DNA of 63,891 nucleotides, counting the filler, from Theionarchaea archaeon (GTDB taxonomy: Archaea > Methanobacteriota_B > Thermococci > Methanofastidiosales > SZ-28-30), in assembly GCA_018992565.1 (NCBI GenBank). It is 7 parts of 7 records of this genome, joined end to end, with 100 filler letters (N's around TTAATTAATTAA, not from the genome) between each part and the next. Parts side by side here need not be neighbours in the genome. Positions count along the whole stretch, not along the records: positions 37,006 to 53,318 come from JACVGW010000063.1; 6 more parts are not named here. One strand, written 5' to 3'. Below, piece after piece: positions 1-63,891 of this stretch. Position 1 is the stretch's first letter; every line of letters begins with the position of its first letter. A program made the translations under genes and the position numbers. The notes below the pieces were generated by a model. The model had not been told where the DNA came from. It was given only the letters and a program-made list of their open reading frames with translations, and did not search any database.

Positions 1-1246
1 CTTTTCTCACCTACAGCTGTTATCTTTGACGTTCTCCCACAGAGTGCACTAACCCACATTTCATAGAACTCAAGAAGCCATCACGTGCGTTTTCTCTTCT
101 GATAATAACCGCATCAATTATTCACATTGTTTTTCTGTCATGAGGAAGCTTCCGGCATGATGCACTAGTTGATCATTCATAGCATGTTTCAGGAGAGCAA
201 GAACTACTGGTTAAAGAACCTCTTTTTGTTCTGCAGAACCCACCCTGGAGGACCACTTTTGCCAATTGGGGTTCAGGTATCTTGTTTCTGATATTGTAGT
301 CTGAATTGTAGTTTATATATAAAGTGCTTTCATATAGATATAATTAATAAAATTCTATATATAAAAATTACTTTTTAATATTGATTTAATAATACTATAT
401 TAATAATACTTACATAAAAAAAATATTTAATTAAAATATAAAGAAATAAATTTAAAATGACAAACAGTATTAAATCAGTATTATTTATTAATTATATTAA
501 ATAAAATATTATATGATGACTAAAAAATTCACTCACTGTAAATACTTTCAATAGTATATAATATATATTATATTACTTCATATATTTATATGATTTTTAC
601 AGAGGATACATAAAATTTCTGCACATTCGCATGGAGAAAGGGTTGGGTCGATCAAAGAAAGTACTTTTTTGAATGAAGAGAGCAGGTTATTTAATGGAAA
701 AATGCATTCTCGAGAGACCTGGGAGTTGGTTTCGTACGTGAAGAGACAGAGAGAATTGTGATTGTACGCAGGAGAGGTTGAGGATTCGAGACATGATAAA
801 TTTCTTGCACAATGTTGATATAGCCCTTCAGTTTCTTGAGCGAGATTATTGGAAAAAGAAAAATAAAAAAGCTATATCTGGGGGTCTATTCATACATCAG
901 GTTTGCTTTCCAAATTTGCACGTTCCTGCCCATGGAACATATCCGCTTATGCAGTCTCCAATTCCGGTGGGCAGATGCCCAGTTCCAGTGCAGTGAAGTG
1001 AGAGGGGTGTTATTTCCCCACCTGACGAAATCAGCTTTGCGTGCATGAATTCACCTCCAGTGTACTTCTGAACCCTTCTCTATATAACTTCTCCTGTCAT
1101 GATAGACTACATGATGAGATCCCGTGAAAAGTGCTCGAGAAACCAATGGTCTCCACTGATTCCATCTTCCTCTGGTGAAACGCTGATTGGTTGGAATACC
1201 AGCCAGAACGTCAAGATGCATTTTCTTCCACCCTTTGTTAGTAGGC

Positions 1247-1441
1247 CTACTTCCTGATCCTGTCCAGAACAAGCTCACCGGCCACAGCTACATTTTCAGG
1301 GAGGCTTTCTTTGACTATCACGATATAGCTCTCTCTCTTAATGCCATATGCTTTCTCCAGTGCGTCGGTAATTTCTTTGACCAGGGTTCTTTTTAGATTT
1401 AAGTCTTCAATTTGTGGTCCATCTACGATTGCCAAGGGCAT
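1247..1441 (-). CDS. 4-oxalocrotonate tautomerase (DmpI-like) family protein
   Basis: 64 aa beginning MPLAIVDGP (catalytic Pro-1), ending in a typical ENVAVAG motif; GAGGTG SD upstream. Confidence 0.85.
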   Translation of the reverse strand: MPLAIVDGPQIEDLNLKRTLVKEITDALEKAYGIKRESYIVIVKESLPENVAVAGELVLDRIRK

Positions 1442-1792
1442 TTGCAACACCTCTTTTAACGAGAAAAATAACCATGGAGTGCATGAGTGATTCAGACACC
1501 TGCACACTCGTGCATTCTTCTCTTCTATCCTTTTAAATGTTCACTTTCTATCTTCTCCTACTGGCTGCTTAGGGACTGCCTGCATAGGAAAAAAACGAGA
1601 GGAATAATGAGCTTAGTGCCATGTAGTCTTTGACAGACACACTGCGCCCTTTATCACATATCATGGATTCTGGATTCTTGCGCACAGGATGGAAGGAGCT
1701 ACGTCAATTTTCAAGTTCGCCCCAAGAAAGGAAAAGATTAAGTGTGAATAGTTCCATGAGACAGTAGGTTTCAGGTCTGAATGGTGATGTGA

Positions 1793-2668
1793 ATGAATGT
1801 GTATTTGGTCTCTCCAGAGAATCGAGAGATAGGAGTGAGGACGCTTCTTGAACAGGTTGACTTTCAGATGTTCAAGAATAAAAAGGTAGCTGTAAAAGCG
1901 AACTTCAATAGCGCAGATCCATTTCCTGGCTCGACTCATCCCGGGACTCTTACTGCGCTTCTTTCCTCACTGGCTTCAGTCAATGCAGATATTGTGGTAG
2001 CAGAACGGAGTGGGATGGGGAAGACGAACAAGGTCCTCAGAGCTCTTCACATTCCTGATGTGGTTTCTAGATATGGTGAGATGGTTGTCATTGATGATCT
2101 TGATGGAGAAGGGTTCTCGCGGTTTCATGGGGAACACTGGCGAAGGGGATTTCTTCTAGCTCAGCCCTTTCTGGATGCCGATTATGTCATTTCAACATGC
2201 TGTCTCAAGACACATCGATTTGGCGGGCACTTCTCATTTTCCTTGAAGAATACCGTGGGGGCCATAGCCAGGGTTGATCCAGAAGATGGATATGATTATA
2301 TGGGGGAACTCCATCAGTCTCCGTATCAAAGAACCATGATAGCAGAAATCAACAAAGCATTCTCGTGTGATCTTGTAATACTGGATGCAATGAGAGGGTT
2401 TTCTACCATGGGGCCCGAACAGGGTCACATCATAGAACCAGGAGTGCTCTTGGCTAGTGAGGATCGAGTGGCAATAGATGCTGTGGGAGTATCTCTCCTC
2501 AGATTGCATGGAACTACGCCAGAAGTGGAACGAGGGTCAGTATTCGATCAGGAGCAGATAAAGAGAGCAGCAGAGCTCCATATTGGGGTGACTTCATCTG
2601 AGAAGATATCTCTTGTGCCTCTGGACAAGAAATCTGAGCACCTGGCCCGGAAGCTCACGGTTACGTGA
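1793..2668 (+). CDS. DUF362 domain protein
   Basis: VAVKANF..PGSTHP, LKTH, SLKNTVG and DRVAIDA motifs. Confidence 0.8.
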   Translation: MNVYLVSPENREIGVRTLLEQVDFQMFKNKKVAVKANFNSADPFPGSTHPGTLTALLSSLASVNADIVVAERSGMGKTNKVLRALHIPDVVSRYGEMVVIDDLDGEGFSRFHGEHWRRGFLLAQPFLDADYVISTCCLKTHRFGGHFSFSLKNTVGAIARVDPEDGYDYMGELHQSPYQRTMIAEINKAFSCDLVILDAMRGFSTMGPEQGHIIEPGVLLASEDRVAIDAVGVSLLRLHGTTPEVERGSVFDQEQIKRAAELHIGVTSSEKISLVPLDKKSEHLARKLTVT

Positions 2669-2702
2669 TAGTTCAATCATGCGCTCACGTTCTCTTCCAG
2701 CT

Positions 2703-3035
2703 CTAGAGATAGGTTTGCTGCGGGTTCCACTGGTACTTTTTCAAGTCTATACCGTCACGCTTTCCGAATACTACTCCCTCTTTTTCTAGAAGAGCTTTCT
2801 GCGTCTCATATCCTGAACCATGAGGTAGTGATATTCCGCCTTTGCTGTTTATCACTCTGTGCCAGGGTAGATTCTCCTTGCGGGAAGACGCATGCAAGAC
2901 CCATGCCACCTGACGGGCTCCCTGTGGATTTCCCGCATATTTCGCAATCTGACCGTAGGTGGCAACTTTTCCTGCGGGTATGCTCCTGATGATTTCCTTT
3001 ACAGCGTCGAAAAAAGAATCTTCGAATTCGTCCAT
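2703..3035 (-). CDS. Alkyltransferase-like (ATL/YbaZ, MGMT family) DNA-binding protein
   Basis: IPAGKVATYGQIA and PWHRV (Trp replaces the catalytic Cys of PCHRV). Confidence 0.9.
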   Translation of the reverse strand: MDEFEDSFFDAVKEIIRSIPAGKVATYGQIAKYAGNPQGARQVAWVLHASSRKENLPWHRVINSKGGISLPHGSGYETQKALLEKEGVVFGKRDGIDLKKYQWNPQQTYL

Positions 3036-3302
3036 GCTGAAGACAGAGTCTCAAGACATAAGAGCTTTTCCGTACTGCGAAGACTCGGAGCCCGGTGGAT
3101 ATTCAGAGAGAGGAGGATGGATTGATTTTTTTGCTGTAGCTATTCAGTAGAGAAGGGATAGTTTGGAAAGTTTTTGCAGAATTGCCCTGGAGCGAACTTC
3201 TGCCCATCCACAAGGACTCCAATTAACGCGTGTAAGAATCTATCGACCCGGGAATGCTGTTACAGTGGAGGCAGCAAACCATACCCATGTGCTTTCAGTA
3301 TA

Positions 3303-3393
3303 GGCTGTGAGGGGCCGTAGGGGTGAAAGATGTGTCCTCCCACATCAAGACGGACTGCCTTTTTTCGAAAGGAAGCGAATCTGCCGACCCCTC
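3303..3393 (-). ncRNA. Candidate structured small RNA (H/ACA-like architecture, unclassified)
   Basis: 9-bp terminal stem GAGGGGUCG/CGGCCCCUC followed by ACA; two internal hairpins; promoter AAAGACTTAAATA at the right distance, identical to the tRNA-Val promoter. Confidence 0.45.
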
Positions 3394-3520
3394 GGATATA
3401 TTCCCTCCTACACGTATTTAAGTCTTTCGTCAAAACGCCAGAAATTGGATCTTATGAAACATTGGAGTAAGAGGTGACAGAAACTGCGGTCAATGTGAAG
3501 GGGTGAGCATATTCTGCTCA

Positions 3521-3931
3521 CTATCCGGAGGCAGTAGTCAAGATCTCCTTGAGTGCCTGGAGCGTGGTCTTTCCCTCTGGAGATTTTTCTATGAACCTTC
3601 CTACTTCATTGAAGTCAGCATTAAAGAAGACAAAAACCGGAATCCTTCTTGAGCCCAACGTGGTGTATTCCTTCATGAGGTTGGGATTCTCATCTCTCCT
3701 GAAGATCTTCATTTCCCAGTGTGCTGTATCTGAAATATACGCTATGAAGGGCACTTCGCGCTTACAATCCTTACACCACTCTTCTGATATACACAGGACC
3801 TTCAGCTTGAGAGAAGAAAAGAACTCTTGATCTTCCAATGAGAGCGATACCTGCTGATATGCTCTCAGGGACTCAGGGGAGGTTGTATATTCTGTGAATG
3901 ATTTTCCTCTGGAGAATGTTTCTCTGTTCAC
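3521..3931 (-). CDS. Thioredoxin-family protein
   Basis: WCKDC motif and cis-Pro motif RRIPVF. Confidence 0.85.
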   Translation of the reverse strand: MNRETFSRGKSFTEYTTSPESLRAYQQVSLSLEDQEFFSSLKLKVLCISEEWCKDCKREVPFIAYISDTAHWEMKIFRRDENPNLMKEYTTLGSRRIPVFVFFNADFNEVGRFIEKSPEGKTTLQALKEILTTASG

Positions 3932-4096
3932 GCTCTCTGTTTCTACAGGTCTTTTTAAGTGTTTTCTTGCCAGGAAGAAGGCATGCCCGAAACCTTCATA
4001 GTTGAAAGTGTGCCCATGAGGAATTCTGACTTCCTCAACTTTGAGGTCAATAAACTGTGAAAAGTGCAGGGAAAACAGAAAAGAGAGGAAAAGAGA

Positions 4097-4570
4097 CTAT
4101 GTGATCTTGACATTCTGTGACGTGGCTGCTTCTTTGTTCTTGGACAGTGTAATCTCCAGAACACCGTTTCTGCAGGTGGCAGTGACATCCTGGGATTTTA
4201 CCGAAACAGGAAGCGGTACAATTGTGTGAAACTTTCTTCCCGTTTCATCGGGTTCCTGGTCGTGCTTTCCAGCGTCTATCTCAACTTTCTCAGATGTCAC
4301 AGTGAGGTTAATGTCCTCCTTTTCCATGCCTGGGACTTCGACTGTCACAATGACACTGGTGGGTGTCTGTTGAACATCCACAACAGGTTCCATTCTTCCT
4401 GGTATGGCCCGGGGATTCTGTGGAATACTCTCTGGTCTCCAGTCCTCCGGAATACTACCTACACCCTGACAGGAATTACCCTGACAGGAGGTGCATGAAG
4501 AGGATGCAGCAAACATTCTTTCCATTTCTTCCTGCATTCTCCGCATCTCATCAAATATATCCCATTCCAT
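4097..4570 (-). CDS. Small heat-shock protein (Hsp20/alpha-crystallin)
   Basis: FDEMRRMQEEM N-terminus; VPG..KEDI and ATCRNGVLEI motifs. Confidence 0.92.
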   Translation of the reverse strand: MEWDIFDEMRRMQEEMERMFAASSSCTSCQGNSCQGVGSIPEDWRPESIPQNPRAIPGRMEPVVDVQQTPTSVIVTVEVPGMEKEDINLTVTSEKVEIDAGKHDQEPDETGRKFHTIVPLPVSVKSQDVTATCRNGVLEITLSKNKEAATSQNVKIT

Positions 4571-4588
4571 TATATCACCTTGATTAGA

Positions 4589-4630
4589 TTAACTTCAAGT
4601 TAACTTAACTTTAGGTATATATAAACCTTT
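4589..4630 (-). promoter_or_regulatory. hsp20 promoter (BRE-TATA) with TTAAC-N5-GTTAA heat-shock operator
   Basis: AAAGG-TTTATATA at ~4615-4630; palindrome at 4589-4603 overlapping the predicted TSS. Confidence 0.6.
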
Positions 4631-5107
4631 CGGTTGTGAGGATCGGACAATCCCAATGCGGGTTGGGATCAATTAGCGTCTGGCCGGGAGAATCAATGAA
4701 CAGCAACCCACATTCACGAAATCTCTAATATCCAAGATGAATGTCTGCAGGCTGCATCGGGATTCTGTCTTGAGAGAAATAAACTATTCTCAATATATTT
4801 TTTGAATATTATAATGAATAAGTATATTGTGTATGAATTTTTTTAATAGTATTTATTAATAAATGTCAATAAAATAATATATTAAAGAGTATTTAATCAT
4901 TGATTTAAATGAGTCTTCATAAAATTTCTGCGCACATTTCCCTGTCTGATAAATGGAAGAATACTGAAACGTACGTGCAGGGGGTTCGATAGTTGATATT
5001 TTTTCTGCAACTTTTAATGGTGGGATAAACCAGTTCAGGGTAGAGCGGGAAAAGTGAGATGTTATGTATTTTCTGCACAATCCGAATACTTCGCATTATG
5101 AGAGGGA

Positions 5108-5839
5108 TCACAATCTTTCGCCACAGTGGGGGCAAAAGCTGCTCCCTGGAGGCACATTTCTACCACAGTGGCTGCACAGTGGTTCCATGAGGTCTACAGA
5201 ACCAGCAGATTCCTTGAACGGGGATTGCTCCAGGGATTTTCGCATTTTTCCTGACATAGATCTGTAGAGAACAACCATCAAAGGAACGACAAGCACATTG
5301 ATGTACCAATTCGGGGCCATCAAGATAGTATTAAAGATTCCGTGGGCAATAATGGAGAGAGCCAGTCCTATTGGTATGGTATTTTTCCCTGTGGATTTCT
5401 TCAGTCCCAGGGCATATCCCCAGAATGAGGCAAAGAGCACATGTCCAAGTGTGGAGATTGTTGCTCTCCCCAGCATCACAGAAGCCCCGTAGGAGTAAAT
5501 GTAGAATAGGTTCTCCAGTGATGCAAATCCCAAGGCTGCAGCAGCACTGTAGATGATGCCATCCATGACTTCATTGAATTGTGATTTCTTATACATATAA
5601 AGGTAGATGGCGAGAAACTTGAGGGTTTCTTCAATAACACCTACCAGTATCTCATCGACCATGCCGAATTCATGAATTACTATTTCCTCCAGGAGGGCAG
5701 CCGGGATGACCATTCCAGCTCCCAGAAAGAAGCTCTTTATTAGACAGCTGGCAGGTTCTCTCTCATACCTGTCCTTTCTCCAGAAGAACCACAGCCAGAA
5801 AGCACCTGGAGCCACTGCAAGCGCCACATATTCTATCAT
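5108..5839 (-). CDS. PrsW-family intramembrane metalloprotease with C-terminal zinc ribbon
   Basis: DRYEREP, EETLK, GFASLEN, H and HGIFN motifs; CxxC..CxxC tail. Confidence 0.9.
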   Translation of the reverse strand: MIEYVALAVAPGAFWLWFFWRKDRYEREPASCLIKSFFLGAGMVIPAALLEEIVIHEFGMVDEILVGVIEETLKFLAIYLYMYKKSQFNEVMDGIIYSAAAALGFASLENLFYIYSYGASVMLGRATISTLGHVLFASFWGYALGLKKSTGKNTIPIGLALSIIAHGIFNTILMAPNWYINVLVVPLMVVLYRSMSGKMRKSLEQSPFKESAGSVDLMEPLCSHCGRNVPPGSSFCPHCGERL

Positions 5840-6016
5840 TCCTGTTCCTCCGCACTCATTCTATAGACGCCACACCTGAGAGGTGCTCGCTACCATTGCG
5901 TGAGCCTCCTTGAAAAACCTTGCGATGTCCTCTCATTTCATGATAGCATGACCCCCGACCTCAGGCAGATAGAGGCGAAATGCCAACTCTTTTAAGTCAT
6001 GAAGGTAAATTATCCC

Positions 6017-6820
6017 ATGGAAGAACTCATTCGCGAGATCTGCAGTGATTTGGAACAAGAAGTGTCAATCAGAATACTGTTTGCTGTGGAGAATGGCAGT
6101 CGTGCATGGAGAATGGCCAGCAGTGATAGTGATTACGACGTACGATTTGTTTTTACTCGACCTGTAAGAGAATACCTGCAGATCAAGAGACCGACCCAGG
6201 TCATAACTGCTTCTTTTGACAGAAATGGTTGCCCCTGTACTGAGAATGTCTTTATTGACATGAGTGGATTTGATATTTTCAAATATGTGGAATTGCTTTC
6301 AAAATCAAACCCAACTGCGATTGAATGGCTTGTTACTGACATTGTGTATTATGGGAAACAGAACGAGGTATTCAAGGATTTTGCTCTACAATATTTCAGT
6401 GAACTCGCACTCTACCATCACTATGCATCAATGTGCAGAGACAACTACAAAAAGTACATACAATCCAGAAAACGTCTCACGTACAAAGTATATCTTTATG
6501 CGTTACGGGGACTGATAAATGCGTTGTGGGTTCTTCACAGGAGACGCGTTCCCCCCATTGCATTTAGGGATGCTGTACAGGGGATGGCAGAGATTGTCCC
6601 TCCATCTATTAGTGGCTTGATAGACGACATCATGAGATTGAAATCACAGGGTACAGAAAAGGCGAAAATAGAAAACATCCCGGAAATTGATGAGTATATT
6701 GAAGGGTTCCTTGAGGATAGTGCAGGTGTCTCACTTGAGAAACCTGAGCCGCCACTGGACATGCTTAACAGGGAAGTGCAGAGGATTCTTCTGTGCTCCT
6801 GCGATGGCCAAGAGGGGTAA
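6017..6820 (+). CDS. Pol-beta-type nucleotidyltransferase (YcgL/RlaP, PF10127-like)
   Basis: AVENGSRAW...SDSDYDVRF motif, KSNP...EWL, KVYLYALR. Confidence 0.85.
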   Translation: MEELIREICSDLEQEVSIRILFAVENGSRAWRMASSDSDYDVRFVFTRPVREYLQIKRPTQVITASFDRNGCPCTENVFIDMSGFDIFKYVELLSKSNPTAIEWLVTDIVYYGKQNEVFKDFALQYFSELALYHHYASMCRDNYKKYIQSRKRLTYKVYLYALRGLINALWVLHRRRVPPIAFRDAVQGMAEIVPPSISGLIDDIMRLKSQGTEKAKIENIPEIDEYIEGFLEDSAGVSLEKPEPPLDMLNREVQRILLCSCDGQEG

Positions 6821-6906
6821 GAACAGAAAAATCAGAGGGCTGTTACATGAGAAAGGTTGATGTTGTCATTGCCCTGATGCTGGTAGGAGGGTGCCTTATG
6901 CAATCC

Positions 6907-7626
6907 TCACGAGAACACCAGGCACCAGGGTACGAAGTTGATGTGTCTCGTCTCTTCTCGGGGTTCGGTATGCACGAGCCTGATTTCGAAGAGGTAGGGC
7001 CACAATTTTCCCGTGACAAACAGCCTGTCCCCCTGTGCATCGTAGGCTATGCCGTTCAGGACATCTGCCTCCTGAGAAACCCCCTGAGAAGACAAGAGTC
7101 CTTGAAGATCAATCCACCCTGTGACTTCACCAGTTTCAGGATCAATGATGATAATGGTATCAGTCAACCATACATTGGCATATATTCTGCCCTTCACGAA
7201 TTCCAGTTCATTCAACCTTGTTACCGGGCCTGAATCATCATGAACCTCAATAGTCTTCACCTCAAGGAAGGTCTCAGGGTCCAAGAAGTGCAGGACTGCT
7301 GTCCCATCGCTCATAANNNNNNNNNNNNNNNNNNNNNNNNNNNNNNNNNNNNNNNNNNNNNNNNNNNNNNNNNNNNNNNNNNNNNNNNNNNNNNNNNNNN
7401 NNNNNNNNNNNNNNNNCCGCAGTGAGGACCGTCCCGTTAACCCAGTTCCTTCATATAAGAACTCATCAGCATATACGAGCCCCTGGGTGAAGGCTCCTGG
7501 GTCGTGTGGGTACATTGATACCACCTGGTAGGTAAACCATCCTGTCTCCTGCTCGGATTCCTGTTGCAGGCACCCTGCACACCCAGCCCCCATGACGACC
7601 AGTATTACTAGAGTATAGCTCTTCAT
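6907..7626 (-). CDS. Glutaminyl-peptide cyclotransferase, lipoprotein-like (interrupted by a 100-N gap)
   Basis: YPHD..AFTQGL, LNELE, YANVW, VLNGIAYD, TGKLWP. Confidence 0.9.
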   Translation of the reverse strand: MKSYTLVILVVMGAGCAGCLQQESEQETGWFTYQVVSMYPHDPGAFTQGLVYADEFLYEGTGLTGRSSLRXXXXXXXXXXXXXXXXXXXXXXXXXXXXXXXXXXMSDGTAVLHFLDPETFLEVKTIEVHDDSGPVTRLNELEFVKGRIYANVWLTDTIIIIDPETGEVTGWIDLQGLLSSQGVSQEADVLNGIAYDAQGDRLFVTGKLWPYLFEIRLVHTEPREETRHINFVPWCLVFS

Positions 7627-7634
7627 GGAATTTC

Positions 7635-8120
7635 TCAACTCACGTTTCTCAATGCCTTTATACAGGTGTTCTCCATGTCTGGAGATTTAATCACCACCAT
7701 TTCCGCGCATTGGCAGATCTCCTGAGCTGTACTCTTCACCATGGGAAGACATACCTGGCTACAGAGAAGAGTACCTCTTTCTCTGAAGATCTCCCACAGA
7801 GGACAATACATGTGATGAAATAAAACCATGTCCTCTTCTTCCTTCACTGATATGGTGACACCCATAGCTTTTGATCCGATAATCCAGGAATCCACTGCAT
7901 CCTCAAACGTATCGTGTAGCCCAGCTTCTCTCCTCAATGTTTCAGCTGTAGCCTTTCCTGCAGCTATTGCTGCATTCTCCAAGATCGCGTTGGGTTCAAT
8001 ATTCCTGGCTATCAGTTCTTCATGGATGGACAGTGCAAATCGTACATATACATCCAGGATCCCTTTGACCTTCACAGATGAAGGAAGATACATTCTAGCT
8101 ATAACAGCTCTAATGTTCAT
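7635..8120 (-). CDS. L-2-amino-thiazoline-4-carboxylate hydrolase-like / V4R-type ligand-binding protein
   Basis: CPL..F...C..VC...C cysteine pattern. Confidence 0.5.
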   Translation of the reverse strand: MNIRAVIARMYLPSSVKVKGILDVYVRFALSIHEELIARNIEPNAILENAAIAAGKATAETLRREAGLHDTFEDAVDSWIIGSKAMGVTISVKEEEDMVLFHHMYCPLWEIFRERGTLLCSQVCLPMVKSTAQEICQCAEMVVIKSPDMENTCIKALRNVS

Positions 8121-8229
8121 CTATCAGACGTTGATTCTTCTCTTAAAAAGGTTGACTGAGACTTTGTAGAATTCCTGCACAGCCCGGAGCAAATGAAAAC
8201 CTTTTTCTTTTAGACTTCAAAGAGAAGAC

Positions 8230-9309
8230 ATGAGTCCTCTGAATTTACAAATTGGGTCGTGCAAGAAGGGAGACTCCAACACTATAGCTGATGTGAAAGG
8301 AGTCTCTGTGGGCCACTGCACGCTCATCCAGGGGGAAGGACCTCTCATTCCAGGAAAAGGACCAGTCAGAACAGGTGTCACTGCTATTATTCCCCATCCT
8401 GGAAATGTCTACCAGGAAAAAGTTCTCGCCAACTGCCATGTCATTAATGGGTATTGTAAGCCTATGGGGTTAATTCAGGTGAGGGAACTGGGTGTTCTGG
8501 AGACCCCGCTTGTCTTGACCAATACTCTCAGCGTGGGAACTGCTGCAGATGCCCTCATACAGTATATGCTTGACAGAAACCCAGATATAGGAGTAACCAC
8601 GGGATCAGTGAACCCTCTGGTACTGGAATGTAATGATTCCTATTTGAATGACATCAGGGGAAGACATGTGAGAACAGACCACGTCATGAGCGCACTGGCA
8701 AATGCACACCACGATTTTGAACAAGGTGCTGTGGGCGCAGGCACGGGCATGAGTGCTTTCGAATTCAAGGGAGGGATCGGTTCATCTTCCCGAGTGGCAC
8801 CAGTCATGGATGATACGTGTATGGTGGGAGTCCTGGTACTAAGCAATTTCGGAAGGAGAGAAGATTTCATTGTCAGTGGCATACCCGTGGGGAAGGAGCT
8901 GGTTGACTGGCCAGAACCAGGAAGAACACCTGAAGGAGAAAAGGGAAGTATTATCATGATTGTAGCTACTGATTGTCACCTGACGTCCCGTCAGCTGGGA
9001 AGGGTGGCCAGGAGAGCAGGAATTGGGCTGGCCCGCACAGGAGGGAATTCCTACCATGGGAGTGGAGATGTGGTTCTTGCTTTTTCCACCGCACAAAAGA
9101 TACTTCATGATTCAGACACTATTCACGAATTAAAGGCTGTTCCTGATCACCTGCTGAACCAGGTTTTCACAGCCACTGCAGAGGCTACAGAAGAAGCCAT
9201 CCTAAACTCACTGCTGCATGCTAAAACGACTGATGGGAGGGACAACAGAGTGCGATATCATATCCCTGAAGAGGAACTCGACGCTATCCTGAGGGGGTGC
9301 AGGCTGTGA
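8230..9309 (+). CDS. DmpA-like aminopeptidase (peptidase S58/P1)
   Basis: GAVGAGTGM, KGGIGSSSR, GS autoprocessing site (EKG-SIIM), GSGD. Confidence 0.93.
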   Translation: MSPLNLQIGSCKKGDSNTIADVKGVSVGHCTLIQGEGPLIPGKGPVRTGVTAIIPHPGNVYQEKVLANCHVINGYCKPMGLIQVRELGVLETPLVLTNTLSVGTAADALIQYMLDRNPDIGVTTGSVNPLVLECNDSYLNDIRGRHVRTDHVMSALANAHHDFEQGAVGAGTGMSAFEFKGGIGSSSRVAPVMDDTCMVGVLVLSNFGRREDFIVSGIPVGKELVDWPEPGRTPEGEKGSIIMIVATDCHLTSRQLGRVARRAGIGLARTGGNSYHGSGDVVLAFSTAQKILHDSDTIHELKAVPDHLLNQVFTATAEATEEAILNSLLHAKTTDGRDNRVRYHIPEEELDAILRGCRL

Positions 9310-9602
9310 AGTGGAAGGAAAAGGTGAAATGCATCAAGTGTGGTGCAGAAGTCTATCCAGAATTTCCATTTTGTACGAAATGTGGGTATGACATACCTCC
9401 AAAGGAACAACAATCTCCGTATGCAATCATTTTCACGGCGGCAATGCTTATTCTTGGGTTACTCACATCTCCTAGAGGTGATGGATTTCTCATTCTATTA
9501 GTGGGATATTCCTTCTTGCTCTTGATAGTTGTATGGCAGGTGCTCCCTCTTTTCAGTCGGCTGAGTGAACAGGATGCACCCAGGATAAGAAGGAAGTGGT
9601 AG
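9297..9602 (+). CDS. Zinc-ribbon membrane protein
   Basis: CIKCG...CTKCG followed by two hydrophobic helices; exact start uncertain. Confidence 0.55.
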   Translation: MQAVKWKEKVKCIKCGAEVYPEFPFCTKCGYDIPPKEQQSPYAIIFTAAMLILGLLTSPRGDGFLILLVGYSFLLLIVVWQVLPLFSRLSEQDAPRIRRKW

Positions 9603-9680
9603 TAGTACGACAATATGACAAGAAGACTCTGTTCAGATCTCGCATCGCAAAGTATTTTAGTCAGATTTTCAAGGGAAATC

Positions 9681-10346
9681 ATGGCTGAGAACGTCATGTG
9701 GTTCGACCTGGGACTCACAGAGTACATGTACGTATATGACGTGCAGCGGACATTGGCTTTCTGTGTAGCACAGGGGACTTTCCCTCAGACCCTGCTTCTC
9801 CTTGAACATGAACCAGTATATACCGTAGGAAAGTCAGGAACCGGGAACCAGCTGCAGGGAACGCATGCACTTGAGGTGGATAGAGGAGGAGGTATCACAT
9901 ATCATGGACCTGGCCAATTGGTTGGGTACCCTATCCTGAGGTTGGGTTCAAGAAGGGTTTCCACCTACATCAGGACTCTCGAGGAGAGCCTCATTCTCTT
10001 ATTGAAAGAATACGGAATACCAGCATCAATAAAGGAAGGTTACCCCGGAGTATGGGTGGGGCCTGAGAAGATTGCATCCATAGGAGTACGCGTCAGGGAT
10101 ATGGTAACGTATCATGGGTTTGCCCTGAATGTCACTACAGATTTAGAACCCTTCAACAGGATTAACCCCTGTGGATTGGATATTTCGATGACATCCGTCA
10201 GAGAGCAGACACACCAGGACATATCAGTGGACCAGGTAAAGACAGCGTACAGGAAGGTGTTTGAACAGTGTTTTGATGCAGTACTGGAGCAGGGGACCTT
10301 AGACCTGTTAGAGAAAGTACGGAATTCTCAGCCCTCCCCGGAATAG
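9681..10346 (+). CDS. lipB: Lipoyl(octanoyl) transferase
   Basis: EHEPVYT, RGGGITYHGPGQ, KIASIG, HGFALN, PCG. Confidence 0.93.
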   Translation: MAENVMWFDLGLTEYMYVYDVQRTLAFCVAQGTFPQTLLLLEHEPVYTVGKSGTGNQLQGTHALEVDRGGGITYHGPGQLVGYPILRLGSRRVSTYIRTLEESLILLLKEYGIPASIKEGYPGVWVGPEKIASIGVRVRDMVTYHGFALNVTTDLEPFNRINPCGLDISMTSVREQTHQDISVDQVKTAYRKVFEQCFDAVLEQGTLDLLEKVRNSQPSPE

Positions 10347-10575
10347 TGGTTTGGAGAGAACTACAATGGGACGACAGTCATCTCAGCAAAACTAACATCA
10401 TCATCATAATATTCATGATTCAGCACGTCCTTCTGGGTCCGCAGAGCGAAGGGGAACCTTCTCACACCCTGCAAAATCATGCCCTCTGAATCCATATACT
10501 CATCCGACATCTTATAAGGGTGGTATGAGTAGTAGATACGATGTCATGTAGTATCTCCCTGAGGAATCAAGCAAG

Positions 10576-12297
10576 GTGTGGATGATGAAAAAAGGGCAGA
10601 CAATCAGAGTCACACAGATTGTCGTAGTAGGAATTCTCTTTGCCAGCTGCTGTGCTTTACAGGTTAGAGGCCAACCCCTGGCACTTTCTAGTGTGGTTCC
10701 CATGCGTGAGAGGGATGTCATAGTCACGGTATACTATCGTCCCGATGATGAGGAGTGGGCACAGGACATCTTTGACACTGCAGTGGAAGCACTGCCCATT
10801 CTCGAAGAGCTGGCTGGATTTCCCTATTCCCACAGGTATAATGTGGAAGTCTTCCCAAAAAGTGACCGGGAAATGGAAGGATTTGGGGGAAAAAACCTCA
10901 ATGAGAGAGGGATCTGGCTAAACAGAGACGTGTATACTCCAGAGTTAATAAAATATGGAAGTAATACTTTTCTAATACTGCACGAAATGGCACACTACTG
11001 GTCAGATGATGAAATCTATGCGAAACCGTGGCTGAAAGAGGGATTCTGTGAGCTTTTCGTCTTCCTTGTTCTCATGGAAATGGATAGAAAAGGGCTGGCT
11101 TCAACCAAGAAGAACGACTGGTCTCTGATAGTCTCCCGATACAAGACATTAGATTTTCCTCTGGACCAATTCGAATATGAACGTCAGGGGTCACAGAGCA
11201 GTAAGATCGACCTGGCCTACAGCAAATCCGCGTTATTCTGTTACGAGATCTACAAGACCTACGGTATTGAGACAATCCAGGAGATCAATAAATACATCTA
11301 CGATAACGGGATTGCAGCAGACAGCTTCACGTACATGAACCTTCTGGAAGATGTCACGGGAGAAGATCAAAAGGAATTCTTCCTGGGATGGATATTCCCT
11401 GAAGACCTTGACGTTGAAGAATGGAAGACTGCTGAGGATGCCATCAATGAGCTGGAAGAAGTGGCAGACCGCTCATGTTCGCAGGTAAGAGAGGCATATG
11501 GGGTTAACGCAGTAACAGACCTTACTGATTTTTGGCTGCACATTACCACTGAGATTGCGAGAGCGAAGTCCTGCATGAGAGACTATGACTTTGAGAAAGC
11601 TGCACGTATTTGCAGGGACGAGATTGAAAAGACAGAAGCAACACTCTCTGAATTCAACAGATATGCTGAGTGCTATCGTCAGGCAGAAGAGTACTATGCC
11701 TCATTGGATTCCGTAGTGAAGGACAATATCCCCAGGGATAAGCTGCTGGCCGCGCGATATAGGCTCCTTTCTCTTGAGTTTGACCTCTTTTCTCAGAAAC
11801 TGGAAGAGGCTTACACAGAATTGGAGACTGCAGAAATGTATCGGGATTTGTATTCTATCTGGTGTGCTGATGGGGAATGCGCGCTTCTCACCTGTGAAGA
11901 GATCTTTACGTTAAAGTCTCGTGAGGAGGCCACAGCTTTTATGAGAAGCATGGTGGCTGTTATGCAAGACTACATGGCGGCAGCAGAAAAGGTCGAGCAT
12001 GCAGGCCCTATTACTTCTCTTGGAATTCTTGTACGAGGGGGAGAGTCAGATATCAGGGGTAACCTGGAGCGTGCACAAGAAGAAATCAGGTGCGGGAATT
12101 CTGACACTGCCCGGTCCTATCTTGCTGCAATAGAAGAGAACCTCTCAATGGGCACGGTGTGCGGGGCAGGTGTCATCTGCATTGTTCTGATCAGTACAGC
12201 ATGTTCACTCTTCCTTGTATGGAAAAAGAGAAAAGCACCTCCAAAGAGAATGCAAGAGAATTTGTGTCCACCTGAAGGAATGCAGAAGAATTTATAA
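10576..12297 (+). CDS. Secreted, membrane-anchored gluzincin-like (M1-type) metallopeptidase domain protein
   Basis: Signal peptide; HEMAHYW followed by WLKEG; helical region; C-terminal TM plus basic tail. Confidence 0.65.
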   Translation: MWMMKKGQTIRVTQIVVVGILFASCCALQVRGQPLALSSVVPMRERDVIVTVYYRPDDEEWAQDIFDTAVEALPILEELAGFPYSHRYNVEVFPKSDREMEGFGGKNLNERGIWLNRDVYTPELIKYGSNTFLILHEMAHYWSDDEIYAKPWLKEGFCELFVFLVLMEMDRKGLASTKKNDWSLIVSRYKTLDFPLDQFEYERQGSQSSKIDLAYSKSALFCYEIYKTYGIETIQEINKYIYDNGIAADSFTYMNLLEDVTGEDQKEFFLGWIFPEDLDVEEWKTAEDAINELEEVADRSCSQVREAYGVNAVTDLTDFWLHITTEIARAKSCMRDYDFEKAARICRDEIEKTEATLSEFNRYAECYRQAEEYYASLDSVVKDNIPRDKLLAARYRLLSLEFDLFSQKLEEAYTELETAEMYRDLYSIWCADGECALLTCEEIFTLKSREEATAFMRSMVAVMQDYMAAAEKVEHAGPITSLGILVRGGESDIRGNLERAQEEIRCGNSDTARSYLAAIEENLSMGTVCGAGVICIVLISTACSLFLVWKKRKAPPKRMQENLCPPEGMQKNL

Positions 12298-12320
12298 GCA
12301 GTTGAGAAAAAGAGAGTCTA

Positions 12321-13097
12321 ATGACTACTGTAATACACACTGTCAACTTGTCAAAACACTACAGCAAAGGAGAGATCAAAGCGGTGGACGATCTGAATCT
12401 TGATGTCCGGGAAGGGGAGACTTTTGGGCTGCTTGGTCCCAATGGTGCGGGGAAAACCACGACTGTCAACCTCCTGAACTGCATTGTCAAGCCTACCAGC
12501 GGTACTGCCTCCGTCATGGGATATGACATCATCAAGGAGAGCATGGAAGTCAAGCGGGTGACAGGACTGCTGGCAGAGTCACCAGGGCTGTTCGAGAAAC
12601 TGAGCGCATATGAGTTCCTGGAGTTCATGGGTGCTTTGTATGATGTTGATCAGAGTATTCTTCCAGATCGAATTGATGAATTGCTCAATTTATTCGAACT
12701 CTATGAAAGAAGGAACCAGCTCCTTGAGGGATACAGCAGAGGCATGAAACAGAAGATCCTCATTGCAGCAGCAGTAATCCATGACCCCCCTCTATTGTTT
12801 CTGGATGAGCCCACCTCCACGCTGGATCCACGGGCTGCCTTGATGGTTAAGGATTTGATAAAGGGATTGGCAGAAAAGGCAGGGAGGACTGTTTTCATCT
12901 GCAGTCACATTCTCCCAATCGTGGAAGAGCTCTGTGATAGGATTGGGATTATCAGCCGGGGATCTATGATTGCTCAGGGAGCAGTCGAGGACATCATTTC
13001 CGGGACTGAAACAACAACCCTGGAAGAGGCATTCATGGCCCTCACGGGTGGTGTAGAAGAGAAGGAACTCCTGGCCTGGAGGGAAGCACAGAGATGA
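12321..13097 (+). CDS. ABC-2 type transporter ATP-binding protein
   Basis: GPNGAGKTT, YSRGM signature, LDEPT, SH switch. Confidence 0.95.
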   Translation: MTTVIHTVNLSKHYSKGEIKAVDDLNLDVREGETFGLLGPNGAGKTTTVNLLNCIVKPTSGTASVMGYDIIKESMEVKRVTGLLAESPGLFEKLSAYEFLEFMGALYDVDQSILPDRIDELLNLFELYERRNQLLEGYSRGMKQKILIAAAVIHDPPLLFLDEPTSTLDPRAALMVKDLIKGLAEKAGRTVFICSHILPIVEELCDRIGIISRGSMIAQGAVEDIISGTETTTLEEAFMALTGGVEEKELLAWREAQR

Positions 13098-14695
13098 AGT
13101 ACAAATGGCTCCTGGTAGCTAAGAACGAGTATTTCATTCGTACCAGTCCCATAAGACAGATACGGCCGGCTTTTCCTTTTATTGTTGTTGCTCTCCTGGT
13201 TGTGTATGTGTTGTATATTGCGCCTGCTCTTGTAGGATTCTTTGCAGATGAGATTCTTGCTCTCTTCCTTTCCAGGATAGCTCTTGCCATGACGGAGATC
13301 ATTCTGTTCACCATGTTTGCTTATTTTATGGTCATTCCCATTACCAGTTCTCTTAGAGAGCAGGAATTGTGGCAGGTCGAAACGTACCTTTCAGCTCCAG
13401 TACGATCTAGCGATGTTCTGCTGGGCCAATTTCTTGGGGGAATCCCTCTTTATGGAATATTCGTCACAGTCATTGCAGGATTCTTTGCCGCAATTCTTGC
13501 CCCCCTGGGACTCAGTGCAGTTCAGATGCTGATTGTAATTGTTGTCTTTGTAGTAGTCTATCTATCTGCTCTGTGGATTGGCACAGTCTTATCAGCGGCT
13601 TTGAGAACACGGTTGAGTAAGACCTCCCGGGGAAAGGATATTGGTAGAGCTCTGGGGATGATCCTGGCGTTGCCTATTCTTGCCTTGTTTTACGCCATAA
13701 TGTTCGGGGGCCTCCTGGAAACGCTGGCTGATCCTTCAGCATCAGGACTGGTGAAGACCCTCTTGGGATGGCTTCCCAGTTCCTGGGGTGCTGAAATAAT
13801 CGTGGCATGTGCTGCCAACCCCGGGAATGTGTCAGCCTGCGGTATGGACATGGGGTTGCGGCTAGCTGGACTTGTGCTATTCTTCGTGGGAATTCTCTAC
13901 ATAGGTACTCGTGTAGCGGGTCGTGTGTACAGTCTGGAGATCAGTTCCTTCATCGGCTCACAGGCCAAGCCAGATGGCGTTTTCTACAAGACGGTAGGGG
14001 TTCTATCAGGCGGTGGATCATTCGGTAGGGTAGTGACATCTCTGTTCAAAGACTATAGCAGGAGACTGGAAAATATCTCAGGAATAACGTACATGCTGGG
14101 TCTGCTCTTTTTGATGATTCTCTTTATTGCACCTCAATCAGGTGGATCTGATGATCCTCCAGGAGGTCTCCTCTTTCTGGAGTTCATTTTTCCAATAATC
14201 GTGGTAATGGTTACAGGAGAAGTCACTGTACGAGGTAAACAGAGCCTGTTCCTGTTTAGGAAGACGCCTCATGGCGAAACCGGGTTCATCAAGGCGATGC
14301 TGGTTAAAAGCTGGTTATTGGCCGTCCCGATAGTCGGCATAGTAACGGCAGTAGTGGCTTTCTTCACGTTGAAGAGTGGCGTGGGATTGCTCCTGGCGGT
14401 AGTTGCTATGATGGTGGTGTATGTTGCAGGATATGTGGTTTTTGTCCTTGGATTGTTTCTCTTGAATCCAGCCTTTTCAGAAAAGTCGGTAGTACTGTGG
14501 GTCAATATTGTTGTGGCTGTCTTCTTTTCTATCGGATTGTTTGTGATATCACTGGTGGTGCTGACGAAGGGTGGACAGATTTCAGACCCTGCAGGTGGGT
14601 TGCCTGCTGTCTTTCTTTTTCAGGGCGTGATGTGCTGGCTGATAGGATGGGCTCTCCTATATGTCGGAAAAGCACGATTTGAGAGAATTGAGTAG
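13094..14695 (+). CDS. ABC-2 type permease (two-repeat, multi-TM)
   Basis: About 12 TM segments; ATGA overlap with the ATPase gene. Confidence 0.75.
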   Translation: MKYKWLLVAKNEYFIRTSPIRQIRPAFPFIVVALLVVYVLYIAPALVGFFADEILALFLSRIALAMTEIILFTMFAYFMVIPITSSLREQELWQVETYLSAPVRSSDVLLGQFLGGIPLYGIFVTVIAGFFAAILAPLGLSAVQMLIVIVVFVVVYLSALWIGTVLSAALRTRLSKTSRGKDIGRALGMILALPILALFYAIMFGGLLETLADPSASGLVKTLLGWLPSSWGAEIIVACAANPGNVSACGMDMGLRLAGLVLFFVGILYIGTRVAGRVYSLEISSFIGSQAKPDGVFYKTVGVLSGGGSFGRVVTSLFKDYSRRLENISGITYMLGLLFLMILFIAPQSGGSDDPPGGLLFLEFIFPIIVVMVTGEVTVRGKQSLFLFRKTPHGETGFIKAMLVKSWLLAVPIVGIVTAVVAFFTLKSGVGLLLAVVAMMVVYVAGYVVFVLGLFLLNPAFSEKSVVLWVNIVVAVFFSIGLFVISLVVLTKGGQISDPAGGLPAVFLFQGVMCWLIGWALLYVGKARFERIE

Positions 14696-14773
14696 AAAGT
14701 ACTATGGAAATAGAACTGAAGGAGTGCCAGAAACATTGTATGGTGAAATTGAAAAAATGAAGAAAAGAAAGAA

Positions 14774-16499
14774 TTAAAATCCAAGCATTTCCATTAAGGT
14801 CTCCATGAGTTCTCTGTATGCTTTGTTCCTTTGATGGCTCCAGTGAATTGAAGCGATGTAGTTCTGCTCGCTGTAGTATTGTTCAGAGTTCGAACAGCAC
14901 TCTCTTACATAAGGCAGCAGCTCCTGGACTCTTTCCCATTTCTCAGGGTACTCTTTGTCCAGCCCTCTTCCCAATACCAGATCGATTAGGTGCTGTACTA
15001 CATCCTCAAAAGCCTGGCAGCAGGGAGTTCTCTGATTGACTTCCAATGTGGGGTCCTTGCTCCTGATCTGTTCGATGAGGTCTTTGAGTTCTTCGTAGCA
15101 ATTACTCTTGAGATAGTATGCCAGAGGCTGGTAAGACAGACTTGGTTGGTACGGCGTGTTAGGTGTCGATACGGTGACAATTACAGATCCGTCATCTGAG
15201 ACTGGTGGCAGGCCGGGAGGCGTTCCGGTAGCAACGACTACGTTGCGCGAGGCAGGCTCCAACCCATTGAAGATGGCAGCAAAGGTAATGACCCGAACAT
15301 CTCCAGGGTTTAGGGGGCCGGGAATGTTCCAGGTTATGGTTGTGGTGCCGTCAGGGGTATTTGTCACTGAAACTGGGGGAATACTTGCCGCATTCGCGTA
15401 ACTCAGTCCAAGAGGAAGATTATCCGTTACCAGTACCGGGGCCAAGGGCAGCTGCCCAGTATTGGTAACCGTGATGGTGAAGGTTAATACATCTCCTTCT
15501 TGGGCTACCTTGGGGTAGACTGACTTCGTGACATCTATTGAGGGGGTCAAATGTGCCACTGATACAGTAATTGTCGAAGATTGCTGATCGTCTTCCTGAG
15601 GATTATCATTGTCAGGTGTGGAATCAGGGTCATAGCAATCACTTGCATTGACCTGGGCGATATTAGTGATTGTACCTGTTCCGGTGACTTGGGCTGTGAT
15701 TTGCAGAGTAGCAGAAGCTCCATTGACAATTGTGCCAACTGTCCAGATGCCGGTCACATTGCTGTAGGTTCCCTGACTGGGAGTATCTGAGACATAACTC
15801 AGCCCTGCGGGCAAGACGTCTTCCACCAAGACGTTCGTGGCTGTGTCTGGTCCATCGTTGTATACTGTGATGGTGAAGGTTATGGTATCTCCTGGATCGG
15901 GTGTGGAATCATTGACTGTCTTCTCGAGTCGTAGATCTGCTTCCTGTGCTGCTATTGTTTCTGAGTCTTCATCGTCTTCACTCTGGTCTCCATCATCATT
16001 GTTGGGCGTTGAATCAGGATCATACTGATCTGATGCTGTCACTTGAGCAACATTCTTGTATGTACCTGTAGCCTGTACCACTACCTGGAAGGTCAGACTC
16101 ACATTACTACCATTGGCCAGACTGCTAATGGTCCAGGTCAATGTAGGAGCGCTTGAATCATCTCTTGAATCTCCGCCTGCTATGCTGCTGGATACGTAGG
16201 TGTATCCGCTGGGTATCACATCTTCCACTGTCACATTGGTTGCTGCATCTGGTCCATCGTTGTACACCGTGATGGTGAAGGTTATAGTATCTCCCACATT
16301 CGGATTGGAATCATTGACTGATTTCACAATTCGTAGATCTGCTTCCTGTGCTGCTATTGTTTCTGAGTCTTCATCGTCTTCACTCTGGTCTCCATCATCA
16401 TTGTTGGGCGTTGAATCAGGATCATACTGATCTGATGCTGTCACTTGAGCAACATTCTTGTATGTACCTGTAGCCTGTACCACTACCTGGAAGGTCAGA
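14774..16499 (-). CDS. DUF11 (Ig-like) repeat surface protein, 5-prime truncated by contig end
   Basis: Repeated ADL.I.K.V....GDTITFTITV.N.GPD.A.NV.V.D and DPDSTPNN modules. Confidence 0.85.
15929..16499. repeat. Intragenic tandem repeat, 402-bp period
   Basis: 15929-16097 is identical to 16331-16499 and runs into the assembly break. Confidence 0.9.
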
Positions 16500-16599
16500 N
16501 NNNNNNNNNNNNNNNNNNNNNNNNNNNNNNNNNNNNNNNNNNNTTAATTAATTAANNNNNNNNNNNNNNNNNNNNNNNNNNNNNNNNNNNNNNNNNNNN
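16500..16599. other. Artificial scaffold linker N-TTAATTAATTAA-N (also near 32960, 36950, 53365, 57325, 61275)
   Basis: Identical stop-in-all-frames 12-mer flanked by N runs. Confidence 0.97.
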
Positions 16600-16844
16600 T
16601 CTTCCTCGTTTGATAAATAGATTTTGAAACATTCTGATGTAACAAAGGTACCTCCATGGAGAAAGCCCCTTGTCGGGAAAGACACGAGTGCCCGTGTCCC
16701 CTTCCTTACTGCAGTCCTCTCGGAACTAACAGAGGTTGGACAGCAGATCTCATCAATCCAGGAAGAGAAAGTAACAACACTGAGGAGAGATTAGGTTCGT
16801 ATGATGATCTAGCGGGTCATGAATGGCTGGAATTGCTGACAGTA

Positions 16845-18773
16845 CTACAGTATGCCCAGAATCCTGTTCACCTGGTTTTCTTCGATCCAGTCAGTTACAA
16901 CCTGTTCCAGGATCTGTATGGGCATTGGACCATGACCCAAGATCATGTTGTGAAACTCCTTAATGTCAAACGTGTCACCAAGCCGATCCATCGCTCGCTG
17001 GCGCAGCTCCAGGATTTTGAGCATACCAATATTGTATCCACAGGCCTGTCCAGGTATAGCAGTGATTTGTGCCAGTCTGTTTTGGCTGTACTGAGAACCT
17101 GTTGCCTCCTCAAGGTAATCAATGGCTTCTCCGATAGTCCACCCTCTGGCGTGTATACCCGTATCCACTACCAGGCGGGCAGTGCGATGCAGGCGAAGCC
17201 TCAGCCGCCCAAGGTTGCCCAGGGAGTCATCCCCGTAAAGGCCCATTTCTGAAGCCAACCCTTCAGCATACAAAGCCCAGCCCTCAGTATATGCCTCAAA
17301 AGTTACCTGCTGCCTGTAAAAATTGTAAATGATGTCTCTTCTGAAGCTGGTAGGAAGGTCCAATTCCTGGGCGAGGGCAATCTGTACATGATGCCCCGGG
17401 ATGGTTTCATGATGAGTTAAAACAGTGGGGTTGTAGAAAATGAATTGTGCTGAGTTGGCAAGGTTGACAACCATCTGGCCAGGACCTGAACCATCTTTAG
17501 GTGGCGCCTCATAGTAAGCAGGGGGAGCCACCGGATCATAGGTAACGATGACCTGTGCTTTGGGGCGCAAGTCAAAATACTCTTCCATGGCCTTATCAGC
17601 TTCTGCAATGAGCCTCTGATATTCCTTCCTTAAGGGTTCCCCCTGAAGGTAATCAGTATCTGCAGAAAAGAGTTGATCCAGTTCAGCCATAGTGATATCT
17701 TCCGGGTAACCTAGTTCAGTTGCAGTTGTGCGCATCTCTGCCTGAATACGAGCCACCTCGACGAGTCCCAGTTCATGGACTTGATCTGGACTGTAATCTG
17801 TGCCAGTCCAGTAACGCAAGATATAGGCATAATATGCCTCTCCTCCCGGTAAGGCTCCCACGCCTGGAGTATCTCCTGCAATACTCTCCAGATAGATCAA
17901 ATAATCTCTCAGTTCCATGAAGGAAGGAATAAATGTTTGCTCGATTTCAGCTAAAGCGGTGTTGAGCAGTGCGTATTCCTGCTCGTCAGTGACATCAATT
18001 TGCTCCAGCTTTTCGCGAAACAAAGTATACAAATAGGTAGCTTCCGCATCAGATGTGCCATCTTCCCGTTCTTGAAGAGAGAGCTCAACAAGGCTGATAG
18101 ACCTCTGCACCAAGAACTTTGGTGGGATAACCCCAGCCCTCTCCCGCAGGGTCAACTGCTCCATGAATTGTTCCATCCAGGTGTCTATCTGAGATAGTCG
18201 AGTAACATAGTTTCTGGCATCCTGCAGGTTGTTCATGGGCAGAGAGTCGAACAGACAATAGACGAGCCAGTACTCTGTATCCCACAGGCCTACAGAATTG
18301 ACAGGATAACCGTAATACATAAACTCGTGTCCGCGCACCAGGTCGTCGAGATACCATTCGTAGATATCGTATGATAATTGTTGTTCAGAAGGGAGAGAAC
18401 TGCGGTCGTAGCTCCGCAATAGGCCCAGGATAGCTGATTCCATCTGCTGGGTTTCGCGGATATAGGAGTCTGAGATACTGGTGAACTGGTCATACGTGTC
18501 GACACCATACTCATCACCGAGTCCATTATATATGAGCGTATCAGGATCTCTCAGCTGCAGCCACCGGAAGGATTCATCAAAAAACTCATCAATGGGCAGG
18601 CCTTCCAGTTGAGCTACAATATCGGCCACGGAAGATTCCTGTGCGGGAATCGGTTTCATAGCCTGTCCAATACACCCAAGTAACGCACACATTGAAATGC
18701 ATACAGCAGTCCCATACACAAGGGTTCTGGAACCCAATCTTCTGCTATTACCATCGGTGAGTACGATCTTCAT
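16845..18773 (-). CDS. DUF885 family lipoprotein (putative metallopeptidase)
   Basis: LLGC lipobox-like; HETIPGHHVQ, EGWALYAE, RLVVDTGIH. Confidence 0.9.
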   Translation of the reverse strand: MKIVLTDGNSRRLGSRTLVYGTAVCISMCALLGCIGQAMKPIPAQESSVADIVAQLEGLPIDEFFDESFRWLQLRDPDTLIYNGLGDEYGVDTYDQFTSISDSYIRETQQMESAILGLLRSYDRSSLPSEQQLSYDIYEWYLDDLVRGHEFMYYGYPVNSVGLWDTEYWLVYCLFDSLPMNNLQDARNYVTRLSQIDTWMEQFMEQLTLRERAGVIPPKFLVQRSISLVELSLQEREDGTSDAEATYLYTLFREKLEQIDVTDEQEYALLNTALAEIEQTFIPSFMELRDYLIYLESIAGDTPGVGALPGGEAYYAYILRYWTGTDYSPDQVHELGLVEVARIQAEMRTTATELGYPEDITMAELDQLFSADTDYLQGEPLRKEYQRLIAEADKAMEEYFDLRPKAQVIVTYDPVAPPAYYEAPPKDGSGPGQMVVNLANSAQFIFYNPTVLTHHETIPGHHVQIALAQELDLPTSFRRDIIYNFYRQQVTFEAYTEGWALYAEGLASEMGLYGDDSLGNLGRLRLRLHRTARLVVDTGIHARGWTIGEAIDYLEEATGSQYSQNRLAQITAIPGQACGYNIGMLKILELRQRAMDRLGDTFDIKEFHNMILGHGPMPIQILEQVVTDWIEENQVNRILGIL

Positions 18774-18938
18774 GGCGACATCTCCTCGCTGTTCTGCTAC
18801 TTCGTACATACTATACCTGGTAGTAGTTGTTACTAGAGTGGACCCTCCTTAAGTACCTTTCCATTGAGTACTCTTGCGCCACGCTCTCATAGTAAGGAGG
18901 CAGGGAGAAGGACATAGTCCAGAAAAATCCAGGTAACC

Positions 18939-19952
18939 TTATCCACCTTCTCTCACTGCAGTCACATTGACTCCTTCACTGGTAATCCTGGTATTGACGA
19001 ACTGCTGGCAGACCCAGATACTGGTTCTCGTGTGGTTGCTGATTTGAGATATGGAGACTTCCCCCCCTGCCAGAGCTAGATACGGAATAATCTGATCCCC
19101 CATGTGAACATCAAGAGCTGCTCCTGAGTCGATTTCCTTTTGTAAGAACGTTCCTGCCTCTCGACCCACCGTCTCTGCAGGCTTTCCCTTTTCTCCCAGA
19201 GAATCTGCTCCCAGTGCAGAATGCTCACATAAAGCCACTCCACACAGTGATGAACCGGGGTTCAATGTTTCTACATACCGGCTATTCGCTGAAACCGAAT
19301 AATCGGAAAAACACTTTTCAAATGCGTGATACTGCCTTTCTGCTACTCTTGCACTCCCCAGGAAAGAGGAAGCAATACTCACCACCTCAAGACCCCTCAC
19401 TGGACCTCTTTCTGTGAGATTCAATCCCATCTTCTGGTCCCAGGGGCGAATGACTGCTGTGACTTTTCCACCTCCCTTCGGATAGAATCCATGGTTATGC
19501 ACAGCAATCCGTACATGGGCATTCATTTTCTCCAAGATATTGCAGAATACTTTCTCAAAATAAGCTATAGAAGGGCTCCATTTCACATCCGTCCCTCCTG
19601 TGATAGTCAGTTTGACAGGATCAGTCGAAAAAAGACAAATAGGAGTCAAGACCTGCAGGATTAACGTTATAGAACCAGCAGTCCCGATCTTAACGGTGTA
19701 TTCACCGCCCGAAATATCATGAGGAACAAACTCTATACAGGTTGATCCGCTGTGAACCCCTCTTGTCTCAGCATGACAGATATCTGTAGCCGCCTGTATC
19801 CCCATCAAGTGCTGAGGTTTTAATCCAGGACTGGGACGGTTCGCTCTGATGTTGGTAATCCTGCAGGGAATTCCTGTAACAGCAGACAGAGCCACAGCAG
19901 TCCTGAGAATCTGTCCTCCACCTTCACCATGGCTGCCATCAATTTCAAGCAT
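18939..19952 (-). CDS. rtcA: RNA 3'-terminal phosphate cyclase
   Basis: IDGSHGEGGGQILR, GFYPKGGG, DVHMGDQ, HTRT. Confidence 0.95.
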   Translation of the reverse strand: MLEIDGSHGEGGGQILRTAVALSAVTGIPCRITNIRANRPSPGLKPQHLMGIQAATDICHAETRGVHSGSTCIEFVPHDISGGEYTVKIGTAGSITLILQVLTPICLFSTDPVKLTITGGTDVKWSPSIAYFEKVFCNILEKMNAHVRIAVHNHGFYPKGGGKVTAVIRPWDQKMGLNLTERGPVRGLEVVSIASSFLGSARVAERQYHAFEKCFSDYSVSANSRYVETLNPGSSLCGVALCEHSALGADSLGEKGKPAETVGREAGTFLQKEIDSGAALDVHMGDQIIPYLALAGGEVSISQISNHTRTSIWVCQQFVNTRITSEGVNVTAVREGG

Positions 19953-20069
19953 ACACTGACAACTCCATGAACATATAAAATGTTGCTCGAGGCCCGGTGA
20001 TGGGGACTCCTTCGCAGGCGCTGAGCTCACTCTCACGTAGTGTACACTGCAGCCTGCAGTACATAATCC

Positions 20070-21581
20070 TCATGAGGATTCAGCCCTTTTCACCACAGCC
20101 TGATTCGTGTCAAGAGTCTTCCACTCAATATCGTAGCCCAGGACTTTCAGGACTTTTTCATCCAGGTTATACTCTTTCAGAACGTTTCTTACGGATGGCA
20201 GCCGCATATCATCCAGAGCTGCCACTCTCATTCTGAGGTCATCCAGGACACTGTTCTTCACAAACAGGTCTCCCACCACCCTTCCCTCTTCACTGTTCTC
20301 CAGGACACGTTTGACTGCCTCTATTCCTACGTTCTGAGAGCGGGCAACGTCCCCCAGAGAGACAATCTCGCCTGTCAATTCCATCTCTCGTTCTGAAACT
20401 CTTTCTTCCTCTTCTCTCAGCTGTTCCTCCTCGATCTGTCTGATTCTATCCAAAATCGGTTTCATGGGAATCTGCTTGTCATAAAAGACCACATTGACAT
20501 TTTCCTTCTGTAAATCCTTTTTGGCACACTCCAGTTCTTTACTGACACAGAGGACCATTTCCTCCTCAAGTGCTTTCACCTTCTCAGTCTTCTTTTCCAG
20601 GTATTCTGGAGTCCAGAATCCTACAATCTCTATGTAAAACTTCTTTTCCCTCCTTTCCACACTGAAATCAGGAATCATTACTGTAACACCAGTCTGCAGG
20701 ATGGTGGGTTCCCGTTTTATGTCCCAGTCTTTTCTCAGAGAAGAGAAGCGTTTTAAGAAATCCTCTTCCACAGCACTATCAAAGCGCTCAACCAGGTCCG
20801 GAGTGTCAGGGAACAACTTCTGCTTGCTATCTGAAAGCTCACATATGTAGATTCGGGGTTCTCCTGTTACCATGGTTTCTATCTGAGCTCTGATCTTCCA
20901 GGAAGGTGCTCTCATAATATGTGGGAGTAATTTGGCCAGAGCAGTTCCATACTTCTTAGTTTTCCTGAACAGAGAGGCCGGACCAGTTACCGTGACAACT
21001 AAAGGATCATGTTCTGAATCCACCTCATACATTAGCCCCAGGTACTTGATCATCCTGAAAATGTTCTGATAATTCCCTGATGACGAAAATTGCAAAGATA
21101 TAGCATCAAATAACAGGGTTTGAGTCAGGGAAAGGTTGTAATACTTGACAAGGTCACCAGCAGAAATATCTTCAACGTCTGATATAATGTGAAATTCCTC
21201 CCGATCTGCCCAGAAGCTGCTCTCTATGTCCTCTACTGAAACTGAGAACTTGAGGGCGGCTTCTTCCAGTGCTAAAGATCGTTCTTCCTTGTTCACTGCG
21301 ATCCCTCTCTCATACAAGAAGGTACGCACCGTCCTGGGATCTGTTACATATAGTGGGGCAAAGGTGGTCCGCCTCCGCATGAGTTCTGATAGGCCTCGCA
21401 CTACCCGGAAATTGCTGTGGGTTTCCAGAGCAGCAGTCTCCTCATCAATTTCACCTTTGCTCTTCCCTTTTCTGTAGAAGGAGATTATTCTGGTTGCCAG
21501 GAGTAACTCGTCAGTGTGTATATACACAGGGGTGATATATGGTCTTCGCTTTCTGGTGACAAGTAGATCTTTGGAAAACAT
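20070..21581 (-). CDS. DUF790/Bax1 endonuclease
   Basis: GPASLF..T.KYG, FDSAVE, PD-(D/E)xK-like IPDF...IEIVGFWT; directly downstream of XPB. Confidence 0.88.
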   Translation of the reverse strand: MFSKDLLVTRKRRPYITPVYIHTDELLLATRIISFYRKGKSKGEIDEETAALETHSNFRVVRGLSELMRRRTTFAPLYVTDPRTVRTFLYERGIAVNKEERSLALEEAALKFSVSVEDIESSFWADREEFHIISDVEDISAGDLVKYYNLSLTQTLLFDAISLQFSSSGNYQNIFRMIKYLGLMYEVDSEHDPLVVTVTGPASLFRKTKKYGTALAKLLPHIMRAPSWKIRAQIETMVTGEPRIYICELSDSKQKLFPDTPDLVERFDSAVEEDFLKRFSSLRKDWDIKREPTILQTGVTVMIPDFSVERREKKFYIEIVGFWTPEYLEKKTEKVKALEEEMVLCVSKELECAKKDLQKENVNVVFYDKQIPMKPILDRIRQIEEEQLREEEERVSEREMELTGEIVSLGDVARSQNVGIEAVKRVLENSEEGRVVGDLFVKNSVLDDLRMRVAALDDMRLPSVRNVLKEYNLDEKVLKVLGYDIEWKTLDTNQAVVKRAESS

Positions 21582-21590
21582 GCGCCCACC

Positions 21591-22922
21591 TTACTGTCGT
21601 GACCTCCTTGCAGAGGTCTGGATCTCTGCAGTGCCTCGAGAGATCACTTCATACAGGATGGCCTTCTTGTCCGTGGGTCGAAGAATCCTGCCCAGCCTCT
21701 GCGTGTATTCTCTGACACTTCCTGTCCCACTCAAGATGATGCCCACAGTTGCCTCAGGCACATCAATCCCCTCATCCAGAACCTGTGAACTCACAATAAC
21801 GGTATACTTCCCCTTTTTGAATCTGCCAAGAATCTCTTTCCGTTCATTCTTTTCCGTTTTATGGGTAATGCATGGTATGAAAAACTCTTTTGAAATGTGG
21901 TATACCAGATCGTTGTACCGGGTGAAGACAATAATCCTATCAGTTCTGTGTCTTTCGAGCAATTCCTGTAGCTTTTCCAGTTTTGATTGGGAATTATAGG
22001 CAATTTTCCTGGCTTCATTTCGAGCCCTCACCGCTCTCCAGGCGCGAGGGTCATACCCGCTCCTGTATACCACTTTCTGATAGTCTTCAGGGGTTCTCAT
22101 TCGAATATGGCTGACACGAAGGTAATTCCTGAATATCGTAATGTTCTCAGCGTATTTTTCCTGCTCCTCAGTAGACATATCCACCTTGATCTTCCGGATC
22201 TCAAATTCAGATAGGTGAGTCCCTGCAAGCTGGTGGGCACGTGTTTCATAGACCTTTCCTCCCACCAGGCGGGGCAGCATGTAGTGCTGACCATCTTCCC
22301 TCTCATAGGTGGCAGTCAATCCGAGGCGATAGGGAGCTGCACAGAATTCTGCAATGTGCCGGTACCCTTCTGAGGGAAGGTGGTGAACCTCGTCAAATAC
22401 GATCAGCTTGAACCTGTTTCCCAGATGATCAATATTGATATAGGCAGAATCGTAGGTAGTGACAGTAACAGCTTTCAACACCTTTGTGCGTCCCGTGTAT
22501 TCGCCCACTTCTACATCTTTTGGAGATACTCGTACAATAGTCTCCTTCCACTGATCAACAAGGTCCAGTGTGGGAACAACGATTAAGGTAGCGCAATTTA
22601 CAGCTTCCATAGCCTTGAGGGCAACATATGTCTTCCCTGCACCAGTGGGGAGTATGATGACTCCTCTTCTGTCTTTCAGCCACCGTGACAACGCTTCCTG
22701 CTGATAGTCCCGCAACTCTCCTGAGAATGCCAGTTCGGGGCAGGGAACCAGATCTAGCACAGAATCTACGTATTCAATGGCTGATTCCTCAAGATAGGTG
22801 ATGATCTCTCTGTAGTGCAAAGCCTGAGCCCGGTATGTCCTGGATCTCTCATCCCACGCAGTATTGGGAAGGTGGTAGTCTCCCTGAATCTGAATAGTCC
22901 CCTTGTAAAACCGGAGAATCAT
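21591..22922 (-). CDS. xpb: XPB/Rad25-like SF2 helicase
   Basis: LRDYQ, PTGAGKT, DEVHH, LGLTAT, EGIDVP, QRLGRILR. Confidence 0.9.
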   Translation of the reverse strand: MILRFYKGTIQIQGDYHLPNTAWDERSRTYRAQALHYREIITYLEESAIEYVDSVLDLVPCPELAFSGELRDYQQEALSRWLKDRRGVIILPTGAGKTYVALKAMEAVNCATLIVVPTLDLVDQWKETIVRVSPKDVEVGEYTGRTKVLKAVTVTTYDSAYINIDHLGNRFKLIVFDEVHHLPSEGYRHIAEFCAAPYRLGLTATYEREDGQHYMLPRLVGGKVYETRAHQLAGTHLSEFEIRKIKVDMSTEEQEKYAENITIFRNYLRVSHIRMRTPEDYQKVVYRSGYDPRAWRAVRARNEARKIAYNSQSKLEKLQELLERHRTDRIIVFTRYNDLVYHISKEFFIPCITHKTEKNERKEILGRFKKGKYTVIVSSQVLDEGIDVPEATVGIILSGTGSVREYTQRLGRILRPTDKKAILYEVISRGTAEIQTSARRSRQ

Positions 22923-23075
22923 TGGACCTTTTTGGATGCATCGCTTATATTCTTTTGGTGTTCATCCTCATCATCTGTGAAGGCTTGAACCCAGGATGTC
23001 CAGTATCTCTATAGTGTCATATCCTGAATTATCCACCGAGTTCCGAATAGGACATTCAATGGAAGGGATAGTATT

Positions 23076-24203
23076 CTAACCAAAGAGCTCTTCCAGAAAG
23101 ACGGTGGCATACTCCCCCTTTGGGAGAAAAAACCTAATTCTGGTCCCTCCTTCCTCGCATGTATAAGAGATATCCTGTGCTTTCCCTGCAATTTCCCTGT
23201 GTGTTCCCCTGCTGGCCAGGGAAGGAAATTCTCTCAGCCGAAAGTCCTCTCTTCCAATGCCCTCCTCTTCCAGTATTTCCTGAGTAATCTCTCCTATCCT
23301 TCCCCGAACGTGAGTCTTATACCCGACTATGGGGGCAGCAGCACACAGCCCCCGTTCTGTAATCTTGTCCATGTTGTGTTCTCCAGCAAGGGTGACAACT
23401 CTCCGGGTGCCAACCCAGTCAATCACGACGTCTCCTGGTTCAACTGCAGTAATGGGAACTGCTCTTGATCTCCTTCTCACAATTTCATTAAAGATATAGG
23501 CCTGGTATGCATGGATGAAGAGAGTATTCAATCGTCGAGGCAGGGCTTCAAATGCTTTCTTAGCTCCTTTGCCGATATTTTCCAGCATCGCTCGTTCATA
23601 CCTCAGTGATAATGGGTACTCACTCCTCGCTTTCTCAAAATCATGCGTTTCCCACAATTCTTTTCGCACCTCAAAATACTTCTCCTTTTCAAACGGCTTT
23701 GCCAAGAAGACGAAAGCAGCCGTATCCAGGTCTCCCCTTACCAGCTCTCTGCCCACCTCATGGGTTATTGGCCTCACCTCACCGAATCGCTGAATTCCAA
23801 AGTAGTTGGGAAACCCTCCTTTAATTTTCTCCACTGCTCCTGGCGATACAGAAGCATCTCTCACCATGATAGTAAACTGATTTCCTTTATGGTCTCCGAG
23901 TCGTATGCGATCGCCCAACTCAATATCGATTATTGAAACCCTGGGTATTCTCACCGATTCCAGCTGCTTCCTGTCCACTCCTGACACAGATATTTTCTGC
24001 CGGGTTACTGCCTGCCTGTCCTTCAGCCCTGCAAATCCAATCCGTTTCTGAGATATTCCAAGCTTCCTGGCAAGAACCTTCACAATTCCAATAGTATCCC
24101 AGCCCCTTTTCTCCAGTGTGCAGACCAAACAATCATTCTTGGCATGAGCTATATCAATGACCTCTTCCACCACGAAATCTTCAGGTTTCTCCTTAATCCT
24201 CAA
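23076..24203 (-). CDS. truD: tRNA pseudouridine(13) synthase
   Basis: PEDFVVEE, AGLKDRQAVTRQ, PNYFGIQRFG, FLPKGEYAT. Confidence 0.95.
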   Translation of the reverse strand: MRIKEKPEDFVVEEVIDIAHAKNDCLVCTLEKRGWDTIGIVKVLARKLGISQKRIGFAGLKDRQAVTRQKISVSGVDRKQLESVRIPRVSIIDIELGDRIRLGDHKGNQFTIMVRDASVSPGAVEKIKGGFPNYFGIQRFGEVRPITHEVGRELVRGDLDTAAFVFLAKPFEKEKYFEVRKELWETHDFEKARSEYPLSLRYERAMLENIGKGAKKAFEALPRRLNTLFIHAYQAYIFNEIVRRRSRAVPITAVEPGDVVIDWVGTRRVVTLAGEHNMDKITERGLCAAAPIVGYKTHVRGRIGEITQEILEEEGIGREDFRLREFPSLASRGTHREIAGKAQDISYTCEEGGTRIRFFLPKGEYATVFLEELFG

Positions 24204-24558
24204 CAGGTTCCACCTCTAGAACAATGCCCTCTCTTCGTACTACCTTCACCTTTTCTCCTTTCTTGATGGGGTTGGAACTCTGTGCATTCCAGATTTCTCC
24301 TTTTACCTTTATCTTTCCAGTATCATGTATATCAGTCAGGGCTTTCCCTTCCACTCCCTCAATGCCAGTGATCCTGGCAGGCATCCCCAATACTCTCACA
24401 TTCATTCTGTAGACATACGCCCCCCACACTCCAATGACAATGAGAGCAGGTATAATCGCCCATTCCAATTCTAAGTAGAGAAGCACCAGCACAGCTACCA
24501 GGACATAAACCGTGTTGAACGCTAGCACCCTGACCGCAATTTCCTTCCTATCTGACAT
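24193..24558 (-). CDS. NfeD-like membrane protein with C-terminal OB fold
   Basis: Two TM helices; GKIKVKGEIWNA...GEKVKVV. Confidence 0.8.
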   Translation of the reverse strand: MSDRKEIAVRVLAFNTVYVLVAVLVLLYLELEWAIIPALIVIGVWGAYVYRMNVRVLGMPARITGIEGVEGKALTDIHDTGKIKVKGEIWNAQSSNPIKKGEKVKVVRREGIVLEVEPVED

Positions 24559-25222
24559 GTTCGTGTCCTCCATTAGGCACCACGTCCAGCACGTGCAGTA
24601 AATCACCAGGGTCCTCCACAAGGATAGCATTCATTCCCACTCCTGATGCACCTTCAATATCAGCCACTCTGTCATCACCTACATGGAGCATTTCATCAAA
24701 GGAAACCCCGAGCTTCCTGGAGGCGTCTTCAAATATCCTCGGATGGGGCTTCAGATATCCCACTTCGTTGGAAAACAATCCCACATCAAAAAGTGACCAT
24801 ATTCCCAGATCTGACAACGCTTTTCGGAGCACACGTCCTGGAGTTATCCCTGTATTGGAGATGAGGCCCACTTTTGCCACTGATTTCACCCTGGTAAGAA
24901 CCTCAAGAGAATATGGGTTGAGAGCAGGCATAAAATGCAGGACAGCTTCCGCATAGGCAGGTTCCAGATTACTATCAATCTTCAGAAAAGCCTTGAGCAG
25001 TCTGATGTGTTCAGAGGTTGGAACATCTCTCATGGTTTCACGCATCTTTTCAATGCCAGACTGTGCATATTCCATGGCGGCTCTGATATTTTCTCTGCTA
25101 ATCTGCCCTCCCAGAGAAGCAAACAGGAGGTCTTCTCTCTTACGAGCGAGTTCTCTCTCGTACTGTGAGGAATTCAGTATCAGAGTACCCCACAGATCGA
25201 ATGTTACTGCCTTGATCATCAT
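24548..25222 (-). CDS. HAD-superfamily hydrolase
   Basis: FDLWGTL, ISN, KPHP, HVGD..ADIEGA. Confidence 0.9.
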   Translation of the reverse strand: MMIKAVTFDLWGTLILNSSQYERELARKREDLLFASLGGQISRENIRAAMEYAQSGIEKMRETMRDVPTSEHIRLLKAFLKIDSNLEPAYAEAVLHFMPALNPYSLEVLTRVKSVAKVGLISNTGITPGRVLRKALSDLGIWSLFDVGLFSNEVGYLKPHPRIFEDASRKLGVSFDEMLHVGDDRVADIEGASGVGMNAILVEDPGDLLHVLDVVPNGGHEHVR

Positions 25223-25291
25223 GTCCCCCATATTCACGCAGAATAAAAGGGTTATGTATCATCATCAATCCGGTTCTCACAATCCTCAGCC

Positions 25292-25633
25292 TCACAGGAG
25301 AGACAGGTCTCCAGTGATAACATCAATTTCATCAGCTCTTGCAGGTCCAATGCCCACTGCAGTCCTGGTACCAAAAGGTATCTGGGTAAGTCCAGCATCT
25401 CTCACTAATGTGGCAGGTAGCCCTGCTCGCTTTGCCTTGTCAAAAATGATGACCAGATCATGTTCACTCTTTACCTTGAGAACCACCTTTTTCTGACTTT
25501 CCTCAAGCCATGCTTTTTGGTCTCTCTGAGGAGTCCTCAGGTATGATTCCAGAGAAGCATGCGCCACCTGGGCAGCCAGTTTCCCTTTTCCCAGTTTCAG
25601 ATCCGTCCTTACCACAATTACCTGCTTGAGCAC
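25292..25633 (-). CDS. pth2: Peptidyl-tRNA hydrolase, archaeal/eukaryal type
   Basis: KQVIVVRTDL..GKGKLAAQVAHA, DAGLTQI, GIGP. Confidence 0.95.
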   Translation of the reverse strand: MLKQVIVVRTDLKLGKGKLAAQVAHASLESYLRTPQRDQKAWLEESQKKVVLKVKSEHDLVIIFDKAKRAGLPATLVRDAGLTQIPFGTRTAVGIGPARADEIDVITGDLSLL

Positions 25634-25777
25634 ATTTTTGTATATTCCCTGGTTTTATAAAGATTGCACATGATGGCTGTTCCCTTTTCCTGCAAAGGGA
25701 AGAGGACGATGAATTAGAACCAGGAGAAAGAGGACAATCTACGACAAGGTTTATATGATGACTCTACTAGGAGCGTC

Positions 25778-26023
25778 ATGAGTGAGGAACCTCTTTCATT
25801 AGATTTTTCCCTGTACATTCTCAACTTAGTCACCACGGCTCTGTACCATTTTGGAGATCTGGGAGACAAGAAAGACATTGAAGCTGCAAAATCAGTTATT
25901 GATATTCTCATAGTGTTGAAGGAGAAAACAAAGGGAAACCTGACTCCAGAAGAACAGAAAACACTGGACGAATCCATACACGATCTCCAGATACGATATC
26001 TTCAGGAAGTCAAATTTCTCTGA
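25778..26023 (+). CDS. DUF1844 family protein
   Basis: AK..ID.L..L.EKTKGNLT.EE motif. Confidence 0.8.
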   Translation: MSEEPLSLDFSLYILNLVTTALYHFGDLGDKKDIEAAKSVIDILIVLKEKTKGNLTPEEQKTLDESIHDLQIRYLQEVKFL

Positions 26024-26503
26024 TAGAGAACTGGTCCAGGAATGAATGGTGGATGTAATCGCTCCGAATTTTCTTCTTAATCCCTACAGAAGTAGAGAGG
26101 GACTTTAAGTCCCTCTGAAAAGGGAGATGAAAGATGTTGAAATACTAACGTGTTTAACATACATATAAAGACTTCTCCATATATAAACAATAGGATGTCA
26201 TTTTTTTGTAACCTTGGAAAAAAAGAGATTATGTACTATAAAAATACAATAGGATCTCTTGTAAAGGTACATATGGAAAAAAAGGGAGGTGAAGATGTAA
26301 GCATGAGGGAAACACTAAGAAAACCACATAATCCTCGCACTTCTCTCTCTTCCTGTGATTTTCTCATGTGTTGGTCATCCTATATACTATGTGGTATCAC
26401 GAAATATAAACAATGTCACGGCGGAAAACTATAACCTTGAGAAAAATCAATTCTTGCCACACGATTTTCCATGAAATCGATTCTTTTTGCTCTCCCTGGG
26501 GAA

Positions 26504-26577
26504 TGGGCCCGTCGAGATTCGAACTCGAGACCTCCGCCTTGTCAAGGCGACGTCATAACCACCTAGACTACGGGCCC
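26504..26577 (-). tRNA. tRNA-Val(GAC)
   Basis: Cloverleaf GGGCCCG..CGGGCCC-A, anticodon loop TTGACAA, T-loop TTCGAAT; TATA upstream. Confidence 0.96.
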
Positions 26578-26697
26578 TGAATAACGTGTGAGCGTTCCTA
26601 TTTAAGTCTTTGCCCTTTTCAATGGACAGCAGCAAATAAGACAAACAAGAATCACTATCGAGATATTACTGGGCTGAAGAGATAATTATTGTCGAAT

Positions 26698-26925
26698 TCA
26701 AGATGCAATAAGAGTTGAAGTCAGTTTTATATTCTTCATTTTTCGCAGCCTCTGAGTAAGGAATGCATCCAGATCAGTGAGGCTTTCCACTTTGACTCTC
26801 AGTATGATGTCCCACTCTCCATAGAGAATATCTGCGAATTCTACTTCTTTCATGCTCTCCAGTTCTTCTGCAACCACCTTTTCCTTACCTATGGTGGTGG
26901 CCACCAGGATATATGCTGTGATCAC
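26698..26925 (-). CDS. Stand-alone Lrp/AsnC ligand-binding (RAM) domain protein
   Basis: AYILV....G, YGEWDIIL.V, TSTLIA. Confidence 0.88.
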   Translation of the reverse strand: MITAYILVATTIGKEKVVAEELESMKEVEFADILYGEWDIILRVKVESLTDLDAFLTQRLRKMKNIKLTSTLIAS

Positions 26926-27301
26926 GCAACCACCGCTTCGAGCTCTTCATGATAGACTTAAAAACCTTTCTGCTGTCGGGATTGTGAGTTCAAGAATGAG
27001 ATTTCATACTGCGGTTTTCACAAAAAGAGAAACCAGTCCTCTAAAATGAACATCCCTCTTCTCCTTTCAGTAATTATCCACCGTATAATGAATATATATC
27101 ATGAAACAAATAGCCGTGATAGAAAGGCCCATTGAGAATAACATAACAGTCTTTTTTTCCACTTACAGTCTATATTTGTTAATTAAAATGGAATCTAATC
27201 TATTATGTGAGACACTGCAACAAAAAGAATACCAGGTGGAATGTATGCAACTTTTCACAAGATTTAAAAGCCCGAACATTGAGAGCTATGCAGGTGATCC
27301 T

Positions 27302-27658
27302 ATGATCCTTGATATTGACAATGTCTGCCATCCAGTCAGAAACCTGGAGAGAGCAGTACTATTCTACAGGGATGTTTTACGTCTGGAACTTCAGTTCATA
27401 GCGAAAGAGATGGGTTGGGCGGAATTTGATGTGGGAGGCTCGACTTTAGCATTAAGAGAGATAAAATCTGGATTTGTTTGTTCTCAGTCCTCAATTTGCT
27501 TTCTGGTAACTGAGATTGAAGAGGAGGTAGAACGACTCAAGAAGGAAGGAACACATTTCCTGGGTGAGATTGAGGACATACCCGGTGGACAAGGGCGGGT
27601 TGTGGGATTCCAAGATGTTGATGGAAACAGACTCGACTTCTATGAGCCACCTCAATAA
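27302..27658 (+). CDS. VOC/glyoxalase family protein
   Basis: V.NLERA..FYRDVL and FQDVDGN motifs; GGTGA SD. Confidence 0.85.
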   Translation: MILDIDNVCHPVRNLERAVLFYRDVLRLELQFIAKEMGWAEFDVGGSTLALREIKSGFVCSQSSICFLVTEIEEEVERLKKEGTHFLGEIEDIPGGQGRVVGFQDVDGNRLDFYEPPQ

Positions 27659-27662
27659 ATGG

Positions 27663-28817
27663 CTACTCCTTCACCAGCGTCATGAGGAGAGCTGCCGCTG
27701 CAGAAGTTGTCATGGTAAACATAAATGGTGCAGTCATCCCATAGGTGTCCCAGAGCAATCCTGCCAACAAGGAGGCAACAAAGGCACACAGCCCCATTAC
27801 CATCTGGTAGGCCCCCAGTATGGAAGCTTTTCTTGAGGGAGGTGCCAATTCTGATACCAGGGTTCGCTGTACCGGGTCTAGGGCACCCTTGTGCATACCG
27901 TACAAGAAGAACAATGGTATGATGGCATACGTACTTCTCTGAGGATCAGTTCCGCCACATGCTACAAATCCGGCGCACAGAAGCCCGAATAATCCAAATG
28001 CAATCGTGAGGACTGTCTTTCTACTGGTTCTGTCTGCCATTTTTCCAAAAGGATAAGAAAAGACTGATGCTGTAGCAGTGAAAATGAGATACAATACGGG
28101 GATGAATCCAGTAGAGTATCCTGAATCCTTTGCAAAGATCAACATGAAGGAATAGCTAAACGCACCCACTCCGAATACTGCAGAAAGAAAAAAGAACAGC
28201 TTCAGATTCGGGGTAAGATCCTTCAGGGAGATACTGACATAAGCGCTACCAGTTTTCTTTTCCTTAATCAGAGAGAGAATAAAAAACGCTCCCAGAAGGG
28301 ATGGAAAGGCTGCCACAAGGAAAAGGGGCCTGTAGCCGATTTTCTGAACAAGAGCAATACACACCAGGATGCCACATACAGCTCCCAGGTTGTCCAGAGC
28401 CCGCAGAAATCCGAAGGCTGCACCTCTTGTCTTTCTGGTAGATATATCCGCCAACATGGCGTCTCTGGGGGCTCCTCGTATCTTACCCAGCCGGTCCAGA
28501 ATCCTGAAAGGCACCAGGTGATTGACAGAGAAAGATGCAGCGTATCCAATGCGAGATACTGAAGCAAAAATGTACCCCACCCAGATAAAGACTTTTCGCT
28601 TTTGGAGCCTATCAGATAGATATCCACTTCCAGCTTGTGAAAAAGAGACCAGTGCCTCCCCCAATCCGTCTATAAATCCCAGAAAAGTCATACTTCCTCC
28701 CAGGACAGACGTAACAAAGAGAGGCCACACTGGGTACACCATGTCGGAACCCAAGTCATTGAGAAAGGAAGATAGAGCAAACGCTTTCAAAGTCTTCCTC
28801 GCATTGCTGTCATCCAT
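27663..28817 (-). CDS. MFS transporter
   Basis: GYLSDRL.KRK motif A, RGAPRDA; about 12 TM. Confidence 0.9.
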   Translation of the reverse strand: MDDSNARKTLKAFALSSFLNDLGSDMVYPVWPLFVTSVLGGSMTFLGFIDGLGEALVSFSQAGSGYLSDRLQKRKVFIWVGYIFASVSRIGYAASFSVNHLVPFRILDRLGKIRGAPRDAMLADISTRKTRGAAFGFLRALDNLGAVCGILVCIALVQKIGYRPLFLVAAFPSLLGAFFILSLIKEKKTGSAYVSISLKDLTPNLKLFFFLSAVFGVGAFSYSFMLIFAKDSGYSTGFIPVLYLIFTATASVFSYPFGKMADRTSRKTVLTIAFGLFGLLCAGFVACGGTDPQRSTYAIIPLFFLYGMHKGALDPVQRTLVSELAPPSRKASILGAYQMVMGLCAFVASLLAGLLWDTYGMTAPFMFTMTTSAAAALLMTLVKE

Positions 28818-29110
28818 GGAGGGAGGAAGAGCAGGTTTCTTATAAAAGTTATGCATCCTCTAGCTGCATCCACACTCTCAGATCAAAACGTATTTTTGCC
28901 AGATTTTGTGAATACCTCATCCTCATAGTCTCCATTCCAGAAAAATGGACTGGCTCAGACGTTAGACCAGTTTCAACTGACGGACTACCTTCACGAAGTG
29001 CCAGGTTTGCATGTTAACGGCTCCCATCAACAGGAATGTCTGATGCAGTCCCTCTCCAGGAATGAACTGGGGGAAGATAATCTTATAAAGTCCGCCTGAT
29101 AACCAGTCCA

Positions 29111-29416
29111 ATGATCAGGAGAATTCCGGCAGCCATCAGACGTATCGAAGACATTACCGATGAGCCCAGAGTAAGTGTGGTGGGTACTGTCATCAAGCGC
29201 GGGGAAGCTGAATTCATGCTTGATGACGGCACAGGCCAGCTGACTGTGATCACGCCAGAAGATCCTGCAGTAAGCGAGAGAGATGTTGTGAGAGTCATTG
29301 GAAAGGTATATGGTACAACCCTTGAAGCAGAAATCGTTTGCCCCCTCAAGGATATCAACATGCAGCTCTACATCAAGATGTACGAATTGAGAAAGAGAAT
29401 TTACGGTACTCAGTAA
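29111..29416 (+). CDS. Small OB-fold protein, RPA14/RPA3-like
   Basis: V.VVG.V, LDDGTG.L.V, VRVIGKV, C-terminal helix. Confidence 0.55.
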   Translation: MIRRIPAAIRRIEDITDEPRVSVVGTVIKRGEAEFMLDDGTGQLTVITPEDPAVSERDVVRVIGKVYGTTLEAEIVCPLKDINMQLYIKMYELRKRIYGTQ

Positions 29417-29474
29417 CCACGATCCAATATCCAAAACGTGAAACCCAGACATCAGTAGGAAGAACCAACATGTT

Positions 29475-29807
29475 TTACATCTGCAACAAGGAGTCTACTT
29501 CTTGTCGAATGATCAACGGAGAGGTATGTTCGTCCATCATGATCCCGATGAAGTAGTCCTGATGCTTGATGATCATCATGCGGTAGTCTGAACCTTCAAT
29601 GATTACCTGCTTAACGTCTCCAAGGTCCAGTGAATTGGCAATTTCCTCTGCAGTAGCTCCTGCAAAGACTGATATTGCTCCTTCACTTTCGGGATCCTTC
29701 AGTGTGGACGCCAATACAACACCATCTCTGGCCACCACAACGGCCCCATTTACTCCCTCAATCCGGGACATGTCATTGACAAGCCGTTTCAAAACTATAT
29801 CCGCCAT
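29475..29807 (-). CDS. Roadblock/LC7 domain protein
   Basis: EGVNGAVVVARDGVVLAS motif. Confidence 0.85.
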   Translation of the reverse strand: MADIVLKRLVNDMSRIEGVNGAVVVARDGVVLASTLKDPESEGAISVFAGATAEEIANSLDLGDVKQVIIEGSDYRMMIIKHQDYFIGIMMDEHTSPLIIRQEVDSLLQM

Positions 29808-29811
29808 TTCA

Positions 29812-30012
29812 TCACCACAGTTTGAGGTTCCTAAATTCCTTTATGTCCTCAGCAAGCTTATACAGCTCTTCATCTGTAATTTCCATCTTACGCTTGAGGT
29901 CGGTGAGATCTTTTGTCAGTTGCTTTACCCTAATGTACAAGATGGCAATTATCAGGAGGGCAATCAACGTTTCCATGATCAGTACGATCAAAAGAGTTTC
30001 CGCGCTTATCAT
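29812..30012 (-). CDS. Small single-TM coiled-coil protein
   Basis: N-terminal TM then heptad repeats; packed between minD and roadblock with GGTGA SD. Confidence 0.7.
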   Translation of the reverse strand: MISAETLLIVLIMETLIALLIIAILYIRVKQLTKDLTDLKRKMEITDEELYKLAEDIKEFRNLKLW

Positions 30013-30013
30013 A

Positions 30014-30799
30014 TTATTCACCAAATATTGATCTCACAAAGCGAGAGACAACACCTTCTTCTCTCTCTGTTTCTGGTTCTGCAAATTCCTCTCCAATCAT
30101 TTTCGTTGCCAACCGTCGGTATGCAATGGCAGCAGGAGAATCTTCGCTGCGTATAACAATAGGAGTCTTGAATGCAGCGGATCGCCTCACCTCAGGATCT
30201 TCTGGTATAATTTCCAGAATCTTGACACCCAAGATCTTTTCCACTTCTCGCATAGACAGATCAGTTTTCTCGAAGTTGGCACGATTCAGTATTGCACCCG
30301 AAACACGAGAACCCACCATTTCTGTCATGATCTTGGTCTTCAGAGCATCTGCCATAGATGATATTTCGGGGTTGACCACTAGAACAACCTCGTCAGCAAC
30401 AGCCAGTGGTATGACGCCGTCCCTGGACAGGCCGGCAGGAGCATCGATGAGCAGAAATTCAGTTCCCTTGAGCAGCTCGATCATAGCATCCTGAAGTTTC
30501 TCTGGGTTGGATTTCTGAAATCCTGACAGTGAAACACCACAGGGGACTACAATAACCCCACCAGGTCCTTTGTACATGGCGTCTTTGATATCCGCCTCGC
30601 CAGCCAGTACTTCGTGAAGTGTGATCCTGCTCTTTTCCATGCCAAGAATAAGAGCAAGGTTGGCCATGGCGATGTCAGCGTCGAGGATGATAGTCTTCTT
30701 TCCCAGCAAAGCTAAAGCTGTACCAAGATTTGCAGTAGCAGTAGTCTTTCCTGTTCCCCCTTTTCCAGATGCAATGGTAATTACTCGAGGATTGTACAT
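30014..30799 (-). CDS. minD: Archaeal MinD ATPase
   Basis: SGKGGTGKTT, DADIAMANL, IDAPAG, IPEDPEVRRS; C-terminal amphipathic helix. Confidence 0.93.
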   Translation of the reverse strand: MYNPRVITIASGKGGTGKTTATANLGTALALLGKKTIILDADIAMANLALILGMEKSRITLHEVLAGEADIKDAMYKGPGGVIVVPCGVSLSGFQKSNPEKLQDAMIELLKGTEFLLIDAPAGLSRDGVIPLAVADEVVLVVNPEISSMADALKTKIMTEMVGSRVSGAILNRANFEKTDLSMREVEKILGVKILEIIPEDPEVRRSAAFKTPIVIRSEDSPAAIAYRRLATKMIGEEFAEPETEREEGVVSRFVRSIFGE

Positions 30800-31165
30800 A
30801 TTGGGCTTTTTACTGGTAAAGTATATATATCTTTTGGTTCACACAGTATTTCTTCTGGTAATATGTATGTATAAGATTGGATGGCAGGCCAGTATTGAGT
30901 AGGCATGAGAAGTTGTGTGCTAATAGGCCGGTGTTATTCTCACTACTTGAGAAGGAGGGGAATATCATTGCATTTTCCGGGAAGCTTGAAATTGCAGCCT
31001 GATACCTATCCACCAGGTTCAGCAGGTTCTTGTGGCGAGGGCACTGGAATCCACTGGTGTAGCAGTCAGTAATGAGAGATACGTTTATATGCAATGAAAT
31101 ATAACGTATATAGGGTTGAAAAGTATCAATAGGCAATAATCCGGAAGAAAAACGGAGGTGTTAAT

Positions 31166-31252
31166 ATGAGCAGAAGACCAAAATATAGAAAAACACGATT
31201 ACCGGGAAAAGGTTCTGAGAAACTTCCCGGCCCATATGTGCTCTTCCCGTGA
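31166..31252 (+). CDS. Putative 28-aa basic small protein MSRRPKYRKTRLPGKGSEKLPGPYVLFP
   Basis: Perfect GGAGGTG SD 5 nt before ATG; not in the ORF track. Confidence 0.3.
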   Translation: MSRRPKYRKTRLPGKGSEKLPGPYVLFP

Positions 31253-31504
31253 AATGTGAGGTACATTTTTGATTATGGGTTATCAGATGCTGGATTTTGC
31301 AAAAGGTGCAGGTTTAGAGAAGACTATGGATATTTCATGGGAAGAATGTAGTGGAAAGAAGCTGAAGGGGGGAATCTGGAATCTCTTCAGAATGGTTGGT
31401 CACCTTCTTGGTACAGTGATACGGGATGAGAAGTCTCCCGTTACTACTGCATCAGGTTGATGGATCAACTCCAACGGATTTATAAATTTGGGTTCCGAGA
31501 ATAC

Positions 31505-32479
31505 ATGATGAAGAAAGTCCTGGTAACAGCACGAGAAGATGATATCCGCAACATTCGAGAATTGCTGGAAGATTCTATTCATTTCATCAGAAGAGAAGGG
31601 AAGCTCGCCTATGTCACGATCTATCTTCATGAAAAGGAGCTTGATCCTTTCTTGACAGACCTCCAAAAAGCTATTGACCTTCGTTACAAGGAAAACATTA
31701 TTGAAGTTTCCTCCCCGGATTTTGTCATTTCTTCAGTCCTTCAGCGGTCAGAACAAAAAACGGGGGCAGAAGAAGAACGAACACCCGTTGAAAAACTCGT
31801 TGATTCAACAAGACCCCACCTCACGCTAGATCTGAGTCGAGTAGCTCTCACGTCTATCGCAGGTATGATTGCCCTCACCGGACTATTCATGGATAATATA
31901 CCAGTTATCATAGGAGCTATGCTCCTTTCTCCTCTTTTGGGACCCATATACGCATTTTCTGTGAATGTAGCTCTGGGAAAAGCCAGAGATGTCTTGAAGA
32001 CTATTGGAAACCTCACTGCCCTTCTCATCATGGTAATTGCTGTCTCTTGCATTGCCACTGTCCTGATATCTCAAGTAACAGACCTTTCCCTGACAATTGA
32101 GATCAGGAGTCGAATGGATTCCAACTTCATATACATTCTTATGGCCATTCTTCTGGGATTTGCAACCATGTGTGCACTCTCTAGGGATATCTCTGAGAGT
32201 ATTGCTGGCGTGGCCATTGCCGCGGCATTGCTCCCCCCTGCTGTGGTTGCAGGTATATCCCTGGTACTGTACCCCGAGGAATCCTTACAGCCTCTTGTCC
32301 TCACTCTGGAAAATGTTCTGGGGCTCATGGCAGGGAGTTTGGCCGCCACTCCTATACTCCACATCAGGCCCAGGAGAACTCACGAGAAGACAGCCGCAAG
32401 GCGTCTTGTTTTCAGAACTGCATCCGTTCTGGCTGTTCTCCTCCTCCTGCTGGTCCTGATCTCAGTCCTGCTGGCCTGA
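31505..32479 (+). CDS. TIGR00341/DUF389 membrane protein
   Basis: IIGAMLLSPLLGP and GVAIAAALLPPA. Confidence 0.88.
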   Translation: MMKKVLVTAREDDIRNIRELLEDSIHFIRREGKLAYVTIYLHEKELDPFLTDLQKAIDLRYKENIIEVSSPDFVISSVLQRSEQKTGAEEERTPVEKLVDSTRPHLTLDLSRVALTSIAGMIALTGLFMDNIPVIIGAMLLSPLLGPIYAFSVNVALGKARDVLKTIGNLTALLIMVIAVSCIATVLISQVTDLSLTIEIRSRMDSNFIYILMAILLGFATMCALSRDISESIAGVAIAAALLPPAVVAGISLVLYPEESLQPLVLTLENVLGLMAGSLAATPILHIRPRRTHEKTAARRLVFRTASVLAVLLLLLVLISVLLA

Positions 32480-32619
32480 TAGCAGCCTGAGTGATACGTC
32501 ACTCTCATAAGGATGGGGAAAACGAAGACAGGTGGTGTGAGCTCTGCCCAGAACGTTGAGATCGCGGGAAGTCTGCTGAAATCAAAAAGTATTTAAGAAT
32601 TAGAAATATCTCTTCTTGT

Positions 32620-32914
32620 ATGGAAGAAGTCACTTTAAAAATTCAAAAAAGGGCGGTTAGAAGTCGTGGCAGGGCCAGGCTAAACAATTCAATGCTTTCA
32701 AGACTTGGCGCAAAAGAAGAATCTAAGCTGGAAATAGTCAACGATGCTGCTAACAAGTCTGTGACGGTCACCTTGTTTGCTGATTCCATGGTTGAAGAGG
32801 GCTTTATCAGACTGAGCGAAGAGGACCTGGAAGCTCTGGGATTGAACGAAGGAGACACTGTCATAATTAGAAGGAAGGCACCTCTTTCTGAACAGGTGCG
32901 AGATCGTGCAGAAG
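32620..32914 (+). CDS. Protein with CDC48-N-like double-psi barrel, 3-prime truncated
   Basis: RGRARL...L..LG and IRLS....LGLNEGDTV pattern. Confidence 0.5.
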
Positions 32915-33526
32915 NNNNNNNNNNNNNNNNNNNNNNNNNNNNNNNNNNNNNNNNNNNNTTAATTAATTAANNNNNNNNNNNNNNNNNNNNNNNNNNNNNN
33001 NNNNNNNNNNNNNNAAAAAAAGGTTTGGAATCTGGCTCCAGGTGGGTTCCTGAGCCTACTGCGGTTGAGCTTTTGGATTGAATCAGGCTGGGCTACGAGT
33101 TACATGATTTCCTGCGATTTCTCACCAGGCCAATTCCTTTCAGTTCATGAATAGGAATCCTCTCCCCAGCCCAAGCAATGACAGCTCCTATCCAGTGCCC
33201 CAGAGCTCTGGAAATGAACCACACAACCCGTGGATTCCAGCAACTATTAGAGGAGAAAGAGATTTTTCTACCTGTATTGAATTATATATCTCCTTTTATT
33301 CTGATTTTTCTATCATTGTGGATTCTCGATGCCATTGTGATGTTAACCTGTGAAGATGAACAGTAACCTTTATAAGCACGGATGCATAGCATTACCTGCA
33401 AAGGACTGTAAACAAAGGTTCGTATTTCGATTATTCGGATTCCGTAACTTTTCTGTTGTAAGTTTTTTGTAAAGAGTCCAGATACGATCTGGGAAGATCT
33501 CAGATACGATCTGAGGAGATGATAAC

Positions 33527-33718
33527 GTGAAAGGAACAGTACAGTGGTTCAATGCCCGAAAAGGGTACGGGTTCATCCAGGATGAAAATGGAAACGACAT
33601 TTTTGTCCATCAGAGCGCCGTGCCCATGGGCGTCTTCCTCAATGAGGGAGATCAGGTCGAATTTGATCAGGAAGAATCAGACAGAGGACCCCGAGCAGTA
33701 AATGTCCGAAAGCTGTAG
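33527..33718 (+). CDS. cspA: Cold-shock protein (copy 1)
   Basis: [14 protein letters not shown] (RNP1), DIFVH (RNP2), GPRAVNV. Confidence 0.95.
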
Positions 33719-34006
33719 GTCGTTCTTGATTCGTGAAGGCTAGTTCGTTCTTTCTTTTTTTGTTTCTTCAAATCACCTTTCCTTTTTGATTGTTTTAGCG
33801 ATTTTGGATACCCGTGACATTGTTACTCGTGAATAAGAAAGAAATGATCTATTCTTCATCTCATGGAGGTATCTGAGGAAGAGTGTGGCTGACAACAATC
33901 CATCCCTCGCAATGAAAAGCAGTGAATCGGAGGCGGGAATGGATTCGGTACTCAAAGCAGGGAAACCTATTTATTGAGATACAGATTCAACAAAGTGGGT
34001 GATGAA

Positions 34007-35451
34007 ATGAAAAGGACGATAGTACTGGTACTCGTGGCAGTGCTCTTGGTGCTCAATGTCAATCCTTTAGAGAGCGCAGAGACCCAAGAGAAGACTCTCA
34101 AAGTGCTTGTGGACGAGTCAAGAGCCCATGAAGTGGATGAGGAAGTACGTGAAGCCTATGTTGCAGGTTTTGAAAAAACTTTGAAAGAAATAGAAAAACT
34201 CTTGAAACAATTTGGATTGGACGTCACTGTGAAAGTGGTCTGTGACCCCAGATATTCTTTCAACAACTCTGTAGAACCCTGGGGATTCGGCCTCGCGAGG
34301 GCGAAACTGGAGGATTCTGCTACAGTGACTACCAGAGACTCTGGATCACTCACCTACCGTACGCTGATGAAATACGACGTTCTGGTGATTGCATCCTTCG
34401 ACAAGAAGTATACCTCTGCAGAAGTAGATGCAATAAAGCAGTTCGTGGAAAATGGAGGAGGCCTGCTCCTTCTGGGCGACATTGACTCTGAGAACACTAG
34501 TGTCTCACAGGCATTTAACGTGTCTTTCAATCAGGAGAGGGCTATTATCGCAGATTCCACTGCTGAGCAGCTGGATGACGACATTTACACGTTCTACCTT
34601 GACAGTTTCCAGAGCCACCCGGTGACAAAGAACATCAAGAAAATTGTGCTCAAGAATGGACTCCCTATTGTGAGTTACAGGAAAGGGCAGGTGCTTGCTA
34701 CAACCCCCAGCAGTTCCTGGGTAGACCGCGTAGGGGATGGCAGTGGGGCCAAGGACACAGGAGAAGAAGGAGGTCCTTTTGACATCATGCTGGCAATGGA
34801 CGGGTACGGCATGGGCAGAGCGGCCTTCTTTGGCGGAGCTGAGTCGTTCTGGAACCAGGTTACTGTGAAAGAAGGTGACAACCTGAACCTCTTTGACAAT
34901 ACAGTGAAATGGCTTGGAGAATCCGGGGGACCTTACAAACAATATAAAATCCTCAATGAACAGGCTCAGACACTCCTTGGAAAAGGAATTGAACTCTACG
35001 GTACCCACAAGTTCAGTGAGGCAGAAAAAGCTTTTCTTGATGCAATTGCCGCCTCAGAGAAATCTAATAAAATCTATCCCAACTCTGAATCAGCCAGGTT
35101 AATAGGAGAAGCCCAGACGTTCGGAGAACTGTGTAAGAAAGGTACAGAGGCCGATCAGATTTTTGGTTCTGCTGAGGACTTGTTTGAGAGCAGGGAGTAC
35201 GAGAAAGCTATTCAGGAGTACGAGAAGGCCAGGTTCCTGTACACTGAGATCGAGTACACAGAGAGGAGTGATGTATGCAGAACACGCGTTACTGAGAGCA
35301 ATAAGTTACGTGCACTGCGCGGTGAGGCACTGTCCCTGTTCAGTCAGGCAGAAGAGGCACTGAATAAGAAAATGGGCATGTTTGATGTGACAGGCATTGA
35401 GTCAGCCAGATCACTATTTGAGCAGTCAAAGAAGAAGTGGGAAGAGTTCGG
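34007..35451 (+). CDS. Secreted GATase-like (DUF4350/GldG-type) plus TPR-like protein, truncated at gap
   Basis: Signal peptide; YDVLVI..EVDAIKQFVENGGGLLL, HPVT; TPR-like helices. Confidence 0.6.
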
Positions 35452-35551
35452 NNNNNNNNNNNNNNNNNNNNNNNNNNNNNNNNNNNNNNNNNNNNNNNNN
35501 NNNNNNNNNNNNNNNNNNNNNNNNNNNNNNNNNNNNNNNNNNNNNNNNNNN

Positions 35552-36405
35552 GTAGCAATACCCATCAAGGGGAGGGATGCAAATGTAGCCACTCTCCACC
35601 CTGTGGTGAAGACAGCAACACCATCCGTCCCTCCTGCCTTCACTACAATGACATTCAGGAACAACATCGTCAAGGACATGGATAGCTGTGATATAGCCGA
35701 TGGCAACCCCACCTTGACAATCTCACCTATGACGTCTTTCCGGAATCGGAACCCATGCAGTGATATTGATACATAGGTATCTTTCTTGATAAAGATCCAG
35801 TTGAACAATATGAAAGAGGCAAGTGTCATAGACAGGACGGTGGCGACAGCAGCCCCTGCAACACCCATTCTAAATGTATAAATGAAAAGAGGGTCTAGTA
35901 AGATATTGAGTACAGCACCACTCATCAGTGCATACATTGAACGGGTGGCGTCTCCTTCACCTCGCAGCAGTGCGTTGGCAACACTGGAAAAGAAAATGAC
36001 CACAATGCCCGCTATGATCACCTGACCATACTGTGTGGCACTATCAGTTATGTCTCCTGCACCCATTGCAGAGAAGATGTCTCTTGCAAAGATGAAGAAA
36101 GGGACTGCGAAAGCTACAGCTGCAAGCAACATGATGACAATGGTGTGCGAAGCCACAGTATCTGCTCCTTTCTTGTCTTTGGCACCTATTCTCCTGGAAA
36201 TGGCAGATCCGCCTCCAATGCCTATGCCTGTGGCAATAGCATTCATCATGAAAAAGAAGGGGAAGAAGAATCCAACGGCAGAGAGCGCATCAGCCCCCAA
36301 TCCTGAAACCCAGATAGCATCCACGATATTGTAAATGGTTTGAATTGACATTGCTACCATCATAGGGAGAGAGAGTCGTATGATGGCTTTCTTGGGGTCT
36401 CCCAT
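35552..36405 (-). CDS. MATE family efflux transporter, 3-prime part lost in gap
   Basis: LSLPMM..YNIVDAIWV, LRGEGD, NILLDPLFI, GAAVAT. Confidence 0.92.
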
Positions 36406-36718
36406 GAGGATCCTGATGCCTTCAGGTTCTTCTGCAGGAGGGGTTGGTGATGCAACGCTCGTGGTATCACTCCTCTAAATGATGCCGTTCTGTCATTCTG
36501 CTGGAAATCGGGTGTCAGACTTATGTGTGGTTTCCTCTTGGATGAGCTGTTATAACGTTTGGCATGTCATTGGACTATATAACCTTACCTGCTGTTATGG
36601 CGTGAGCCCTTCTTGAACTGTGACCATTGACACCTGTGAGAAATGAGTTGGTCTTGGAAGAATTTTCTTTGCACGGAAGCCTGTTCTTCTGAAACGGTTT
36701 TACCATTGTGTCAATAGG

Positions 36719-36905
36719 AACCTTTATAAGCACGGATGCATAACAGGAGTTGCAAAGGACTGTAAACAAAGGTTCGTATTTCGATTATTCGGATTCCGTA
36801 ACTTTTCTGTTGTAGGTTTTTTGTAAATAATTCAGATGTAATCTGAGGAGATGATAACGTGAAAGGAACAGTACAGTGGTTCAATGCCCGAAAAGGGTAT
36901 GGGTT
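36719..36905 (+). repeat. Duplicated csp promoter, leader and 5-prime CDS (partner 33365-33573)
   Basis: 64-nt identical block 33397-33460 = 36751-36814; shared AACCTTTATAAG promoter. Confidence 0.9.
36859..36905 (+). CDS. cspA: Cold-shock protein (copy 2), truncated by contig end
   Basis: GTG start, [14 protein letters not shown] nearly identical to copy 1. Confidence 0.85.
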
Positions 36906-37005
36906 NNNNNNNNNNNNNNNNNNNNNNNNNNNNNNNNNNNNNNNNNNNNTTAATTAATTAANNNNNNNNNNNNNNNNNNNNNNNNNNNNNNNNNNNNNNN
37001 NNNNN

Positions 37006-37079
37006 AGCCCCGAGCGGGATCCGAACCCGCGACCTCCCGCTTACCAAGCGGACGCTATACCAGGCTAAGCCATCGGGGC
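37006..37079 (-). tRNA. tRNA-Thr(GGT)
   Basis: GCCCCGA..TCGGGGC-T acceptor stem, anticodon loop TTGGTAA, T arm GCGGG-TTCGGAT-CCCGC. Confidence 0.92.
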
Positions 37080-37176
37080 GTACTTCCTTCTATACATGAA
37101 GACTATTTAAACATTACGTACCGAAAGCGAGTGTCCCGCACAACTCACACCTGACAACAACCTATTGCCCCCACAG

Positions 37177-38454
37177 TCACCGCCCAATTCTTTCCCTGAT
37201 CTCATCAATATACAACTGCAACTTTCTGTACTGGAGTGGCTCCAAGGGTTTCGGGTGGGCCAGATCATTTCTTATCTCATTCATTTCTATGAGTCGTCCC
37301 TTAATCCATCCAATGCTGATAAAATAAGGCTCAAACAAATCCCAATTATTAACCCTCTCAGTCCTATACAAAATTATGGACAAATAATTAGGAAAATCAG
37401 TATAATGTAGCAACGAATAAACTGTCTTCTTCCTGATTCTGGCATCATGTTGACGCACTTTCAACCTTTCCAGCGTGTCAGAAGGTATGCGCTCTTCCCA
37501 CCTCTCAGATCCTTTCTGCAGTACCTGTTCCAGAAACCCCCTGAATCCCTCTTCAAACTCAGACAGAACTGCGTAGGCCTGGGGGTTGCTGCGAATACTC
37601 TGCTGCACCTTCTCAGAAAACTCCTCCAGAGCAGGGGGCAGGACATATTCCCGCAAGAATCGCTTGTACGCCTTCTTATCCTCTATAACAAATCGAAGTG
37701 GATCCTTATAATACCTGATAGTACCCTTTTCCTTCATCTCTTCCAAAATTCCTTCTATGTCCTCCAAAGAAATCGAATACTCTTTCAGCTTTCGAAAAAA
37801 GATCTTTTCTGCTTTGGGTTCATATACATACAAGACCCGGAACACATTCAGTACCCTGGAGATATCCTTCAGAGCATCTTCCAGAGACAGAATCCTCTCC
37901 TCATTCACATAGTACTCCTCAAAGTACCTGTACAAGTCGGGAGGAGTGACCACAACTCCATGCCCATTCACAGGTCCCAAAGCCGTATATTGGTGAGCCT
38001 TACGGGCAACCCCGGCTTCCAACAGCAAAGACTTTATCATCACAACAAGATCCTGAATCACAGGAAGTGATGCTGCCAGTCTGAACTCCGGATGAAGAGA
38101 GGGAGCATGTTTTCCCTGCGACAGCAGGTGGCCCAAATACCTCAGGACAACATATGATCCTTCCAGGTTGAGCTTCTTACATTGCTCAAAAACCTCCTGG
38201 CTCTTCTCATGCAGGAGATCACCTGCAATCTGTTCTCCCTTCCCCGTACATCTCAGTAGCTGCACCTTCCCCCACATGCCCTTCTCCAGCAGGTCATAGC
38301 CATGCAGTATGCCTGTTGGCCCTGAAACATCTGCAGCAAGGACACCTTTCTCAGATACATTTTGCTTAACAAATACATCCAGCAGGCAGTCAAGTGCCTT
38401 ATCAGTATCGAATCCATACCTATCGAGAGTCTTCCGCAATGTCCTGATGTTCAC
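37177..38454 (-). CDS. Hypothetical protein with C-terminal Swt1-like HEPN domain
   Basis: YTDF..Y..II...NWDLF..YF and the Rx4H motif RNDLAH. Confidence 0.7.
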   Translation of the reverse strand: MNIRTLRKTLDRYGFDTDKALDCLLDVFVKQNVSEKGVLAADVSGPTGILHGYDLLEKGMWGKVQLLRCTGKGEQIAGDLLHEKSQEVFEQCKKLNLEGSYVVLRYLGHLLSQGKHAPSLHPEFRLAASLPVIQDLVVMIKSLLLEAGVARKAHQYTALGPVNGHGVVVTPPDLYRYFEEYYVNEERILSLEDALKDISRVLNVFRVLYVYEPKAEKIFFRKLKEYSISLEDIEGILEEMKEKGTIRYYKDPLRFVIEDKKAYKRFLREYVLPPALEEFSEKVQQSIRSNPQAYAVLSEFEEGFRGFLEQVLQKGSERWEERIPSDTLERLKVRQHDARIRKKTVYSLLHYTDFPNYLSIILYRTERVNNWDLFEPYFISIGWIKGRLIEMNEIRNDLAHPKPLEPLQYRKLQLYIDEIRERIGR

Positions 38455-38545
38455 ACCTTGAATTTGGGTAATGCGTTATAAGGATTTTCCCTGTGCACCT
38501 TTTCATTACCCCATTTCATGTGATCAGACTGCAAAACCTACATAA

Positions 38546-38563
38546 TGACAAATTTATTTGTCA
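38546..38563. promoter_or_regulatory. Palindromic operator TGACAAAT-N2-ATTTGTCA
   Basis: 8-bp perfect arms between the divergent HEPN gene and ArsR-like regulator. Confidence 0.5.
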
Positions 38564-38620
38564 AAAACTAAGAGAAATTAGTCAAAAAAGCTTTTATTCT
38601 GCCATTTCATACAGGATACC

Positions 38621-39126
38621 ATGGAAGATAAAGAGGAAATTATGCTGAACTCCCTGAACCATAAGGTAAGAAGGGATATACTCCGCCTCATCAAAACCAA
38701 AGGCAGCGTCACCTACACTCAGATCCTCGACAGGGTGGAATCACCTACTGGAAAGCTCAACTATCACCTGAAGCAACTGACAGGACTCATTGAAAAAACA
38801 GCATCAGACGAATATGAGCTCACACCATTGGGGGAGAAAGCAGTAGAAATTCTGGACGCCATCCAATCGAATGGACTGGATGAGTATTTCAATAAAGTCA
38901 ATGAAGCGCAGACACAGAGTATTTCTCCTCTCATGAGGGGGTTCTTCAAAGGAGGCATTGCAGTCGCTGTTTTCCTGCTGGGATTCTGGACCTTCATGGG
39001 CTACCTCATGTATACCACAGGAGCACCTCTGGCAGTATGGGTCATCCTGGCTATTCTGTATGCTATGGGAGTGGCACTGCTGATGTTCTTGATTACCGTG
39101 TACAGGACTGCTCCCCAGTATATTGA
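38621..39126 (+). CDS. ArsR-like winged-HTH regulator with C-terminal TM helices (3-prime end in gap)
   Basis: L.H.VRRDIL, GKLNYHLK.L, YELTPLG; two TM helices. Confidence 0.8.
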
Positions 39127-39308
39127 NNNNNNNNNNNNNNNNNNNNNNNNNNNNNNNNNNNNNNNNNNNNNNNNNNNNNNNNNNNNNNNNNNNNNNNNNN
39201 NNNNNNNNNNNNNNNNNNNNNNNNNNGAGATGATGACTCACTTCTGGTGGTTGTTTATTCTGGGAGTACCTGTTCTTGTCATCACGGTTGTTGTCTTGTG
39301 GCTGCGTG

Positions 39309-40976
39309 TCAGGACACAGGATGTGTGATTCTGAGGTGTTCATGAACCTTTTGAGCCATTTTCTTATTCTTTAGAACAGATTCCAGCTCCTCCACTGTGC
39401 ACGTCCTCATGTTCTCAACAGAACCAAAGTGGTTCATCAGCATTTTCTTTCTCTTTTCCCCAATTCCCTTGATATCATCAAGAACAGATTTCTTCAGCTT
39501 CTTTCGTCGTAATGTCTTATGATATGCAATGGCAAATCGATGCGCCTCATCTCTCACCTTTATCAACAATGTCTTGGACAACTGGGACACCTCCCCTTTC
39601 CCCTGAGGCGTGAACACTTCCTCTTCCCTTTTGGCCAGAGCCACCACGGGGATGTCTATCCCCAGCTCCTGGAGGGTCCTCAGCGCTACATTCAGATGTC
39701 CTTTCCCTCCATCTATCAACAGCAAGTCAGGCATGACCTCTGTATGCATAAACCGTCTGTGCAGTACTTCTTCAATCATGGCATAATCATCAATACCCTC
39801 AACCTGTATTTTGTAGTGTCGATAATCCTTCTTGGATGGGTTCCCATTCAGAAAACACACCTGAGATGCTGTGGCCTGTTGTCCCATGATATTGGAAACA
39901 TCATAGCCCTCAATCCGTTCAGGTACCTTTTTCAATCCCAGTTCATCCCGCAGTAGTTCCAGCTCACCATATACGTACTTCAAATGAATTTCAGCATCCT
40001 TTTCCACCATTCTCAACAACTTCTTCCGTTTTCCCCTCTTGGGCACGGAAACCTTTACTTTCTTACCCTTTTTCCTTTCCAGAAATTCAATGAACGCTGG
40101 GTCTAATTCTTCTTGCAGCACAATCTCATCAGGAATCAGCCTCTCGGCGTAAAACTCACTCAAGAACTCCTCATCATCTGATTCCAGAACATACTGGTGC
40201 TTGCCAATGATTCTCCCTCCTCTCATGACCATGACGGTAAAACACTTGGTCTTCTCCCCTTTGATTGCTATCACATCAATATCCCCAAGGGAGGGATGGT
40301 TAATGTACTGGGTCAGGCGGGACTTCTCTAAAGCTGAAATTCTGTCCCTGATCAGGGCAGCCTTCTCGAAATCCAATTCTCCGGAGGCATGCTGCATTTC
40401 CTTATCTAGTTCGTCTATTAAATCGTCAATTTTTCCTTCCAGAAACATGATCAGTCTCTTGACATTCCGGTTATACTCCTCTCTGGTAATTCTACCTGTG
40501 CAGGGTGCAGGACACAACCCAATATGGTATTCGAGGCACTCTTTCTTCTTGAGGGTTTTACACGTTCGTAATGGAAACAATTTCCGCATGAATTTCATAG
40601 TCTTTCGCAGGGCCTTGGCACTCTGAAAGGGCCCAAATACCTTTCCATCAGTGATGTCCCTGGTCACCATGATGCGGGGAAATCCCTCATGAGTGACCTT
40701 CAAATAGGGATACATGGTGTCATCTTTCAGTCTGATGTTGAACCGAGGTTTGTACTCTTTGATGAGGTTGGCTTCTAGAAGTAAGGCATCCACCTCACTT
40801 TCACAGACAGTAAACTCAATATTCGTAGTGTGCGCTACAATATCTTCTGTTCTGGTGTCCAGACTTTTGTTGGAGTACGATGAGAGCCTGTTCTTTAATG
40901 ATTTAGCCTTGCCAACGTAGATGACGGTGTCTTTGTCTTTCATGAGGTAAACGCCCGGTTTGTCTGGATAGTCCAT
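39309..40976 (-). CDS. uvrC: Excinuclease ABC subunit C
   Basis: GIY-YIG (PGVYLM..IYVGKA), UVR domain, IDGGKG, RDEAHRFA, HhH. Confidence 0.95.
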   Translation of the reverse strand: MDYPDKPGVYLMKDKDTVIYVGKAKSLKNRLSSYSNKSLDTRTEDIVAHTTNIEFTVCESEVDALLLEANLIKEYKPRFNIRLKDDTMYPYLKVTHEGFPRIMVTRDITDGKVFGPFQSAKALRKTMKFMRKLFPLRTCKTLKKKECLEYHIGLCPAPCTGRITREEYNRNVKRLIMFLEGKIDDLIDELDKEMQHASGELDFEKAALIRDRISALEKSRLTQYINHPSLGDIDVIAIKGEKTKCFTVMVMRGGRIIGKHQYVLESDDEEFLSEFYAERLIPDEIVLQEELDPAFIEFLERKKGKKVKVSVPKRGKRKKLLRMVEKDAEIHLKYVYGELELLRDELGLKKVPERIEGYDVSNIMGQQATASQVCFLNGNPSKKDYRHYKIQVEGIDDYAMIEEVLHRRFMHTEVMPDLLLIDGGKGHLNVALRTLQELGIDIPVVALAKREEEVFTPQGKGEVSQLSKTLLIKVRDEAHRFAIAYHKTLRRKKLKKSVLDDIKGIGEKRKKMLMNHFGSVENMRTCTVEELESVLKNKKMAQKVHEHLRITHPVS

Positions 40977-41035
40977 GTAGTATGCTCTGTGTTCTCCCAA
41001 ATAAATATTGGGTTGCCCGTACTGAGTCTCCAGGA

Positions 41036-41860
41036 CTAATGGTCATCCTGGCATTTCTTGTCCTGCTGGCAGCATTCCACAATATCCTCGGCCAAGATCA
41101 TCGGGTTGTCTGCTTTCAGTTCTGAAGAAAAAAATGGAAATAGAAAATGCATATATTCATCCATCTCTATGAATTGCTCCTGATCAGACGTCTCCTGAGT
41201 TAGGTGAGGTCTCTGGAACTCTTTCTCAAGGGCCAGAGCACCTATCCAGGAGGCTGCAGTATAGATGAATGCATGCTGCATGAGAAACCTGCTCTGGGTA
41301 GGAATTCTCTTTATGGTGAATACCATACGTAGATACCGCCATATGGATTGAGGATGGTCACTTTCTGTGGTGCGGTGCAGGACTTCGTGGATCAGGAGCT
41401 CAAGTGTTTTCTGATCGTGCTGGTCCAGTATGGGCATACTGAGAGGAGTACTCCGGGGCCATGAGCGAAAGAAGGGCATGACGGGGAATACTTCTAAAGA
41501 CCCTTCATGGAACAGCCATAATTCTTTCATCATGGAAAGAATTCTCTGCTGGTTTGATTTCCACAAGGATTCGAGATTCTCCTTGAACCGAAACAGCTCT
41601 AGCCTGAAAACAGGCCAATCTGCTTCAAATGATCTCTTGAAGGGGCCCACTTCTTCTCCAATAGGGACAGGAATGCGCGTCAGCACAGTATCCAGAGGTT
41701 CATCCAAGGCAAAGAGGCTTTCTACTTCTCTCGACCACAGATAGGACTTCTCTGGAGAGAGACGGCTTCTTGCATATCCCAGGAAGTTCAGTGGCTGTGA
41801 TATCTCGAAGATCAGTCTTGCAGTCATGCTATCATCATGGGAAGGAGTATGAACATTCAT
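41036..41860 (-). CDS. HExxH-motif hypothetical protein in RiPP operon
   Basis: LLIHEVLH motif; 12 nt after the methyltransferase. Confidence 0.6.
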   Translation of the reverse strand: MNVHTPSHDDSMTARLIFEISQPLNFLGYARSRLSPEKSYLWSREVESLFALDEPLDTVLTRIPVPIGEEVGPFKRSFEADWPVFRLELFRFKENLESLWKSNQQRILSMMKELWLFHEGSLEVFPVMPFFRSWPRSTPLSMPILDQHDQKTLELLIHEVLHRTTESDHPQSIWRYLRMVFTIKRIPTQSRFLMQHAFIYTAASWIGALALEKEFQRPHLTQETSDQEQFIEMDEYMHFLFPFFSSELKADNPMILAEDIVECCQQDKKCQDDH

Positions 41861-41872
41861 TCTTCAAAATGA

Positions 41873-42682
41873 CTATCGTTTCTGGGCAATGGCCTGTAAA
41901 TGGTTCCCTACAGGGCCGAACCCTTCTTCGTTTAAAGCGATCTCGTATGTCAGAATCTTTTTCCTGAATTCTGCATCTGTTTCAAGTCTTTCTCCCAAAT
42001 CCTCAAGATAGGCCGATCCGAAGGTTATGAATACTGGCTTTCCAACTACCTTCACAAGATCAGCCCCTGCCTCATCAAATTCCTCTTTAAAGACACGGGG
42101 TGTAAACGTAAAGGTGCGCGTACCTCTCTTGTCCACTGCAATTCCCTTTTCCAGGATACTCTCTCCTTCAGTAAACCCATGTAGGACAGATTGCCTCATA
42201 AAAAACATGTACCTACTGTCCACGCCAATTTCAATGTAGGACTTCGGTTTGGCAACCCTCACCAATTCTTTTATGGCCTGGAAATGATTCTCTGCACAGT
42301 AAGAGACTGGATCGCCCTCTGATAGCACAAAGTCGAAGTAATCTGAGGAGAAGTCCAGAGCTGTTATATCCCCTTCCTGGACGAAGATTCTGTCTTTTAG
42401 CCCTTCTCCCTCTATTTTTTCAGAAGCTTCTGCCAGCATTTCAGGAGAGACATCCACGAGGTGAACAGTATACCCCCGTCTTGCCAGCTGCATGCTCCAT
42501 TTGCCTGTGCCTCCTCCTGCATCCAAGATAACACCCTCCCCGGGGAGATAATCCTCAATGTACTTCCAGGTAAGCGCGTCATACACTGCCCACATTCCTC
42601 CTGAAAACATCGCATCATAGGACTCCGCCAGTCGACTGTACGTATCTCTTGCATCCTCTCCTTTCATTCCATCACTCCACAA
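41873..42682 (-). CDS. Class I SAM-dependent methyltransferase
   Basis: ILDAGGGTG, VDVS..ML, GD...FDFV, RVAKP. Confidence 0.9.
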   Translation of the reverse strand: MWSDGMKGEDARDTYSRLAESYDAMFSGGMWAVYDALTWKYIEDYLPGEGVILDAGGGTGKWSMQLARRGYTVHLVDVSPEMLAEASEKIEGEGLKDRIFVQEGDITALDFSSDYFDFVLSEGDPVSYCAENHFQAIKELVRVAKPKSYIEIGVDSRYMFFMRQSVLHGFTEGESILEKGIAVDKRGTRTFTFTPRVFKEEFDEAGADLVKVVGKPVFITFGSAYLEDLGERLETDAEFRKKILTYEIALNEEGFGPVGNHLQAIAQKR

Positions 42683-42926
42683 GCTCCAATTCTCTAAATC
42701 TGGACAGCGTTTTCATAACATCCTCCTCCACGGTACCACGATCACTTTCCTGATCCATCAACAAATCCAGAAGCTCTTCCTCTCCCATCCCCTGCTGACA
42801 GGCTTCCATGATGGTGAGAGCTGTCTCATTAAACCGGTATATTTTACCCGTTCCCATGTGAATAACATAGGTTTCTTCAGGTTCTTGTCTAACCAATACC
42901 TGCGGATTAACCCTGGGCAGGCTCAT
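42672..42926 (-). CDS. PqqD-family RiPP recognition element (stand-alone)
   Basis: Three-strand/three-helix RRE pattern: IY.FNETA..I......DV..TL..F...ELVE. Confidence 0.85.
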   Translation of the reverse strand: MSLPRVNPQVLVRQEPEETYVIHMGTGKIYRFNETALTIMEACQQGMGEEELLDLLMDQESDRGTVEEDVMKTLSRFRELELVE

Positions 42927-44217
42927 GGGCATTCCTCCTTTCATGCATATATTCCAAGTAAGGGGCCACAATTTGCTTTACATCAAAGCAGGCGGGGGTG
43001 TAAAGATCCTTATTGACCAGTAGTGACTGATATCCACAGCCTCCCCCACACAACAATGCCATGTCGCATTCCCTGCACATATCTAAAGCAAAGATGGTCC
43101 GATTCCTCCATTTCTCAACTGCTTCCTCAAAAGATAGTTCAGGTATATACACCCCAATACGATGTTCTTTCCAGCCCAGCATGGCCCGACATGGGTACAC
43201 CTCTCCAAAGGGATCGAAGACGTATCGGTTGACCACGGCGGCACAATTCCAGAATGAGGGCCAGAATCGAGGGTGCTCCGTATATAGAGAACCCAGCTTT
43301 GCATATGGTGAAGCCTCGAAGAAGCGGAAATCTTCATGAGCTGCCAGATCCAGAACCTGCCTGTACACTGCAAGGAGCCTCTCATAATCCTCAAGGTTCA
43401 TGATCTGACCACATACGTGGATCATGGCAAAATGGATATGGGGATCATCAACCCATCCCCTCTCTCTGTAAAAGTGGGCGAGCTCTCCAATCCGTGAGAG
43501 AACATCTGGGTCGGAATTTGTCCGAATAAGCAGGGTGAGCCCTATTTCCCGTGCTTTCTCTATATTTCTGACAATGGCATTGAAGGTCCCCTTCCCACTC
43601 CTCGATATTCGTCTCTGATCATGAATGGGTTGGGGGCCATCCAGAGTAATCTGCACAAATTCAGTATTCACAGATGAGATTTCAGAAAGAAAAGAATGCA
43701 GCTCCACACCATTGGTGAAAAGCGTGAATTTATATCCCAGATCATCACCTTTCCTCAAAATATACTGCACAATATCGGCATTCTTCCTCATGAGAGGTTC
43801 CCCCCCTGTTAGAGTCACAAGTTTTTCTCCTGGGCACTGCGCATTGAGCTCTTCCATGGCAGCATATGCTTTATCCACCTTGTATTCATCCATCACCATA
43901 TTCATCATCTGGGGGTTCTTTACCCATATTTCATAGCAGTAAGGGCATCTCAAGTTACAGTCATATGTCACGGCAATAGTACTGTCTGCACACTGTGAGG
44001 CTTTCTTCCTCAGAAAAGCGCAGAAGGCCTGAGCTTTCTCAGCCTCTTCTTCAGGACTCAAATGGGTGAAAAAAGGGTTCAGCTCCTCAGAACCCTCGCC
44101 TTCAAGAAATTTCTCCCCTGTCTGCTTATCTACAAGAGAAACTGCACCTGATAATCCATTAAGTAATAGGTACTTGTCTTTCACTGCAAATACCATGGTA
44201 TACTGGCTCTTTCTGAT
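42907..44217 (-). CDS. Radical SAM/SPASM peptide maturase 1
   Basis: CNLRCPYC, GGEP, ITLDG...HD..R, SPASM C..GEVYPC..CxxC..CGGGC..C; start is either ATC at 44217 or ATG at 44196. Confidence 0.92.
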   Translation of the reverse strand: MRKSQYTMVFAVKDKYLLLNGLSGAVSLVDKQTGEKFLEGEGSEELNPFFTHLSPEEEAEKAQAFCAFLRKKASQCADSTIAVTYDCNLRCPYCYEIWVKNPQMMNMVMDEYKVDKAYAAMEELNAQCPGEKLVTLTGGEPLMRKNADIVQYILRKGDDLGYKFTLFTNGVELHSFLSEISSVNTEFVQITLDGPQPIHDQRRISRSGKGTFNAIVRNIEKAREIGLTLLIRTNSDPDVLSRIGELAHFYRERGWVDDPHIHFAMIHVCGQIMNLEDYERLLAVYRQVLDLAAHEDFRFFEASPYAKLGSLYTEHPRFWPSFWNCAAVVNRYVFDPFGEVYPCRAMLGWKEHRIGVYIPELSFEEAVEKWRNRTIFALDMCRECDMALLCGGGCGYQSLLVNKDLYTPACFDVKQIVAPYLEYMHERRNAHEPAQG

Positions 44218-44394
44218 GGACCCACCTCCTTTCTGTTCTGGTAATCCGGCTTATAAAGGTTTTCTTGCCCTTACCCTCTCTCTGATCATCCTTGGTTTCT
44301 GTGGATATATCTCCATTGTTCACTAGTGAAAATTTAACGGCATCCCCAAGAAAAATAAAAAAATAGAAAAGTTGTTGCATTATTGTTCCAATGC

Positions 44395-44472
44395 TTAGTC
44401 TACAATGACTGCGCAGCACATGCACTGGTCAATCTCCATAGAAATCTCTTCAATTTCAGATCGTATATACAT
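44395..44472 (-). CDS. RiPP precursor peptide A1: MYIRSEIEEISMEIDQCMCCAVIVD
   Basis: Manually translated; own BRE-TATA, AGGTGAT SD, T-rich terminator; paralog of A2. Confidence 0.85.
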   Translation of the reverse strand: MYIRSEIEEISMEIDQCMCCAVIVD

Positions 44473-44768
44473 GGATATCACCTGGTCTTCTTTACACCTT
44501 CTCTCTTATAAATCTTTCGGAAAAGCATAATTGATTCAACACAAATAAAAAATACTGCTAATGTAATAAAGGCAGATCCGCTCAAAACTAAAGCCAGGAA
44601 GACGGCACGATACCTGCGGCTTTTAATGCACGATCTTGTCTTGTCGAAATGCCTTGCGCTCAGTCTTCAACCATTCAGTTGCCTGCAGTTCTCCATATGA
44701 TTCAAAAAATGATGAGAAGAATAAGAAAAAGAAGGAAAAAAAGAGGACTTCCAAAGTAAGAGAATTGC

Positions 44769-44867
44769 TTATGCAACAACTCCAATGTTGTCTATGGGAG
44801 CTGCAGCACAGCACATGCACTGGTCAATCTCCATAGAAATCTCTTCAATTTCGGATTTTATGTACAT
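44769..44867 (-). CDS. RiPP precursor peptide A2: MYIKSEIEEISMEIDQCMCCAAAPIDNIGVVA
   Basis: Manually translated; same promoter and SD as A1; synonymous differences from A1 (TAT/TAC, TCT/TCC, TGC/TGT). Confidence 0.85.
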   Translation of the reverse strand: MYIKSEIEEISMEIDQCMCCAAAPIDNIGVVA

Positions 44868-45071
44868 GGATATCACCTGGTCTTCTTTATCGTAGGGACT
44901 TATAAATCTTTCGTTCAGGTTTAATAGAATCTAAGAACTCAGTAATAAATGGTAATACAACACATAATTTATCACTTGAGATTATATGATGTTGAGGAGT
45001 AAACACAATCTCCATTTCAAACGCATCTGATCTTCTTGTAGGATGAAAACTTCTGAAAGAGCTGTCGAAAA

Positions 45072-46313
45072 TCACTCCCCAATCTTCTTGCCTTCTGCTA
45101 TCAGGAGCAATGCCGGAAGCATGGCTGCAAGAAGACACACAGATGTGATTTGGAATGTCATCCTGATACTGAACAGCTCTGCAACGTAGCCATACATCAA
45201 GGGGGCAACAATGCTGGCCACGCCTCTCACTGACCCCAGTGTCCCGAAGTACGTACCTCGAAGGTCTGCAGGAACGATATCCACAATTAATGCGCTCATG
45301 ACCGGGCGAAACATCCCATCACCAACCCCAATCAATGCCCACAAAACTACCATCCAGGCCAGGTTGGGAGAATATGCCATGCCGGTATTGAAGACGATAA
45401 TGAGCGTCAATCCAAGACCAATGAACGCTTTCCTCTTTCCCAGTCTATCAGAAATCCATCCTCCAAAGGGCTGGACCACGGCAAACGTGATCCATGAAAC
45501 TGCAACAATGGGTCCCAGGAGTTCATCGCCTGCTCCAAATACCTTCGCTGCAAATAAGGGAACATAAACGGGGTATACTCTCAGCGCAAACGTGAAGAAA
45601 AACGAATAGATCATCAGTCCGAGAGTACTTCTCTGCACTGCCATGGCACGGACGCCCTTTGTGAACCGTTCAAGTCTGCCTTCAGGGGGACCACGTGAAG
45701 GAGTCTCCTCTTTTCGTTCAACAGTTTCCTTGAGAAAGACTGCAAGTACCAGAGAAGAACCAAAGAAGCATGCAGAAGTGATATAGAATAGTTCTCTAAA
45801 CCCGAATCCCCAGGCTAAGATTGCTCCACCTGCAAAGAGAGCCGCAGAATATACAATGCTCTCCACCGAAGAATAAAAGCCGAATAGAGTTGCTCGTCCC
45901 TTTTCAGGAGCGACATCTCCCACCATAGCGCTGAGAACCGGTTGGGAGCTTTCAGAAACGACGGTACGCGCAGAATGGATAACTGCCAGTCCCAAGGCAC
46001 TACGGATGACAAGATAAAAGGGGGTCAAGAGACTCACGAGGAACGAGAGACTCACAATGAGCTTTTTTCTTCCGTATTGATCTGATACATTCCCTATGAG
46101 AGGCCGCATCACCAGCGAACCCAAGCTTGCCATTGAAAAAATAATCCCTAAATTCTTGAAACTGATTCCCTGTTCTACAAAATAAACTGCAAATATGGGA
46201 TTCAAGAATCCTGCACCCACCATTGAAACTCCACTTGCCAGAAGAAGTGCTGGGATATTCGTTGATTGTGAAAGTAATTTCCAGACTTTCTTGATTTCTT
46301 GGAATGCTGACAT
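45072..46313 (-). CDS. MFS transporter (candidate exporter)
   Basis: GNVSDQYGRK and GWISDRLGKRK motifs; about 12 TM. Confidence 0.9.
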   Translation of the reverse strand: MSAFQEIKKVWKLLSQSTNIPALLLASGVSMVGAGFLNPIFAVYFVEQGISFKNLGIIFSMASLGSLVMRPLIGNVSDQYGRKKLIVSLSFLVSLLTPFYLVIRSALGLAVIHSARTVVSESSQPVLSAMVGDVAPEKGRATLFGFYSSVESIVYSAALFAGGAILAWGFGFRELFYITSACFFGSSLVLAVFLKETVERKEETPSRGPPEGRLERFTKGVRAMAVQRSTLGLMIYSFFFTFALRVYPVYVPLFAAKVFGAGDELLGPIVAVSWITFAVVQPFGGWISDRLGKRKAFIGLGLTLIIVFNTGMAYSPNLAWMVVLWALIGVGDGMFRPVMSALIVDIVPADLRGTYFGTLGSVRGVASIVAPLMYGYVAELFSIRMTFQITSVCLLAAMLPALLLIAEGKKIGE

Positions 46314-46591
46314 ATCAGTTCCTCCTTCGATGTCCCTTCTTTGCGTAGAACCCTTTATAAGGTTTATCTTTCCCTTTCATTTACTCAATCATCTTCTCAA
46401 GTTAACTCGATTATTGATGTTTTCCTTGATTGATGTGGAAACCTTCTTCGATCTTGTTCCGCGTGTGGGGGGAAATTTCTTGAGGTATGTGGGCTGCCTG
46501 AAGCCGGTCACGAATACTCCCGAGTGGCAACTCGATGAGAGGACAGAAAATGAGAGAACTGTACTGGAAAGTAAGTGAAATGTGACGTGGA

Positions 46592-47623
46592 TCAGCATAA
46601 CGTTGAAAGAGGATCTGGATCGCTGATCCCGCCCGATGCTGCATATGCATCTGCCCTGCACCCCCCTGTACATAAGGAAAGGTACTCACAGTCGAGACAT
46701 TTTTGAGGGACGTGGGAAAATGTCCTGCACTTCCAGATGAATTCCGATCTACTCCAAATAGATCTCAATGATTCTTCTTTCAGATCTCCTTCTTCACTTC
46801 CCATGGCCCCGCATGTGCGCACTAGTCCTTCTGGGGAGACTGCACACCAGGTTATCCCTCCCTGGCAACCCACCACATCAAATTTCTGGTAGATTTCAAG
46901 CATAGAAGGAATACCCTCCTCTCCGAGGCAGCACACAGGGAAAGGAGACTGAATGGATGCACCTTTCACGTCACAGTGAAGCAAGAACCGCATCAACTCG
47001 GATATGGTCCTGCTGGTAAACTGCAAGGCTTTACGAGCATGTTTTCCCGTGAGCACCAGGCGGGTCATGCTGAGATTGGCTCCCAATGACTTGGCAACGT
47101 CTTCAACGTGGGGCAGCTCTCTAAAATTAAGGCGGGTTAGAGCCAGGTTAATATTAGTGGGAACTCTATGGTCTGCCAGGTGATTGAGTCCGCATGCAGC
47201 TTTCTGGTAGGCTCCCTGGACGCCCACAAGAGAATCATGTGTTTTCTCAGTCCCATGGAGCGAAACCTGCACTGATGTGTGCAAATTCTTTAACATCTGT
47301 GCCTTCTCTTCTGTTAGCAGGGTCCCATTGGTAACCACGCATGTTTTCATGCTGTGATTTCTTGCATGTTCTATGAGTTCGAAAATATCTCTTCGCATGA
47401 GGGGCTCCCCCCCGGTGAAAAAAAGCATTTTGACGTCAGCCTCCTGGAGTTGATCCAGAATTGCGGTCATGTTGGTGTGGCTATGCCCTTTTTCCCACAC
47501 GTTGTAGCAGAACTGGCACATATTGTTGCATCGGGAAGTCACTTCCAGTTCTACTGTTATGGGGGAGGAAAGTGCCCTTCCCAGCTGCTGTGATCCCTTT
47601 CTGAATTCTTCAGGGGACTTCAT
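46592..47623 (-). CDS. Radical SAM/SPASM protein 2 (PqqE-like)
   Basis: CNNMCQFC, TGGEP, HD.L.G..GA, SPASM C..C..CxxC..CTGGC. Confidence 0.92.
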   Translation of the reverse strand: MKSPEEFRKGSQQLGRALSSPITVELEVTSRCNNMCQFCYNVWEKGHSHTNMTAILDQLQEADVKMLFFTGGEPLMRRDIFELIEHARNHSMKTCVVTNGTLLTEEKAQMLKNLHTSVQVSLHGTEKTHDSLVGVQGAYQKAACGLNHLADHRVPTNINLALTRLNFRELPHVEDVAKSLGANLSMTRLVLTGKHARKALQFTSRTISELMRFLLHCDVKGASIQSPFPVCCLGEEGIPSMLEIYQKFDVVGCQGGITWCAVSPEGLVRTCGAMGSEEGDLKEESLRSIWSRSEFIWKCRTFSHVPQKCLDCEYLSLCTGGCRADAYAASGGISDPDPLSTLC

Positions 47624-48452
47624 GCATGACCTCCTGGTAGTGAAGTGCGTCAGCACGTGCTCTGTTCACATCTGTATATCGATGCTTGAGCAGTACACGA
47701 TTATCCCGAATAAGGTATAGAGACAAGTACCCGGCGAGAGGGTTCTCCATAATAAAAGGTGTAGAGCCAACCTGGGAAATGTCTATGGAGGGTTTTCGGG
47801 ATTTTGAGCTGGCATCAGCAGGCACGAGCACAAATGCATCACCTGCACCAGGAAGATAATCAAGAATCTGACGTAAATCAGGCTGTGCCTGCGCCTGAAT
47901 GAGGTTCTGAATCTCTAAACTGCATTTCTGATACGTGTAAGGGAGTGCAATCTCTAGAGCAGAAAACATGCTCCTGATGTGACGCAGGTGAACTGCTTCA
48001 CTCTTATAGGTATCAAGGCTGAAAGGAATGAGAAAGACAGGAGCCTGAACAACCCCATGAGAAAAACCTTCCAGAGCATCAATCTTGGCCTGTACAGCTT
48101 CAGGCTTTCCGTGGGAAATCCACCCATCTGGAGAAAACATGCACCCCGTTGAGAAGAAGTTCTTGGGGAGTTGTTCCCCCGTTGCTGCGCTGGTTAAAAG
48201 CAAGAATAGGGGCACAGAGGTACTCCATCCATCTACAGCCCAACTGTCCACTGAAACGAGAAAATCATGGTTTTGGTATTGGAGAATCTTTTCCATGAAT
48301 TGAGTGATAGTGCGCAGTTGGAACTGCCATTCTGGATAGTAAACTGTGGACGAATCCAGAAATATCTTCCCATTACCTTTCTTTTTCTGCACACTGAGTG
48401 TTCGGGCGACTGCTCCCCCATGAGATAAAACAAGAATAGCTGTGGAGATCAT
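47610..48452 (-). CDS. Stand-alone Lon-type (S16) protease domain protein
   Basis: DGWS aligns with Lon DGPS; TG at Lon spacing; downstream Lys in AKIDA; no AAA domain. Confidence 0.6.
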   Translation of the reverse strand: MISTAILVLSHGGAVARTLSVQKKKGNGKIFLDSSTVYYPEWQFQLRTITQFMEKILQYQNHDFLVSVDSWAVDGWSTSVPLFLLLTSAATGEQLPKNFFSTGCMFSPDGWISHGKPEAVQAKIDALEGFSHGVVQAPVFLIPFSLDTYKSEAVHLRHIRSMFSALEIALPYTYQKCSLEIQNLIQAQAQPDLRQILDYLPGAGDAFVLVPADASSKSRKPSIDISQVGSTPFIMENPLAGYLSLYLIRDNRVLLKHRYTDVNRARADALHYQEVMHEVP

Positions 48453-49516
48453 CTTGAGTCCTCCGGGTTGTACCAGCATTGAGGATCAGGAGTATTGTAA
48501 TCATTGGAAAACGCATAGGCGATACAGGCTGCGCCCCCATTGCACAACCCGTTATACTGCAGATACTTGCAGGACTGACATTTTCCCTTTAAGAGAGGTT
48601 GACGTCTTCTGAAATCCCACAAGACATCATTCTTGAACCAAATGTCCAGAAAGGACTGCTCAAGAAGAGAACCGAGTGGGATGGGCAACCTCCTGCAGGG
48701 GACAGCAGTGCCATCTGCCAGAACGGTAAAGGTGGATGAAGCTACAGCACATGCATTCCCCAGCCGCTCTTCTCTGTTCTTATATCGTCTCACAGCTTCT
48801 TCTGGATCAGTTAAATGAAAGAGACACCTATTTTCCACGATGTGAGGGGTTCCTATCCTGGATAATTCTTGATTCCTCTGGTGCAGATAGGCAAGAACCT
48901 CTCCAGTCTCTTCAGGAGTCAAGACAGCGTCCATGGCTTTTCCTTTTCCTATAGGGACCAATCGGGTTAGATATAATGTATCCACGCCCAGTTTCTCTCC
49001 CAGAGCGATGATGGAAGGAATATCACTCTTATTCTGAGCATGAAAGGTATAACTTATGGTGGTCTTGAGAGGTGTACCGGCTATGACGGAAATCAGTCCT
49101 GATACTGCCTTTTCAAATGCTCCTTCTCCTCGTATGGGGTCATTAACTGAAGGTATACTCCCATCAAGACTCACCTGTATGGTGGTTATGGGTGGGGTAA
49201 ATTCATTAAGCCTTTCGATTACGTGTGGGGTGATGAGCGTTCCATTGGTCTCCAGGAGAACCTGGGTAACGCCTTTTGAGTGTAAGTAGTGGACAAGATC
49301 AAAGAGATCTTGGCGAAGAAATGGTTCTCCCCCACTTAAAGCAAAACATGGTGTTACCTTAAGAACGGTTAATCCTTCCATCAGAGTATCTGCAATCCTT
49401 ATGAGCTGTTCAAAGGGAAGATCCTGCATCTTTTCATCCCTGTAACAGTGAGTGCAGTGCAGGTTGCAGCGATCAGTGATGTGCCACTGCAGAGTAAATC
49501 CTCGGGTCGGCTGCAT
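48449..49516 (-). CDS. Radical SAM/SPASM protein 3
   Basis: LQWHITDRCNLHCTHCY, SGGEP, QVSLDG, SPASM C..PC..CxxC..CNGG..C..DPQC. Confidence 0.92.
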   Translation of the reverse strand: MQPTRGFTLQWHITDRCNLHCTHCYRDEKMQDLPFEQLIRIADTLMEGLTVLKVTPCFALSGGEPFLRQDLFDLVHYLHSKGVTQVLLETNGTLITPHVIERLNEFTPPITTIQVSLDGSIPSVNDPIRGEGAFEKAVSGLISVIAGTPLKTTISYTFHAQNKSDIPSIIALGEKLGVDTLYLTRLVPIGKGKAMDAVLTPEETGEVLAYLHQRNQELSRIGTPHIVENRCLFHLTDPEEAVRRYKNREERLGNACAVASSTFTVLADGTAVPCRRLPIPLGSLLEQSFLDIWFKNDVLWDFRRRQPLLKGKCQSCKYLQYNGLCNGGAACIAYAFSNDYNTPDPQCWYNPEDSR

Positions 49517-49691
49517 GGATGTTCACCCACCTCGGTATTACATGAGGTTTTATAAGTCTTTTCTCGAGAGTGGGAATTACCCATCAGTTTACACCGTCAT
49601 TCTAGAGGTAGCTTTACAGGATGTGGGGTAACGGATGTCGATACGATTAGGAGAATTCTGCAAGAATCCACAAAAAAGGAAAAAAGGGAAC

Positions 49692-50027
49692 TTAATGGAC
49701 GAAGGCTTTCTTTCCAGTTGCTCCAATGAGTGCTCCCAGCAATGACAGAATCCCTCCCACTATCAGGGTCAAAGGAAGTGCAGGAAGCCCTGCCACGGCA
49801 TTGACAAAGGACAAAACAGCTCCAAAATGACCAGAACCTGCAAATCGGAGAACTAAGAGCAGCCAGGCCAGGACTCCTCCCACAAACCCAAGAAGAGCTG
49901 ACTTCTTGTAATCCTCAATGAGATATCCACCCAGAATGCCAGCTATCACCACGAGAACCCAGTGGGCCACAGTGAGAGCAGCTCCCAGGACAACTATCAC
50001 TGCACATCCCAGAATATCTTTTTTCAT
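49692..50027 (-). CDS. Gly-rich small membrane protein
   Basis: Four hydrophobic GxxxG-rich helices; coupled to the acylase gene. Confidence 0.7.
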   Translation of the reverse strand: MKKDILGCAVIVVLGAALTVAHWVLVVIAGILGGYLIEDYKKSALLGFVGGVLAWLLLVLRFAGSGHFGAVLSFVNAVAGLPALPLTLIVGGILSLLGALIGATGKKAFVH

Positions 50028-50028
50028 G

Positions 50029-52344
50029 TTATCCCCTCCGCAAAATGAGTACTGATTCCGTGGTATACCCTTCCAGTTCCCAGGGAAGATACTGGCTCTC
50101 CTTCCATAATTCCACAAAGTCCGTATAGTGTCTGGAGAAGGGGTTACCGCTCTGCCCCCCAGGGTACATACACAGATCATGGTCGAAGTCTATGATCTCT
50201 CTCCAGGAGGGACCACCTTTCGAGGTCCAGCCCCAGGCAACATCTACTGTATTGCTGGAGCCATCATAAGGAAACTGAGGATAGTTCAAGGCAGTGACTA
50301 CAGAGCCTATTAGATGCTCCAGAGAGAATATATGTTTCTGACCGTAGGACCAGGTAGTGACGTCTTCTGTGAATTGGTCTACTAATTGCTCTATGGTTTC
50401 CTGAAAGCTCTTCTGGATGATGTCTTGTGCTGTTTCCACTTCTGACGTGGAGACATCATCAAAGAAGTTGGTCCTTCCACATGCTTTCAACATGTTCTCC
50501 AGCGTTTCTGTGGTGGGATACGGTGCATCAGGAATTCCTGCTTCCTCGTATTCATCGTGGAAGATATTCTCCATGAAATTGTCCAAAAAGGTGTGGTAGA
50601 TTAAAGGTGCTACTTGGGTACGTTCATCGTTGTAGTCCCAGGTTTTTAAGTAGTGTAAAGCTTCTTCTTCCGCATCATTCTGGGGAGTGATAACCTCTAC
50701 TATCATGGGTGTTATGATGGAGGCGGGGATATCATAGATGTCAGACTGGATTCTAATCATATCCTCCATGGTTAAGAGTTCTTTCTCCCGCAGCAGTGTG
50801 TTAATTCGTTCTGCTCTATACCGATCGGCCCAGATGAACCCCAGGTAGTACGGGTAGCCAAGAGAAACAGGAATTTGGTTTGCAGACGCAAGATATCCCT
50901 GGTCAGGATTGAATGCGTGGGGCAATTCTTCAAAGGGGATATACCCTGTCCAGTCATAGTCTCCAGAAGCCCCGTCCACAGGGGCTCTCCCTGTGCCCTT
51001 TTTTCTGATAGGTATTCTACCTGTGGATCTGATGGCAATGTTCCCATAGATATCTGCATATACAAAGTTCTGGGCAGCTACAGAGAATAATGTAAGGCCT
51101 TCTTCGTATTGTTGGTAATTGGAAGCTTTGTTAATGAGGAGGAGAGCCTCAAATTCGAAGGTGGGCTGGAGGCCTGTCCAACAGACGGCAAATTGCTTTC
51201 CATCTCGTTCCAGGATAGGACCATGGCCTGTGACGCTGACAGTGAGGGTTCTGGGGCTACTCCCTTTGATGTTGATTACTTCCTGTACCTGGGTTACATC
51301 ATGCCAGGTGCCCTGGTGGAAGTACGTGGTTCCGTCCTCTGATAGGGTTTCTACATAGAAGTCAATAACATCTGCTCCTGTATTGGTGAGACCCCAGGCG
51401 ATGCGTTGGTTTCTCCCAATGAGAACACAGGGAGTTCCTGGAAGGGTTACGCCTGCCACATTATAGCTGGGTGAGACCATGTGGACCTGGTACCACAAGG
51501 AAGGCAGAGTGGTAGACAGGTGGGGATCATTGCACAGCATTGGTCTGCCTGACTGGGACTTCTGTGGAGAGACAGCCCAGTTGTTGCTGCCGACTTCCAG
51601 GGGGATTCTGATGGCCTGATTACTCCAGAGCAAAATCTGCTTGCATGCTTCTGATAATCCGGGTATTATTGGCATGTTGACAGGTCGTTGTGAGGGGAAT
51701 AATTCCTGTACAATTTCTGCTCCTAAAGCTTCTTCCATTTTCTGCACTTCTAAATCGTAAAAGGAACCTGATAGCTCCCATCCCATCATTTTTCCAAATG
51801 TTATAGCGTCTATGGGAGTATATTCTTCCGGGTTACATTGCAGCAGAGTATATTCTATGGGATAGGGGTTAGCATTCGTGATGTACTGGTTGACTCCTGC
51901 GCAGTAAGCATCTGCAATGTCTCTTGACCATTGACTCATCTGGGAGTAGGTTTCTTCAGCAGCTCTGTGCATACCAAGAGTGCGGTAGAACGTATCTGAT
52001 TCGTAGGCATCCTCTCCCACGATCTCTGAGAGGCGGCCTGAAGGGAGTCGTCTCTGAAGATCTATCTGGAAGAGCCTGTCCTGAGCATGAACATACCCTA
52101 ATGCGAAGAAGAGGTCGAGGTCATTCTTGGCGTAGATGTGAGGAACACCGTTGGTATCTCGTTCAATGCGCACGTCGTCATTGAGGTTCAGTCCTGTGAT
52201 CTCTTTTGTTGCTGGATGTTCAACAGATTGGCTGTATTTCCACAAGCCTGAAGAGGGATTAAGATATGGCATGAAGGGTGAAACTGCATATGAGAGAACA
52301 AGTGTCAAAGCTATAAGCGCTCCTAGATACAATTTGTGTTTCAT
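50029..52344 (-). CDS. Penicillin acylase family protein (Ntn hydrolase, S45)
   Basis: GVPHIYA, GYVHAQDRLFQ, catalytic GSNNWAV, NDPHL, PGGQSG. Confidence 0.93.
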   Translation of the reverse strand: MKHKLYLGALIALTLVLSYAVSPFMPYLNPSSGLWKYSQSVEHPATKEITGLNLNDDVRIERDTNGVPHIYAKNDLDLFFALGYVHAQDRLFQIDLQRRLPSGRLSEIVGEDAYESDTFYRTLGMHRAAEETYSQMSQWSRDIADAYCAGVNQYITNANPYPIEYTLLQCNPEEYTPIDAITFGKMMGWELSGSFYDLEVQKMEEALGAEIVQELFPSQRPVNMPIIPGLSEACKQILLWSNQAIRIPLEVGSNNWAVSPQKSQSGRPMLCNDPHLSTTLPSLWYQVHMVSPSYNVAGVTLPGTPCVLIGRNQRIAWGLTNTGADVIDFYVETLSEDGTTYFHQGTWHDVTQVQEVINIKGSSPRTLTVSVTGHGPILERDGKQFAVCWTGLQPTFEFEALLLINKASNYQQYEEGLTLFSVAAQNFVYADIYGNIAIRSTGRIPIRKKGTGRAPVDGASGDYDWTGYIPFEELPHAFNPDQGYLASANQIPVSLGYPYYLGFIWADRYRAERINTLLREKELLTMEDMIRIQSDIYDIPASIITPMIVEVITPQNDAEEEALHYLKTWDYNDERTQVAPLIYHTFLDNFMENIFHDEYEEAGIPDAPYPTTETLENMLKACGRTNFFDDVSTSEVETAQDIIQKSFQETIEQLVDQFTEDVTTWSYGQKHIFSLEHLIGSVVTALNYPQFPYDGSSNTVDVAWGWTSKGGPSWREIIDFDHDLCMYPGGQSGNPFSRHYTDFVELWKESQYLPWELEGYTTESVLILRRG

Positions 52345-52692
52345 GGAAGAATATTACATCTAAGCTATAAATAGGTTACTCAGCGCGCTGTAACGGCAGG
52401 TTCGACAGTCTTTCTCTTGCTGAGATCGATGAGAAACCTATATTCTGAGAATCGGGGGAATAGACAAACTGGCCAACACTAATAGATAACTAACTTTATA
52501 AGAATAAGAGCATTCAGATTTACAAGAGAAAATGACATTCTTTGTCCAAGAATGTAAACTAGTCCAAAAATAAACAAATTTGAGATTCCCGAAAAAAATC
52601 ACATCAAAACCTTTTTAAACTACCTTTCTTATAGGAAATCCTTCAAACACATCATTCTGGAAGATATTTAATATTCAAACCCAGGTGCTACC

Positions 52693-53318
52693 ATGATCCA
52701 TATATGGGATGAAACCTTACGAGATGGAGAACAAACTCCTGGTGTCGTACTCACCAGAGAAGAGAAAATTGATTTAGCAAAAGCTTTGGATGATGTGGGT
52801 GTTTCAGTCATTGTCTGTGGGTTTCCTGTAAACTGTGAGATTGAAGCCCAGATCGTCAAGGCAATTGCCAGAGAGGGGTTGAGAGCTAAAGTAGGTGCTG
52901 TTGCCAGAGGGTTGGAAAAGGACATAGATGAGTGCCTAACCTGTGAGCCAGATGAGATTGTCACCTTCGTCCCTACATCTGATATTCACATGAAGTACAA
53001 ACTCAGAAAAACAAGAGACGAAGTCATCGAGATGATTCAGACTGCTGTCCAGTATGCAGCAGACCATGGAATCACAGTGAATTTCGTGGCAGAAGACTCC
53101 ACTCGCAGTGAATTTGACTTTCTCATTCATTGCCTCAAGACTGCTCAGGAGTGCGGAGCTGACCGAATCGCCATTGCAGATACTGTGGGGACAATGTATC
53201 CCACCAAGATGAAGGAAATGATAGAAAAAGTCAGAGAACACATATCTGTACCCATATCCGTCCACTGCCACAATGATCTGGGATTGGCCACAGCAAATAC
53301 CCTGGCAGCCATAGAGGG
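52693..53318 (+). CDS. Isopropylmalate/citramalate/homocitrate synthase family (DRE-TIM), truncated
   Basis: DETLRDGEQTPG and HCHNDLGLATAN. Confidence 0.88.
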
Positions 53319-53418
53319 NNNNNNNNNNNNNNNNNNNNNNNNNNNNNNNNNNNNNNNNNNNNTTAATTAATTAANNNNNNNNNNNNNNNNNNNNNNNNNN
53401 NNNNNNNNNNNNNNNNNN

Positions 53419-54360
53419 ATTACTGATAAAGAGACACTGGTCATTGGCCAGACTATAGAAAAGTTTGCACGGGAAATTGCCAAAAAAGTCAGCTTTCATG
53501 TGCTGGAGGATTATGCTGAGAGACCACTGACCCTTTTCCCTGAAAAGATCAAAGAGGATATCAAGACAACTGATGTTACCTACTTCTGCGCGCAGTCTGA
53601 AGCTGGTGAATTGAAAGATTTCAGGAGGCCTTTGATCAACCTGGCCATTTCTGTTGGAAGACAGATCCACATGCCCAGCATTAATCAGAAGATCATGCAT
53701 ACTGGTATGCAGGCAGACTACTATAAGATTGCATCTTTGACCTATTTAGTTGCGGGAATTGCCTCGAAATCAGAGACAGCCAGAGTCACCACCCCTGGAG
53801 GGACTGATTTAAAGGTGAAGTTTTCCAGGAAGTTGAAGTGGGTCCCTGACACAGGATTGCTGTGGCACCGGGGTATGTTCGGAAACCTGCCCGCTGGAGA
53901 GGCATACACCTGTCCTGAAAAGATAGAGGGGACCATGGTGGTGGATGGCATTCTGGGAGACTTCTTCAACCAGAAGTACGGAAACCTGGAAAAGACCCCA
54001 GTCACCGTGCTCTTGAAGAATTCCCGGGCTGATGTGGACAATATTACGTGTGAAAATGCTGATCTCCTGAAGGATTTCAGAGAGTACTTGCGGCAGGATG
54101 CCAATGCTGACAGAGTTGGTGAATTTGCTGTGGGCACCAACATTTCCTTGAAGGAATTGGTGACGAATTTGCTGCAGGATGAGAAATTCCCGGGCGTACA
54201 CGTTGCGTTTGGATTTCCCTATCCACAGGAGACGGGCGCAGACTGGGAATCCGGTGGACATGTAGACGGCATCTTAAAGAAGTGTTCAGTGTGGTTTGAC
54301 GACACCCAAATAATGCACGATGGCATATTCTTAGAAAAGGAAATTCTCAACCTGAGATAG
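53419..54360 (+). CDS. M29-type (thermophilic) aminopeptidase, 5-prime truncated
   Basis: NLPAGE, GEFAVGTN, DEK..GVHVAFG, HVD. Confidence 0.88.
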   Translation: MTDKETLVIGQTIEKFAREIAKKVSFHVLEDYAERPLTLFPEKIKEDIKTTDVTYFCAQSEAGELKDFRRPLINLAISVGRQIHMPSINQKIMHTGMQADYYKIASLTYLVAGIASKSETARVTTPGGTDLKVKFSRKLKWVPDTGLLWHRGMFGNLPAGEAYTCPEKIEGTMVVDGILGDFFNQKYGNLEKTPVTVLLKNSRADVDNITCENADLLKDFREYLRQDANADRVGEFAVGTNISLKELVTNLLQDEKFPGVHVAFGFPYPQETGADWESGGHVDGILKKCSVWFDDTQIMHDGIFLEKEILNLR

Positions 54361-54529
54361 CACTGGAGACCATACAACTGCTTTGTAAGAACGACTGCCA
54401 TAAAGACTATCAGGGAGGTTTTCTACACTGGTTCCCTGTCATTTCCTTTCTGGTACGTGACCTGTCGAAGGGTCTCAGAGTCATTCTCAGAAGAGTAACC
54501 TTTATATACGTAAACTTGATGCAGAGGTC

Positions 54530-55093
54530 ATGGCGGATGAAATTGCTAATCCAGCACCACTTGGGCTGGCTGGGTTCGGATTGACTACGCTGGTATTGAA
54601 TATCGTCAATGCAGGATTTATACCCAAAGAATCCATCGGCATGGTGCTTCCACTTGGACTCTTCTATGGAGGGCTGGCTCAGTTCATGGCCGGCATGTGG
54701 GAGTTCAAAAAGGGTAATACCTTTGGTGCCACTGCTTTTGGGTCTTTTGGTGCTTTCTGGATGTCTTTTGCTACCATGGAGATTCTCGTGGGTACAGGAG
54801 CCCTGCAACCCGTTCCTTCGGGCGGAATTGCTGTGTTTTTGGTTGCCTGGGGTATCTTCACTGGGTTCATGAGTGTTGGAACTCTGAAGATTAACCGTGC
54901 TCTCCAGGTAGTGTTCATAACGTTGACTATCTTATTCTTCCTGCTGGCTATTGGTGTATACTCACCTGCAGTACACAGGGTTGCAGGATTCGAAGGTATC
55001 CTGTGTGCATTGAGTGCGCTCTACACCTGTGCTGCAATTGTGATCAATACCACGTGGAAAAGAGAAGTATTGCCTTTAGGTGAAGTCAAGTAG
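54530..55093 (+). CDS. Acetate uptake transporter (SatP/YaaH/GPR1 family)
   Basis: ANPAPLGLAGF, YGGLAQ, NTFG.TAF. Confidence 0.93.
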   Translation: MADEIANPAPLGLAGFGLTTLVLNIVNAGFIPKESIGMVLPLGLFYGGLAQFMAGMWEFKKGNTFGATAFGSFGAFWMSFATMEILVGTGALQPVPSGGIAVFLVAWGIFTGFMSVGTLKINRALQVVFITLTILFFLLAIGVYSPAVHRVAGFEGILCALSALYTCAAIVINTTWKREVLPLGEVK

Positions 55094-55121
55094 ACACTCT
55101 CCTTTTTTTTCCTTTTTTTGG

Positions 55122-56168
55122 TCAAGAAGAATCTGCAGAATTTCTCAGTTTCTTGACATATAGAAGCAATAATCCTCCCATCACAACGAGAATCCCACTT
55201 ACCCCTGTCTTCCGGGGGGCAGCTTCACCTTCAACCCATCCTCTATGCGTGGAAAAATCCACAAAAACAGTACCTCTCTCAAAGTCCCTGGAGTACCTTC
55301 CATTTTCGTATATGGCCTTTTCCAGGGGGGCTCCCAGGTTAAGAGGGATATCCACACTGCATAGTCCTTCATATGCATCTTTCCAGGCATAGGAGAATCC
55401 TTCAAGCCCAAAAATCCGGGATGCACAATAGCAGAACATGATCCTGGCTTCATCATCTTCTGCCCCGTAGTTCAACCCCAAAACCTTCAGTCCATGTGTA
55501 TGTGCAAAAGAAATGGCTTCGAGAGGGTTGAAGTCATCAGAATATTGATCGGGAGTCATAGACCAGGCCCCTTTGAGCAGCAGGTAGTCTGCTTCATATG
55601 GAAACAGGTCACCATCTCCACGTTTCACCCACTCCATAATCTCAAACAGATCACTGACAATGACGGTCCCTCCAGAATAGTGGACATAGTCAACGAGCTC
55701 CTGAACATCTTTTCCGAATTGAGGGTGTGTATTGTACCTCGTTCCCACGCAATCAAAGAAGATACCATCTGCATACCGCACAAAAAGCCTGATCTGTCTC
55801 TTCTTGAAGTCCAGCCACTCTTTTCTGTCTGACTGTGAATAATAGACACCTCCAGGTTCCTTTTCACAGCCAATGTCCAAATAAAAGTATAGCTCAACCC
55901 CTGAATCTTTCATTGACTGTGCCATGATGAGAAAGGCGTTGTCTTCCAGGTTCCTGTAATCTGTTTCAGGGTTCCCGGGGTGCAGGATCATGATGTCAAA
56001 CCTGGACCAGTCAGTGCTGCGGACCTCCCTGTTGTCGGAATCTCCGTAGTATGTTCCGAATTGAATGAACTGTGACTGAGAAGGGACACTACTCAGGGAA
56101 GGCATAAAGGCGAGAACACCCAGCAGGAGAAGGGGCCATACTTTCATGGAAGATAGAAGCATGTTCAA
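55122..56168 (-). CDS. Secreted, membrane-anchored glycoside-hydrolase-like TIM-barrel protein
   Basis: Signal peptide; Y.DIG, DGIFFD, YSRDF..G.V.V; C-terminal TM. Confidence 0.5.
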   Translation of the reverse strand: MNMLLSSMKVWPLLLLGVLAFMPSLSSVPSQSQFIQFGTYYGDSDNREVRSTDWSRFDIMILHPGNPETDYRNLEDNAFLIMAQSMKDSGVELYFYLDIGCEKEPGGVYYSQSDRKEWLDFKKRQIRLFVRYADGIFFDCVGTRYNTHPQFGKDVQELVDYVHYSGGTVIVSDLFEIMEWVKRGDGDLFPYEADYLLLKGAWSMTPDQYSDDFNPLEAISFAHTHGLKVLGLNYGAEDDEARIMFCYCASRIFGLEGFSYAWKDAYEGLCSVDIPLNLGAPLEKAIYENGRYSRDFERGTVFVDFSTHRGWVEGEAAPRKTGVSGILVVMGGLLLLYVKKLRNSADSS

Positions 56169-56337
56169 TCATATAAGCTTTCCTGCGTCCATGAATGTGT
56201 GGGCAGGTGTTGTGTGAGGATTCCTTTGTTACTGCGAATTGTGGGCCCATTGTCACCACAGTTCCCTGCGGACGAGGATGACAGACAAACGGAAAACCTT
56301 AAATAGCGCAGGGGCGAAAGAGGAGGGAGGAGTGAGA

Positions 56338-57279
56338 ATGATAGATACGGATGAGTCTCATACGGAAAAATCCTTTCTCCATACTAAAACCCGGACCGAG
56401 CTGGAAAGTGATCTTGAACAATGTCTGGAACGGAAGAGAAATCTAGAGGAAGAGAAGAATGCGCTCCATAATCTGAAGATTGACCTTGAGACAATGTTGA
56501 ACCAGCGGGAAGAGGAACTCAACAGGGTCAAGTCTCAGGCTGAATCTGTAGGAGCTGAAAATGAGAGGCTTCAGGCAGACCTGGAGAGCCTGGTCACTCA
56601 GAAGTCAAGTAATGAAGGAGTACTTGAGGAATTGAACCAGAGAGTCTTTCAGATACAACAGGAAAAGAAAGAATTGCAGGATGAGAATGAGCGATTGAGA
56701 AATGATCTCGTTCAGAGTGAACGTGATAAAGAAACGTATAAAGCATATAGTGAAGAAGCTGAAAAGCTTTTGGAAGTCAAAACAAACAAGCTGCAGGCCG
56801 ACCTGCGAGAAGAGAGGCAGGTATCCCAGCAATTACAGAGAGAGATTGAAGAAAGAAACAGAAGTACTGAAGAACTGCGATCAGAGATCCAGCATATTGA
56901 GGAAGAGAAGCAGAGAATAAAGCAGCAGATTTCAACGCAGGAGAAAATGCAGGCAGTCAACAGCGAGTTCATGGGAAGGTTGAGCGAGAAGATGGAAGAG
57001 CTCCAGGATTTAATCCGGCAGTTCAGAGTCCAGCCTCTGGAAGTGAGAGGAGAGCTAGCTGAAGATGATGGACTACGGGTGGAGGAACCTGGAGAAGACC
57101 TGGAATTTGAACAGGAAGAAGGAGAAGACCTGGAATTTGAACAGGAAGAAGAAGGAGAATCCGGGGAGTTGCTGGAAGAAGAGATGGAATCGTTTCTCGG
57201 TGAACCTGAGACGATAGAGCCTCTGCCTGAAGGTGGGAGTGATGTATCGGAGGAGAGAGAAGGTGAGGACGGGGGTGAG
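56338..57279 (+). CDS. Long coiled-coil protein with acidic tail, truncated
   Basis: Continuous heptad-rich E/K/Q/L sequence; 30-bp tandem repeat at 57091-57150. Confidence 0.7.
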
Positions 57280-57379
57280 NNNNNNNNNNNNNNNNNNNNN
57301 NNNNNNNNNNNNNNNNNNNNNNNTTAATTAATTAANNNNNNNNNNNNNNNNNNNNNNNNNNNNNNNNNNNNNNNNNNNN

Positions 57380-57669
57380 GCCTTCAGCCTCTCATAAAGA
57401 GTGGTGGGTTCACAGCGCAGCACAAACACCAGGTCCACATCAACCATTTCAGCAAAGTGTGAGTCAATGATGATGTCATCCATTGATTCCAGAGATTCTC
57501 TCACAGTATCCACGTCTACCACCCAACTGTCTCCCTCTTTTCCCACAATAGCTCCAGTTTTCTCCGCGATTTCGGAAATATCAATATAAGTCATTCCGAG
57601 TGCTTCAGATAGTCTCCTTGCAGCTGAGGTCTTTCCCGTGCCAGGAGTTCCTGTGACAGCAATCCTCAT
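57380..57669 (-). CDS. Adenylate kinase 6 / Fap7-like NTPase, truncated
   Basis: TGTPGTGKT, IDSH, VLRC.P..L..RL. Confidence 0.88.
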
Positions 57670-57808
57670 GGAATACCTGATGTCCCACTGTAGAAAAAGG
57701 TTTCACTAACCATCAACTACTGCAGACATCCAGAGACGTCGTGTCACACAACAGGAGTATGCCCCCAAAGCCTCAATTCCTCTCAGCCAGGGTGGTCATC
57801 AGCCAGGT

Positions 57809-58744
57809 TCATGGAATACCAGGGACTTTCGGGAAGGGGGAGCTCTCCCAGATGTGGTCCAATCCACAGAGGTACCGGGTGAATCGCTCAACCCCCAGCC
57901 CGAATCCCGCTGAAGGTGGGATTCCTGCCTTTAACATATCCAGATACCAGGAATACTCATGGGCCACCCCTTCTCTATCCAGGAGGGCTTTCACCTGCTC
58001 ATATCTGTACTCTCGTTCTCCCCCAGAGACAACCTCACCAAACCCTTCTGGCATGATCAAATCCATGGACTTGAGGGTTCCGTCTCGTTCAATATAATAG
58101 AATCCACGGGATCCCACAGGGTAATCATACACCCAGAATGGCTCTGAGGATGCCCTGGAAAGGTCATGTTCCTTCTCAAAGGGGATTTCACCCTGTATTG
58201 ACAGCTCTTCCTCAAGTGTTCTGTGGGCTATCCTCTTGAAGGGAGGGCTGAAAGAAGGCAGGTCCCTGCCCAGGATATCCAACTCCTGGGAGCACTCTCT
58301 CACAGCCTCAATACAATGACATACCAGTCCGTCTCCCAGGTCCATCATTTCCTGGCAGCTCTTTCGGGCTGACTCCAGGTCCAGCTGATAAAACTCAGCC
58401 AGGTGTCTCCCTGTGTCCACAGTGGATGCCTCCTCAAGCCTCACATTGGGAGACAGAGAGAAAACACTCTCAAAAGCACCGAGAGCCATCTGTTTGTACA
58501 GAATCATACTGCTCATAATGGTATACGATGTTCCATAAAAATCAAAGTGGGCAATGCCAGCCCCTCGTATGCCAGGATCAGTAACTGGCCCCACAACAGG
58601 TGCCAGAACCTGGCAGAATCCACGTGCAGCAAGGAACTCTCTGAGAGCGCCTATGAGTACATGCTGTATCTTCAGGATAGCTCGTGACCTGTCAGAGCGT
58701 ATGTTCAAGTATCTGAGTCTGACAGCGTCTTCAATTGACTTCAT
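57809..58744 (-). CDS. Archaeal asparagine synthetase A (AsnRS-like, no anticodon domain)
   Basis: TDPG, SMILYKQ, SPNVRLE, RHLAEF.QLD, SGGERE, GFGLGVER. Confidence 0.88.
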   Translation of the reverse strand: MKSIEDAVRLRYLNIRSDRSRAILKIQHVLIGALREFLAARGFCQVLAPVVGPVTDPGIRGAGIAHFDFYGTSYTIMSSMILYKQMALGAFESVFSLSPNVRLEEASTVDTGRHLAEFYQLDLESARKSCQEMMDLGDGLVCHCIEAVRECSQELDILGRDLPSFSPPFKRIAHRTLEEELSIQGEIPFEKEHDLSRASSEPFWVYDYPVGSRGFYYIERDGTLKSMDLIMPEGFGEVVSGGEREYRYEQVKALLDREGVAHEYSWYLDMLKAGIPPSAGFGLGVERFTRYLCGLDHIWESSPFPKVPGIP

Positions 58745-58842
58745 GCCGTGTGGTCATTTCACATCTTATTAAGCATTTCGTTAAAAAAATTGTCTCTTTG
58801 TTGATGTAGAGTACAATGAAATACAGAATATTTGTCATTATG

Positions 58843-60669
58843 TCAAGACCTGTAAAGAGTGGGTGTCAGGGTTCTCTCTACTGACGTGTAGTACTTCTGA
58901 TAAAAGGTCTCCAGTTCATCTGGAAGCGGCAGTTCCAGTGAATCCCAGACATGGATCACCTCATACAACTCATCTGCACCTTCCTCGTCACTGAATAGCC
59001 TTTCCAGGAATGCTGTTCTCTCTCGTATATCTCTTCGTGCCAGCTCCAGCACCTTCCCTGCGCTGTAGTATCTCAGGGGATTGAACCTGAGGGCAAAGTC
59101 CCTCATACCGTGCAGAGATTCCAGTTCTCCTGGGTGAGGAATCAAGTACCTGAAAATGGGATGGGGAATCCACTTCTCAATTTTCTTGTGAATTACGAGA
59201 TCAATGAGCTTCCTTGTGTCTTTTACTAATATTTTCTCTCCTTTTTCATCTTCTGTGCTTCCAAAATATCCAGAATTTACTATGAAAAACACCAGGTTTC
59301 CTGAGAAGTCAAGTCCCAGGTCCCGGTACACCTTCAGCTTGAGTTGAGCCTCCCTGGACTCCTCTCCCACCATGAAGTCAGTAGCAGCATAGGACATGAC
59401 TCTCTTTCCAATAGCCTGGCCTGCAATAGCTGAAGTTATCTTGGTTTCACAGGCACTGTCCAGGGCAACCGCCATGAGAGGATCTACTACCCTGAATATT
59501 GGGTCCAGAATGGTCGCTCTCTTGAAGGCCAGCCCTTCGCATCTCAGGTACAGGGGGGGTCCCCTGCTCCACTCCCTGTTCAACTCGCTGAACTGGAAAA
59601 TAAACCGGCCATTGGTAGTCCTGCTCTGAGCGTATTCTGTACAGAGGAGCGACCCCACAGGCTGCCCGGGTATTTTCTGAGGGACCCTGACAACGTGGTC
59701 ACCAACCTTCTTTCTGACAAAGACCACACCTTCACAATCAATGTTCAGGGCCAAGACAACAGGGAGTTTTCCTGATCCTGCTCTTCTTGATTTCATCAAC
59801 CCTTCCCACTCAGGGCTTTCCGGAGTCAGCCCCTCTGATTTGGCAAAGCTTGCAGCCTCCAGACCAATGATGCGAACATGCGTAATTTTCCCCTTCTGGT
59901 ATTCAGGAATACCCAGCAGTGCATCATCCTGTTCTATGGTATCTCCCACGGTGAGAGTGGTTTTCCCCGTGCCACTCAGTCCTTTCAAGATCATGTCTCG
60001 TGTGCACCCGGCATGATATGATATGAGACCGTCGCACTCCCCCCTGTTCCACACCATGGTCAAATTGGGTTTCTTATAAGCACCTCCAAAATAGTCTACT
60101 CCCAGGCTGACCACCCGTCTCACATCATGATCCATGTCTGTGAAGTCATACAATGTGAGGGGTTCACCGGGGTTGTAGTCAGGCCATATATTCTTGATCC
60201 TCGCTGCATATGGATCGGGGAGTCTCTCTGGCACTATGTAGTTGAAGCAGCTCACCTTCACAGCTTTCCTTGGAGGAAATATCATCAGCTTCCCAAACCA
60301 GCCCATGTAGGCACTGTGAGGGTTATCAATGCTAATAATCACTCTGATACCTGTCTCATACCTCGATTCACCCTGTATTCCATCCTGAACAATGGTAGGA
60401 ACAGTCCTGAGATACTCTCTTACGATGGCGTAGAGCTTCTTTCCAACCTTGAGGTCAAATGGATTCTGCTTTTTTCCCAGTCTGTATCCGGGAGGCACCA
60501 TGTAGAAGGCCCTGTCAGGCCTTCTTCCTGTCTGCTGGGAAGCAAATAAATACTGACCATCCCTGGTTATAATGTAGTAGTCTTTCAGTAATGAAATGAA
60601 ATCTTGATCGTCTGGGAGGGTTACTACCTTGGATGTACCCAGGTAGTATCCAGGCTCTACTTCAATCAT
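58843..60669 (-). CDS. Divergent ATP-type phosphoenolpyruvate carboxykinase-like protein
   Basis: GRRP, YFGGAYKK, HAGC, GLSGTGKTTL, QDD, E...FAK, TTNGR; start may be 60690. Confidence 0.7.
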   Translation of the reverse strand: MIEVEPGYYLGTSKVVTLPDDQDFISLLKDYYIITRDGQYLFASQQTGRRPDRAFYMVPPGYRLGKKQNPFDLKVGKKLYAIVREYLRTVPTIVQDGIQGESRYETGIRVIISIDNPHSAYMGWFGKLMIFPPRKAVKVSCFNYIVPERLPDPYAARIKNIWPDYNPGEPLTLYDFTDMDHDVRRVVSLGVDYFGGAYKKPNLTMVWNRGECDGLISYHAGCTRDMILKGLSGTGKTTLTVGDTIEQDDALLGIPEYQKGKITHVRIIGLEAASFAKSEGLTPESPEWEGLMKSRRAGSGKLPVVLALNIDCEGVVFVRKKVGDHVVRVPQKIPGQPVGSLLCTEYAQSRTTNGRFIFQFSELNREWSRGPPLYLRCEGLAFKRATILDPIFRVVDPLMAVALDSACETKITSAIAGQAIGKRVMSYAATDFMVGEESREAQLKLKVYRDLGLDFSGNLVFFIVNSGYFGSTEDEKGEKILVKDTRKLIDLVIHKKIEKWIPHPIFRYLIPHPGELESLHGMRDFALRFNPLRYYSAGKVLELARRDIRERTAFLERLFSDEEGADELYEVIHVWDSLELPLPDELETFYQKYYTSVERTLTPTLYRS

Positions 60670-60774
60670 CCTCTTTGTAGCCTTTGACATCTTCTTAAAC
60701 TTTTGGATTGAAAAATCGTCAAATTGTTGGATCAATGAGAGTATTTATATATACGAATTGTCATTATGATAATC

Positions 60775-61218
60775 ATGTTAGACGAGAAAGATGAGACAAT
60801 CCTCCGGATGTTACGAGCGAATTCACGGTTGAAAACAAAGGAAATTTCCAAGAAGATGCAAATTCCCAGGACAACTGTCCATCACAGGATAAGGAAGATG
60901 ATTGAAGATGGAATAATCAGGAAATTTACTGTTATTCCTGATTACAAGAAGATTGGAATCCCCGTGACAGCCTTTATTCTAGTTTCATTCCTCCCCACAA
61001 CAGATGTCAAGCAGCGTGAAGTTGCACAAAGAATAGCTGAGCTGGAAGGAGTATATGAAGTTCATCTCATATCCGGGGAGTGGGACATCATCATCAAAGT
61101 GAGGTCTTCCTCTCTGGAGCGGATTGGTGAGCTGGTCATTAATAGACTGAGGGAAATAAAAGGTGTTGGAAAGTCAGTGACCTGCGGGTGTTTCTTCACC
61201 ACGAAAGAGGAGCCATGA
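60775..61218 (+). CDS. Lrp/AsnC transcriptional regulator
   Basis: LDEKD..IL..L..NSR HTH, GIIRKF, ISGEWD. Confidence 0.93.
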   Translation: MLDEKDETILRMLRANSRLKTKEISKKMQIPRTTVHHRIRKMIEDGIIRKFTVIPDYKKIGIPVTAFILVSFLPTTDVKQREVAQRIAELEGVYEVHLISGEWDIIIKVRSSSLERIGELVINRLREIKGVGKSVTCGCFFTTKEEP

Positions 61219-61330
61219 CCTGACGCATGANNNNNNNNNNNNNNNNNNNNNNNNNNNNNNNNNNNNNNNNNNNNTTAATTAATTAANNNNNNNNNNNNNN
61301 NNNNNNNNNNNNNNNNNNNNNNNNNNNNNN

Positions 61331-62722
61331 ATGGCAGCGGACATGTACTTCGGGTGCTTGGATGGCACCTTTGATGCAGATGGTGACCATATTTACGGTG
61401 AGCCCAACGATGGTGTAGACTGGCTGGAAGAGGTCTTCATTGGAAGAGCACCAGTAGAGACCGTGGCAGAAGCAGAGATATTCGTTGACAAGGTCATTGC
61501 CTACGAGCTGGCTGATAAACCAAAGGTCTGCCAGTTCCATGCAGCTATCATTGCGGCCGGTAACAATCCAGATTCCCGACAGATACCCTGGGACTGCGAA
61601 CAATGGGTACCTGAGGAGTACACCATAAAAGAGCTCTTTGAACAGGAGGATCCTATTACAAAAGCAATCTGGAGAACTGCCTGGGATGGCTCCTATGATG
61701 GGGAACCTCATACACCACCATTAACTTTCCAGCATGCTGGTCATGGGAATGCTACCTGCTATGGCATTTCTTCCAGTGTAACCTGGTGTAATGGGGATGT
61801 ATCCTCGTTGACCAATACCTTCTGGCCTATCCATATGTCTGTAGCCTGCCTGAGCGGGCAGTTTGAGGTCAATGACTGTCTGGCGGAAACGTATGTCAAG
61901 GATGACTGCGGAGCTATTGCATGCATGCTCAATGACAACTATGGGTGGTACTCCACAATGGACGCATCCAAATATTCTGGTGAGTTTCTGGAGACCATGT
62001 TCAGAGGGCTGTTCAGCGATGGAAAACAGCATCTGGGAGAACTTCTCAACCAGGCCAAGAGTTACTGGGTGTCAGCAGCGCAGAGCAACTCCACATACCG
62101 GTGGTGCTACTACGAGATTAACCTACTGGGAGATCCGGAAACACCCTGTCTGACCAAGAGAAGACTCTTGCCACCCCCCACGGTGACGATTACCAACCCC
62201 CCTGATGGGTCAATTGTATCGAGGACAGTGAAGGTGACTGTGGGACTCATGATGGGAAGCAGTGAAGCTCGCCCACGCATTGATACTGTGGAATTCTACA
62301 TTGACAACGCACTGGTATACACTGATGAGGAAATGCCCTTTGCATATGAATGGGACACGACCCAGTATGCAGATGGAGAACACGTCATCACAGTGAAAGG
62401 ATACTATTGTGGTGTGTTCAGAGATGATGACAGTGTCACAGTCAGGGTTGATAATACCACGAGACCATACGTGGAAATCACCAACCCAGTAGATGGATCT
62501 ACTGTATCAGGAGTAGTCCTGGTTATCACCGAAACTGCAGCCGTAGATACCGTGAAGTTCTATATCAATGGTGTTCTGGTGTACGTCTGCCAGGGAGAAC
62601 CCTTTGAATTCAAGTGGGACACTACAGCATATCCTGATGGGCTGTACGAGATCCGAGCTGAAGGATACCAGGGGAACCTCTTAGTGGCAAAAGACACTAT
62701 TACCGTCTCTGTCAGAAATTAG
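61331..62722 (+). CDS. C25 (gingipain-like) cysteine peptidase with two Ig-like domains, 5-prime truncated
   Basis: IGRAP, catalytic HG and AC motifs, LLGDP; two V.FYIDG...F.WDTT repeats. Confidence 0.88.
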   Translation: MAADMYFGCLDGTFDADGDHIYGEPNDGVDWLEEVFIGRAPVETVAEAEIFVDKVIAYELADKPKVCQFHAAIIAAGNNPDSRQIPWDCEQWVPEEYTIKELFEQEDPITKAIWRTAWDGSYDGEPHTPPLTFQHAGHGNATCYGISSSVTWCNGDVSSLTNTFWPIHMSVACLSGQFEVNDCLAETYVKDDCGAIACMLNDNYGWYSTMDASKYSGEFLETMFRGLFSDGKQHLGELLNQAKSYWVSAAQSNSTYRWCYYEINLLGDPETPCLTKRRLLPPPTVTITNPPDGSIVSRTVKVTVGLMMGSSEARPRIDTVEFYIDNALVYTDEEMPFAYEWDTTQYADGEHVITVKGYYCGVFRDDDSVTVRVDNTTRPYVEITNPVDGSTVSGVVLVITETAAVDTVKFYINGVLVYVCQGEPFEFKWDTTAYPDGLYEIRAEGYQGNLLVAKDTITVSVRN

Positions 62723-62820
62723 CACTCTGTTCAAGGTTTTATTTTCCTCTTTTTTTCTTTGTAGGATTGATTTCCGGGATTAGTCTCTGGGAGAACCAGG
62801 TCTCTTCTCACAGGCAAATC

Positions 62821-63489
62821 TCAGATCACCTCGTAGGACTCGCCTTCATGTAGAATGACGACCTTGACCCCTGAATTGGCTTCAACGTGCTGTTTGAACA
62901 CTTCAGGGTCTGTGTCCCAGCGGTGCATAGACAGCACCACTTCGGGATTAATTATGATAGCAGCCTGTGCTGCCTCGGAGTTATCCATAGTGTATTTATT
63001 CCCCGTGGGAAGCAGAGCTACATTCACGTTTCCGAGATTTCGCATTTCGGGAATGAAATCAGTGTCTCCAGCATGATAGATCGTTTCTCCTGCAATGGTG
63101 ATGAGGTAGCCATTCCCATATCCTTTGGGGTGCCAGGGTGTTCCTGGAGCTCTGAACCGTGTTACATTGTATGCCTCTGCAGCTCTTACCATGATGCCAT
63201 CAATGTCTTTCTCCTCTCCTAGGTTCAGTACCTCAACCTCCCCCTTGATTTTCTTTGCACAGTGAGAAGGAGCAATCACCACTGTGGCTTCAGTTCTCAC
63301 TTTCTCAATAGTGGCAGGCTGACAGTGATCACCGTGGGCGTGAGTCACCAGAATGAGATCCGCTTTCTCGAAGAGTCCACCGATCTTCTTCTCGTACTTC
63401 TTGTAGTAGACCAGATCAATATAGACGATTTTCTGGGCTGTCTTGATCTGAAACCCTGATTGACCCATCCATGTTAGTCGTACACTCAT
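62821..63489 (-). CDS. MBL-fold metallo-hydrolase
   Basis: THAHGDH and YHAGDT. Confidence 0.9.
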   Translation of the reverse strand: MSVRLTWMGQSGFQIKTAQKIVYIDLVYYKKYEKKIGGLFEKADLILVTHAHGDHCQPATIEKVRTEATVVIAPSHCAKKIKGEVEVLNLGEEKDIDGIMVRAAEAYNVTRFRAPGTPWHPKGYGNGYLITIAGETIYHAGDTDFIPEMRNLGNVNVALLPTGNKYTMDNSEAAQAAIIINPEVVLSMHRWDTDPEVFKQHVEANSGVKVVILHEGESYEVI

Positions 63490-63570
63490 TTCTATCCCTC
63501 ATCTTTTTACCTTTTAAATATTCCCTTTGCTTTGGGAAGTCAGAGGATAGTTCATTCTTCTTTGAGACCT

Positions 63571-63891
63571 TTATCTCTCTTTCAAGAACGTATCCAGCCA
63601 CTCATAGGCAAGAGCCCGCGCATACTGTGGAAAAGAATGATCATTGCCATGCATAAACCATGAGAACTGACGTTCCTCTCTATACAACTTATACACCCTA
63701 TACAGTTGAATTCCCACATCTGCCAGGAATTCCTGGTTACCATATGCCCGGTCATAGTATGAAGATATATTCAGGAATGCCCGTGGTGCGATCAGGGCAG
63801 CAACTTCATGAATATCAAAGGGAGGTTCCAGGCCTTCGAGGAAGTACTTTCTCAGAGCAGGGATATAGATATATCCTTCTTCCAATGACCA
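63571..63891 (-). CDS. Alpha/beta hydrolase C-terminal part (5-prime end beyond window)
   Basis: ALIAPR, D and HSF catalytic-like residues, AYEWLD. Confidence 0.65.
   Translation of the reverse strand, partial: WSLEEGYIYIPALRKYFLEGLEPPFDIHEVAALIAPRAFLNISSYYDRAYGNQEFLADVGIQLYRVYKLYREERQFSWFMHGNDHSFPQYARALAYEWLDTFLKER

Follow-up and report, generated by a model that had tools for sequence, protein, structure and literature searches.

Several described maturases act on Cys-containing peptides and bear on the locus reported here. The SCIFF maturase CteB (PDB 5WGG/5WHY; TIGR03974) is a SPASM thioether-forming peptide maturase. SCIFF peptides are about 45 residues long, contain six Cys and are present in clostridia as a single conserved copy. 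CefB (NF038107), PapB (NF047865) and the geopeptide maturase (TIGR04280) likewise work on substrates that contain Cys. In archaea, CrpC of Methanococcus voltae (TIGR04463 family) has been shown to make ranthionine links. PMC13692751 describes it as a radical SAM protein that has both a 7-Cys SPASM domain and, at its N-terminus, a domain assigned as RRE; its Cys-rich substrate CrpA has a conserved N-terminal recognition part. The locus that we describe is similar in these respects and also archaeal: its enzyme rSAM1 is nearest to CteB, CefB and CrpC, yet it stays far below every curated cut-off.

The window, that is, the whole stretch of DNA analysed (63,891 nucleotides, filler included), comes from an uncultured Theionarchaea-type archaeon from sediment, and close homologues of its proteins carry the names Theionarchaea or Methanofastidiosia at NCBI. 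The cluster occupies about 8.5 kb (41036..49516), with all genes on the minus strand in the following order.

48449..49516, minus strand: rSAM3, a radical SAM/SPASM enzyme of 355 aa
47610..48479, minus strand, with the family start at 48452 (47610..48452, 280 aa): stand-alone Lon-fold protein without an AAA+ domain
46592..47656, minus strand: rSAM2, a radical SAM/SPASM enzyme of 354 aa
45072..46313, minus strand: MFS transporter of 413 aa, candidate exporter
44899..44913, minus strand: BRE/TATA-like promoter element of A2, an exact 15-mer common to A1
44769..44867, minus strand: precursor A2, 32 aa, MYIKSEIEEISMEIDQ-CMCC-AAAPIDNIGVVA, with a GGTGAT ribosome site at 44872-44877
44704..44744, minus strand: T-rich tract after A2, terminator-like as read from the sequence
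44505..44519, minus strand: BRE/TATA-like promoter element of A1, matching the 15-mer
44395..44472, minus strand: precursor A1, 25 aa, MYIRSEIEEISMEIDQ-CMCC-AVIVD, with a GGTGAT ribosome site at 44477-44482
44348..44370, minus strand: T-rich tract after A1, terminator-like as read from the sequence
42907..44196, minus strand: rSAM1, a radical SAM enzyme in which an N-terminal domain of 72 residues is combined with a 7-Cys SPASM domain
42672..42944, minus strand: discrete PqqD-family (RRE-type) protein of 90 aa
41873..42682, minus strand, likely start 42667: class I SAM-dependent methyltransferase (Pfam Methyltransf_25/Methyltransf_11)
41036..41860, minus strand, family start 41827 (263 aa): HExxH orphan protein, tentatively a zinc metallopeptidase

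These coordinates agree with the gene content, order and strand given in a first-pass annotation of this DNA. They contradict its description of the cluster as gap-free, since spacers of 278 nt (rSAM2-MFS), 204 nt (MFS-A2), 296 nt (A2-A1) and 198 nt (A1-rSAM1) are present, and promoters and terminators lie in these four spacers of about 200-300 nt. Elsewhere the genes are tightly packed: rSAM2 and the Lon-fold gene overlap by 47 nt, and the family start of the latter gives an ATGA overlap with the rSAM3 stop.

The two peptide genes are tiny (25 and 32 codons) and previously had no annotation. They form an 84-nt direct repeat with 94% identity, 395 nt apart, and each peptide has 3 Cys, so the twin Cys-rich precursors noticed in the first pass are borne out. 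We read 12 complete copies, in the window and in loci L001, L002, L006, L007, L008 and L017; a 13th, cut by a contig end, is outside this count. All 12 start with MY, have CMCC at residues 17-20 and follow the pattern MY..E..E......CMCC, with a variable tail of 4-15 residues. M1, Y2, E9, C17, M18, C19 and C20 are invariant in the 10 copies that were aligned, where the codons of Y2, E9, C19 and C20 change synonymously and the variable sites fall 9/5/16 by codon position. Every complete copy is also preceded by a BRE/TATA-like element, some 35 nt upstream, and by a ribosome site (GGTGAT or GGTGAA) lying 5-6 nt ahead of the ATG; T-tracts follow the stop. Exactly two instances of the promoter-like 15-mer CGAAAGATTTATAAG are present in the window, one ahead of each peptide gene (0.05 matches expected; two matches in none of 100 shuffles). 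Given the conserved copies, the synonymous changes at kept residues, the shared signals and a 15-mer above expectation, the precursor peptide genes are real, and what had been proposed as small ORFs are genuine conserved precursor-like genes adjoining a SPASM rSAM. As judged from these signals, A1 and A2 are autonomous mini-genes, each with its own predicted promoter, ribosome site and T-tract. In the window, the peptides consist of a conserved acidic leader (MY.K.EI.EIS.EIDQ), the invariant CMCC and a variable hydrophobic tail. The L001 copy of A2 is 91% identical, and there are two copies each in the window and in genome G001 and at least four in genome G002. The shortest tails, MYIP and AVIVD, have 4-5 residues. 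Three rings from Cys to downstream residues would find little room in tails of this length.

None of the cluster proteins reached the cut-off of a curated NCBIfam family. PqqD scored 36.7 bits in Pfam (cut-off 23.4), its orthologues are 63-80% identical, and it is followed by the methyltransferase downstream of rSAM1 in L001 and L002 as well. The methyltransferase matched Methyltransf_25 (72.5 bits) and Methyltransf_11 (62.3 bits), with no NCBIfam model above its cut-off. The MFS protein (MFS_1, 160.6 bits) adjoins rSAM2 also in L001 and L011, and an exporter neighbours a peptide gene in L001 and L008 (MatE in the latter) as well as in the window. An S8 subtilase is found near rSAM1 in L006. 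Both rSAM2 and rSAM3 are short and lack an N-terminal domain; in rSAM3 the CxxxCxxC motif begins near residue 17, leaving no N-terminal peptide-binding domain. Pfam gave 64.6 bits (Radical_SAM) and 39.7 bits (SPASM) for rSAM3, and 76.3 and 21.4 bits for rSAM2, the SPASM score of the latter being just below the 21.5 cut-off. The first-pass annotation would have counted a grouping with Ahb/NirJ/cofactor enzymes against its own reading, and the scores do not bring that refutation: AhbD/NirJ are the best matches of rSAM2 and rSAM3, but at 159-160 bits against a cut-off of 500 (AhbD, 159 bits for rSAM2 and 160 for rSAM3), and rSAM2 scored 134 against 265 for MftC. AhbD membership of rSAM3 was thus ruled out.

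The Lon-fold protein had no match in Pfam or NCBIfam, and none to Pfam Lon_C even at E<=10. Its AF2 model (pLDDT 88.2) was most similar in Foldseek to the E. coli Lon proteolytic domain (3wu6, E 6e-10, prob 1.0, TMt 0.72), with LonB and the BrxL C-terminal domain among the further top matches, and hhalign placed its DGWSTS on LonB EGDSAS and its QAKI on NAKI. Fold and motif alignment thus uphold the earlier label "Lon-like". All 27 sequences compared keep S77 and K123. The protein lacks an AAA+ domain and is extended by a C-terminal domain of about 80 residues. The family comprises 28 clusters in 5.8 billion proteins, and all members with a source name come from Theionarchaea or Methanofastidiosia MAGs. 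A literature search turned up no paper in which a Lon-fold protein serves a RiPP pathway as leader peptidase. The HExxH protein, also without Pfam or NCBIfam matches, has five matches in 1.84 billion representatives, and HE[VIL]LH is kept in all four full-length sequences. In VIA-align the similarity to M1 aminopeptidase catalytic domains was weak (Z 4.6-5.6), and the Atlas structures hint at Peptidase_M1 / Peptidase_MA_2 (TM 0.43-0.55); a second paralogue in G002 lies among housekeeping genes, beside a beta-propeller protein. Two protease candidates had been proposed, and the Lon fold with its conserved Ser/Lys stands as one of them, while these weak M1 matches leave the HExxH protein only a tentative peptidase. 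PqqD, the Lon fold with its Ser/Lys pair and the exporter are accessory parts that fit peptide maturation.

The peptide gene and rSAM1 are paired and form the conserved core. CMCC genes lie within 4 kb of rSAM1 in all six loci with flanks (the window, L001, L002, L006, L007 and L008), so that homologous loci do contain the peptides, a point on which the first-pass proposal depended; the seventh rSAM1 locus, L003, is a contig cut inside rSAM1 and was left out of this count. The remainder of the cluster is a composite of two modules: module A consists of rSAM3, the Lon-fold gene, rSAM2 and MFS, together with HExxH, and module B of the peptides, rSAM1, PqqD and the methyltransferase. In the window and in L001, the MFS and HExxH genes enclose module B. 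In G002 the modules are separate, with rSAM3-Lon-rSAM2-MFS-HExxH contiguous on one contig (MFS and HExxH overlap by 23 nt, and no peptide gene lies inside) and peptide-rSAM1-PqqD-methyltransferase on another. The 8.5 kb, first taken as one unit, are therefore not indivisible. L006, L007 and L008 have the same CMCC motif with, of the three rSAMs, only rSAM1 beside it, and L003 (a 6.1-kb contig) has rSAM1 without the other two; in these four loci neither module A nor PqqD plus methyltransferase adjoins rSAM1. At least some CMCC peptides can thus do without the extra enzymes, or are served by them in trans, and the suggestion that three Cys and three rSAMs might be meaningful is unsupported, because in all four loci the other two enzymes are absent from the neighbourhood.

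The taxonomic range is narrow. The profiles of the precursor, Lon-fold and HExxH families as well as rSAM2 and rSAM3 (the last two at E<=1e-50) matched the same two of 132 phylum genomes, and among species genomes a scan of genome contigs confirmed rSAM1 orthologues in those same two species only. This co-occurrence may perhaps only reflect that the two are the only close relatives among the 132. For rSAM3, identity to the orthologue is 85% in G001 and 72% in G002; for rSAM2 it is 81% and 68%. The rSAM1 orthologue clusters number 30 at >=53% identity, after which identity falls to <=38%.

Conserved precursors beside a SPASM rSAM, with homologues in Theionarchaea/Methanofastidiosia, support the earlier call of an archaeal RiPP-type cluster. 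We consider it fairly probable that module B is the core of this RiPP cluster and that module A acts, most likely, on the same CMCC peptides. In this scheme the RRE-less rSAM2 and rSAM3 would introduce further modifications, probably with the discrete PqqD as peptide-binding partner, the methyltransferase would place a methyl group on the peptide, the Lon-fold and HExxH proteins would remove the leader, and the MFS pump would export a small, hydrophobic, cross-linked product. A rather unlikely alternative is that the two modules are unrelated, a self-sufficient RiPP cassette (module B) having inserted between the MFS and HExxH genes of a separate operon whose own substrate would be a small molecule or cofactor, or else a peptide or protein that has escaped notice. 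The contiguous module A of G002, with module B on another contig, and the four rSAM1 loci without module A nearby would fit this, as would the cofactor enzymes (AhbD, NirJ, MftC, PqqE) that are the best HMM matches of rSAM2 and rSAM3; G001 and G002 have 43 and 62 AhbD-model matches, often tandem, which makes a chance adjacency of rSAMs less unlikely. However, the AhbD/NirJ scores are about one third of the cut-offs, and the genes of G001 and G002 all stay under that of AhbD. Module A also has no substrate gene of its own, including in G002, whereas its exporter and two peptidase-like proteins would suit a peptide substrate. What links the modules is further the nesting, kept in two genomes with orthologous proteins 63-87% identical, the position in module B of the sole discrete RRE, which RRE-less SPASM enzymes would need, and the distribution of all parts in the same two of 132 genomes.

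As to the chemistry of rSAM1, the enzyme matched Pfam Radical_SAM (65.4 bits) and had no match to Pfam SPASM; its SPASM pattern is complete, with seven Cys (C318, C336, C374, C377, C383, C387, C403), all invariant in 25 orthologues and spaced as are the CrpC cluster ligands in the account of PMC13692751. It aligned over its full length with the NCBIfam models of CefB (141 bits, cut-off 600), TIGR04463 (117, cut-off 525; model positions 7-401 of 438), the geopeptide maturase TIGR04280 (111, below cut-off) and PapB (107, cut-off 340), and the nearest solved structure is CteB (5wgg, E 3e-17, residues 73-400). Membership in TIGR04463 was ruled out by the score. On the strength of these alignments, the CteB match and the invariant SPASM Cys, we read rSAM1 as an enzyme of the peptide-thioether type that probably cross-links the CMCC peptides. 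It would bind the precursor leader and, with its radical SAM cluster and two SPASM clusters, join at least one CMCC Cys to carbons of neighbouring residues in thioethers of the ranthionine or sactionine type. The assignment of its N-terminal domain as a putative RRE comes only from homology to the TIGR04463 N-terminal region, and profile comparison with the cluster PqqD found no similarity. A single metatranscriptome contained one 186-nt contig within rSAM1 (43034-43219), which could be carried-over DNA.

Scores so far below every curated thioether-maturase cut-off mean that the chemistry could differ. It is possible, if doubtful, that what rSAM1 catalyses on the precursor is not thioether formation but, for example, epimerisation, a C-C or C-O cross-link or Cys oxidation, with the Cys serving another purpose, e.g. 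binding an auxiliary cluster. SPASM enzymes at similar sequence distance catalyse many different reactions, and an anaerobic sulfatase maturase is also among the PDB and NCBIfam matches of rSAM1. Against this, the top five NCBIfam matches and the best solved relative are maturases of Cys-rich peptides, and the invariant substrate residues are cysteines. In addition, a supplementary table of PMC12144867 lists, without analysis, region 298410-325314 of the L001 contig, within which L001 spans 298649-319935, as an antiSMASH "ranthipeptide", an independent automatic call that agrees with the thioether reading.

The most likely product would then be a ranthipeptide-like thioether peptide, predicted to be methylated, trimmed and exported. 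C-x-C-C with Met also resembles thiolate metal-binding motifs. That the CMCC peptides are instead precursors of an intracellular cofactor or metal/redox-active peptide (cf. mycofactocin, PQQ, SCIFF), with the Cys/Met cluster as soft-metal or Fe-S ligand and the tail discarded, would suit an invariant motif rather than tail, the resemblance of rSAM2/rSAM3 to MftC and PqqE (about as close as to anything else) and the metal-related role suspected for CrpC/CrpA, the nearest studied archaeal relative, in PMC13692751, but is improbable given several diverged copies per genome with hypervariable tails, as is typical for secreted RiPPs but not for one cofactor, exporters (MFS or MATE) adjoining peptide genes in three loci, and a range very narrow for a core cofactor.

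The probable ranthipeptide-like cluster differs from known systems in several respects. CrpA has a mass of 28.8 kDa and carries ten repeats of 17 residues as well as C-x-x-Q/D motifs, whereas the substrates here are 25-35-residue peptides with a single CMCC, and the Crp system, as described in PMC13692751, has no second rSAM pair, Lon-fold protein, PqqD or methyltransferase. Unlike SCIFF maturases, rSAM1 reaches 89.6 bits against the TIGR03974 cut-off of 425, and the CMCC peptides are shorter than SCIFF, with 3 Cys, multiple copies and variable tails. rSAM1 likewise stays 3- to 4-fold under the CefB, PapB and geopeptide maturase cut-offs, and the CMCC peptides show no Cys-every-fifth pattern and no repeated C-x3-D motifs. 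The pairing of RRE-less short SPASM enzymes (rSAM2, rSAM3) with a discrete PqqD protein recalls PqqE/PqqD and MftC/MftB; the scores against PqqE/MftC-type models are 84-134 bits (cut-offs 265-381), and here, in contrast to those systems, the precursor ends in neither a Gly-Val-Tyr nor a Glu/Tyr motif and two such enzymes flank a Lon-fold gene. The latter protein, finally, differs from Lon (S16) by the lack of an AAA+ ATPase domain and by its additional C-terminal domain, but shares the fold of the Lon proteolytic domain (E. coli Lon, archaeal LonB, BrxL C-terminal), and its Ser/Lys align with the LonB motif.

The cluster at 41036-49516 lies wholly on the minus strand, and Pfam agrees with the domain calls made for it. 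Its genes, with rSAM1, rSAM2 and rSAM3 denoting the three radical SAM enzymes, are as follows.

48449-49516, minus strand: rSAM3, first in transcription order
47610-48479, minus strand: Lon-like protein (Lon fold without AAA+), 280-289 aa, without Pfam match
46592-47656, minus strand: rSAM2
45072-46313, minus strand: MFS transporter
44769-44867, minus strand: precursor mini-gene A2
44395-44472, minus strand: precursor mini-gene A1
42907-44196, minus strand: rSAM1
42672-42944, minus strand: PqqD-family protein (PF05402, 36.7 bits, above the cut-off of 23.4)
41873-42682, minus strand: class I methyltransferase
41036-41860, minus strand: HExxH protein, without Pfam match

The genes for rSAM3, the Lon-like protein and rSAM2 overlap, and those for rSAM1, PqqD, the methyltransferase and the HExxH protein overlap or abut. 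The first-pass annotation had described the whole run as gap-free, which is wrong in detail, since four spacers of 198-296 nt separate rSAM2, MFS, A2, A1 and rSAM1. Curated NCBIfam cut-offs were reached by none of the cluster's proteins. UvrC flanks the cluster downstream, and a membrane ORF and a penicillin amidase flank it upstream, an arrangement that is syntenic in the closest relative only. The amidase and the 162-aa membrane ORF were rejected as parts of the cluster, because synteny was found only with L001, the homologous locus in the relative G001, and no match in four loci of a second relative, G002 (L002, L011, L017 and L018). The membrane ORF (49692-50180, minus strand, between the amidase and rSAM3) belongs to no family, is 78% identical in L001 and has no match in the G002 locus that carries the rSAM3, Lon-like and rSAM2 genes; its listed length is probably too great, given its overlap with the end of the amidase gene. 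On the downstream side, two genes beyond the cluster, a 425-aa protein (37177-38454, minus strand) matches Swt1-like HEPN weakly, at 20.2 bits against a cut-off of 27.5, and just past UvrC an ArsR-like or membrane ORF (38621-39328) contains an N run of about 111 bases (39123-39233), which is an assembly gap or else masked sequence.

The two precursor mini-genes, encoding MYIRSEIEEISMEIDQCMCCAVIVD and MYIKSEIEEISMEIDQCMCCAAAPIDNIGVVA, sit in an 84-nt direct repeat with 94% identity. By tblastn and profile searches, we found further genes with the CMCC motif beside rSAM1 orthologues: two in L001, one in L002, one in L006, three in L007 and one in L008. On contig C13 of G002 (L017, 1-900, minus strand), at least three CMCC genes, each with a promoter-like element, stand in tandem, and the array reaches the contig end; two copies are complete and the third is truncated by that end. 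This brings the complete precursors read to 12, from the window and six other loci. In the 10 that were aligned, M1, Y2, E9, C17, M18, C19 and C20 are invariant, E6, I7, S11 and Q16 vary little, and an acidic residue always occupies positions 13 and 15; the tails after CMCC are freely variable, from 4 to 15 residues, with Asp often terminal in the short ones. Y2, E9, C19 and C20 are preserved despite synonymous codon changes, and the variable sites number 9, 5 and 16 at codon positions 1, 2 and 3, together a signature of selection on the protein. Three signals accompany all 12 complete precursors: some 35 nt upstream of the ATG, an element resembling BRE/TATA (CGAAA.N.TTTA[TA]A); 5-6 nt before the ATG, a ribosome site that reads GGTGAT or GGTGAA; and, past the stop codon, a T-tract. 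T-tracts function as archaeal terminators. The promoter-like 15-mer occurs in the window only upstream of A1 and A2 (expected 0.05), and each precursor would thus be a separate small transcription unit. When a 41-aa in-frame read of the L002 copy was searched against protein databases, the single candidate was that copy itself, as a 35-aa entry, and CMCC peptides are essentially uncalled in public gene sets.

Orthologues of rSAM1 form 30 clusters at 53-89% identity, after which identity falls to 38% or less, and wherever a source name is given it is Theionarchaea or Candidatus Methanofastidiosia. As the first-pass reading of a peptide-modifying cluster would lead one to expect, homologous loci keep the peptides: a CMCC gene lies within 4 kb of rSAM1 in six of the six loci with flanks present, and the seventh, L003, begins inside rSAM1. 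The conserved core is peptide plus rSAM1, and the CMCC peptides are a real, conserved and undescribed family whose maturase is clearly paired with them. Only the window, L001 and L002 have PqqD and the methyltransferase after rSAM1. The same motif also occurs with rSAM1 alone beside it, which leaves the earlier suggestion that three cysteines and three radical SAM enzymes correspond unsupported, although it may still hold for this locus.

The surroundings of the other rSAM1 loci vary. L006 has an S8 subtilase 1.8 kb downstream of rSAM1 and L008 a divergent MatE exporter, and three orphan proteins of about 830 aa near rSAM1 loci have no homology to one another. Downstream of rSAM1, L007 has three CMCC genes (12116-15067), the second and third of which are separated by an inserted DDE transposase (13369-14844), and a BREX-type BrxL/PglX pair is found upstream. 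L003 opens within a second rSAM1 paralogue, at its residue 158, and a PLP-dependent (PALP) enzyme comes next; the peptide array of C13 probably continues into L003, a join that we infer. Two Fibrobacter loci (L004 and L005), with matches of 32 residues at an E of 9e-4, were dropped as chance.

rSAM1 shows the features of a thioether-RiPP system, namely a CxxxCxxC motif, a seven-Cys SPASM region for two auxiliary clusters, and an adjacent Cys precursor with a conserved leader. The CxxxCxxC motif (C80-x3-C84-x2-C87; Pfam Radical_SAM 65.4 bits) is invariant in 25 sequences, as are all the SPASM cysteines (C318, C336, C374, C377, C383, C387 and C403), in the pattern Cx12Gx4C ... Cx2Cx5Cx3C ... C; the Pfam SPASM model gave no match to rSAM1. 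The best NCBIfam alignments are full-length and take in the 72-residue N-terminal domain, all at scores below the cut-offs: CefB (NF038107) 141 bits against 600, with a CMCC substrate here and not a Cys at every fifth position; the CrpC family (TIGR04463) 117 against 525; the geopeptide maturase 111 against 400; the PapB ranthipeptide maturase (NF047865) 107.3 against 340; and the Clo7bot maturase 104 against 600. The SCIFF maturase model (TIGR03974) gives 89.6 bits against 425. Among solved structures, the closest relative is CteB, the SCIFF thioether synthase (5wgg, E 3e-17). CrpC of Methanococcus voltae, a member of TIGR04463, binds three [4Fe-4S] clusters and installs ranthionine links, with a cluster-ligand spacing that matches that of rSAM1 (PMC13692751). 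Taken together, the family alignments and the likeness to CteB and CrpC suggest that rSAM1 works like a thioether-forming peptide maturase, yet by sequence it belongs to none of the curated families. The N-terminal domain of rSAM1 aligns with the N-terminal region of TIGR04463, and residues 1-92 of CrpC are assigned as a peptide-recognition element (RRE) in PMC13692751. A comparison of the rSAM1 family with the cluster's PqqD by hhalign found no similarity, so that a fused RRE is not demonstrable in this way; a discrete PqqD is absent from four rSAM1 loci. Prediction of an rSAM1-precursor complex gave no answer (score 0.02 against a mark of 0.32) and is evidence neither way.

The cluster is a composite of two modules, module A (rSAM3, Lon-like, rSAM2 and MFS, together with HExxH) and module B (peptides, rSAM1, PqqD and methyltransferase). 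On contig C8 of G002, an uncultured Thermococci-class MAG, the module A genes are contiguous (rSAM3 70%, Lon-like 51%, rSAM2 68%, MFS 63% and HExxH 51% identical to those of the window), MFS and HExxH overlap by 23 nt, and no peptide gene is found among them; the peptide, rSAM1, PqqD and methyltransferase genes of this genome lie apart, on contig L002. The module B set stands between MFS and HExxH both in the window and in L001, two loci with 63-87% identity between their orthologous proteins.

The best models for rSAM2 and rSAM3 are AhbD and NirJ, at about a third of their cut-offs: the AhbD model gives 159 bits for rSAM2 and 160 for rSAM3, and NirJ-type models give 113-155, against cut-offs of 500-650. 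The MftC model (134 and 122 bits; cut-off 265) and PqqE (110 and 84; cut-off 381) likewise stay below. With all scores under the cut-offs, rSAM2 and rSAM3 are not heme-pathway enzymes. The AhbD model has 43 matches in G001 (3.0 Mb) and 62 in G002 (2.5 Mb); none of them exceeds the cut-off and many stand in tandem (as at G001:C3:57541-61344 and at G002:C10:4413-8371). First-look candidate counts are 45-55 in these two genomes versus 2-13 in the 20 other genomes of the phylum listed. SPASM genes are very greatly expanded in these archaea, and the likeness to AhbD is a generic one. Both rSAM2 and rSAM3 begin directly at the radical SAM motif and would thus be without a peptide-binding domain.

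The Lon-like call was borne out by structure prediction. In a model from a 27-member alignment (pLDDT 88), residues ~1-190 match Lon proteolytic domains by Foldseek (E. coli 3wu6: E 6e-10, prob 1.0, TMt 0.72), followed by LonB, LonA, LonC and the C-terminal domain of BrxL. Both S77 and K123 are invariant, and hhalign against LonB of G002 places the invariant DGWSTS on EGDSAS and QAKI on NAKI (pairwise E 0.0056, low probability); the LonB Ser and Lys so aligned form its catalytic dyad. Of the hallmarks of Lon (S16), the fold and the Ser-Lys dyad were found and Lon_C/AAA+ was not: at E<=10 the 27 members had no Lon_C match and only chance matches to other Pfam models, and at 280 aa there is no room for an ATPase. 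The family profile retrieved nothing relevant among PDB sequences. The Lon-like protein is a divergent member of the S16 fold that stands alone and carries an additional C-terminal domain. Its family comprises 28 clusters, about as many as there are rSAM1 orthologues, with every named source a Theionarchaea or Methanofastidiosia MAG, and it was found in 2 of 60 relatives.

The HExxH protein has only five relatives among 1.84 billion representatives. As a protease candidate it fared less clearly: the motif is conserved, with HE[VIL]LH kept in four of four full-length homologues, and the structural matches are weak. Foldseek found nothing for its model at E<=0.001, and VIA-align with M1 aminopeptidase catalytic domains gave Z values (ERAP1 5.6 over 124 residues, APN 5.3, PSA 4.6, F3 4.6) that fall, at 4.6-5.6, in the tool's stated noise range; the likeness is weak but repeated; Atlas structure rows serve as leads only. 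We therefore regard it, tentatively, as a putative metallopeptidase. A second paralogue, 44% identical to that of the window, lies on contig C68 of G002 (L018, 1016-3657), where its gene and the beginning of that for a PQQ-like beta-propeller protein of 634 aa overlap, with ribosomal, RNase P and exosome genes adjoining, and this orphan family is thus not confined to the peptide cluster.

The two modules could be mere neighbours. They are separate in G002, module A is not near rSAM1 in four rSAM1 loci, and the second HExxH copy beside a beta-propeller and housekeeping genes speaks in the same direction. Against this, the nesting is kept in two genomes, and module A, which lacks a substrate gene of its own, encodes an exporter as well as two peptidase-like proteins. 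Furthermore, the sole discrete RRE-type protein stands in module B, and it is rSAM2 and rSAM3 that lack a peptide-binding domain. The parts of the modules also have identical phyletic patterns, in that the precursor, Lon-like and HExxH profiles, like rSAM2 and rSAM3 at E<=1e-50, all have their matches in G001 and G002 alone of 132 genomes of the phylum, an agreement that loses force if these are merely the only close relatives among the 132; the near-equal sizes of the Lon-like family and the rSAM1 orthologue set add to it. On balance, we think it fairly probable that modules A and B are functionally linked.

In the mechanism that we propose, the leader would be bound by the N-terminal domain of rSAM1, by PqqD, or by both, and rSAM1 would join at least one of the CMCC cysteines in a thioether. 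The donor Cys precedes the acceptor in PapB and CteB. The same order holds for CrpA (PMC13692751), and this order in the relatives would place the thioether acceptors here in the tail, with the conserved acidic positions 13 and 15 as alternatives. Where present, rSAM2 and rSAM3 would make further modifications via PqqD, the methyltransferase would add a methyl group to a thiol, a carboxylate or the terminus, the Lon-fold and HExxH proteins would trim the leader, and the MFS pump would export the product. A bolder reading, which we think less likely than not, is that in Theionarchaea, a lineage with dozens of SPASM genes in each genome, CMCC peptides are a new archaeal RiPP class with a 24-35-residue precursor and up to three SPASM enzymes (rSAM1 obligatory, rSAM2 and rSAM3 recruited via the shared discrete PqqD), whose leader is cut by an ATPase-less Lon-fold Ser/Lys peptidase to give a polycyclic, methylated and exported product of 8-16 residues.

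DNA near-identical to the cluster (84-99% of sampled words) occurs in contigs of 19 runs from seven studies, with metagenomes of marine sediment, mangrove, soil and further kinds; the source sample itself may account for several of them. Independent metagenome contigs end at the duplicated precursor genes, at 44411-44461 and 44779-44870, which suggests that the locus is often fragmented in MAGs and that precursors or neighbours can be lost. RNA amounts to a single 186-nt contig inside rSAM1 from one metatranscriptome, too little to claim expression; nothing else of the cluster is covered in that run, which does not show silence.

A literature search found no paper on a CMCC precursor, a CMCC peptide family or Theionarchaeal radical SAM peptides, the matches to 'CMCC' being a culture-collection acronym. 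To our knowledge, the ATPase-less Lon-fold Ser/Lys peptidase is a protease type so far unconnected with RiPP maturation, and it is this unusual protease that the add-on module A contains. In the available part of a supplementary table of PMC12144867, the orthologous L001 contig region 298410-325314 is listed as an antiSMASH 'ranthipeptide' (lineage Methanobacteriota_B; Thermococci; Methanofastidiosales; SZ-28-30). The locus is thus automatically flagged but not analysed there, as far as that source extends, and the accessible main text does not mention the precursors, the two-module structure or the Lon-fold protein. The accessible supplement text of PMC13692751 has no entry for Theionarchaea, Methanofastidios or CMCC.

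The same archaeal-RiPP survey describes functional characterisation of predicted archaeal RiPP clusters as still limited (PMC12144867). The present locus is a compact and testable case, with synthetically accessible substrates of 25-32 residues, one clearly paired core enzyme and separable add-on enzymes. If the model is true, it would provide a new precursor family (the CMCC motif) and possibly a new leader peptidase class (the stand-alone Lon fold), and would show in a natural case how RiPP pathways are assembled from modules. With 43-62 SPASM-like matches per 2.5-3 Mb genome, Theionarchaea are a rich unexplored source of radical SAM peptide chemistry. In the CrpC study, the substrate is a large protein and not a peptide (PMC13692751). 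What is known of the present system is its kind, radical SAM/SPASM-modified Cys peptides, and what is new is the family, the motif and the accessory set.

Follow-up and report, generated by a model that had tools for sequence, protein, structure and literature searches.

To our knowledge, peptides modified by radical SAM enzymes have been studied extensively in bacteria but scarcely in archaea. The best solved relative of the maturase considered here, by sequence as well as by fold, is CteB from the SCIFF (thermocellin) system of Clostridium thermocellum (PDB entries 5wgg and 5why), in which a radical SAM enzyme that has an RRE-like domain at its N-terminus and a seven-cysteine SPASM domain acts on a short cysteine-containing peptide encoded next door, the SCIFF peptides having about 45 residues and six cysteines. 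Maturases of cysteine-bearing peptides are likewise found in the CefB 'Cys-every-fifth' family (NF038107) and in the PapB/freyrasin ranthipeptide system (NF047865), where a radical SAM/SPASM enzyme forms thioethers and the acceptor residue is the aspartate of a C-x3-D motif. A very short precursor, a radical SAM/SPASM enzyme and a separate protein of the PqqD family furthermore occur together in PqqA/PqqD/PqqE and in mycofactocin MftA/MftB/MftC, the modified residues being Glu and Tyr in PQQ and a C-terminal Val-Tyr in mycofactocin. A literature search covering mostly titles and abstracts returned no paper on the peptide family described below or on RiPPs of Theionarchaea or Methanofastidiosa, and the only biochemical archaeal case of radical SAM peptide modification that we found concerns a large protein substrate. 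In the account of that case (PMC13692751), CrpC of Methanococcus voltae (TIGR04463) is described as a radical SAM/SPASM enzyme that carries an RRE and three Fe-S clusters and installs ranthionine thioethers, and CrpA as a 28.8-kDa protein with ten 17-residue cysteine repeats and C-x-x-Q/D motifs, and the ranthionine links provide an archaeal precedent for the thioether chemistry that we consider for the present maturase.

The locus examined here lies on the minus strand of the window, by which we mean the whole stretch of Theionarchaea DNA that was analysed (63,891 bases), and comprises the following features.

44899-44913, minus strand: BRE/TATA-like promoter element of gene B (CGAAAGATTTATAAG), ending 31 nt before the ATG
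44872-44878, minus strand: Shine-Dalgarno-like AGGTGAT of gene B
44769-44867, minus strand: precursor gene B, 32 aa (16-aa leader, CMC and the 13-aa tail CAAAPIDNIGVVA)
44704-44742, minus strand: T-runs T7, T5 and T6, candidate archaeal oligo-T terminator of gene B, 27-65 nt past the stop
44505-44519, minus strand: BRE/TATA-like promoter element of gene A (identical 15-mer)
44477-44483, minus strand: Shine-Dalgarno-like AGGTGAT of gene A
44395-44472, minus strand: precursor gene A, 25 aa (16-aa leader, CMC and the 6-aa tail CAVIVD)
44351-44363, minus strand: T-runs T7 and T5, candidate terminator of gene A, 32-44 nt past the stop
42907-44196, minus strand: radical SAM/SPASM peptide maturase, 429 aa (Pfam Radical_SAM and Fer4_12)
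42672-42944, minus strand: discrete PqqD-family RiPP recognition protein, 90 aa (Pfam PqqD, 5.5e-9, 36.7 bits against a cut-off of 23.4)
41873-42682, minus strand: class I SAM-dependent methyltransferase, candidate tailoring enzyme, 269 aa (Pfam Methyltransf_25, 4.7e-20)
41036-41860, minus strand: lineage-specific HExxH protein, candidate zincin-like leader peptidase, 274 aa
45072-46313, minus strand: MFS transporter, candidate exporter, 413 aa (Pfam MFS_1, 6.4e-47)

The enzyme architecture and the neighbouring short peptide genes are held in common with CteB and SCIFF, but the present system is archaeal and has a discrete PqqD protein, a methyltransferase and an HExxH protein in addition, and its peptides are only 24-35 residues long across the family, with two or three cysteines at the junction of leader and tail. 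They do not have a cysteine at every fifth residue as in the CefB family, and although an aspartate is present in 14 of the 20 known tails, the spacing from cysteine to aspartate is x4 or x5 and not the x3 of PapB. The modified residues of PQQ and mycofactocin are absent and the corresponding peptide motifs were not found in any of the 20 family sequences, the tails are hypervariable, the genes are multicopy, and PqqE is a far more distant relative of the enzyme than CteB is. The likeness to the CrpC system extends to the existence of two substrates that begin with a common leader-like part and differ beyond it, but the substrate CrpA is a large cysteine-repeat protein while the mini-peptides described here have a single CMC(C) unit and no cysteine with Q or D at position +3, i.e. 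no C-x-x-Q/D motif (PMC13692751).

Gene A, with its ATG at 44472 and its stop at 44395, encodes MYIRSEIEEISMEIDQCMCCAVIVD, and gene B, with its ATG at 44867 and its stop at 44769, encodes MYIKSEIEEISMEIDQCMCCAAAPIDNIGVVA; the stretch MYI(R/K)SEIEEISMEIDQCMCCA is common to both. The original prediction of twin genes with a common start and diverging tails is thus borne out by the minus-strand sequence, and it was also right that the genes are invisible to the ORF track, since peptides of 25 and 32 aa both fall below the default limit of 60 aa. An ORF listing puts the starts at an in-frame GTG within the ribosome site, so that the products come out at 28 and 35 aa. At the DNA level the two copies are near-identical from CGAAAG through TGCTG and begin to diverge past the CMCCA codons, and the 21 shared codons differ by four synonymous changes (codons 2, 5, 20 and 21) and one non-synonymous change (R/K). 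Together with pN/pS values of 0.07-0.30 in 15 of 15 pairs (first 20 codons of six orthologous genes, which come from four genomes or contigs), this upholds the predicted coding constraint. The ATG, the stop and the frame are retained in all eight DNA-verified complete genes despite their unequal tail lengths, and in a rough filter for a TATA-like element, an SD-like site and an ATG followed by 12-70 aa, genes A and B were the only two small ORFs of the whole window to pass. An Rfam scan of 44200-45100 gave no match inside the genes and one chance-level snoRNA match outside them (E 0.42), folding of both mRNAs was unremarkable (z-scores -0.20 and -1.75), and the peptides reached no NCBIfam family at E <= 0.01 and matched no Pfam model. 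On sequence grounds these comparisons establish that genes A and B are protein-coding and under purifying selection. RNA library X20 yielded a single 186-nt contig at 43034-43219, within the maturase gene and at a depth of 2.9, and none on the precursors, but the data are contigs and the library may contain DNA, so that uncovered stretches prove nothing and expression is neither shown nor excluded by them. One DNA run gave a word depth of more than 200.

The promoter-like 15-mer CGAAAGATTTATAAG has exactly two matches in the window, both on the minus strand, where 0.07 are expected, and none of 100 shuffled sequences had two matches or more. An element of the form CGAAA[AG][AG]TTTA[TA]AA[AG] is present at the same distance of 31 nt from the ATG in all six orthologous genes, as is GGTGA at a constant distance, and T-rich tracts follow the stop in each of the six. 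The sequence CCAGGTGATATCC stands immediately 5' of both ATGs in the window, and sites of the AGGTGAT type base-pair with the 3' terminus of the 16S rRNA in archaea. It had been proposed that each gene has its own promoter, ribosome site and T-rich terminator, and sequences resembling all three are indeed present, but they are signals of the archaeal kind (BRE/TATA and oligo-T) and not bacterial ones. Each precursor gene would accordingly be transcribed from its own BRE/TATA promoter, with transcription ending at the oligo-T runs, and a further TATA-like element, CCTTTATAAG, is found at 44250-44259 ahead of the maturase gene.

A search with a short-peptide profile, as had been suggested, proved productive: the profile, built from six peptides, retrieved 12 further proteins at E <= 0.001 among 1,835,955,588 representatives, and six more precursor genes were found in the DNA of relatives, which with the two genes of the window makes 20 members. 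The scan of genome contigs gave two loci, one of them cut at its 5' end, and contig C13 of relative G002 carries two complete copies and one cut tandem copy. The peptides constitute a family that numbers 20 members or more, each with a leader, an invariant CMC and a hypervariable tail. The leader consists of 16 residues, is acidic and follows the pattern MYxKxEIxEIxxE[IV][DE]Q, after which comes Cys-Met-Cys; M1, Y2, E13, C17, M18 and C19 are invariant in all 20 members and Q16 is present in 19. The tails are 5-16 residues long, uncharged or acidic, rich above all in A (29), I (29), G (22), P (21) and V (18), and without any conserved position, and the finding of 19 distinct tails among 20 members substantiates the notion of a conserved acidic leader followed by a variable core. 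The proposal that CMCC serves as a thiol unit needs modification, in that cysteines are indeed conserved but the invariant unit is Q-C-M-C, the third cysteine (Cys20) being found in just 13 of 20 members and seven of the 12 database peptides being of the CMC[LSDGN] type; the thioether chemistry attached to this proposal is something that we infer. The family was detected in only two of 33 genomes of the order. A match in genome G051 (E 0.0019) from the order-wide search with the peptide profile was rejected as spurious, as it has no CMC motif.

It had been reasoned that homologues of the peptides should stand beside radical SAM genes, and this is what was found: in six of the six genes with readable context, a count that leaves out the 12 database peptides and with them all seven members of the CMC[LSDGN] type, the precursor lies immediately 5' of an orthologous radical SAM/SPASM gene, and the maturase orthologues beside precursors are 78% (L001), 56% (L003) and 55% (L083) identical to that of the window. 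PqqD and methyltransferase genes follow the maturase in the window, in G001 and on contig C79 of G002, but at locus L003 the precursor and maturase stand alone with no adjacent PqqD or methyltransferase, and both proteins are therefore to be regarded as accessory, and a step in which PqqD meets the leader is not general. On contig C8 of G002 a 63% identical MFS orthologue is found directly upstream of an HExxH homologue. Database entries can also be paired by an identical length of their longest contig, which joins the precursors P0142 and P0145 to the maturases P0016 and P0005 and the HExxH proteins P0125, P0131 and P0140 to the maturases P0002, P0026 and P0015, but such pairings are suggestive only. 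Further upstream, at 46592-49516, are two radical SAM/SPASM genes of the AhbD/NirJ-like kind; G001, a close relative, is the only one to show them in collinear order, and they were excluded from the cluster, because they are not found beside the precursors on contigs C79 and C13 of G002 or at L003.

The maturase has a CxxxCxxC motif (C80/C84/C87) and seven C-terminal cysteines of the SPASM type (C318/C336/C374/C377/C383/C387/C403) that are invariant in 29 orthologues, although the Pfam SPASM model does not match it, and its N-terminus is modelled as a beta-beta-beta-alpha-alpha domain resembling an RRE. The six best NCBIfam matches are all radical SAM/SPASM maturases of cysteine-containing peptides and all stay under their cut-offs: CefB (NF038107) is the best (4.8e-41, 141 bits against a cut-off of 600, residues 5-412), the CrpC family (TIGR04463) is second (117 bits against 525), and there are matches to the geopeptide maturase model (110.7 bits), PapB (NF047865, 107.3 bits against 340), Clo7bot (103.5 bits) and the SCIFF maturase (TIGR03974, 89.6 bits against 425). 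Maturase families for PQQ and mycofactocin are absent from the best 25 of the 76 NCBIfam matches. In the PDB, CteB is the top match by sequence (3e-17) and also the top Foldseek match (E 1.6e-15, TMq 0.62, 450 columns, full length). The enzyme accordingly belongs with the CteB-like group of peptide maturases, while scoring below the cut-off of every curated family.

The PqqD gene alluded to in the original prediction is present, its start overlapping the end of the maturase gene. Co-folding of PqqD with peptide B, which had been put forward as a check, gave a score of 0.50 against 0.05 for the best of three controls and is graded as weak support, the runs agreeing in at least 96% of contacts with a partner pLDDT of at least 53; of 80 solved complexes 58 attain this mark, as do 2 of 110 mismatched pairs, but those that pass at 0.60 or below include just 7 of the 80 solved complexes and both passing mismatches. 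Since RRE-leader complexes have already been solved, the pass may furthermore reflect likeness to these and not binding. The methyltransferase reaches no NCBIfam cut-off, and the HExxH protein has neither a Pfam nor an NCBIfam match. All 22 sequences of the latter retain H158-E159-x-x-H162, H196 and E258, and its AF2 model (pLDDT 89.3) finds nothing in the PDB with Foldseek at E <= 0.001. With VIA-align the model is best matched by catalytic domains of M1 aminopeptidases (Z 8.9-8.1, rmsd 3.5-4.0 over 164-172 residues), with thermolysin at Z 6.4, and a Z of 8.9 is to be taken as middling, as the typical best Z of unmatched models is 7-8.

Taken together, genes A and B are probably paralogous precursors of a new radical SAM-dependent, cysteine-cross-linked RiPP of Theionarchaea. 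The leader would be bound by the discrete PqqD protein, by the RRE-like N-terminal domain of the maturase or by both, whereupon the maturase would abstract a hydrogen from a nearby residue and link that residue to the sulfur of Cys17 or Cys19, and of Cys20 where present, so that between one and three small rings closed by thioethers would form. A side-chain-independent link from sulfur to C-alpha, of the sactionine type, would best fit the hypervariable tails, and an alternative would be a ranthionine-type link from sulfur to C-beta or C-gamma of an aspartate or of the conserved Glu13, Asp15 or Gln16. The methyltransferase may add a methyl group, the zincin-like HExxH protein may cut off the leader, and the MFS protein may export the product. 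The occurrence of two tails on one leader, and of up to at least three tandem copies in a relative, suggests a diversifying secreted peptide with a role in antagonism or signalling. It should also be mentioned that strict conservation covers the leader and QCMC, which would also suit a product with the conserved segment as its functional part and counts against the cross-linked RiPP. The same applies to the tails being free of the acceptor motifs of known relatives, namely the C-x3-D of PapB and the C-x-x-Q/D of CrpA (PMC13692751), to the low family scores of the maturase and its lack of a Pfam SPASM match, to the bare precursor-maturase pair at L003 and to the middling fold match of the HExxH protein.

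The same genes and the same enzyme could also carry out other chemistry on the Val/Ile/Ala/Pro-rich tails, such as formation of cyclopropylglycine (TigE/TvgB), epimerisation (YydG/EpeE) or a C-C or C-O cross-link, with the cysteines only docking the peptide on an auxiliary cluster. The dominance of A, I, G, P and V in the tails agrees with this, the failure of the maturase to reach any family cut-off leaves room for other reactions, and TigE (8vpo) is found at Foldseek rank 4 (E 9.9e-11) with the highest TMq, 0.66. We nevertheless consider such chemistry unlikely, as the tails have no conserved position but C17 and C19 never vary, all six best NCBIfam matches handle cysteine-rich peptides, and CteB comes first by sequence and fold but EpeE only from rank 43 (E 2e-5). 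Epimerisation of Val, Ile or Ala, as originally entertained, is for its part the less likely option because the nearest relatives of the enzyme are thioether synthases. A very unlikely explanation is that the conserved E-x-[DE]-Q-C-M-C is processed into a small cofactor or metal-binding molecule, by the logic of PqqA/PqqD/PqqE or mycofactocin or as a thiolate/thioether metal ligand, with the tail as a dispensable follower. Such a product would account for the combination of a very short peptide with a radical SAM/SPASM enzyme and PqqD, for the strong purifying selection on the leader and QCMC and for the invariance of Met18 between two invariant cysteines, and Cys-Met-Cys does resemble soft-metal ligand sets. 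It is, however, in poor agreement with the presence of two to at least three tandem copies per locus with differing tails, a pattern of diversifying secreted peptides and not of a cofactor, as well as with the scarcity of the family in the order, with the exporter and peptidase-like protein that travel with the system, and with the weak PDB match of PqqE (1.5e-4) relative to that of CteB.

The remaining explanations do without modification altogether. Genes A and B might be regulatory small ORFs, i.e. Cys/Met-rich leader peptides that tune SAM-using genes to the supply of sulfur amino acids, and the position upstream of the operon and the clustering of Cys-Met-Cys-Cys codons, a trait of classical bacterial attenuator peptides, are in line with this. 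We regard it as highly improbable, given that promoter-like elements and oligo-T runs are present for each gene separately, with a further TATA-like element before the maturase, that no significant RNA structure was found, that tandem copies carry hypervariable tails and that conservation spans the whole 16-residue leader and not the Cys codons alone. Hardly credible is a duplicated non-coding element, either a promoter repeat or a small RNA, with frames that are open by chance; the repeat does take in non-coding upstream sequence, but the low pN/pS in all 15 pairs, the retention of frame, ATG and stop in genes with differing tail lengths, the lack of an Rfam match and the unremarkable fold z-scores all speak against it.

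Returning to the cross-linked RiPP, one may entertain, albeit with considerable doubt, the more specific idea of a new RiPP class in which the maturase turns QCMC into a compact cross-linked head of a so far undescribed type, maybe bicyclic or metal-binding, that is methylated and whose tail sets target specificity. A metagenome scan with the maturase alignment, which uses a generic pattern, gave L003 as the only close orthologue among the 80 loci listed, the other 79 being radical SAM genes 21-36% identical to the maturase, and with the maturase as query 36 and 41 matches were obtained in two relatives. Paralogous maturases of 30-38% identity exist as well. With dozens of such enzymes in the lineage, uncultured sediment archaea seem to be heavily invested in modified peptides. 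The locus illustrates that genes under the usual ORF length limits are recoverable from the grammar of promoter, SD site and terminator combined with comparative constraint, and it forms a minimal system with clear limits, made up of 25- and 32-aa substrates, one maturase, PqqD, a methyltransferase, a candidate peptidase and an exporter, which could lend itself to reconstitution in E. coli as a way to the chemistry of this archaeal enzyme clade. If the reading as a new class is true, the products would be among the first archaeal radical SAM peptide natural products and would point to peptide-based antagonism or signalling in anoxic sediments.

The region 44395-44915 of the minus strand holds both short genes, here called A and B, whose surroundings are as follows.

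41036-41860, minus: 274-aa HExxH protein without any family match, downstream of the small genes
41873-42682, minus: class I methyltransferase, downstream
42672-42944, minus: PqqD protein of 90 aa, its start overlapping the end of the maturase gene
42907-44196, minus: radical SAM enzyme of 429 aa (the maturase), downstream
44395 (stop) to 44472 (ATG), minus: gene A, 25 aa, MYIRSEIEEISMEIDQCMCCAVIVD
44769 (stop) to 44867 (ATG), minus: gene B, 32 aa, MYIKSEIEEISMEIDQCMCCAAAPIDNIGVVA
45072-46313, minus: MFS transporter, upstream of the small genes

We can conclude that the twin small ORFs are real genes. Each ATG is preceded at 31 nt by the 15-mer CGAAAGATTTATAAG, which from general knowledge of archaeal promoters we take to be a BRE and TATA box, and of which the 63,891-base window has two exact copies where 0.07 are expected, two or more matches being found in 0/100 shuffles. 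The start chosen by the ORF lister for both genes, a GTG three codons upstream of the ATG, lies within the ribosome-binding sequence CCAGGTGATATCC. T-runs follow gene A (T7/T5) and gene B (T7/T5/T6), oligo-T being the archaeal termination signal. The two copies are nearly identical from CGAAAG to TGCTG and without likeness past CMCCA, and they are the sole ORFs in the window to pass an ad hoc filter of our own (TATA-like, SD-like, ATG, 12-70 aa). Furthermore, orthologous loci were recovered from a Theionarchaea MAG (L001, genome G001; maturase identity 78%), a metagenome contig (L003; 56%) and contig C79 of G002, another genome of the order to which G001 belongs (L083; 55%), and all three carry small genes at the equivalent place: two in L001 (MYTKAEIKEISMEIDQCMCCAAAPIDNIGVVA and MYTNAKIEEISVEIDQCMCCAFIAD) and one each in L003 (MYVKSEIKEISVEVDHCMCCMYIP) and L083 (MYAKSEIEEIHVEIDQCMCCATMAPIIDINNPLSL). 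The element CGAAA[AG][AG]TTTA[TA]AA[AG] stands at constant distance in all six genes of the window and these loci, GGTGA 5' of the ATG and T-rich DNA 3' of the stop occur in 6/6, and pN/pS over the first 20 codons is 0.07-0.30 in 15/15 pairs. An Rfam search returned no family matching genes A and B, and their mRNA folding showed no notable excess over shuffles (z = -0.20 and -1.75). No transcript of the precursors was seen, the single RNA-library contig falling within the maturase gene only. A further TATA-like element, CCTTTATAAG, is found at 44250-44259 (minus), about 54 nt 5' of the maturase ATG, and the maturase operon may therefore own a promoter distinct from those of genes A and B.

The products belong to a conserved peptide family. 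A search of 1.84 billion representative proteins with a profile built from the six peptides yielded 12 matches at E <= 0.001, five of the CMCC type and seven with the third Cys replaced (CMCL and CMCG twice each, CMCS, CMCD, CMCN); no Pfam or NCBIfam model matches the family peptides. Contig C13 of G002 carries a tandem array of two complete copies and a third interrupted by the contig end. Among 20 members M1, Y2, E13, C17, M18 and C19 are invariant, Q16 is kept in 19 and position 15 is D or E. The tails past CMC, 5-16 aa long and of 19 distinct sequences, abound in A, I, G, P and V and hold a single basic residue, one Lys, in all; Cys is the first tail residue in 13/20 and Asp occurs somewhere in the tail in 14/20. 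Among the 33 genomes of G001's GTDB order, the profile matched 3, one match being dismissed as spurious, and a maturase orthologue was found in 2. The database precursors P0142 and P0145 may share contigs with the maturases P0016 and P0005, the longest contigs of these entries being equal in length. Assembled contigs of the DNA runs X5, X15 and X18 break at 44411-44461, within the sequence of the leader (the shared 16-aa N-terminal part); X5 has a 44-nt piece at about double depth, and short pieces 90-95% alike continue into unlike sequence, as expected if the leader is repeated and the samples hold additional family members. Near-identical DNA is also present in X15 and X18 (pieces of 3444 and 2791 nt, one differing letter in each), metagenomes of mangrove and sediment whose studies are not the possible source. 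This organism, or a strain very close to it, is thus widespread in sediments of this kind.

Adjacency of the precursors to a CteB-like radical SAM/SPASM enzyme is obligatory in the loci that could be read, 6/6 genes. The G002 locus on C79 keeps precursor, maturase, PqqD and methyltransferase as far as the contig end, and L003 has precursor and maturase only, PqqD and methyltransferase being absent there. On contig C8 of G002 a homologue of the 274-aa protein has an MFS orthologue (63% identity) as its immediate upstream neighbour; the pair, which brackets the block in the window, thus travels together. In L003 a 170-aa protein that by eye looks like a pyridoxamine-phosphate-oxidase-type flavin protein follows the maturase (5253-5765, plus), and the precursor tail there is the shortest (CMYIP).

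Twenty-nine orthologues of the maturase all share C80-x3-C84-x2-C87 and seven C-terminal Cys (318, 336, 374, 377, 383, 387, 403). The enzyme reaches the cut-off of none of the curated NCBIfam families, the best matches (bits/cut-off) being CefB 141/600, TIGR04463 117/525, geopeptide maturase 110.7/400, PapB 107.3/340, Clo7bot 103.5/600 and SCIFF maturase 89.6/425, and all six are maturases of Cys-bearing peptides. The closest solved relative is CteB, both by sequence (3e-17) and by fold (Foldseek E 1.6e-15, TMq 0.62, 450 columns), followed in Foldseek by TigE, ChlB, anSME and SuiB. CrpC of Methanococcus voltae, a member of TIGR04463, was recently shown to introduce ranthionine links into a Cys-rich protein (PMC13692751); the present enzyme lies far below the cut-off of that family. 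Some 30 database clusters are at least 53% identical to the maturase, the six with a named source all being Theionarchaea or Methanofastidiosia, and beyond them identity is at most 38%. In the AF2 model (mean pLDDT 75.7) residues 1-65 form three strands and two helices, a predicted layout of an RRE-like winged helix.

The 274-aa protein is probably a zincin-like peptidase. All named sources among its 21 database homologues are Theionarchaea or Methanofastidiosia, and H158-E-x-x-H162, H196 and E258 are invariant in them. Foldseek with the confident AF2 model (pLDDT 89.3) gave no match at E <= 0.001; in VIA-align against 48,161 chains the highest-ranking matches were catalytic domains of M1 aminopeptidases (Z 8.9-8.1; 164-172 residues at rmsd 3.5-4.0), then thermolysin, LasB and collagenase (Z 5-6.4), values that are middling on the tool's own calibration.

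The notion that PqqD recognises the leader was addressed by co-folding PqqD (5-row alignment) with peptide B, the product of gene B (18-row alignment), which gave 'weak support', scoring 0.50 against 0.05 for the best of three controls, with contact agreement between runs of at least 96% and partner pLDDT of at least 53. This mark is reached by 58/80 solved complexes and 2/110 mismatched pairs; the passes at 0.60 or less comprise only 7 of the 80 solved complexes and both passing mismatches. Since structures of RRE-leader complexes are already available, the pass may stem from likeness instead of binding.

Taken as a whole, the twin genes are quite probably RiPP precursors processed by the 429-aa maturase, and the chances that its chemistry on them is thioether formation are about even. 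The leader would be bound by PqqD and/or the N-terminal domain of the maturase, one or more thioethers would be formed from Cys17 and Cys19, plus Cys20, the product would be methylated, the HExxH protein would remove the leader and the MFS protein would export the product. Known acceptor motifs are not present in the peptides. Given the invariant donor Cys and the hypervariable residues on the acceptor side, a side-chain-independent S-C-alpha link is attractive; a link to a tail Asp, or to the conserved Glu13, Asp15 or Gln16, would be equally allowed.

Upstream, at 46592-49516 (minus), are two AhbD/NirJ-like radical SAM/SPASM genes of 354 and 355 aa (best NCBIfam heme b synthase, 159-160 bits against a 500 cut-off), which overlap a 289-aa protein without Pfam or NCBIfam matches and are preceded by a 162-aa membrane protein and a 771-aa penicillin-amidase-family protein, the stretch extending to 52344. 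In G001 it is collinear, but in neither G002 nor L003 does it lie beside the precursors, and it may therefore form an uncharacterised system of its own. A 425-aa protein at 37177-38454 (minus) has as its sole match a sub-threshold Swt1-like HEPN hit (20.2 bits against a 27.5 cut-off), and an 80% identical counterpart in G001.

A literature search found nothing on this precursor family; the family and its HExxH partner are undescribed, and radical SAM/SPASM Cys-peptide RiPPs as a kind are already known. Other Cys-rich small ORFs precede paralogous maturase pairs at L088 (2989-3147, minus) and L089 (2729-3070, minus), one example having 52 aa and ending GVCGCGGCCCAFYCRTLIC. At E <= 0.001 the maturase query has 36 matches in G001 against 41 in G002, and the remaining 31 genomes of the order have only 4-13 first-look candidates. 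Together these observations suggest that radical-SAM peptide systems have expanded greatly in this lineage. The locus stands in a domain of life where radical SAM/SPASM Cys-peptide RiPPs have barely been studied.
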